From assembly GCA_964489745.1 (NCBI GenBank), contig CAZBBQ010000002.1, positions 1-30,584 of the forward strand: a stretch of 30,584 nucleotides of DNA, written 5' to 3'. Below, one piece after another: positions 1 through 30,584 of the stretch (its first letter is position 1; each line of letters begins with the position of its first letter). The position numbers and the translations under genes are program-made. This DNA is from an uncultured Desulfobacteraceae bacterium (GTDB lineage Bacteria; Desulfobacterota; DSM-4660; Desulfatiglandales; B25-G16). The notes under the pieces are model-generated. The model saw nothing but the letters and a program-made list of their open reading frames with translations, was not told the DNA's origin and did no database searches.

Positions 1-243
1 CCCACATAAATGCACAAGGACCTTGTTTTAAGGATGGACCTGGTGCGATGAAGCTCCTGTAATATTTAATCGCTTTATTGTTTTCATGTTTAGTCATACA
101 AATTCATTTCTTTCAAATCAGGTCTGAGCCAGTGGAGTGGCATAAAGCAAAAAAGATATAAACATGCTCTGTTGCTAATTAAATTTCGCAGGAGCTACGT
201 AACGACTTAACCATTTAATCATAAAAAAGGAAACGGAACATCA

Positions 244-801
244 ATGTACTCAACAGCAGATTTTAAAAAAGGATTAAAGATAGAATTGGATGGTAAACCA
301 TTTACCGTGACAGAGTTTTTGCATGTAAAGCCAGGCAAAGGTGGTGCATTTGTGAGGACAAAACTGAAAAATATGATCACCGGACAAGTTTTGGAAAAAA
401 CATTTAGAGCTGGAGAGAAAGTTCCCCCCCCAAATATACAGGAAAAGGAAATGCAATATCTCTATCAGAACAAAGGTGAGTTTTGTTTTATGGATACCGA
501 AACCTTTGAACAGATTTTTTTATCAGCTGAACAGTTAAAAGAGAACAGACTTTTTTTAAAAGAAAACACAAATGTTAAGGTGCTTATATACAACGACAGG
601 ATAATGGATGTTGAGCTTCCCAATTTTGTTGATTTGGAGGTTGCTCAAACTGAGCCAGGAATGAAGGGAAACACAGTAACAGGAGGTGGTAAACCAGCCA
701 CCCTTGAATCAGGAGGCGTTATCCAAGTTCCATTTTTCGTCAATATCGGAGATACAGTGAAAATCGACACACGCTCAAAAGAATACATTGAAAGAGTATG
801 A
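244..801 (+). CDS. efp: Elongation factor P (Lys-type tip loop)
   Basis: MYSTADFKKGLKI start, HVKPGKGGAFVRTKLKN loop, EMQYLY, GGKPATLESG, VPFFV and IDTR motifs; A/G-rich RBS upstream. Confidence 0.98.
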   Translation: MYSTADFKKGLKIELDGKPFTVTEFLHVKPGKGGAFVRTKLKNMITGQVLEKTFRAGEKVPPPNIQEKEMQYLYQNKGEFCFMDTETFEQIFLSAEQLKENRLFLKENTNVKVLIYNDRIMDVELPNFVDLEVAQTEPGMKGNTVTGGGKPATLESGGVIQVPFFVNIGDTVKIDTRSKEYIERV

Positions 802-1871
802 CAGGGAGTGAATTGAAAACACGTTTTACCTTTAATTTTATGGCTACAGGTGTAGGGAGCGTACCTTTTTTAAATGTAGATACAACCTGCCAGCACATCC
901 TTAAATTCTTTCCGGACATACCTTTTTGGCCTCAGTTCGTTAAGCGGAGCCATTTTGAAGATATGACCATCCAGGCAAGTCAAAGGCTTCCACGAATTGA
1001 ATTGGATCTAAAGAAAAACTCCCTGTTCATCAGTGCTAAAGACACAAAGGACAATGATCTCATCTCTTTCTATGAACATTTTATGGCTGAGGATACAGAT
1101 TATTTTGCTATCAGCCATGAATATGCAGCTGGTCTGTATAAACTTCTGGAATTGATTGAAAAAAACACTGAGAGTTATGGGCCTTTTATTAAGGGTCAAA
1201 TAGTTGGTCCCATTACGTTTGCGGGAAGTCTGATAGATGCAAAAGGAAAATCTGCCCTTTATAATAATGAAATTATGGACACGATAGTAAAGGGCTTAGC
1301 AATTAAGGCACTATGGATTATTAATAAGATATCTTTAACGAAAAAGATGCCTATGCTTTTTATAGATGAGCCATACCTCTCTGGTTTTGGTTCAGCCTTT
1401 ACGCCTATCCAAAGAGAAGAGGTCATTAGACTTTTACAAGAGGTTGTTGAGTATATAAAATCACGAAGTAATGCATTAGTTGGTATCCACTGCTGTGGAA
1501 ATACCGATTGGTCAATGATAATTGAAACAGGTGTTGATATCGTAAATTTCGATGCATTTGATTATATGGATTATTTTTTGCTCTACAGGAGGGAAATCAT
1601 ACAATTTATTGAAAATGGTGGCACAGTTGCATGGGGAGTAGTTCCTACCAGTTCCTTTACTGGTGAGGAAACACTTGATGGTTTGAAAATGCAGTTAGAA
1701 AAAGGACTTAATACATTGTATGAGTGGGGCATCGATAGAAATACGGTGGCTGAAAGATCAATTATTACACCTGCATGCGGTGTAGGGACAATAGATCCGA
1801 ATAAGGCAGAGAAAATCTTGGAATTGCTATCCGGTCTATCACGTATAATGTCTAAAGCAAAAAGGGGTTGA
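798..1871 (+). CDS. Single-barrel MetE/UROD-fold protein (cobalamin-independent methionine synthase catalytic-domain-like)
   Basis: ATGVGSVP, PFWPQ, KGQIVGPIT, IDEP, HCCG and TPACG motifs (His/Cys/Cys Zn-ligand pattern); ATGA overlap with the efp stop. Confidence 0.75.
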   Translation: MTGSELKTRFTFNFMATGVGSVPFLNVDTTCQHILKFFPDIPFWPQFVKRSHFEDMTIQASQRLPRIELDLKKNSLFISAKDTKDNDLISFYEHFMAEDTDYFAISHEYAAGLYKLLELIEKNTESYGPFIKGQIVGPITFAGSLIDAKGKSALYNNEIMDTIVKGLAIKALWIINKISLTKKMPMLFIDEPYLSGFGSAFTPIQREEVIRLLQEVVEYIKSRSNALVGIHCCGNTDWSMIIETGVDIVNFDAFDYMDYFLLYRREIIQFIENGGTVAWGVVPTSSFTGEETLDGLKMQLEKGLNTLYEWGIDRNTVAERSIITPACGVGTIDPNKAEKILELLSGLSRIMSKAKRG

Positions 1872-1903
1872 AATAAACCCAACGAATATATGTGACTATT
1901 TTT

Positions 1904-2740
1904 TTAAAGCACAAGCACAGAATTTTCTTTCGCTGTCTCTATCTCCAAATCTACATTTTTTTCCTTAATTAAGTCCTGACAGAGAATCGTTAATTTAATC
2001 ATATCGCTATCTTTTCTTTCTGGCGCATGGTGAAAAAGGACAAGTTTTTTCACATGAGCCTTCAGAGCAAGCTCAATAGCCGATTGATAATCTGAATGAC
2101 CCCACCCCCTATGTTTCGTTATTTCCTCTGGTGTGTAATGGCTATCATGTATAAGGATATCTGCTTCTTTACAAAAGGTGATATAATTATTGAATGATTT
2201 TTTAGCAACATCAAGCTCATTATCAGTCAAAAACACAAGGGTTTTTCCCCCTTCGCGAAACCGAAACCCTAATCCTCCTTGAGGGTGACGTAAGGGAACA
2301 GTATCTATAATAGTGTCGTCAATCTCAAGGGAGCCATTCTTCAATTTGTCAATAAATTGTATGTCTGCGCTAAGCTCCTCAAACCTGACTGGCCAAAAGC
2401 CGTCTCCCATTTTATTGTCAAAACTGTATCGAAGACCTTTCATACATAAATTGTATCCATCAACTTGGATTTTGGTTGAGGATTGATATATTGGAGAAAA
2501 AAAAGGGAAACCAAAAATATGATCCCAGTGGATATGGGTAATAAGAAGATATATATCTATATTTTCTTTGAAAGATTCCAATTCATTGCCAAGAGATCGA
2601 ATTCCTGTGCCAGCATCTATTATTATCTTTTTTCCACTCATAAGATCTATCTCCAGGCAGGTTGTATTTCCTCCGTAGATAATGGTATCTTTTCCAGGTA
2701 CTGGTGTAGATCCTCTAGTTCCCCAAAATTTTATTTTCAT
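1904..2740 (-). CDS. MBL-fold metallo-hydrolase (RNase Z/phosphodiesterase-like)
   Basis: FWGTRGS, YGGNTTC, DAGTG, THIHWDH (HxHxDH), HPQG, TDNE, HDS, WGHS and FHH motifs. Confidence 0.9.
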   Translation of the reverse strand: MKIKFWGTRGSTPVPGKDTIIYGGNTTCLEIDLMSGKKIIIDAGTGIRSLGNELESFKENIDIYLLITHIHWDHIFGFPFFSPIYQSSTKIQVDGYNLCMKGLRYSFDNKMGDGFWPVRFEELSADIQFIDKLKNGSLEIDDTIIDTVPLRHPQGGLGFRFREGGKTLVFLTDNELDVAKKSFNNYITFCKEADILIHDSHYTPEEITKHRGWGHSDYQSAIELALKAHVKKLVLFHHAPERKDSDMIKLTILCQDLIKEKNVDLEIETAKENSVLVL

Positions 2741-2878
2741 TTTTTTCCCTTGGAGAGCGAAACATAAGGTTTTTTTGAATTTTTCTTTGAGATTGAAAGC
2801 TTTTTATTGTAAAGCCTTTGAAACGAGCAACTTTTTGCTAATTTCACGTGACATTACAAAATCACTCTATTTCTGTCA

Positions 2879-3883
2879 ATGCAAAAAAAGGATCAAAAAA
2901 TACGGCTCATTAAAATTGCCATAGACGCACTTTCTGACAACAGATCTGATTGCCATTTATGCCCGAGAATGTGCCATGTCAATAGAGATAAAGGCGAAAT
3001 CGGTTTCTGCGGAGTTGGTAATCATGCGCTTGTGGCTCACTATTGCCTTCATTTCGGAGAAGAGCCATGCCTGAGTGGCTATTATGATTACAAAAAGAAT
3101 CTACAAACAAAATCCTCACTTTCTGGATCAGGTACGGTATTTTTTTCCGGTTGTAATCTGAAATGCATTTACTGCCAGAATTATCAAATTAGCTGGCAGA
3201 TCTACGGAACTCACGTTTCACCTGATAAGTTAGCCTCTATTTTTATGGTTTTGCAAGAAAAAAGAGCTTTAAATATAAATTTAGTTACCCCCACACATCT
3301 TATTTTACCTATCCTTGAGTCATTAAAAAAGGCTTTTGCTCTCGGACTAAATATCCCTATTATTTACAATACAAGCGCGTATGATTCATATGAAACGATT
3401 GTCCATCTTGATGGGATTATTGATATTTATATGCCTGATTTTAAATATTTCAGGAACGATTCAGCGCGTAGATTTTCTCATGCCTGGGATTATCCTGATA
3501 AGGCTACCACGGCAATAAAAGAAATGTATAGACAGGTAGGAAACCTTGAAATGGATAATGAAGGAAATGCAAAGAGAGGACTGATTATACGGCACTTGAT
3601 TTTACCAGGGCATATGGAAGAGTCATGCACAATATTGGAATGGATTGCAGCTAATATTTCTACCAACATTTATTTAAGTCTGATGAGCCAGTATTACCCA
3701 TGCAATAATGTTCCGGATGAAATAAATAGGAAAATTTCAAACAATGAATATGATGGGGTTCTGGCCAAGGCAGAGGAATTGGGCTTTGAAAATGTCTACA
3801 TACAAACACACGAAATTACTTCTAAAAAACATTTCGTTCCTGATTTTAGCAAAGACAATCCATTTTCTTGGGAGGAAAATTAA
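2879..3883 (+). CDS. Radical SAM protein, PflX-like (COG1313-type)
   Basis: N-terminal CHLCPRMC..GFC, HFGEEP, FSGCNLKCIYCQN (CxxxCxxC), NINLVTPTH, YMPDFKY, RHLILP and MSQYYP motifs. Confidence 0.9.
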   Translation: MQKKDQKIRLIKIAIDALSDNRSDCHLCPRMCHVNRDKGEIGFCGVGNHALVAHYCLHFGEEPCLSGYYDYKKNLQTKSSLSGSGTVFFSGCNLKCIYCQNYQISWQIYGTHVSPDKLASIFMVLQEKRALNINLVTPTHLILPILESLKKAFALGLNIPIIYNTSAYDSYETIVHLDGIIDIYMPDFKYFRNDSARRFSHAWDYPDKATTAIKEMYRQVGNLEMDNEGNAKRGLIIRHLILPGHMEESCTILEWIAANISTNIYLSLMSQYYPCNNVPDEINRKISNNEYDGVLAKAEELGFENVYIQTHEITSKKHFVPDFSKDNPFSWEEN

Positions 3884-4045
3884 TAGGAAGACATGACAAA
3901 TTTTAAATTACTAAATGAGCATAGAAAAGTTGTGATACAAGTACCTTTTGTAGTATAACCGAGAACGATTCTAAACAGTATTATCGACAGATCAAAAAAA
4001 CTGGAGCCTGGAATAGGGCTTTTCAATTTTACGAAAGGAGATAAA

Positions 4046-5011
4046 ATGGCAATTGACGTAGCAAATGAATTGGAAGAGGTTGACAGCATTGAGGTAACTA
4101 CCCTTATAGATAACTATGTTGACGTTCTTCTGAGAAATTCCCCTGGGGTTACGCGACCTCCACTTGCAATAACAGGAACAATTCCCACTGACGCTCTCTT
4201 GGCCGAACATGGTCTCTCTCTCATGATTACAGTAAAAAAAGATGAGAAATCTCACTGTATTCTCTTTGATTGTGGATATACCAAGATTGGTGTACCCCAT
4301 AATATGGAGATTTTGGGCGTGGATCCACAGCAAATAGAGGCCATTGTCCTCAGCCACGGTCATATGGATCATACTGGTGCACTTTACCCTATTGCGAAGA
4401 GCCTGAAAAAATCTATTCCCTTGATACTCCACCCTGATGCCTTTCTTTCGCCCCGTTTCTTTGGACTCGACGATGGAAGAAGGCTCTTGTTCCCCCAAAC
4501 CCTCATAAGAAATGACATAGAGAAAAATACTTCTCTTACAATAGTTGAAAAGGAATCTCCATCGTTATGGATGGATAATATGATAGCAATAACAGGAGAA
4601 GTTGAACGGATAACAGAGTTTGAAAAAGGACTGCCGAATGCCTCTATGGAAAGGAATGGAAAGGTGGAACCAGATATAATACGTGATGATCAATCTATTG
4701 TAATAAAGGTAAAAAATAAAGGGTTAGTGATAATTTCTGGATGTGGTCATGCCGGTATTATCAATACTGTTTTTTATGCCAGAAAGATAACAGGTATTGA
4801 TAAAATTCATGCTGTTTTGGGTGGTTTTCATCTGTCAGGGCCCATTTTTGAGCCTATAATAGAAAAGACAATTATTGAGTTTAAGAAAATTAAACCTGAA
4901 GTTATTATCCCGATGCATTGTACAGGATGGAAGGCCATTAAGAGATTCTCAGATGAATTCCCTTCAACCTTCGCACTTAACAGTGTAGGAACAAGAATTA
5001 CCTTTGTGTAG
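4046..5011 (+). CDS. MBL-fold metallo-hydrolase, COG1237-like (tetrahydromethanopterin-pathway synthase-like family)
   Basis: AEHGLS, FDCG, SHGHMDHTG, DDQS, GCGHAG, GGFHL and PMHCTG motifs; AAGGAG RBS. Confidence 0.85.
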   Translation: MAIDVANELEEVDSIEVTTLIDNYVDVLLRNSPGVTRPPLAITGTIPTDALLAEHGLSLMITVKKDEKSHCILFDCGYTKIGVPHNMEILGVDPQQIEAIVLSHGHMDHTGALYPIAKSLKKSIPLILHPDAFLSPRFFGLDDGRRLLFPQTLIRNDIEKNTSLTIVEKESPSLWMDNMIAITGEVERITEFEKGLPNASMERNGKVEPDIIRDDQSIVIKVKNKGLVIISGCGHAGIINTVFYARKITGIDKIHAVLGGFHLSGPIFEPIIEKTIIEFKKIKPEVIIPMHCTGWKAIKRFSDEFPSTFALNSVGTRITFV

Positions 5012-5023
5012 GAATGTTTCGCA

Positions 5024-5470
5024 ATGAGAATTTTAATCTATTTAATTCCAATTCTATATGTAATTTGTCCTTATGACCTGTTGCCTGATTTTTTCGTGGG
5101 TCTTGGGTGGATTGATGATTTGATAGTATTGGGAGCTCTTTACTGGTATCATTTTATTCATCGACCAGCAAAGGCTAAGGCAAGATATGAGAATGCTTAT
5201 CGCCAAGCAGGGCAGGGGAATCAAAGCAAGGCCTACAATGAAAACCAAAACAATGATCAAAAAGATAAAAGGTTTTCGCAACGCGACCCATATAATATCT
5301 TAGGAGTGAATAGGCATGCCTCAGCAAGTGAAATAAAAAATGCCTATAGAAAATTAGCTAACAAATACCATCCTGACAAGGTAAATCATTTAGGTGATGA
5401 ATTTAAGTCATTAGCAGAGAAGAGGTTTAAAGAGATTCAAGAGGCATATCAGAAGTTAACGGCAAAATAA
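5024..5470 (+). CDS. DUF1232(YkvA)-like membrane segment fused to a C-terminal J-domain
   Basis: [21 protein letters not shown] in a hydrophobic N-terminus; [32 protein letters not shown] with an intact HPD. Confidence 0.85.
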
Positions 5471-5490
5471 CAGAACAAGTCAAGGCAAAG

Positions 5491-6207
5491 CTAAATTCCG
5501 AGATAGGCCTCCCGTATTTCTGAAGACCCCTTTATTTTTTCAGACGTTCCTTCGGATTTAATTTGACCCTCATGCATTATGTAGACATAATTCGATGCAT
5601 CAAGGGTAGCCTCTGCATTTTGTTCTACAAGAAGTATCGTCAATCCAACATCTGCTTGTAATTTTTCAACAGTTTCAAAAATTTCTCCGACAAGTTTAGG
5701 CGCCAATCCCTGGCTCGGCTCATCTAACATGATCAATTTCGGTTTTGTCATAAGCGCCCTGGCAATAGTTACCATCTGTTGCTGCCCTCCACTCAGTGTG
5801 ACAGCTTTTTGTCTATCTCTTTCTTTTAGGATAGGGAATAAAGAGTAAACAAGCTCAAGGGAGGCATTTATGTTTTTAATGGCCTCTTTGCGATAGGCAC
5901 CCATTAATAAATTTTCATGTACGGTCATACCCCCAAATAGATGTTTTCCCTCAGGAACCAGGGCAATACCAAGATCCACCTTTTTATGGGTTGGGAGGTG
6001 AGTTATTTCCTCATCTTCGTAGAATATTTTACCTCCCCATGGCTCAACCGAACCCAACACAGTCATGAGGAAGGTTGATTTACCCACACCATTAGGCCCG
6101 AGCAGGGCTGTTATAGAACCTTTCTTAACCGCTAAACTTGGTTTCCACAATACCTGCATGGGTCCATAGCCAGATTCAAGATTCTCGACCCTTAACATAC
6201 TATTCAT
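5491..6207 (-). CDS. livF: LIV-type ABC transporter ATP-binding protein (LivF-like)
   Basis: GPNGVGKS Walker A, LSGGQQQM signature, LDEPSQGLAP, LLVEQN. Confidence 0.93.
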   Translation of the reverse strand: MNSMLRVENLESGYGPMQVLWKPSLAVKKGSITALLGPNGVGKSTFLMTVLGSVEPWGGKIFYEDEEITHLPTHKKVDLGIALVPEGKHLFGGMTVHENLLMGAYRKEAIKNINASLELVYSLFPILKERDRQKAVTLSGGQQQMVTIARALMTKPKLIMLDEPSQGLAPKLVGEIFETVEKLQADVGLTILLVEQNAEATLDASNYVYIMHEGQIKSEGTSEKIKGSSEIREAYLGI

Positions 6208-6988
6208 CCTTATTTTTCACTTCTTTCCAAACCTCAGATCGCCATTTGGATTCGTCCTTAGAATGCCCTAAATATACCTCGATTACCCTTGGATCAGTCA
6301 AGGCCTCCTCTGTTTTGGCATCCACTAATTTTGCACCTTGATTTATTACGATTACTCTCTCGGCCAAGCCGGCTACCGCTCTCATGATGTGCTCGACCAT
6401 GGAGACTATGGCTATCTTCTCTTCGTCTTTTATCTTTTTGATAAATGTGACCATATTATCGATATCCTTGGGATTCATCCCTGCCATAGCCTCATCCATC
6501 AAAAGGAGTTTTGGTCTCATTGCGAGAGCCCTGGCAATTTCCATCAATTTTTTCTCTACAGGGGTAAGGGTCCCGGCAGCTTTATCCCTATAAGCCTCCA
6601 ATCCAACCATATCAATATACCGGTCTGCAATCTCCAGGGAGTCATCCACGGTAACTTTTTCTGCCAATGTACCAAACATGGCACCAATCGCTACATTTTC
6701 CCTGACGCTTGCCGAGCTAAAAGGCCTGGGAATCTGAAAGGTTCTCCCTAACCCAAGTGGTGCTCTTTTGAATGCAGGTAATCTGGTAATATCTTTTCCA
6801 TCAAAGATGACTTTCCCTTCTTCTGGGCGATAAACTCCGCTAATAACATTAAAAAGGGTGGTTTTCCCGCTCCCGTTTGGCCCGACTATTCCAATTAATT
6901 CGCCTTCTTTGATTTCCAGGCTTATCTTATCGACTGCCACCAAACCTCCGAAGCGTTTTGTTACGTTCTCAAGCTTCAATAATGCCAT
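6200..6988 (-). CDS. livG: LIV-type ABC transporter ATP-binding protein (LivG-like)
   Basis: FGGLVAV, GPNGSGKTT, RTFQ, LLMDE, VEHIM, VIEVYLG. Confidence 0.93.
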   Translation of the reverse strand: MALLKLENVTKRFGGLVAVDKISLEIKEGELIGIVGPNGSGKTTLFNVISGVYRPEEGKVIFDGKDITRLPAFKRAPLGLGRTFQIPRPFSSASVRENVAIGAMFGTLAEKVTVDDSLEIADRYIDMVGLEAYRDKAAGTLTPVEKKLMEIARALAMRPKLLLMDEAMAGMNPKDIDNMVTFIKKIKDEEKIAIVSMVEHIMRAVAGLAERVIVINQGAKLVDAKTEEALTDPRVIEVYLGHSKDESKWRSEVWKEVKNKDE

Positions 6989-6997
6989 GAGTATTAC

Positions 6998-7999
6998 CTA
7001 TTCGATAAACATTTCTAATTTTGTGCCCTTTAATTTACTCTTCAGCAGTCCTACAACACCCTCTGGTGCTATCACAATTATGATAATAATGATTGGCGCG
7101 AATATGAGGAGTTGAAATCCTGGCATGATGACCGCGAGCCAATATTTCGACAGCCCGTAGATAAGCCCGCCAACAACAGGACCCAGAAGTGTGCCTGCAC
7201 CACCAAGTAGAACCACCACTATGCACTCCACTGTGTAATGTATTACAAAGACATCGTCCGGGTATACATGGCCAAGCTTTAATCCCCAGGCCATAGCCCC
7301 AACACCTGCTCCAAGCCAGCCACTAGTCAAAAAAGCAATTGTTTTGTACTTGTTCGCATTTATCCCCATGACCTTAGCTGCATCCTCATCTTCCCTTACT
7401 GCAGTCAGGGCATAACCAATCTTGCTTCTCATAAAATACATATTCAAAAAGGCAGCCAATGCAGCTATAATAAAGACTGAAAAATCGGCCCAGAACGAGG
7501 TGAGCTGGTTGACTGTAGTCCTTCCCAGGGCCTGCACGAGTGCCCCGTAATATATGAGACCTTCAGAGCCACCCCAAATTTTTGCTCCTTCTATGAAGTG
7601 CCTGAGCCCCTCATTTATACCAATACAGGCTATAGCAAAATAGGCCCCCCTGAGCCTTAAGGCAATGAACGCTTCAAGAAGTGCCGATAACGACGCAAGG
7701 AACATGGCAAACAATATTCCTATACCTATAATACCTATTCCAAGCCATTCATACTGAGAAAAATATGTTATCCCTAATGACATTCCATAGGTACCTAAGG
7801 CGATAAAGGTTACGTAGCCAAAATCCACATATCCCGTCATCCCCATAAATATGTTCCAGGACTGTCCCAGGGCACAATAAAAGGCAAGCAATGCTACCAT
7901 CTGCCACATACCCGGCATAGAGAAACCGATTATAAACATGATGAGGTATGCAGCAAACACAGGAATGAGTGGATAATATTTCGGTAAGGTCTTTTTCAT
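6998..7999 (-). CDS. livM: LIV-type ABC transporter permease (LivM-like)
   Basis: SWNIFMGMTGYVDFG, LRGAYFAI, AVREDEDAAKVMGIN, LGGAGTLLGP; multiple TM segments. Confidence 0.92.
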   Translation of the reverse strand: MKKTLPKYYPLIPVFAAYLIMFIIGFSMPGMWQMVALLAFYCALGQSWNIFMGMTGYVDFGYVTFIALGTYGMSLGITYFSQYEWLGIGIIGIGILFAMFLASLSALLEAFIALRLRGAYFAIACIGINEGLRHFIEGAKIWGGSEGLIYYGALVQALGRTTVNQLTSFWADFSVFIIAALAAFLNMYFMRSKIGYALTAVREDEDAAKVMGINANKYKTIAFLTSGWLGAGVGAMAWGLKLGHVYPDDVFVIHYTVECIVVVLLGGAGTLLGPVVGGLIYGLSKYWLAVIMPGFQLLIFAPIIIIIIVIAPEGVVGLLKSKLKGTKLEMFIE

Positions 8000-8884
8000 T
8001 TACTTCCCAAGAAGTCCAGTAGGTTTTATTAAAAGGAGAAAAAACAGCATCCAAAAGGCCAGAGATACCGTCAAGGAGAACGGTGCCACTCCTGGTATCA
8101 GGGCAAACAGGGTATAGGCACCGTTCTCTATAAGGCCAAATATCAACCCTGCGAAAAAAGCGCCATACGGAGAGGTAAGCCCACCCAGAACAGCTATAAC
8201 AAAGGCCTTCAGGGTATAGACCCCACCCATGTAAGGGTTGATACCCACCGGGATAAACATTGTAAGCAAAACCCCGCTCATTACTGTTAAGCCAATCCCA
8301 ATGGCAAAGCTCAGGGCATATATCCAATCTACATTAACCCCACACACCCTTGCCCCTTCCCTATCCTCCATAACGGATCTTATTGCAGTTCCTAACCTTG
8401 TTTTACTAAACCAGAGGTATAGAAATAAGGCGATAGCTGTGCTGCCGATGAATGCATAGACTTTACTCATGGGTATAGTGGTTATAGGAAGTGTTATCTT
8501 TCCAAGACCCCAATTATAGCCTCTGAAATCAGCGCCAAAAATAAGCTTGGCAATCTCCTCCAGAAGAATGCCCATAGCAAAGGTGGCAAGAAGTGAGGTA
8601 AGCTCCGGGGCCTTTATTAATCTCCGTATCACGGTATAAAAGAAGAAAAATCCTAATGCCATTCCAATAATCAGGGCTGCTGGAAGAGCTATCACTGGAG
8701 ACAGGCCCAAGGCCGTAAACATAGTCAGCGTTACAAATGCTCCAACCATAATGAATTGACCATGCCCGACATTAACCACGTTGATAACACCGAATATGAG
8801 GCTCAATCCCATTGTAGCCAGGCCATAAACACCCCCAAGGAGCAGCCCATGAGTCAAATTTCCCGCCAGCAGTGTAAAAAACAT
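8000..8884 (-). CDS. livH: LIV-type ABC transporter permease (LivH-like)
   Basis: GLSLIFGVINVVNVGHG, TRLGTAIRS, KAFVIAVLGGL, KPTGLLG. Confidence 0.92.
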   Translation of the reverse strand: MFFTLLAGNLTHGLLLGGVYGLATMGLSLIFGVINVVNVGHGQFIMVGAFVTLTMFTALGLSPVIALPAALIIGMALGFFFFYTVIRRLIKAPELTSLLATFAMGILLEEIAKLIFGADFRGYNWGLGKITLPITTIPMSKVYAFIGSTAIALFLYLWFSKTRLGTAIRSVMEDREGARVCGVNVDWIYALSFAIGIGLTVMSGVLLTMFIPVGINPYMGGVYTLKAFVIAVLGGLTSPYGAFFAGLIFGLIENGAYTLFALIPGVAPFSLTVSLAFWMLFFLLLIKPTGLLGK

Positions 8885-8964
8885 ACCGTCCTCTTTTATG
8901 CCCTGTTAGAAAAAATCCTGCTCAAGCATTCTAACAGGTTTTGTTCTGTATAAACTTAATATAG

Positions 8965-9013
8965 AAAATCTCCTCACCTCATAGAAAACTCTTCACTAAA
9001 GGGAGGAGATTTT
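8965..9013 (-). terminator. Intercistronic stem-loop or partial terminator after the SBP gene
   Basis: AAAATCTCCTC (8965-8975) pairs with GAGGAGATTTT (9003-9013); on the minus strand the stem is followed by TTTTCT; lies 11 nt after the SBP stop. Confidence 0.65.
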
Positions 9014-9024
9014 TTATGATTCTA

Positions 9025-10275
9025 TTAGAACTTGGGTTTTGGATAGATGAATTTGGCTGTTGCTGCCTCAAGAGGCCACACAATAACCCTTTTGCCATTC
9101 TGCCACTGCATGTCTACCATGGAGTGACCTATCTGCATCCCTGTAGTATCATCAACATCCCATCCTCCATAAAAGGACATGAACTTTAATTTGCCAAGGG
9201 CTGCCCTTACTTTATCCTGGTCAATAGAATTAGCCATCTCCGCAGCTTTTACATAGGCCAAAACCTGGGCCCCTGCTTCTGCGGCATGATAGTCCGGTAT
9301 CATATCTTTGCCCAGTGCCTTTTTAAAAAGACTTACAAATTCATCTTGACTCGGGCCAATCCATTCGAGGCCGAGTTTTTTGGCTCCTTTTGGGGAAAAT
9401 GTTACGCCATATTCCCAGTGAGAGGGTCCCATTACCCCTTCTGCTATATGGCCGCCCAAGGCTTTATAGTAGGCAGGCAATGTTGCAGATGCAACCAGTG
9501 ATACGGCCTTGACGTTTATATCCAGGTCTGACATTTGTCTGGCAAACAGCTGACCATCCACGTAATGTCCACCACCAACCACTATCTCTGGTTTCCTTGA
9601 TTTCATATCTGATAGAAGGGGAGTTAGATCGGCTACACCTTTCGGGTATGTCCTCTTAAATACGACCTTGAATCCAAGTTCTTCGGCGTGCTTTTCAGCG
9701 CCACCCATGGTCATCCTGGCGAATTCTGAATCCTCATAAGCCAATGCCACGTTTTTAACGTTAGGATCAAAGTGTTTAATCATGTCAAGGGTTCCCATAT
9801 GATATTTGGATCCTGGTCCTATCGTTTGCACAATATACTGGAAGCCCTGCTTGAAAATTCGGTCGCTCGCTCCTCCGTGATCCATATAGACCATGTTATA
9901 TCTTTCAGCCACAGGAGCTCCAGAAAGAGTGAGCCCTGAACTATATGCGGAAAAAACAACGCTAACTTTATCAACCGTGATCAGCCGCTCAATAAGGCTT
10001 GTTACGCCCTCTTTTTTTGATTCACAGTCATAATATTTATAGTCAAGAGGAATCCTTTTCTTACCTACAAGCACACCAGCATATACATTATTTACCCAGT
10101 CGATACATGCCTTTATTCCCCCGATGGCCTGCTCCCCTGCCTTTGCATATTTTCCAGAAAGGCAGGCTGGGTGCCCAATTACCAACTTTTTTGGCGCTGC
10201 AAGGGCATTTGCTGAAATAAAAAACCCAACAATAGCTATAAAAATTATAGCAGTTTTAAAATAATTTCTTTTCAT
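9025..10275 (-). CDS. LivK-like periplasmic substrate-binding protein (type I PBP)
   Basis: Sec-type signal peptide (MKRNYFK..ANALAA), LSGKYA, YYDCES, YSSGLT, GGGHYVDG; AGGGGGAG RBS; heads the LIV-type operon. Ligand unknown. Confidence 0.9.
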   Translation of the reverse strand: MKRNYFKTAIIFIAIVGFFISANALAAPKKLVIGHPACLSGKYAKAGEQAIGGIKACIDWVNNVYAGVLVGKKRIPLDYKYYDCESKKEGVTSLIERLITVDKVSVVFSAYSSGLTLSGAPVAERYNMVYMDHGGASDRIFKQGFQYIVQTIGPGSKYHMGTLDMIKHFDPNVKNVALAYEDSEFARMTMGGAEKHAEELGFKVVFKRTYPKGVADLTPLLSDMKSRKPEIVVGGGHYVDGQLFARQMSDLDINVKAVSLVASATLPAYYKALGGHIAEGVMGPSHWEYGVTFSPKGAKKLGLEWIGPSQDEFVSLFKKALGKDMIPDYHAAEAGAQVLAYVKAAEMANSIDQDKVRAALGKLKFMSFYGGWDVDDTTGMQIGHSMVDMQWQNGKRVIVWPLEAATAKFIYPKPKF

Positions 10276-10337
10276 GCTACTCCCCCTTTTTAGTTTATGT
10301 TAAAGAAAATAATGTGTAGCACATAAAAAATATAAAA

Positions 10338-10370
10338 AAATCCTGTTATGTAATCTACATAACAGGATTT
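10338..10370 (-). terminator. Perfect 15-bp hairpin followed by a U-tract (intrinsic terminator-like)
   Basis: AAATCCTGTTATGTA-ATC-TACATAACAGGATTT; T-run follows on the minus strand. Confidence 0.75.
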
Positions 10371-10536
10371 CAAAAGTCCCCTCTGAAGTTGGTATTCAGA
10401 AAGACCAATAAATATTTAATTAAAGGGTGGATTGCTAATAGCATTATTCTGAACCAAAAAGGTTTGTAGAACAACACACCATTACTGCCATTACTTTTTT
10501 ATTGGCTATTTGTCAACAAATTTATCAAAAATCCTT

Positions 10537-11124
10537 TCAGAAAAAATTACTATACGTATTTGATCGTTCTGTGACTCTTTTAAGATAATCACTTGTTTCT
10601 TTCGGTGTCCGGTGCCTGAGTAATTGATAAAGTTTATCGCTTGACATAGAAGAGACATGATACCTTTGAATTATCTTTTGTCGGATAGCAGTCGGGCCCC
10701 AGTTATATCCGCATATTGTCAGGTAGAGACGTTTATCCCTTCCTTGAATATCGGCAAAATGTTTGTTGTAGAGGAGATAAAGATACGCGGAGCCAAGATT
10801 GATATTATTAACAGGCTGGTAAAGGTAGGGTGGTGTAATAATTCTATTCTGCTTATAGATAAACTGGTATGCCTCTCCCCAGAGGAGGTCTATCCTTCTT
10901 TTTAACTCTTGCAATTCACGTCTCTGCTGGTCTTCTATCTCATCCCATTGCTTTTCTATCCCCAGAACATTTTTTCGCCATGTTTCTTTAGCGGCCCTTT
11001 CTAATTTCTCCCATTCATTCAATTCTTCCCCATGTTTTTCACTATAGCCGATAGAGGAGAAAAGAAATGGATAGATAATTGCGAATATTACTAAGAAAAA
11101 AAAGCTCTTTCTGATTTTCACCAT
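10537..11124 (-). CDS. MltC-like lytic transglycosylase homolog with apparent in-frame internal deletion (SLT C-terminal half only)
   Basis: AAGGAG RBS before ATG 11124 (track start 11157 has no RBS); signal-like N-terminus, coiled coil, then EAYQFIY..YLYQPVNNINLGSAYL..YNWG..ETSDYLKRV; no ES/GLMQ catalytic motifs. Confidence 0.7.
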   Translation of the reverse strand: MVKIRKSFFFLVIFAIIYPFLFSSIGYSEKHGEELNEWEKLERAAKETWRKNVLGIEKQWDEIEDQQRRELQELKRRIDLLWGEAYQFIYKQNRIITPPYLYQPVNNINLGSAYLYLLYNKHFADIQGRDKRLYLTICGYNWGPTAIRQKIIQRYHVSSMSSDKLYQLLRHRTPKETSDYLKRVTERSNTYSNFF

Positions 11125-11150
11125 TGTCTCCTTGTTAAAAATTATGTTTA

Positions 11151-11168
11151 AATGCAATCCATTGCATT
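11151..11168. promoter_or_regulatory. Perfect palindrome AATGCAAT-CC-ATTGCATT between divergent genes (candidate operator)
   Basis: 8-bp arms, 2-nt spacer, in the 78-bp divergent gap 11125-11202. Confidence 0.4.
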
Positions 11169-11202
11169 AATGTGTTAGTAAAAAATCTTTCCAGAGGCGA
11201 TT

Positions 11203-12183
11203 ATGATGAAAAAAAACCTATTAAAAAGCAGCCTTGTAAATATAGTCATTTCAGATATTGATTTAACACCAGGTCCATTCTGCATGAGCTTTCATTTTAA
11301 CCTGGAACCACTTAAGGCGTCTATTGAAAAATATGGTGTTATAAATCCGCCATACCTGCTTAGAAATCCCGATAACAATTTTTTAGTAGTTGCCGGTTAT
11401 GCAAGGCTCATGGCTGTAATAGAATTGGGGTGGCATGATATAGCATGCCACGTGTTGCCTGATAGTTTCTCATTGTTTAATGCGCTTTTATTTAATTTAA
11501 ATGATAATCTCATTCATCGTCAATTTAATAGTATTGAAAAAGGGATGATTTTACAAAGACTCACCCGTTTCATTAGCACAGAAGAAATAGTAACCAATTT
11601 CATGCCTATTCTTGGTATTCCTTCAAACAAACAACAATTAGAATTATTTTTGGGTTTAGACGAGTTAGAAGAGAGAATAAAGATTTCTATTGCTATTGAA
11701 CAATTGTCCATACGGGTGGCTGGGTTATTGAGGCATATTGATAAAAACGATCGGCTCAAAATTAATAATCTATTTACCTCTTTAAAATGGAGCTTTAATC
11801 AGCAATGGGAAACTATTCAATGGATTAAAGAAATTGCCAGCAGGGAAGGGTGCTCAATTAACAAGATTATCAATTCAAAAGATATTAATGAGGTTTTACA
11901 TAATACGACGATGAATAAACCACAGAAGGTAAAAGCCATAGTTAGGATACTGAAATTCAGAAGATTTCCATCCCTTTCTAAGGCTGAAAAATTATTTATC
12001 AAGGGTGTTTCCAATCTTTCTCTTCCCTTAGGAGTTAAAATAATTCCCCCACCTTTTTTTGAAGGGACTGATTACAAACTCGAAGTAACGTTTAGAAAAG
12101 GTGAAGATCTTAAAGAAAAATTAGCTAATTTATGTAACGTACCTGAATTAAAACACATACCCGATTTTTGGAAGGGCATATAA
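11203..12183 (+). CDS. ParB/Srx N-terminal-domain protein
   Basis: LKASIEKYGVINP (box I-like), VVAGYARLMA (GxxR box II-like), NDNLIHRQFNSIEK (box III-like), helical middle and C-terminal extension. Confidence 0.8.
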   Translation: MMKKNLLKSSLVNIVISDIDLTPGPFCMSFHFNLEPLKASIEKYGVINPPYLLRNPDNNFLVVAGYARLMAVIELGWHDIACHVLPDSFSLFNALLFNLNDNLIHRQFNSIEKGMILQRLTRFISTEEIVTNFMPILGIPSNKQQLELFLGLDELEERIKISIAIEQLSIRVAGLLRHIDKNDRLKINNLFTSLKWSFNQQWETIQWIKEIASREGCSINKIINSKDINEVLHNTTMNKPQKVKAIVRILKFRRFPSLSKAEKLFIKGVSNLSLPLGVKIIPPPFFEGTDYKLEVTFRKGEDLKEKLANLCNVPELKHIPDFWKGI

Positions 12184-12210
12184 CATTTCGGATTGTAAAA
12201 AAGCATTTAT

Positions 12211-13314
12211 ATGGGGCCTATGAAGCGATTTAAAGTAAGGCGAATCTTGATTGAAAGAGAGGCTGAAAACGACTCTCTTTCAAAGAAGATAATTGAAAAA
12301 TTGCCAAATATACCAAGAGAACGTGTAGGATCAAATGAATTAGCCTTGTGGGAAGATATTGAAGAGATGGATAAAGACTCACTGAGGCTTATCCACTATA
12401 AAGGTGAATTTCTTAAACCCTGCCCAGGTACAAGGAGATATATCTGCTGTGGGTATCAGATCCTCAATGTAGGGATCAACTGCCCGATGGACTGTAGTTA
12501 CTGTTTTCTTCAATCCTACGTCAACCAACCATCATTAAGGCTTTTTACTAACTTAGAAGATAAACTTAATGTGATCGGTGAGTTTATCGATAACCATCCA
12601 GAAAGGATATTTAGAATTGGAACCGGAGAGTTCACCGATAGTCTTGCCCTAAATTATATTACCGGATGGACTCATTTTTTACTTCCTTTCTTTTCATCCA
12701 GAAAGAACTGTATACTGGAGCTCAAGACAAAAACCTCTTTTACCAAAGACATTATTAACAGTAGGTACAAAAAAAGAATAGTTATCGCATGGTCTTTAAA
12801 CACCTCTCGAATAATAGCCAATGAAGAGGAAAAAACAGCAAGTCTAAAAGAGAGAATCATTTCCGCACGGGAATGTCAAAAAGCAGGGTTTGTGGTAGCG
12901 TTTCATTTTGATCCCTTACTATATTATTCAGGATGGGAAAATGAATATGAAGAGATTATACAGCTTTTGGAGAGATATATTGATCCAACCTCTATTATTT
13001 GGATAAGCATTGGCTCTTTTAGATATATGCCAGATCTCAAGTGGCATATTTTGAAAAGATTCCCAGATACACATATCTTTGATGGTGAATTTATTACCGG
13101 TTTAGACGGTAAGCAGAGATATTTCAAGCCCATCAGGGTAGAAATGTATGCTAAGTTATCAGAAAGATTGAAAAAATGGTATGATAATTTGGGGATTTAT
13201 TTTTGTATGGAAAGTGATGATGTTTGGGAACAATCGCTGGGATGGTCACCAAAAAATTCTTCAAATCTTTCGAAATACCTCGACAACCGAGTAAGAATGG
13301 TAATGCCTGCTTGA
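12211..13314 (+). CDS. Spore photoproduct lyase (SplB)-like radical SAM protein
   Basis: NCPMDCSYCFLQ, LELKTK, WSLN, TASLKERI, HFDP and GWENEY match the SplB architecture. Start may be the second ATG at 12220 (GGGG upstream). Confidence 0.88.
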   Translation: MGPMKRFKVRRILIEREAENDSLSKKIIEKLPNIPRERVGSNELALWEDIEEMDKDSLRLIHYKGEFLKPCPGTRRYICCGYQILNVGINCPMDCSYCFLQSYVNQPSLRLFTNLEDKLNVIGEFIDNHPERIFRIGTGEFTDSLALNYITGWTHFLLPFFSSRKNCILELKTKTSFTKDIINSRYKKRIVIAWSLNTSRIIANEEEKTASLKERIISARECQKAGFVVAFHFDPLLYYSGWENEYEEIIQLLERYIDPTSIIWISIGSFRYMPDLKWHILKRFPDTHIFDGEFITGLDGKQRYFKPIRVEMYAKLSERLKKWYDNLGIYFCMESDDVWEQSLGWSPKNSSNLSKYLDNRVRMVMPA

Positions 13315-13443
13315 AAAATGACGAAAGTAAAGGGAAAGTGATCCTTGTTATCTATTTTTTAATGTGTTAGAAAAAAACGATTTAATCTAAAAGGTTGCGC
13401 ATTCCTTTTAATAAACTATTATGTATTACTTAATTAAATACGG

Positions 13444-13473
13444 TATGTTACGAGAAAATGATAATGTAACATA
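13444..13473. promoter_or_regulatory. Inverted repeat TATGTTAC-N14-GTAACATA upstream of hbd (candidate operator)
   Basis: Perfect 8-bp arms 37 nt upstream of the ATG; overlaps a TG-A-TAATGT extended -10-like element. Confidence 0.4.
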
Positions 13474-13510
13474 TTAACAATTAACTCAAAGTTATTCCAA
13501 AGGAGGAGTT

Positions 13511-14362
13511 ATGGAAATAAAAAAAATTGGTGTTGTTGGTGCAGGAACAATGGGCAATGGTATCGCTCAGACAGCAGCCCAGATCGGCTGTGATGTTGTC
13601 ATGAGAGACATAGAAATGAGATTTGTGGAAGGGGGAATGAAAAGCATCGAGAGGTTTCTTTTAAAAAGTGTTGAAAAAGGGAAAATGGATACCAAACAAA
13701 AAGACACCATTTTTGGCCGAATAAAAGGCACAACTGACATGGTTGACCTTCAAGATGTTGATTTTGTCGTAGAAGCCGTTATAGAAGATTTAGATCTAAA
13801 AAAGAGTGTTTTTAGTCAGTTAGATGAATTATGTAAACCCGATGTTATTTTGGCTACCAATACATCATCTATGTCAATTACAGAAATAGCAGCAAGTACG
13901 AAACGGCCTGATAAAGTTTGTGGAATGCATTTTTTTAATCCTGTGCCATTAATGCGTCTTGTGGAAATAATCAGAGGCTATTCAACAAGTGACGAAACGA
14001 TAAAAGCGACAACAGAATTAGCTCAGAAAATGGGTAAAACAACTGTAGAAGTAAAAAAGGACTCACCAGGTTTTATCGTTAATAGAATAATGATTCCCCA
14101 TATGATAGAGGCCATAAAGATTGTTGAGGAAGGCATTGCATCCATTGAGGACGTTGATAAGGCAGTGAAAAATGGTCTTAATTATCCTATGGGTCCATTT
14201 GAATTAATGGATCTGACAGGAATTGATATCGCATACTTTGTAACGCAATATTTCTTTAATGAGTTGAACAAAGAAAACAAATGGGTCGCACCAAATTTAT
14301 TAAAAACAATGGTGAGAGCCGGTAAATTAGGTAAAAAAACTAAGAGTGGATGGTATGAATAA
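13511..14362 (+). CDS. hbd: 3-hydroxybutyryl-CoA dehydrogenase
   Basis: GVVGAGTMGNGIA Rossmann motif, VEAVIE, ATNTSS, GMHFFNPVP, GFIVNR, PMGPFELMDLTGID, GKKTKSGWY; AGGAGGAG RBS. Confidence 0.95.
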   Translation: MEIKKIGVVGAGTMGNGIAQTAAQIGCDVVMRDIEMRFVEGGMKSIERFLLKSVEKGKMDTKQKDTIFGRIKGTTDMVDLQDVDFVVEAVIEDLDLKKSVFSQLDELCKPDVILATNTSSMSITEIAASTKRPDKVCGMHFFNPVPLMRLVEIIRGYSTSDETIKATTELAQKMGKTTVEVKKDSPGFIVNRIMIPHMIEAIKIVEEGIASIEDVDKAVKNGLNYPMGPFELMDLTGIDIAYFVTQYFFNELNKENKWVAPNLLKTMVRAGKLGKKTKSGWYE

Positions 14363-14385
14363 AGACTTATAAAATATGCGCACAA

Positions 14386-14425
14386 AAAGGGAGACTTTGT
14401 TTTAAATCAAGTCTCCCTTTATTTT
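14386..14425 (+). terminator. Intrinsic terminator after hbd (possibly bidirectional)
   Basis: AAAGGGAGACTT (14386-14397) pairs with AAGTCTCCCTTT (14409-14420), followed by ATTTTATT; A-run on the 5' side. Confidence 0.8.
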
Positions 14426-14660
14426 ATTCAAAAAAATGAAAGACTAACGCTTATTTTTATGACGCATAGATTTCAATAACTTCCGGTATTTATGTTTCCT
14501 TATCTTTTTTCTTCTTTTTTTAACTACACTGCTCATAAAAATGAAAACCTCCAAAAATTTAAAATGTTTATAATAATGGTAAATAGGGATGTAACAATTT
14601 ACTCTATACAAGTAAGTTTACATAATATATATTATCAGACACACTATTTATATAAAAACA

Positions 14661-15509
14661 TTACGCATTGTTCTTTGATTCATAAAGATATTTGTCTGCT
14701 AACGAAATAAAATCACTTACAGTCATTTTATCTGAATATGTTGCAAAACCCACACTTGCGGTAACACCATCTCCCTCTTCAAATCCTTTTATAAGTCTTT
14801 CACTTGTATTGAGAACAATTTCTTTATTTGCCTCAACGAGGATAATTGCAAACTCATCACCACCATACCGAAAAGCCGTGTCTACGTTTTCCCTGATGTT
14901 TGAAAGAATTATATTACCGGATTTAGCAAGCATTTTATCACCTGCAAGATGACCATATGTATCGTTATACTCTTTGAATTTATCAAGATCCAAAAGGATC
15001 AGAGATAAGGGATGGTTCTGGCGGTTTGCCCTGTTCACCTCATCTTTTAGTTTATTATGAAAATGTCTTTGATTAAAAAGCCCGGTGAGGTTATCAGTTA
15101 TTGATAATTTGGCTAATTCATCTCTAATCCTTTTTTCTATCAATATCCTGCTTATCTTTGCCTCTATTTCATCAAGTTTAAAGGGCTTGGTGATAAAATC
15201 ATTTGCGCCAGCATTAATAACATCCATATACGCATAGTCTTTATCGTAACCAGTCATAGCAATTATACTGATATCAATTTTTTCTTCCCTCACCGTCTTT
15301 ATTAATTCAATTCCATTAAATTCTGGCATATTGACATCAGTAATTAAAAAGGTATATTTTCCATTTTTTATTCTCTGCAATGCACTTTTTCCACTATTTT
15401 CTGAATCAACATTAAACCCTAAACTTGACAGTAATTCTGCTACAACATTCCTTACATCTATCTCATCATCAACAACCAGAAGGTTTTCTTTATGATATTC
15501 CTGTTCCAT
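14661..15509 (-). CDS. Response regulator-diguanylate cyclase (REC-GGDEF)
   Basis: LVVDDE, ITDVNMP (phospho-Asp), TKPF; TDNLTGLFN, DLDKFKEYNDTYGHLAGD, RYGGDEF. Confidence 0.93.
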   Translation of the reverse strand: MEQEYHKENLLVVDDEIDVRNVVAELLSSLGFNVDSENSGKSALQRIKNGKYTFLITDVNMPEFNGIELIKTVREEKIDISIIAMTGYDKDYAYMDVINAGANDFITKPFKLDEIEAKISRILIEKRIRDELAKLSITDNLTGLFNQRHFHNKLKDEVNRANRQNHPLSLILLDLDKFKEYNDTYGHLAGDKMLAKSGNIILSNIRENVDTAFRYGGDEFAIILVEANKEIVLNTSERLIKGFEEGDGVTASVGFATYSDKMTVSDFISLADKYLYESKNNA

Positions 15510-15520
15510 AATTACATACT

Positions 15521-16861
15521 CTAATATACCTTCTGATTATATTTGTCAACTAACTCTCCAAGTAATGAATTTTGGAATCCTTTAATAATCTTTACCCTCA
15601 CCAATTGCCCTTTAAAATCTTTTTTAGCAAAAAAATTGACAACCTTATTTCCTGACGTTCTTCCTGTGAGCTGACTGTTCCCTTTTTTTCCAGGGCCTTC
15701 TACTAAAATTTCTTGAATTGTTCCCTCCATTAGTGTGTTTTTTGATAAGGTTATTTTTCTTTGCTTTTCCTGTAATATAGACAGGCGTCTTTGCTTTTCT
15801 TTTTCATCTAATTTTCCCGGAAACTGTAATGCCTTGGTTTTGGGCCTTTCAGAATATTTAAAGGAGAAAAGATTATCAAACGCTATTGTATCTATTAATT
15901 GCAGGCTCTCTTCAAAATCCTTTTCAGTTTCACCTGGGAATCCCACAATTAAATCGCTTGTAATTGTTATATCAGGTCTTACGTTTCTTATGCGCTCTAT
16001 TAAAGATATATATTTATCTCGTGTGTATCGTCTATTCATAAGCTTAAGTATAGTATCTGAGCCTGATTGAACTGGTAGGTGAATATGAGCACAAAGGCTC
16101 TTTAATTCTCCAAAAGAACCTATGAGTTCATCGGATAGATCTTTCGGATGAGATGTTATGAAGCGAAGTCTTTTCAAACCCGCTATACCATCCAACTCCT
16201 TTAGTAAACCAGGAAATGTTGGCAAGGCCTTGTTTTTGTTATTGTAGGAGTTTACATTTTGTCCTATAAGGGTGATTTCCTGTATCCCTTGACTGATCAA
16301 ATATTTAGACGTATTAATAATGTCTTCTGCTGGAAGGCTTGTCTCCCTTCCCCTCACAAAAGGAACAATACAATAAGAACAAAAATTATCACATCCCTCC
16401 ATGATTTTTAAAAAAGTTGTAACCCTTCCTTTTACGTAGCCGTTACATGCGGGTAATGCGGACAGTTCGCCGGTTAAATCAAGGCAGGAGGTCTTCCCTC
16501 TTCCTTCCTTGATTTGAGCAAGAAAATCATTGATGCGGTAAATATTTCTTGGGCCCAAAACCAAGTCAACATATGGGAAATCTTGTAGGAGATTTGTTCC
16601 TTTTTCTTGTGCGACACATCCGATGATGCCAGAAATAATATCTGGCTTCTTCCTTTTTAAAGAAGCCAGGCGACCAATAAGGGTTAATGCCTTTTGTTCA
16701 GCCTTTTGTCTGACCGTACAGGTGTTTACCAAGATAATATGAGCATCATTGATGCTATCTGTTTTTTTATAACCCTTATTTACAAGGATTTGGCTGATAG
16801 TATCAGAATCATGCACATTCATCTGACACCCAAAGGTTTTTATATAGAATAATTGATCCAC
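15521..16861 (-). CDS. miaB: tRNA-2-methylthio-N6-dimethylallyladenosine synthase MiaB
   Basis: TFGCQMNVHDS, NTCTVR, GCVAQ, GCDNFCSYCIVP, HLPVQSGS, DLIVGFPGET, C-terminal TRAM domain; GTG start. Confidence 0.97.
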   Translation of the reverse strand: MDQLFYIKTFGCQMNVHDSDTISQILVNKGYKKTDSINDAHIILVNTCTVRQKAEQKALTLIGRLASLKRKKPDIISGIIGCVAQEKGTNLLQDFPYVDLVLGPRNIYRINDFLAQIKEGRGKTSCLDLTGELSALPACNGYVKGRVTTFLKIMEGCDNFCSYCIVPFVRGRETSLPAEDIINTSKYLISQGIQEITLIGQNVNSYNNKNKALPTFPGLLKELDGIAGLKRLRFITSHPKDLSDELIGSFGELKSLCAHIHLPVQSGSDTILKLMNRRYTRDKYISLIERIRNVRPDITITSDLIVGFPGETEKDFEESLQLIDTIAFDNLFSFKYSERPKTKALQFPGKLDEKEKQRRLSILQEKQRKITLSKNTLMEGTIQEILVEGPGKKGNSQLTGRTSGNKVVNFFAKKDFKGQLVRVKIIKGFQNSLLGELVDKYNQKVY

Positions 16862-16897
16862 ATGGCACCTTCCTACGGTCGAGAAAATTTTATCGTA

Positions 16898-17125
16898 TCA
16901 ATACAATTTTTCTTGATTAACATGGATACTTCCCTCTTCTTGTAAAGATTTAATAAGTGAAACTATATCATCCTTACACCCGGGCATTATAGAGATTTCA
17001 ATCTCACCATTTACTGGGTTAATAGTTCTCATAGATGCCATGCCATCGTAGGATTCTATTATCCATTGCAAATAACATATTTCCTTTCTATCTATAGACA
17101 AAAGATATTTACCGGTTTGTCTCAT
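16898..17125 (-). CDS. Small DUF4911-like protein
   Basis: ICYLQWIIESYDGMASMRT..G.I.I..MPG pattern; overlaps the nadK stop; sits directly before miaB. Confidence 0.7.
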   Translation of the reverse strand: MRQTGKYLLSIDRKEICYLQWIIESYDGMASMRTINPVNGEIEISIMPGCKDDIVSLIKSLQEEGSIHVNQEKLY

Positions 17126-17996
17126 TGTAAGATGATTCGCCCCATTTCAGTTTTGTTCTTAAAATATCAAAATAGTCCTGACCAGGCGATTTAATGAGTT
17201 TAAGTTTATTTTTTGATTGAGAGACAACAACCCTGTCATTATTTATAAGATCGAAGCCGACCTGGCCATCAAATGTGAGTGTGACTTGCTCGCTGTTTTC
17301 TCCCATTTCTATCTCTATCACTGATTTATCGGGCAGTATAATAGGCCTATGTGTCAATGTAAATGGGCATATTGGAGTCAATATCAATGCATCTAAATCC
17401 GGGTAGATTATCGGGCCTCCAGCGGAAAGATTATAACCTGTTGAGCCCGTAGGAGTAGATATTATCAACCCATCTGCTCGAAAGGTTGTTAAAAAACGAT
17501 CATCAATAGATACCCTAAGATCAATAATTCTGGCTAATGCGCCTTTATTAATAACCACGTCATTTAAGACCGAAAAACGACATTTTTCTTCGTTATTTCT
17601 TAAAATGCTAGCCTGCAACATGAGTCTTGTTTCAACAGCTATCTCTCCAGTTATAAGTTTTTCTATATCCTCATAAAGCCTTTTTAACGGAATCTCTGTT
17701 AAAAAACCTAATCCCCCAAGATTGATACCCAAAATAGGCAGACCATATCGTCCAATCTTTCTGGCAGCCCCCAGTAATGTTCCATCTCCACCCAATACAA
17801 TAACCCAGTCGGCTGTATCTGGTATAATTGTTTCTTCCTCAAGATATCGATTTAAGGCTGGGCTCGATGTCATTTCTTCTGTGTATACCTTTATTCCCTT
17901 TTCTTTAAACCAATGCGTTAAGCGTTGACACTCTCTTTTTGCAGGCTCAAAATCGTGCTTAAAGATTATCCCGACTGATTTAGGTTTTTTTTCCAT
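17109..17996 (-). CDS. nadK: NAD(+) kinase
   Basis: GGDGTLL, GINLGGLGFL, NDVVI, DGLIISTPTGSTGYNLSAGGP, DGQ; ATG 17996 overlaps the upstream TAA (TAATG). Confidence 0.96.
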   Translation of the reverse strand: MEKKPKSVGIIFKHDFEPAKRECQRLTHWFKEKGIKVYTEEMTSSPALNRYLEEETIIPDTADWVIVLGGDGTLLGAARKIGRYGLPILGINLGGLGFLTEIPLKRLYEDIEKLITGEIAVETRLMLQASILRNNEEKCRFSVLNDVVINKGALARIIDLRVSIDDRFLTTFRADGLIISTPTGSTGYNLSAGGPIIYPDLDALILTPICPFTLTHRPIILPDKSVIEIEMGENSEQVTLTFDGQVGFDLINNDRVVVSQSKNKLKLIKSPGQDYFDILRTKLKWGESSYNETNR

Positions 17997-18598
17997 TAGC
18001 AAATTACCTTACCAATTACTCTCCAATCATCAATCAAATCCGATGTCGTATCAACTAGAAGATGTAAAATATGTAGAGAAGGATATAGCCTTTTCAGATC
18101 CTCCAAGTCAACTGGCTGGAACTTTTTTTTATTATTTATATAGGCCTGAATAGTTAAGGCATTTGACTCATAATTTTCCTTTGTTCTCTTCGATATCCTT
18201 TTAAAGGAAATTTCCTGGGGGCATTGTGTCTGCTGAATAACAAAAAGTTTATTGTGTCTTGCGGCAACTTCGGCGGCCCTCCTTCTTAACTCTTGGGTAA
18301 TAAAGGTTGCATCCAGAATGATTCCTTTACCCTTAGCCACAAGCTCATCTGCAAGAGAAAATATTTCATTGTAGACAAGCTCCCTTTTTTTCATATCGGA
18401 TGCAATCTTCTCGTCAAATATGTCTTCATTTTTCAGCACTTCAAGTCTTATCAGATCCGTCCTTAGTATCGTATAACCTTTAATTTTGGCTATAACTTCT
18501 GTGGTTTCCGTTTTGTAGGAGGCAGGAAGTCCACATGCAATCACCACTGCTTCAGGTTGCAATCCCTTTTTTATGAAATCTACAAAATGTTCCTTCAT
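17996..18598 (-). CDS. AAA_33/COG0645-like P-loop kinase-fold protein with a deviant Walker A
   Basis: CGLPASYKT, LRTDLIR, YNEIF, GIILDATF, RISKR; own AAGGGA RBS. Confidence 0.8.
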   Translation of the reverse strand: MKEHFVDFIKKGLQPEAVVIACGLPASYKTETTEVIAKIKGYTILRTDLIRLEVLKNEDIFDEKIASDMKKRELVYNEIFSLADELVAKGKGIILDATFITQELRRRAAEVAARHNKLFVIQQTQCPQEISFKRISKRTKENYESNALTIQAYINNKKKFQPVDLEDLKRLYPSLHILHLLVDTTSDLIDDWRVIGKVIC

Positions 18599-18605
18599 GA
18601 TTCCC

Positions 18606-19604
18606 TTACTTTATATAGGTCATGGCAAGTTTAAAATACTTATTTGATGTTTCCTGAGCTTCTTCTTTTTTCCTCCTCGCTATATTTGCATCATCGAGCT
18701 GGAAACTGTTTACCTTCCCCCGTACAATTGCCCGATAGATCTTATAAAATGTAAGCAAGGAATTCACATCGTGCTCATTTGCTATTTCCTTGTATAAATC
18801 CCAAAGTTTTTCAGAAAGCCTGTTTCCTCCATAATATTCCAAATCCATAAGCAGGAAAGCAATGTCAGCTATGGTATCAGTATATCTAAATCTGCTGTTA
18901 AATTCAATGCAATCAAATATTGGAAGATTTTCTGTAAGGCAAATATGCTCCATATGGAGATCTCCATGACAATCTCTTATCTTTTTACTATTTATTCGGC
19001 TGATGAAAAGGGGCCTGTTCGAGCTATAAAAATTTTCTGTCCATTGTTTGAGGGTGTCAAAATCCCTTTTTTGAATTGTCATTCCAATATATTTCTGGAT
19101 CTGTTCAAAATTTTCATCGGTATTAATTTTGAATTTTTCTGGCTCACCAAATTTATCAATATTCAAGGAATTACGAGCAGTTCGATGAAATCCTGCAAGA
19201 ACTTTGGCAATTTTTGTTAAATGCTCGCTCGTTAATTCACCTCGAAAAAACATTGATTTCATGAGCATTTCATCGGGAAGCCTTTTCATTCTAACTGCAT
19301 ATTCAACAATCCTTCCCTGCTCTCCCCCCATTCTGTAATTTTTACCGTCATAGCGTACTGGTAATACATCTATATATATGTCCTTTGATAATCTTCGGTT
19401 AAGCATAATCTCTTGATGACAGTAGTAGTGCCGTTTTTTTAGTGTTGAAAAATCCAAGAATCCAAAATTGACAGGTTTTTTTATCTTATATACAGACTCA
19501 TCTGTAAGAAAAACAAGTGAGATGTGAGTCTGAATTAATAAGACCTCTTTTGCTTTATCTGAAAGAAATTCTGGGTTCAAAAGATCATCAATCATAGAAG
19601 ACAT
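18606..19604 (-). CDS. Aminoglycoside-phosphotransferase-like kinase-fold protein (COG2187-like)
   Basis: IQTHISLVFL, YKIKKPVNFGFLDFSTL, EIMLNRRL, EYAVRMKRL, DCHGDLH, FDCIEFN, YKIYRA.VRGKV; GAGGA RBS before ATG 19604. Confidence 0.88.
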   Translation of the reverse strand: MSSMIDDLLNPEFLSDKAKEVLLIQTHISLVFLTDESVYKIKKPVNFGFLDFSTLKKRHYYCHQEIMLNRRLSKDIYIDVLPVRYDGKNYRMGGEQGRIVEYAVRMKRLPDEMLMKSMFFRGELTSEHLTKIAKVLAGFHRTARNSLNIDKFGEPEKFKINTDENFEQIQKYIGMTIQKRDFDTLKQWTENFYSSNRPLFISRINSKKIRDCHGDLHMEHICLTENLPIFDCIEFNSRFRYTDTIADIAFLLMDLEYYGGNRLSEKLWDLYKEIANEHDVNSLLTFYKIYRAIVRGKVNSFQLDDANIARRKKEEAQETSNKYFKLAMTYIK

Positions 19605-19684
19605 GAGCAATCCTCACTAAAAAGGGAATTTATGGATTAAGGGATTAAGGCACTTCTTTTCATTCGATCACTAATTATGCACGC

Positions 19685-19713
19685 ATATTAAAAACCTAAT
19701 ACACACCAGTCAA
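19685..19713 (-). promoter_or_regulatory. Sigma70-type promoter for the APH-like to miaB run
   Basis: TTGACT-17 nt-TAATAT on the minus strand. Confidence 0.6.
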
Positions 19714-19734
19714 GGATAAAATTGGTAAACTGTG

Positions 19735-19763
19735 TTGACTTTATGATTAATCTAATCTAATTT
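19735..19763 (+). promoter_or_regulatory. Sigma70-type promoter for the PNP-deaminase operon
   Basis: TTGACT-17 nt-TAATTT, 27 nt upstream of ATG 19790. Confidence 0.5.
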
Positions 19764-19789
19764 TTTAAGGAATTATGGGAGGCATTGAT

Positions 19790-20608
19790 ATGGTTGAAAA
19801 GGTAGCTGAAGCAGCCAGTTTTTTACGCGAGAGGATAATAGGCCACCCTCTCATAGGGATTATTACAGGCACTGGTCTTGGAAACCTAACTGATGTAATG
19901 GAAATTAATAAAAAATTTCCCTATGAGCAGATTCCTCATTTTCCAAAATCAACTGTTGAAAGCCATGCAGGCATCCTTGTCTCTGGCACTATAGCAGAGA
20001 AGTCTATTCTTGCCATGCAGGGAAGATTTCATATCTACGAGGGATATACCGCTAACGAGATTACATTTCCGATCAGAGTTATGGCACACTTAGGAGTGAA
20101 ATACCTTTTTGTGGTAAGCGCAGCAGGAGGATTAAATCCTCTTTTCAAACCAGGAGAGGTAATGCTCGTTACAGATCATATAAACCTCACCGGAGATAAT
20201 CCCCTTATCGGAAAAAATATTGATGAATTAGGGCCAAGGTTTCCTGATATGACCTCTGCCTATGATAAAGATCTTATAGGTTTATCTAAAGAAAAGGCAA
20301 GAGAAGAAAAGATTATTTTAAATCAAGGCATCTATGTGGGCATAACTGGACCAAGCCTTGAAACACCTGCTGAGACGAGATTTTTAAGATTAATAGGTGG
20401 TGATGCAGTAGGAATGTCAACTGTTAATGAGGTTATAACTGCTGTTCATTGTGGATTAAAGGTATTGGTAATTGTAGCTATCACCAATAGTAACCTTCCT
20501 GATTGCATGAAAGCTATATCAATGGAAGAGGTGTTTTTTAATGCCAAAAAGGCATCTTCCTCTTTAACCAAATTGCTGAAAGCAATTATCAAGGATTTAG
20601 AAAAATGA
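19790..20608 (+). CDS. punA: Purine nucleoside phosphorylase, trimeric PNP-I type
   Basis: GTGLG, STVESHAG, QGRFHIYEG, DHINLTG, GPRFPDM, GPSLETPAE, GMST, AITN; GGAGG RBS 7 nt before ATG 19790. Confidence 0.93.
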   Translation: MVEKVAEAASFLRERIIGHPLIGIITGTGLGNLTDVMEINKKFPYEQIPHFPKSTVESHAGILVSGTIAEKSILAMQGRFHIYEGYTANEITFPIRVMAHLGVKYLFVVSAAGGLNPLFKPGEVMLVTDHINLTGDNPLIGKNIDELGPRFPDMTSAYDKDLIGLSKEKAREEKIILNQGIYVGITGPSLETPAETRFLRLIGGDAVGMSTVNEVITAVHCGLKVLVIVAITNSNLPDCMKAISMEEVFFNAKKASSSLTKLLKAIIKDLEK

Positions 20609-21930
20609 ATAAGGCAGATATCCTGGTCCATAATGGCACTATTCTCACTATGGATAGTCAAAATAGCATTATTCATAATGGTATGGTAGCCATATCAGGG
20701 AACACAATATCTTATATAGGAAAAGGCAAAAAAGAATCAATAGAGGCAAAAAAGAATCTTGATACCCACGGAGGCCTAATACTTCCTGGTCTTATCAATG
20801 GTCATACCCATGCAGCCATGTCCCTTTTCAGGGGCTTAGCAGACGATCTTCCTCTTATGGAATGGTTACATAACTATATTTTCCCTGTGGAAGGGAAGAT
20901 GGATGCTGATTTTGTGAGGGTCGGAACCCTTTTGGCATGTGCAGAGATGATACTCTCTGGAACTACAACATTTTGCGATATGTACCTCTTTGAGGAGGAG
21001 GTAGCAAGGGCTGCAAAAGAAGCTGGGATGAGAAGTGTTGTTGGAGAAGTCATCTATGATTTTCCCTCACCAAATTACGGAACATTAGAAAAGGGATTTA
21101 TTTATACAGAGGCATTGATTGAAAGATGGAAACAAGATCCTCTTATAAATATAGCAGTTGAACCACATTCTTTGTTCACCTGCGGGGAGGAGCTTTTGCG
21201 TAAAGCAAATGATCTGGCCCTTACAAAAGGTGTTCCTCTGATTCTTCACCTGGCAGAAACAAAAGAAGAAGTAAATGAGATAGAAAAAAGGTTTAGAAAA
21301 AGACCTGTTCAACACTTAAAAGATCTTGGTCTTTTAGGTTCTCACCTCATTCTAGATCACTGTGTCCACATCAACAAATCTGAAATAGAATTACTTGCAG
21401 AAAATAGTGTGCGCATAGTTCATAATCCGGAAAGCAACATGAAACTTGCATCGGGCGTAGCACCTGTTCCCGATATGATAGAAAAAGGCATAACAGTGGG
21501 TCTGGGCACTGATGGATGTGCCTCAAATAATAACCTTGATCTTTTTGGCGAGATGGATATGGCTGCAAAACTGCATAAGGTGAATAATCTTGATCCCACT
21601 GTAATGAATGCCCAAACTCTTGTGAAGATGGCAACCATAGATGGCGCAAAGGTGCTTGGGCTTGAGAAAATTACAGGATCATTAGAAGTGGGAAAGAGGG
21701 CTGATCTGATAGTAATTGACACAAATAAGCCCCATCTCGTTCCAATGTATAATCCTTATTCGCATCTTGTCTATGCGGCTAGTGGCCACGATGTAACACA
21801 TTCGATTATAGACGGAAATATCGTTATGGAGGATAGAAGGCTCCTTACGTTAGATGTTGAAGATATTATAGAACGATCAAAAGAAAAATCTTGCAAGGTA
21901 AAAGAATGGGTGAAAATGGTTAGGGATTGA
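20605..21930 (+). CDS. mtaD: 5-methylthioadenosine/S-adenosylhomocysteine (5'-deoxyadenosine) deaminase
   Basis: PGLINGHTHAAM, DDLPLMEWL, GTTTFCDMY, PHS, HLAET, HNPESNMKLASG, LGTDG, MATIDGA; ATGA overlap with the PNP gene. Confidence 0.88.
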   Translation: MNKADILVHNGTILTMDSQNSIIHNGMVAISGNTISYIGKGKKESIEAKKNLDTHGGLILPGLINGHTHAAMSLFRGLADDLPLMEWLHNYIFPVEGKMDADFVRVGTLLACAEMILSGTTTFCDMYLFEEEVARAAKEAGMRSVVGEVIYDFPSPNYGTLEKGFIYTEALIERWKQDPLINIAVEPHSLFTCGEELLRKANDLALTKGVPLILHLAETKEEVNEIEKRFRKRPVQHLKDLGLLGSHLILDHCVHINKSEIELLAENSVRIVHNPESNMKLASGVAPVPDMIEKGITVGLGTDGCASNNNLDLFGEMDMAAKLHKVNNLDPTVMNAQTLVKMATIDGAKVLGLEKITGSLEVGKRADLIVIDTNKPHLVPMYNPYSHLVYAASGHDVTHSIIDGNIVMEDRRLLTLDVEDIIERSKEKSCKVKEWVKMVRD

Positions 21931-22000
21931 GGAATTTAGGAATTGTGAATTTAGCAACGATAACTTTAGGCACTATAGCTCACTTTAGGCACTTTAGTCG
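21923..22000 (+). repeat. Degenerate 8-10 bp tandem repeats (GGAATTTA-like, then ACTTTAGGC-like)
   Basis: gggattga ggaattta ggaattgt gaattta; then actttaggc (21963), actatagctc, actttaggc (21982), actttagtc (21991). Confidence 0.6.
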
Positions 22001-23696
22001 CTATAAATATCTTATAACTATAGGGTTTACAGTATACATGTTGCTTATTGCTCCTCAGTTATGGGCAAAGACATATATCATTGCTGAGAATATGTCATCA
22101 TCTCTTAATGTTACGGTAGCTTATAAGATCAGTATACCTTCTGGAATTATTAAGCTCAGTATAAAAAATGTTCGATTCCCTCATAAAAGCAATCCGGCCT
22201 CAATGCAAAAAATTATCCATTCTCAGTTCATTCCATCTGTACGACCAACAAATACGCAGGAATTAACCGATCAATGGGGAAATGATATTACAATTATGTC
22301 TTGGTCTCAACCCCCCTCTTATCTGTCGGCCATTTCTAAACACAGGATCACACTTGATAGATACCTTAAAAAATTTCAAGGTGAGTTCCCCTACCCTATT
22401 AAATCACTCCCCGGAAAAACCAAAATGTACCTGCAACCAAGCGATTTAATTCAGTCAAATAGTAAAAAAATCCAATTATTAGCTGAAAAATTACTCAAAG
22501 AAGTAAAAAGTCAGGTTCAGGCTGTGAGCCTGGTGCTTAATTTTGTGGTAGACCATGTGAGTTACAGGGTAAATCCTTCCAAACATGATGCCCTGTATAC
22601 ACTTAAAAGTGGAATAGGAAATTGTCAGAATTATGCTCATCTTTCAGCTGCTATACTGAGAAGCGGTGGAATTCCTGTCAGAATAGTGACAGGAATAACA
22701 GCCAAAAAGGGATGGGAGGCAAAAACAAGCACTTCCTCTTGGAATATTAAGCTTGGTCAGGGCAGGCATGCATGGCTTGAGGTGTACTATCCAAATTTTG
22801 GATGGGTTGGGTATGATCCCCAGCAAACGCTTAATTTTGTTTCCACACGACATATTGCGATCGAGGTAGGCCCTGATGCCTATGATGCTTCAACAGATGG
22901 GGCTATTGTATGGACTTCAATTGGAAACATTCGACCATCTGTTGAAGAAAATATTGCCATTGAATTCGAAAGAGATAGAGAAACATTCTCCACAATTGGA
23001 GAACGACCTTCTCCTCGAAATAACTTATTTTCTTCGGCCTTTAGGACAGCTACGTTAAAACAAACTTCTCCGCGTGAAAGACCTGAAAAAGCAACAATGC
23101 CGCATTATACATTAGAAGAAATAAAACAATTTTCTGTATATTCAAAAAGGGTCTTTGGTAACCTTAATTTTCCACGCCTTATCGATATCTTTTCCAAAGG
23201 GTATCATAATGAAAAGGGTACAAAGACTTTACGCAGGAGTTTTGTCTCAGAAACCGCTGAATATGTTACATCTCATCGCAAATATAGCCAAAAAATAGAA
23301 ATCCCTTACCCATTACAACTCAATGATATAAGCCTCGCCTTACATAAATTTGGTGGGCAAAAGGGTTTTTTATGGCTGACAGTAATGAAAGATGAGCGCA
23401 ACACGCCAGTTAAACGAATAGCCAAAAGCAATACGATTCACATTTCAAAAATCGGTTTTTTTAATGGGTATCAATGGATACCATTCTCGTTTACTAATGA
23501 CATTTTGCTTCCGGGAAGCTACTGGATTAGTTTAGAATGCTCTGGTGATGCTATCTTCAATTGGTTTTATCTTTTAGGTAATCCCTATAAAGGGCCTGAT
23601 GATACAAGATCATGTCCAAGAGAAAAAAATACGTGGGATACACTGCAAAATTATGACTTTAATTTTAGGGTGAGGGGTTATGAATTGCGAAGGTAA
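21927..23696 (+). CDS. Transglutaminase-like (cysteine protease fold) protein, probably exported; start uncertain
   Basis: GNCQNYAHL, HAWLEVY and YDP give a Cys-His-Asp triad; signal-like segment RYKYLITIGFTVYMLLIAPQLWA; possible starts TTG 21927, GTG 21945, ATG 22038. Confidence 0.85.
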   Translation: MRNLGIVNLATITLGTIAHFRHFSRYKYLITIGFTVYMLLIAPQLWAKTYIIAENMSSSLNVTVAYKISIPSGIIKLSIKNVRFPHKSNPASMQKIIHSQFIPSVRPTNTQELTDQWGNDITIMSWSQPPSYLSAISKHRITLDRYLKKFQGEFPYPIKSLPGKTKMYLQPSDLIQSNSKKIQLLAEKLLKEVKSQVQAVSLVLNFVVDHVSYRVNPSKHDALYTLKSGIGNCQNYAHLSAAILRSGGIPVRIVTGITAKKGWEAKTSTSSWNIKLGQGRHAWLEVYYPNFGWVGYDPQQTLNFVSTRHIAIEVGPDAYDASTDGAIVWTSIGNIRPSVEENIAIEFERDRETFSTIGERPSPRNNLFSSAFRTATLKQTSPRERPEKATMPHYTLEEIKQFSVYSKRVFGNLNFPRLIDIFSKGYHNEKGTKTLRRSFVSETAEYVTSHRKYSQKIEIPYPLQLNDISLALHKFGGQKGFLWLTVMKDERNTPVKRIAKSNTIHISKIGFFNGYQWIPFSFTNDILLPGSYWISLECSGDAIFNWFYLLGNPYKGPDDTRSCPREKNTWDTLQNYDFNFRVRGYELRR

Positions 23697-23702
23697 ATTA
23701 CC

Positions 23703-23849
23703 CTAATTCATGTCCATCTTCTTTTCCAACTCCTTGATCTCCTGAACTATCCGAACCCTCTCCTCTTCACTCAGATTTTCTTCTTCTAACCTCCTTTTTA
23801 GGCCCAGTAGTTTCATCTCGGACCGATAATCTACACATGTATATTTCAT
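23703..23849 (-). CDS. Unannotated 48-aa small protein (charged helical hairpin)
   Basis: Hand translation MKYTCVDYRSEMKLLGLKRRLEEENLSEEERVRIVQEIKELEKKMDMN*; purine-rich coding-like composition; GGGAG just upstream; stop 6 nt from the converging gene. Below the track's length cutoff. Confidence 0.7.
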   Translation of the reverse strand: MKYTCVDYRSEMKLLGLKRRLEEENLSEEERVRIVQEIKELEKKMDMN

Positions 23850-23964
23850 AGCTCCCAGTTCATTTATTAAGATTTTTTTCGTATAGCTGGCCTAAAAAAT
23901 GGATTTCTTTTGCGCAACGATGATATTCTCTGCTCGGCCTCATGTATTTCTTCGGTGGCTTTTC

Positions 23965-24948
23965 TTACGAGGATAGTAGTGAGCTCTCCTTTAGGCTAAG
24001 AAATGATGGTATTCCTTTTGTCTCTTTTGCAGTGGTAATTCCCCTAATTATTGCATTTATAAGCGCCTCTTCAGCCATAAGCCCTACTGTATAGTAATCA
24101 ACTTCGATTTCGCCAGATGCAAGTGAAAAAATAATATCACCATCATATAGAGTGTTCCCAGGACTGATAGCCTTTGTCAGGCCGTTGCTGGCTATCTTCG
24201 CTACAGCTGAAGCATTCTGCTTCGTTAGTTTTGCATTAGTGACAATCACTCCAATTGTTGTATTCTGAAACGCCGAAATAGGCCGTTGAACTCCTTTCCT
24301 CATAAGCCCTGATGTATCGGCAAATTCCGTGCTTTTTTTTGCCTTCCTTGCTCCAGCCAAAATTTTTCCACTTATTGGATCTTTTATGTCACCAAAAGCA
24401 TTTACTACTACCAAAGCTCCAACGATTAAACCATTATTAAGTGCATTCGCTGCAATACCTACCCCACCCTTCATTGCCTGCTCGGTTCCATAAAACTTGC
24501 CGACTGTTGCCCCAGCGCCTGCACCAATAGAACCTTCAGCAATCTTTCCATCAGTTGCCTGCTGACATGCACGATAGCCCATATTTTTGTCCGGTCTCCT
24601 TTTTGCTGAACCTACCTTTAGATCAAAAATTGCAGCAGTTGGTACAATAGGGATTCGGGCTACTCCTACATCAAATCCACTGTTCCTCTCTTCAAGGTAA
24701 TCCATGACACCAGAAGCAGCATCGAGCCCGTATGCGCTCCCCCCGGTAATACAGATCGCATGAACTTTTGGTACGATATGAGATGCGCTTAGCGCATCAG
24801 TCTGTCTTGTGCTTGTGGCAAATCCGCTAATATCAATTCCACCAATCATACCAGATGGAGTAAGTATAACTGTAACACCTGTTAATCCCTCAAAATCTGA
24901 TGCATGGCCAACAGAGACTCCTTTAATATCTGTGATACTTACTGACAT
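23965..24948 (-). CDS. P1/S58 family (DmpA-like) aminopeptidase/amidohydrolase
   Basis: ITDIKGVSVGH, TGVTV, GGSAYGLDAASGV, GAGAGAT, VNAFGD, NTTIGVIVTNA, DGD. Confidence 0.9.
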   Translation of the reverse strand: MSVSITDIKGVSVGHASDFEGLTGVTVILTPSGMIGGIDISGFATSTRQTDALSASHIVPKVHAICITGGSAYGLDAASGVMDYLEERNSGFDVGVARIPIVPTAAIFDLKVGSAKRRPDKNMGYRACQQATDGKIAEGSIGAGAGATVGKFYGTEQAMKGGVGIAANALNNGLIVGALVVVNAFGDIKDPISGKILAGARKAKKSTEFADTSGLMRKGVQRPISAFQNTTIGVIVTNAKLTKQNASAVAKIASNGLTKAISPGNTLYDGDIIFSLASGEIEVDYYTVGLMAEEALINAIIRGITTAKETKGIPSFLSLKESSLLSS

Positions 24949-24950
24949 GA

Positions 24951-25730
24951 TTATTTCGATTTTTTCTTTGATTGTGTTGCTAAGAGATTTCTTTCACTCG
25001 TATCTCTTTGTCTTACTATTTCAGAAAGTATAATTCCTGTAGCAACAGATACATTAAGAGAAGCGAGCTTGCCTGATTGTGGTATGCTCACCAAATGATG
25101 GCATTGATCTTTGACAACCCTGCTTAATCCTTTCCTCTCGTTTCCCATTACTAAAACAAGATCCCTATTCCAGTCAAATTCATAGATATTTGTGCCGCTT
25201 TCTCCTGCAGCCCCGATTACCCAAAATTTTTCATTTGCTACCTGTTTGAGAGCCCTTGCTAAATTAACTACTTTCGTTACAGGTAGATACGCTGATCCAC
25301 CGGCTGATCTTTTATGTACAGCATCCGTGATAGAAGCAGATCGATCCTTTGGCAAAATAAGGCCTTGAACCCCAAAAAATTCAGCAGTTCGTATAAGAGA
25401 CCCAAGATTTCCTGTATCAGTAATGTGATCAGCTGCAATGAGAAGCCCTTTATTTTTATCAGAAACAGCGCGTTCTATCAAATCATTAAAATAAAGGTAC
25501 TTATATGTGTTTGAAATTGCTATTACGCCCTGATGGGAGGAGATAGAGGATATTTTATCTAAATAAAGCCTATCTTTAAATCTGATCGGTATTTTTTTCT
25601 GAGTTGCGATATCAAGGATTTCTTGCAGCCTTTCAATTTTTTTACCCCTGGCAATGAAAAGCTCAACTATCCCTTCACTATTCCTAAGGTTTTCCTTAAC
25701 TGCATTTATACCGGATATAAACTGGGGCAA
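24951..25730 (-). CDS. rlmB: 23S rRNA (Gm2251) 2'-O-methyltransferase, SpoU/TrmH family
   Basis: GINAVKE, HQGV, DHITDTGNLGSLIRTA, SAGG, VMGNERKGLS, SLNVSVATGI; TTG start. Confidence 0.9.
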   Translation of the reverse strand: MPQFISGINAVKENLRNSEGIVELFIARGKKIERLQEILDIATQKKIPIRFKDRLYLDKISSISSHQGVIAISNTYKYLYFNDLIERAVSDKNKGLLIAADHITDTGNLGSLIRTAEFFGVQGLILPKDRSASITDAVHKRSAGGSAYLPVTKVVNLARALKQVANEKFWVIGAAGESGTNIYEFDWNRDLVLVMGNERKGLSRVVKDQCHHLVSIPQSGKLASLNVSVATGIILSEIVRQRDTSERNLLATQSKKKSK

Positions 25731-25878
25731 ATTTCTAACCTTAGTAATTACATGCTTTATTCTACATTTAGCTTTTAAAGTTCACGACTGCCCGTCCCTA
25801 TCATGTCGGAACAGGTGTATATCAATAGCACAAAGAGGGTAGCCTTGGCGCACCATATAACCTTAATAGTTACATTTT

Positions 25879-26490
25879 TTACAAGCGGAATATTTTTTTA
25901 ATGAGAGGAAAACGTCTATTTTTATTGGCCCTCTGCGCAACAATAATCGCCTCTATTTCTTTTATAGCTTTTTTTAGATCATCATTAATAATAATGAAAT
26001 CGTAATCTCGGCATCTCTTAATTTCTTCCGATGCCTTTTTTAGCCGCAGGTCTATGTTCATTTTTTCATTCGGTGATCTTTTTTGTAGTCTTTCTTTAAG
26101 AATGTCGAGTGATGGAGGGAGAATAAATATTGACAATGAATCAGGAAATTGCCTTTTTATCTCTTGAGACCCTTGAATATCAACATCCATCAAAAGATCT
26201 TTTCCTGAGGATAATTCACGGTTTACGCTTGAAATAGAAGTGCCATATAGGTAATCATAGACAACAGCCCATTCAATAAATTCATGAGCATCGATCATTT
26301 TTTCAAAATTTTCTCTGCCAACAAAGTAATAATGCAACCCGTGGGATTCACCTTTTCTCGGCTTTCGTGTAGTATGAGAAATGGAATAGCCAATTTCTCC
26401 CACATCTTTTTCTAATATATTCTTTATTATTGTGGTTTTTCCAGCTCCTGAGGGAGCGGTTATTACAAAGATTTGTCCTTTTTCTTTCAT
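25879..26490 (-). CDS. gmk: Guanylate kinase
   Basis: APSGAGKTT, SISHTTRKPRKGE, EWAVVYDYLYGT, DVDIQG, FILPPS, IINDDL. Confidence 0.97.
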   Translation of the reverse strand: MKEKGQIFVITAPSGAGKTTIIKNILEKDVGEIGYSISHTTRKPRKGESHGLHYYFVGRENFEKMIDAHEFIEWAVVYDYLYGTSISSVNRELSSGKDLLMDVDIQGSQEIKRQFPDSLSIFILPPSLDILKERLQKRSPNEKMNIDLRLKKASEEIKRCRDYDFIIINDDLKKAIKEIEAIIVAQRANKNRRFPLIKKIFRL

Positions 26491-26529
26491 ATCTCTTTAT
26501 TGGTAACCCTTAATTTGTTACATTGAAAC

Positions 26530-26799
26530 CTATAGCAAATCCTCACCCCGTATTGTGCCGTCTGGAGCAAATCTTTGTGCTATTGTCTCAGATTGAATAG
26601 CAGACAGTATCACATGATTGCTATCTGTTATAATTACTGATCGTGTTCGTCTACCTTGAGTTGCGTCAACAAGCCTTTTATCATCTCTTGCCTCTTCACG
26701 AAGCCGTCTAACCGGTGCAGAGGATGGTGAGATAATGGCTATCACCCTTCTTGATATAATGAAATTTCCAAACCCAATATTAAGTAGAGTTGGATCCAT
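26530..26799 (-). CDS. remA: DUF370/RemA-family protein
   Basis: [45 protein letters not shown]; located between yicC and gmk. Confidence 0.9.
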
Positions 26800-26835
26800 A
26801 TGTGTTATCTCCTATATTTAAACGATCTGAAGCGC

Positions 26836-27714
26836 CTATTCCACATTTTGAATCTGCTCTCTCAATTTTTCTAATTCAGCCTTAATTTCTACTGCGAGCT
26901 GGGAAACTAAAGAATCCGACGCCTTAGACCCCATTGTATTAACTTCTCTATTTATCTCCTGCAATAAAAAATCCAGTCTTCTTCCGATCGCATCATCCTG
27001 ATTTATGAAATTCCTAAACTGCTCTATGTGACTTTCTACCCTAATAAGCTCTTCTGTAATGTCAGACCTATCTGCCATCAAAGCTACTTCTTGTATAATC
27101 CGATCCTCATTTATTTCAACAGGTTTTATTATATTATTAATCTTTTGCATTAATCTATCTTTGTAACTTTCAACTATCAGTGTGGTCCTACTTCGTATCT
27201 CATCGATATATTTCGTGATCCTATTTAATCGTTCTAAAAAATCTTTCTCTAAAGCCATGCCTTCATTTATTCTCATGGATTCCATTGAGCGCAAGGCTGT
27301 ATTAATAACATCCTCTAAATTTGGCCACACATTTTCCAAATCAATACTATCTTGTTTGGTAATAATAATATCCTTTAAATGAGAGAAAAAAGATGGATCA
27401 ATACGTTGCTCACACTCAAGTTCCTTATTTAGCTCTTTGAAAATCTGAATATAAGCCTTTACCAATGGCATGTTTAATTCAAGCTTTAAATTTTTATTGC
27501 CATTATCTTTAATTTGAATGGAAACTTCAATTCTACCTCTCTTAACCGTAGAAGCCACTACAGACCTGACTTTTTCCTCAAATGGTTGCAAGCTATGGGA
27601 AAGTCTAAGAACAATTTCTCTGTACCGATAATTTCCCGACCTAATTTCTACAATAAATTCAAGGCTATCTTTTAAGGACTCAGCGCTGCCATATGCAGTC
27701 ATACTTTTAAGCAT
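26836..27714 (-). CDS. yicC: YicC/YloC family endoribonuclease
   Basis: SMTAYG, VKRGRIE, DRSDITEELIR, GRRLDFLLQEINREVNTMGSK, EKLREQIQNVE. Confidence 0.95.
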   Translation of the reverse strand: MLKSMTAYGSAESLKDSLEFIVEIRSGNYRYREIVLRLSHSLQPFEEKVRSVVASTVKRGRIEVSIQIKDNGNKNLKLELNMPLVKAYIQIFKELNKELECEQRIDPSFFSHLKDIIITKQDSIDLENVWPNLEDVINTALRSMESMRINEGMALEKDFLERLNRITKYIDEIRSRTTLIVESYKDRLMQKINNIIKPVEINEDRIIQEVALMADRSDITEELIRVESHIEQFRNFINQDDAIGRRLDFLLQEINREVNTMGSKASDSLVSQLAVEIKAELEKLREQIQNVE

Positions 27715-27724
27715 AATTATCTGT

Positions 27725-28258
27725 CTATTGCTCCTGTTCTCTTAAGTGTTGTAAATAATTATTTCTTATCATATTAAAACAACCAATGGTCTCTTCATCT
27801 TTGTAATCAGGATATGTCCATACCAAAGGATTAAAGGTGCCGGCATGAAAAACAAGTGTAAGGTCTAAATATATTCCTTTTTTTAAATAAATTCTATGGC
27901 TATAATTTTTACCGGTAGCAAGAACCAACCTTTCTAAAGATATATAACCTGGATCAATATTAATCCGCCTTTTTTTATCAAAACGATGCTCATTTTCAAT
28001 TTTATTAGTCGTCAACTTTATATCTGCAATAGAATTTGAGCTGATCAGCTTGGAAAAAGATATAAATCGTCTATAAAGAGGCCATCCCATCTCTTTTTCA
28101 TAATATCGTGTTCTGTCAAAAATAAATTTTTTACTTATCCAATCAGTTGGACCAAAAAACGCTTCCATCTGTATAATAACATTCTCTATAAATTCCTCTT
28201 CTCGAGAAAAGAGACTGCTTATCATTTTTACCTTTTTTTCATTCTGAGGAATACTCAT
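27725..28258 (-). CDS. DUF4416 family protein
   Basis: MSIP start, YYEKEMG..L.RRF, RRINIDPGY, LATGKNYSHRIYL..GIY, WTYPDY. Confidence 0.85.
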   Translation of the reverse strand: MSIPQNEKKVKMISSLFSREEEFIENVIIQMEAFFGPTDWISKKFIFDRTRYYEKEMGWPLYRRFISFSKLISSNSIADIKLTTNKIENEHRFDKKRRINIDPGYISLERLVLATGKNYSHRIYLKKGIYLDLTLVFHAGTFNPLVWTYPDYKDEETIGCFNMIRNNYLQHLREQEQ

Positions 28259-28332
28259 TGGCAATTTCAGTGGTTATTTGACAGCATTTCTTAGTTGGTT
28301 AAAAAAAGACAATAAACGTCGGTCAATAAATG

Positions 28333-29325
28333 TTATAAACGAGAGTTAATCAACTCTTTAAGGTTATCGATCTTTACTGTTGATGTTCCGATCTCGCCAA
28401 CCACTATACCTCCTGAAAGATTAGATAGATAGGCTGCAGATTTTAGATCAAGGCCGCCAGCTATTCCAAGCGTAAGCGTAGCAATAACTGTGTCTCCAGC
28501 GCCAGTCACGTCATAGACTTTTCTTGCTATTGATTTAATATGTGTTACCCTACCCTCTTGTTCAAAAAGGGTCATACCATCCTTACCCCTGGTTATTAAC
28601 AAGGCTTTACATTTCTTATTATTTAATAATTTTTTTCCAACCTTCTTCAGGTTCTCTTCATTAATGATTTCTATGCCTGCTATTTCTCCTGCCTGATTAT
28701 GATTGGGTGTGATTACAGTTACATCTTTATAGAGCGAAAAATTCTTAACATTCGGATCTACTGTTACCGGAAAATCACAATCCGAGATTATGCTTTTTAG
28801 ACCATCCATAAGCTGACGGGAGATAACACCCTTCCCATAATCAGAAACTATAAGTGCAGAGAGATTTCCCTTTTTTTCATTAATAAAATCTAGAATGCCT
28901 TTGATAGTCTTTGGCTTTAGGGATATTGTTTTTTCTCGATCGTACCTGACAACCTGTTGGTCATGGGCTATTATCCTTGTTTTCACACTCGTAGGTCTAT
29001 CAACTTCTATAGCAATACCACCAGTATCAACATTTAATTCATCTAATCTTGAAATTATCTCTTTTCCTGTGGGGTCATTTCCCACAACTCCACACATCAT
29101 CACACTTCCACCTAGAGAGACGAGATTATTCACAACATTGGTAGCACCGCCTAACATGACGGTTTCATGCTCAACCTCAACTACAGGCACAGGTGCTTCT
29201 GGGGAGATTCTTGAGACATTTCCCCATATAAATTTATCTAACATTATATCGCCGATAACAAGTATCATTGATTTTCCGAAATTATCGATTCCCTTGTTCA
29301 AATAACTCTTATCAATATTTGTCAT
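28333..29325 (-). CDS. rfaE1: D-glycero-beta-D-manno-heptose-7-phosphate kinase (stand-alone HldE domain I)
   Basis: GDIMLDKF..G.VSRISPEAPVPV, GGATNV, KTRIIA, SDYGKG, TPNHN, DVTGAGDTV; GGAAGG RBS. Confidence 0.93.
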   Translation of the reverse strand: MTNIDKSYLNKGIDNFGKSMILVIGDIMLDKFIWGNVSRISPEAPVPVVEVEHETVMLGGATNVVNNLVSLGGSVMMCGVVGNDPTGKEIISRLDELNVDTGGIAIEVDRPTSVKTRIIAHDQQVVRYDREKTISLKPKTIKGILDFINEKKGNLSALIVSDYGKGVISRQLMDGLKSIISDCDFPVTVDPNVKNFSLYKDVTVITPNHNQAGEIAGIEIINEENLKKVGKKLLNNKKCKALLITRGKDGMTLFEQEGRVTHIKSIARKVYDVTGAGDTVIATLTLGIAGGLDLKSAAYLSNLSGGIVVGEIGTSTVKIDNLKELINSRL

Positions 29326-29449
29326 ATCAGCCTTCCATTATTCTTTAATCATAGCAAACTGTTAAGTATTCTAATAACATGAGATAATTTTAAATTCATC
29401 CTCTCTCAATTAATTTTCTGTATGAACAATTTTTAAGGGTTTAAAATAT

Positions 29450-29478
29450 AGCATATTCTTATTATTGGATAAAGTGAA
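29450..29478 (-). promoter_or_regulatory. Possible sigma70 promoter for the rfaE1-led run
   Basis: TTCACT-17 nt-TATGCT on the minus strand; AT-rich context makes chance matches likely. Confidence 0.3.
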
Positions 29479-29896
29479 AAGGATGTTAAAAAATGATACC
29501 AAAAAGCAGTAGAAGATGATTTCCAATTTTAATTGACTGCCTATTAATTATTCAATACCATCATAAAAAGACTAAAAGATGGATTTCTTTCTTTTCAAAA
29601 CACCCTTTAAACCACCAGACATAACATTGAAATAAGAAAAGGCAGCAAACATTTTGAAAAAGTTATTAACTCTTATACCACCATGATAAAATCTCCTCTT
29701 GCCTAAATACCATTTTTATAATATCAATTTTATTCAATTAATAAATGGTTAAGAGGATACAATTGTTAAATTACACAGCTGATGCCAATTTCTATATTTC
29801 CCAAATAATATGATTGTTTCCCTGAGGAAAACCATCCTTGGAAAAGCTATAAGTTGTTTGATTATTTAATCGAGAAACGGAAATGTCTGTAAGTCT

Positions 29897-30584
29897 ATGC
29901 ATATGATATTGAAGAATAATCCAGTTCATGACCTTTCAAAAAAACAAATATACCGCAAGGCGCTTTTCCTGCGAAGTCAGTACCGCCTTTATAATTTACA
30001 AAATCCTCAGCTTGACGATTTATTCAAAGGCAGCATAGACCGCTTTGTTATCATCGCCAGCAAGCTCAGGTATGCAAAAAGAGTTCTGGATGTGGGCGCT
30101 GGTCATGGCGTGTTGTCTTCGCTTTTAAGTGAGTTAGGACACGAATGCTATGCGTTGGATATTTTTGACAGTACTGCCAAATATTCATATGTTTATCAAC
30201 AAAAACCGATTCAATTTAAGATCTGCAATGTGGAAGTAGATCCCATTCCTTTTACACACGATTTTTTTGACGCTGTGGTTTGCTGTCAGGTGTTGGAGCA
30301 TTTTACCCATTCTCATCTGTATGCCATGAATGAAATAAACAGAGTTTTGAAACAGGGCGGCATAATAGAAATAGATGTGCCCAATGCAGTGTGCTTTCGA
30401 AACCGCAGCCGCATGATCCGAGGTAAGCATATTACCTATGATTACGAAAAACACTACTTGTACTCAACTCCTGTCTTTTACAAGGGACTATCGTTTTATC
30501 CAGAACGGCATAATCGAGAATTTACCGCAAAGGAATTAAGAACCCTCTTGGAAGCAGCTAATTTCAAGGGTATCGAGGTGGTTT
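29897..30584 (+). CDS. Class I SAM-dependent methyltransferase, partial (runs off the window end)
   Basis: Hand translation from ATG 29897 (or 29903) is open to the end: RVLDVGAGHG (motif I), FDAVVCCQVLEHF, RVLKQGG, DVPN, HNREFT. Absent from the track because there is no stop. Confidence 0.88.
   Translation, partial: MHMILKNNPVHDLSKKQIYRKALFLRSQYRLYNLQNPQLDDLFKGSIDRFVIIASKLRYAKRVLDVGAGHGVLSSLLSELGHECYALDIFDSTAKYSYVYQQKPIQFKICNVEVDPIPFTHDFFDAVVCCQVLEHFTHSHLYAMNEINRVLKQGGIIEIDVPNAVCFRNRSRMIRGKHITYDYEKHYLYSTPVFYKGLSFYPERHNREFTAKELRTLLEAANFKGIEVV

Follow-up and report, generated by a model that had tools for sequence, protein, structure and literature searches.

A ParB-like gene, a spore photoproduct lyase-like radical SAM gene and a glycosyltransferase gene kept together in Desulfobacterota

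The locus and its surroundings

The window, i.e. the whole stretch of 30,584 nucleotides analysed here, originates from an uncultured bacterium of salt-lake and marine sediments. It carries two co-oriented genes preceded by a short palindrome:

11151-11168, no strand: perfect palindrome (8+2+8), located 35-52 nt before the start codon of the ParB-like gene
11203-12183, plus strand: ParB-like gene, 326 aa (ORF listing)
12211-13314, plus strand: gene for a radical SAM enzyme of the spore photoproduct lyase (SPL) family, 367 aa as called (ORF listing)

Both ORFs and the 27 nt between them are found in the ORF listing just as the original prediction described them. Since homologues of the SPL-like enzyme (363-364 aa) begin at residue 4 of the window protein, translation probably begins at the ATG at 12220, and the gap would then widen to 36 nt.

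Among window ORFs of at least 120 aa there is neither parA nor any sporulation gene, as had been stated, and no mobile-element gene was detected. The neighbours that were scanned are all housekeeping genes, including those for a branched-chain ABC transporter, 3-hydroxyacyl-CoA dehydrogenase, a GGDEF response regulator, MiaB, NAD kinase and guanylate kinase. The ORF at 798-1871 gave no Pfam match, and the one at 244-801 was left out of the scan. The canonical parA-parB operon of the same genome resides on a contig (C193) separate from the window contig. Contig C6 seems to carry the pair once more, but this is no duplication: C6 is a strain-variant contig that covers window positions 5473-22521 with 99.88% identity.

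Apart from this duplicate contig, the 18-bp palindrome occurs only once in the genome. It is retained in the closest relative (L004) only, and no enrichment of comparable palindromes upstream of the operon was seen in about 85 other loci. Its role as a conserved ParB site was rejected because it is absent beyond the closest relative; it is a lineage-specific candidate operator or loading site.

Conservation of the pair and its association with a glycosyltransferase

Co-occurrence of the two genes was determined in 401 Desulfobacterota genomes. The ParB-like gene was found in 240 genomes and the SPL-like gene in 252; both are present in 234 genomes and neither in 143, so that only a few genomes have a single one. 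Family-level profiles of the two genes are near-identical. Seven of the nine genomes with a strong SPL-like match alone gained a family-type ParB-like match by profile search, in which true members of the family were told from canonical ParBs by matches covering the C-terminal half; one of these seven matches directly adjoins the SPL gene.

The two genes are adjacent in each of the 76 Desulfatiglandales loci with upstream DNA available, in 13 of 13 genomes of the same order and, when the places listed were counted by hand, in about 78 of some 112 genomes across the phylum. Where they are unlinked (1.1 Mb apart in G383, for example), both are nonetheless retained. Genes flanking the pair differ between loci. 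Identity of the SPL-like enzyme is 63% within the same family, about 53% within the same order and about 40-47% across the phylum. Conservation of linkage, on which the prediction had been staked, is thus very strong, as is that of co-occurrence, and the pairing of the ParB-like and SPL-like genes is not due to chance.

A 636-aa ORF in L092 that seems to fuse ParB and SPL is an artefact, as the two parts are joined by a stretch of N translated as X, and it was left out of the evidence. The seemingly truncated SPL gene that follows the ParB-like gene in L001 reflects an assembly gap. Long frames around SPL in L089, L090 and L091 were read as spurious upstream extensions; the additional N-terminal stretch has no Pfam match in any of the three, and the frame in L090 overlaps the ParB-like ORF in another reading frame. 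In unlinked genomes, purC beside the ParB-like gene and cytochromes beside SPL were read as local synteny. Plasmid and phage collections contain no members of the SPL-like clade, only true splB or distant SPL-family genes. Other phyla (Spirochaetota, Verrucomicrobiota, Fidelibacterota) were noted from ESM Atlas cluster labels only.

Analysis of further genomes revealed a third gene. In G033 and G151, a GT2 glycosyltransferase gene is located directly upstream of the ParB-like gene, the two copies being 58% identical, and the order GT2, ParB-like, SPL-like is frequent among genomes. An orthologue is present in the window genome as well (53% identity, E 8e-85), on another contig (G000:C79:5960-6700). 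At E<=1e-45, GT2 orthologues occur in 228 of the 401 genomes, and the first 30 family tallies of the GT2 profile agree with those of SPL except in three families. By hand count over the 401 genomes, all three genes are present in 216 and GT2 alone in only one, while the pair occurs in 18 genomes lacking a GT2 match at E<=1e-45. The three-gene set is therefore kept together in over half of the sampled Desulfobacterota. The original prediction of a two-gene system is right about the pair but not about its being self-contained, since a dedicated GT2 co-occurs with it almost one to one. Similarity of the GT2 to other proteins is generic and confined to the GT-A level, among polysaccharide and cofactor glycosyltransferases.

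The pair had been presented as undescribed, and we found no description of it in the searchable literature. No paper was found that combines ParB with radical SAM and spore photoproduct lyase, nor one that combines ParB-like proteins with radical SAM and Desulfovibrio; a search joining ParB and SplB returned irrelevant matches only. We also found no paper that describes the three-gene module.

Features of the two proteins

The ParB-like protein can be divided into the following parts:

11203-11526, plus strand: N-terminal ParB/Srx nucleotide-binding-type domain, residues 1-108 (structural match, conservation)
11395-11406, plus strand: G65-Y-A-R68, within the N-terminal domain
11503-11520, plus strand: D101-N102-x3-R106, within the N-terminal domain
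11527-11826, plus strand: about residues 109-208, a helical domain with homology to the HTH DNA-binding domain of ParB (hhalign)
11827-12180, plus strand: family-specific C-terminal half, about residues 209-326 (family conservation)
12046-12066, plus strand: PPxFEG motif, within the C-terminal half

The protein is an orphan paralogue distinct from the canonical parAB of the genome. Pfam ParB_N (PF02195) matches it with 18.2 bits, under the cut-off of 26.3, and TIGR00180 with 23.6 bits, which misses the chromosome-partition ParB/Spo0J threshold of 58.45; the NCBIfam Noc model gives 30.6 bits over residues 33-236. HTH_ParB (PF17762) and ParB_C (PF23552) have no Pfam match in the protein, and its gene is not encoded with parA in the window, as that of a partition ParB would be. 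When the family profile was aligned with the genome's own ParB by hhalign, residues 12-208 were matched with 98.3% probability. Foldseek matches of the AF2 model (pLDDT 95.9) include ParB, Noc and KorB, with E-values of about 1e-8; against AlphaFold ParB/Noc models, most of its length is aligned with low TM (0.30-0.44). At E<=1e-10 the family counts about 1,700 cluster representatives; of the 150 matches listed, most are full length.

The protein has the ParB/Srx fold together with the GxxR of box II and the (E/D)N...R of box III, and the top structural match of the N-terminal domain is the CTP-binding domain of PadC (Z 13.7, rmsd 2.4 A, 99 residues). In 72 family sequences G65, R68 and E112, the last just beyond the end of the domain, are invariant, and N102, R106 and N109 are near-invariant. 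According to hhalign, the Q-P-R of canonical box I is lost; the box III arginine is offset by one residue relative to canonical ParB. The motifs named in the original prediction, G65-Y-A-R68, D101-N102 and PPPFFEG (residues 282-288), are all in place, but GYAR is not a deviation of the family as a whole. Since position 67 is R in 50 of the 72 sequences, K in 13 and A in only two, GYAR is a minority variant and the family consensus retains G-x-R-R.

The helical domain aligns with residues 120-219 (HTH_ParB) of the canonical ParB of the genome (hhalign). Structural matches include pNOB8 ParB-N (Z 12.7 over 207 residues) and Spo0J (Z 9.4), and residues 109-255 form the most basic region, with a median pI of 8.7 (9.8 in the window protein). 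In the hhalign alignment the HTH region is far diverged from canonical ParB, for which reason DNA binding by the ParB-like protein is not assured. The C-terminal half has invariant P256 and E287, no hhalign alignment to ParB_C and no Pfam match. Taken as a whole, the protein shares homologous N-terminal and HTH domains and the GxxR and (D/E)N...R motifs with canonical ParB/Spo0J, Noc, KorB and PadC, which have the CTP-gated ParB-CTPase fold (PMC12704722). It differs from canonical ParB in having no parA partner, in the loss of box I and in the 118-residue family-specific C-terminal half that replaces ParB_C. The window protein lies under the Pfam gathering threshold of this ParB-CTPase survey (PMC12704722), which makes no mention of radical SAM or photoproduct.

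The following features were recognized in the SPL-like enzyme:

12421-12504, plus strand: active-site segment, also with Y97 and F99 (alignment with C. botulinum and B. velezensis splB; conservation)
12421-12423, plus strand: invariant C71, aligned with the donor Cys of Clostridium (MAFFT)
12445-12450, plus strand: C79-C80 in a family-specific six-residue insert that is not in SplB
12481-12504, plus strand: radical SAM motif C91-x3-C95-x2-C98
12628-12630, plus strand: invariant Glu140, where the Bacillus enzyme has the H-atom donor Cys141 (HMMER to 4rh0, MAFFT)
12904-12915, plus strand: invariant H232-F233-D234-P235 (conservation, alignment)
13087-13125, plus strand: predicted beta-hairpin, residues 293-305 (model strands 294-296 and 302-304)
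13198-13311, plus strand: last core strand and family-specific acidic C-terminal extension (residues 335-367)

Pfam SPL (PF20903) matches the enzyme with 92.5 bits, above the gathering threshold of 27, whereas TIGR04070, the SplB equivalog, gives 113.5 bits and does not reach its cut-off of 400. In VIA-align, the AF2 model (pLDDT 89.8) aligns with the SP lyase of G. thermodenitrificans (4fhf) over 320 of 338 residues with Z 34.7 and rmsd 2.2 A; the next radical SAM enzyme follows at Z 14. The enzyme has the full SP-lyase fold and yet is not SplB. A profile search of its N-terminal 107 residues against PDB gave chance matches only. PADLOC defence models have no match for the enzyme, and for the ParB-like protein there is a single, not meaningful match of 14.8 bits to a Type II methyltransferase model.

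With SplB (4FHC-4FHG, 4K9R, 4RH0; PMC3467042) the enzyme has PF20903 and CxxxCxxC in common, at 21-23% identity. SAM-binding Lys174 and Ser195 of SP lyase are retained as K174 and S195, phosphate-binding Arg273 as R271, and an equivalent of Tyr96 is present too. Both enzymes are preceded by the gene of a dedicated partner, which is splA in Bacillus and the gene for the 326-aa ParB-like protein here. On the contrary, several positions set the enzyme apart from SplB. Glutamate takes the place of Cys141, and this Glu140 is invariant in 25 sequences across the phylum. The relay Tyr99 of Bacillus (Tyr98 in Geobacillus) is replaced by F99, or by Ile or Ala in relatives. D234 occupies the position of the SPL alanine (Ala234/Ala235) whose backbone touches SAM (PMC3467042). 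His232, the six-residue insert with Cys79 and invariant Cys80, Cys332 and the 33-residue C-terminal extension are peculiar to the SPL-like enzyme. The column of C71 holds the Clostridium hydrogen-donor Cys77 and Ser77 of Bacillus, a placement made by MAFFT alone in a region that HMMER leaves unaligned. Going by these alignments, some but not all relay residues of SPL appear to be lost, as an invariant cysteine stands at the Clostridium-type donor position.

In the predicted hairpin E293, D299, K301 and R303 are invariant; MAFFT places Arg304/Tyr305 of SPL at R309/V310, outside of it. Y330, C332, M333 and E334 of the last core strand are also invariant. Structural alignment to SP lyase stops at model residue 333, and the extension has a median pI of 5.0. 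A further difference from SplB concerns the hosts, which are non-sporulating (Desulfatiglandales and other Desulfobacterota), and the tie to GT2.

Possible activity of the module

The module probably acts on DNA. Our tentative explanation is that the pair forms the linked core of a chromosomal module of three genes in which a base would be functionalised by radical chemistry and then receive a sugar from GT2. The ParB-like protein would bind duplex DNA via its ParB-type HTH domain, its N-terminal nucleotide pocket serving as a switch or as the gate of a clamp. Coupling to the SPL-like enzyme, through the C-terminal half of the ParB-like protein or the C-terminal extension of the enzyme, might give the latter access to a pyrimidine flipped out of double-stranded DNA. 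There the enzyme would, like SP lyase, cleave SAM reductively and attack a thymine-type position by radical chemistry; with an active site altered by Glu140, His232/Asp234 and extra cysteines, it may leave a functionalised base instead of a repaired one, to which GT2 would then attach a sugar. To produce a glycosylatable group, a radical SAM enzyme would need an electron acceptor, and the extra cysteines are second-cluster candidates only. We know of no glycosylated base reported from DNA of cultured Desulfobacterota.

A clamp or nucleotide switch that serves a DNA-directed radical enzyme, as originally proposed, would fit the folds, the conserved pocket residues and a precedent from phages (PMC13229309). 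Of the lesions or modifications that the original prediction had named as targets, the latter are favoured: since GT2 accompanies the pair in a nearly one-to-one manner and frequently heads the operon, its link speaks for modification of DNA bases over lesion repair. In the precedent, phage thymine dioxygenases (5mYOX) have a cognate ParB activator and target a pyrimidine in duplex DNA (PMC13229309). There too, the ParB-like partner has nucleotide-binding and C-terminal domains, and ParB-dependent enzymes bear a C-terminal extension like that of the SPL-like enzyme. 5mYOX cassettes include genes implicated in DNA hypermodification. The association of ParB-like, enzyme and glycosyltransferase genes matches these cassettes (PMC13229309), but the enzyme class differs and activity on DNA would be a matter of analogy: 5mYOX is an oxygen-dependent Fe(II)/2-oxoglutarate dioxygenase of phages, whereas the present enzyme belongs to radical SAM proteins and its module is a housekeeping, chromosomal one. 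Mutations in the nucleotide pocket did not abolish function of ParB-dependent dioxygenases (PMC13229309).

The proposed order of steps would resemble another pathway as well. Base J of kinetoplastids is made by a JBP thymine hydroxylase followed by a glucosyltransferase. If base functionalisation and glycosylation take place as suggested, the likeness, drawn from gene content only, would be that thymine is functionalised within DNA before the sugar is added, although enzymes of the base J pathway are unrelated, oxygen-dependent and eukaryotic. A bolder version, which we regard as quite improbable, would see the triad as an oxygen-independent radical-SAM route to a sugar-decorated chromosomal base with a ParB-type nucleotide-gated clamp as loader, i.e. 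as a bacterial counterpart of JBP/TET plus glycosyltransferase pathways in chromosomal DNA of anaerobes.

Should DNA be the substrate of the module, an unnoticed DNA modification or repair pathway would exist in a large share of anaerobic bacteria, among them environmentally important sulfate and metal reducers. SP-lyase-type radical chemistry would then reach beyond spores, and the partnership of ParB-fold proteins with DNA-modifying enzymes, a newly recognised role, would gain a cellular, housekeeping case. The near-obligate link to GT2 makes the hypothesis directly testable through nucleoside mass spectrometry, and differences from SplB (Glu140, His232/Asp234, extra cysteines) offer a clear target for enzymology.

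Lesion repair is the first of the alternatives, though an unlikely one. The target of the SPL-like enzyme would be a methylene-bridged pyrimidine cross-link similar to the spore photoproduct, or else a related tandem lesion induced by radicals; acting as a lyase, the enzyme would resolve it in the vegetative DNA of anaerobes. The ParB-like clamp would scan DNA for the lesion and present it, and the link to GT2 would have some other cause. Such an enzyme could well have the complete SP-lyase architecture (Z 34.7) and conserved K174, S195 and R271, and with Cys71 in the Clostridium-type donor column the logic of abstraction, scission and hydrogen return could be intact, yet this column is placed by MAFFT and left unaligned by HMMER, Tyr99 has been replaced, and the active site contains invariant Glu, His and Asp residues. 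The 113 bits against the 400 cut-off of TIGR04070 likewise speak against a lyase of the SplB type. Distribution of the genes is that of a housekeeping, single-copy, vertically inherited function, with identity dropping with taxonomic distance, and the source organism comes from salt-lake and marine sediments; hosts in general, however, are mostly strict anaerobes of dark sediments. The near one-to-one association with GT2 and the GT2-first operons of many lineages have no place in a lyase scheme.

The substrate might also be something other than DNA, which we likewise hold to be improbable. The triad would then serve to produce or alter a glycosylated molecule, be it an RNA nucleoside, a metabolite, a lipid or a protein, with the ParB-like protein acting as a nucleotide-dependent enzyme of Srx/SerK type or as a scaffold rather than a clamp. 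The ParB/Srx fold does include kinases and sulfiredoxin, and SbnI, serine kinase and Srx are among the weaker structural matches, but the top folds are DNA-binding ParB, Noc, KorB and pNOB8 ParB, not kinases. Similarly, the HTH has diverged strongly and box I is not retained, but homology to canonical ParB spans the whole HTH DNA-binding domain. As for the enzyme, its active site is unlike that of SPL; its nearest relative by far is nevertheless a DNA enzyme, whose phosphate-binding arginine it has kept. Finally, the merely generic similarity of GT2 to polysaccharide and cofactor glycosyltransferases would suit such substrates, but no conserved lipid, polysaccharide or RiPP neighbours were seen at the examined loci.

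That the ParB-like protein is only a repressor of the enzyme gene in the manner of KorB, DndB or SplA, with no role in catalysis, is very unlikely: a small regulator, splA, does precede splB in Bacillus, KorB and DndB are regulators of the ParB family, and the operon is closely preceded by a perfect 18-bp palindrome that is unique in the genome, but this palindrome is confined to the closest relative with no enrichment at about 85 other loci, residues of the nucleotide pocket are invariant, the family-specific C-terminal half is large and conserved, and the ParB-like and enzyme genes are both retained almost without exception where they are unlinked.

Conservation of the ParB-like and SPL-like genes

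Both open reading frames of the pair were found, co-oriented and 27 nt apart, as the original prediction had described them:

11203-12183, + strand, ParB-like gene, ORF of 326 aa
12211-13314, + strand, SPL-like gene, ORF of 367 aa as listed

Since relatives of the SPL-like protein (363-364 aa) begin at the fourth residue of the window protein, its start is probably the ATG at 12220. The expectation that the window holds neither parA nor sporulation genes was borne out: the scanned window ORFs, a set that begins after the first ORF, yielded no gene of either kind and no mobile element. The remaining window is ordinary chromosomal housekeeping DNA with one scanned ORF lacking a Pfam match, and the canonical parA-parB operon of this genome resides on a different contig. 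The closest named genomes are Desulfatiglandales MAGs; sequencing runs containing the window stretch originate from salt-lake and marine sediments. The pair occurs again on contig C6 of the same genome, but this was rejected as a gene duplication. Contig C6 represents a strain variant in the MAG and is 99.88% identical to window positions 5473-22521 (20 mismatches and no gaps over 17,049 nt).

Gene-neighbourhood analysis, one of the checks proposed with the original prediction, revealed that linkage and co-occurrence are both conserved. Among 401 evenly sampled genomes of the phylum, a ParB-like match is present in 240 and an SPL-like match in 252, and the family-by-family profiles of the two genes are nearly identical. 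Match lists were compared by hand.

Distribution of the two genes in 401 phylum genomes
Both genes: 234 genomes
ParB-like only: 6 genomes, 4 of them at borderline E-values
SPL-like only: 18 genomes, 9 of them with weak scores
Neither gene: 143 genomes

One of the ParB-only cases (genome G072) is interrupted at the end of a contig. A profile search based on 72 family members detected a family-type ParB-like gene in seven of the nine strong SPL-only genomes, with matches spanning the family-specific C-terminal half. In genome G113, SPL-only by single-sequence search, the ParB-like gene found by profile directly adjoins the SPL gene.

The genes are adjacent, ParB-like first, at all 76 Desulfatiglandales loci with enough upstream DNA, in 13 of 13 genomes of the same order and in about 78 of the approximately 112 phylum genomes with both places listed. 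Other lineages have the two genes unlinked but keep both; a distance of 1.1 Mb separates them in genome G383, where the ParB-like gene follows purC and the SPL gene neighbours multihaem cytochromes. Genes flanking the pair vary between loci, and sequence identity drops with taxonomic distance, in line with vertical inheritance. An apparent ParB-SPL fusion ORF was discarded, its join being a run of N, as was an apparently truncated SPL gene, which reflects an assembly gap.

Properties of the two proteins

The ParB-like protein matches Pfam ParB_N only weakly (18.2 bits, cut-off 26.3) and aligns with the NCBIfam Noc model across residues 33-236. About 1,700 relatives at E<=1e-10 were retrieved from 1.8 billion cluster representatives; most of the 150 listed are about 320 aa long and match at full length. 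Across 72 sequences, G65, R68, E112, P256 and E287 are invariant, and N102, R106 and N109 nearly so. The motifs G65-Y-A-R68, D101-N102 and PPPFFEG noted in the original prediction are all found in the window protein. Position 67, however, is mostly R (50 of the 72 sequences), with K in 13 and A in 2; GYAR is thus atypical of the family, which keeps G-x-R-R.

Confidence in the AF2 model is high (pLDDT 95.9). In structure, the N-domain comes closest to PadC's CTP-binding ParB-like domain (Z 13.7, rmsd 2.4 A, 99 residues). Foldseek hits at about E 1e-8 include ParB, Noc and KorB; when canonical ParB and Noc were compared as AlphaFold models, again with Foldseek, most of the length was aligned at low TM (0.30-0.44). 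When the family profile was aligned by hhalign with the genome's own canonical ParB, residues 12-208, comprising the N-domain and the entire HTH_ParB domain, matched with 98.3% probability. In this comparison box I, which had been counted among the retained motifs, is lost and the HTH helices are strongly diverged. Residues 209-326 are without a named counterpart.

The SPL-like protein clearly belongs to Pfam SPL (92.5 bits), but scores far below the cut-off of the SplB equivalog (113.5 against 400 bits). Its AF2 model (pLDDT 89.8) superimposes on Geobacillus thermodenitrificans SP lyase over 320 of 338 residues (Z 34.7, rmsd 2.2 A), while remaining radical SAM enzymes reach Z <=14. The family was aligned with annotated splB of C. 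botulinum and B. velezensis plasmids, and residue roles were taken from SP lyase (PMC3467042). Cluster cysteines, the Tyr96 equivalent, Lys174, Ser195 and the Arg273 equivalent (R271) are kept. The position of Bacillus Cys141 is an invariant Glu140, that of Tyr99 is Phe, Ile or Ala, and that of Ala235 is an invariant Asp234 inside H-F-D-P. An invariant Cys71 falls into the Clostridium-type donor Cys column (Ser76 in Geobacillus) in the MAFFT alignment only, HMMER leaving the region unaligned. Features peculiar to the family are an insert of six residues bearing C79-C80, a cysteine (C332) in the last core strand and an acidic C-terminal extension of 33 residues. A conserved beta-hairpin is predicted at 293-305; it may correspond to the SPL hairpin with Arg304/Tyr305 at its tip. 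Since the fold is kept, active-site residues are changed and family-specific features are present, the enzyme is a relative of SPL with the complete fold and a remodelled catalytic centre, and not SplB.

A third gene and the possible role of the module

In genomes G033 and G151, the ParB-like gene is immediately preceded by one for a GT2 glycosyltransferase (58% identity between the two GT2 proteins), and the order GT2, ParB-like, SPL-like recurs in at least 31 listed genomes. GT2 orthologues (E<=1e-45) occur in 228 of the 401 genomes, with a family-level profile nearly equal to that of the pair. The predicted gene pair is real and conserved, but not a self-contained two-gene system. By hand count, all three genes are present in 216 genomes. 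At the same threshold, 18 genomes have the pair without a GT2 match, including a divergent lineage and several incomplete genomes. By single-sequence search, GT2 has one partner only in 11 genomes, 7 of which gain a family-type ParB-like gene by profile search; it stands alone in 1. GT2 is unlinked from the pair in Desulfatiglandales, the order of the window, and was thus invisible from the window alone; the orthologue of its genome, cut by a contig end, is on contig C79 (53% identity, E 8e-85). Against NCBIfam no equivalog was reached, and the similarity to GT-A is generic only.

An ORF of about 495 aa precedes GT2 on contig C79 (L116, 1-1497); visual inspection suggests a soluble N-terminal half and, in the C-terminal half, a multi-pass membrane domain. 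On contig C195 of G151 (L093, 770-2602), GT2 and ParB-like sequences share an uninterrupted open frame of 610 aa, which may be a true fusion or read-through of overlapping genes.

What the module does we infer from gene content, folds and conservation. We favour DNA as its substrate, since the partner protein is homologous to ParB and has an HTH domain, the only close structural relative of the SPL-like enzyme flips a thymine dimer out of DNA, and the phosphate-binding Arg of SP lyase is kept. DNA-directed modification is our tentative first choice: a base would first be functionalised and then glycosylated, a pathway which a dedicated GT2 would fit. The nearest parallel in the literature is a subclass of phage thymine dioxygenases that depend on ParB: they require a ParB-like protein specifically on dsDNA and bear a C-terminal extension that is essential, and among the genes of their cassettes are some implicated in hypermodifying DNA (PMC13229309).

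On these grounds the alternatives rank lower. Lesion repair would equally act on DNA, but is unlikely, as a dedicated glycosyltransferase is hard to place in a pure lyase scheme. A non-DNA substrate, against which the three points on DNA argue, appears doubtful to the same degree. That the ParB-like protein is a regulator only seems quite improbable.

A module for DNA-directed modification would join an emerging kind of ParB-fold partners of DNA-modifying enzymes, from which it differs in its radical SAM enzyme and housekeeping chromosomal setting; as a ParB-fold partner system built on such an enzyme in such DNA, it would be new. The original prediction knew of no description of the pair, and full-text literature searches likewise retrieved no paper on these bacteria that ties ParB to a radical SAM partner, whether of the SPL family or another. 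A survey of ParB-CTPases mentions neither radical SAM nor photoproduct lyase; it used Pfam gathering thresholds (PMC12704722), such as the window protein does not reach.

Sequences surrounding the pair

The pair operon is flanked by a 19-nt direct repeat (11167-11185 and 13359-13377, 18/19 identical), whose copies lie upstream of the ParB-like gene and of the downstream neighbour, hbd, respectively. Apart from the duplicate contig, no further copy was found in the genome. In relatives only the downstream copy is recognisable, where it resembles a promoter -10 region. A perfect 8+2+8 palindrome just upstream of the operon (11151-11168) shares two bases with the repeat. It is unique in the genome and was rejected as a conserved site, being retained only in the closest relative.

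Divergently transcribed from the operon is a gene for a 206-aa protein (10537-11157, - strand) whose match to the SLT/MltC lytic transglycosylase domain is confined to the C-terminal portion (Pfam SLT positions 57-110 of 117); the catalytic N-terminal portion seems to be absent. A 357-aa ORF (798-1871, + strand), overlapping the stop of the upstream gene (244-801), has no Pfam match at E<=1e-5 and might encode an EF-P-associated protein. At 1904-5011, an unassigned radical SAM protein (2879-3883) is encoded between two metallo-beta-lactamase-fold genes (1904-2740 and 4046-5011).
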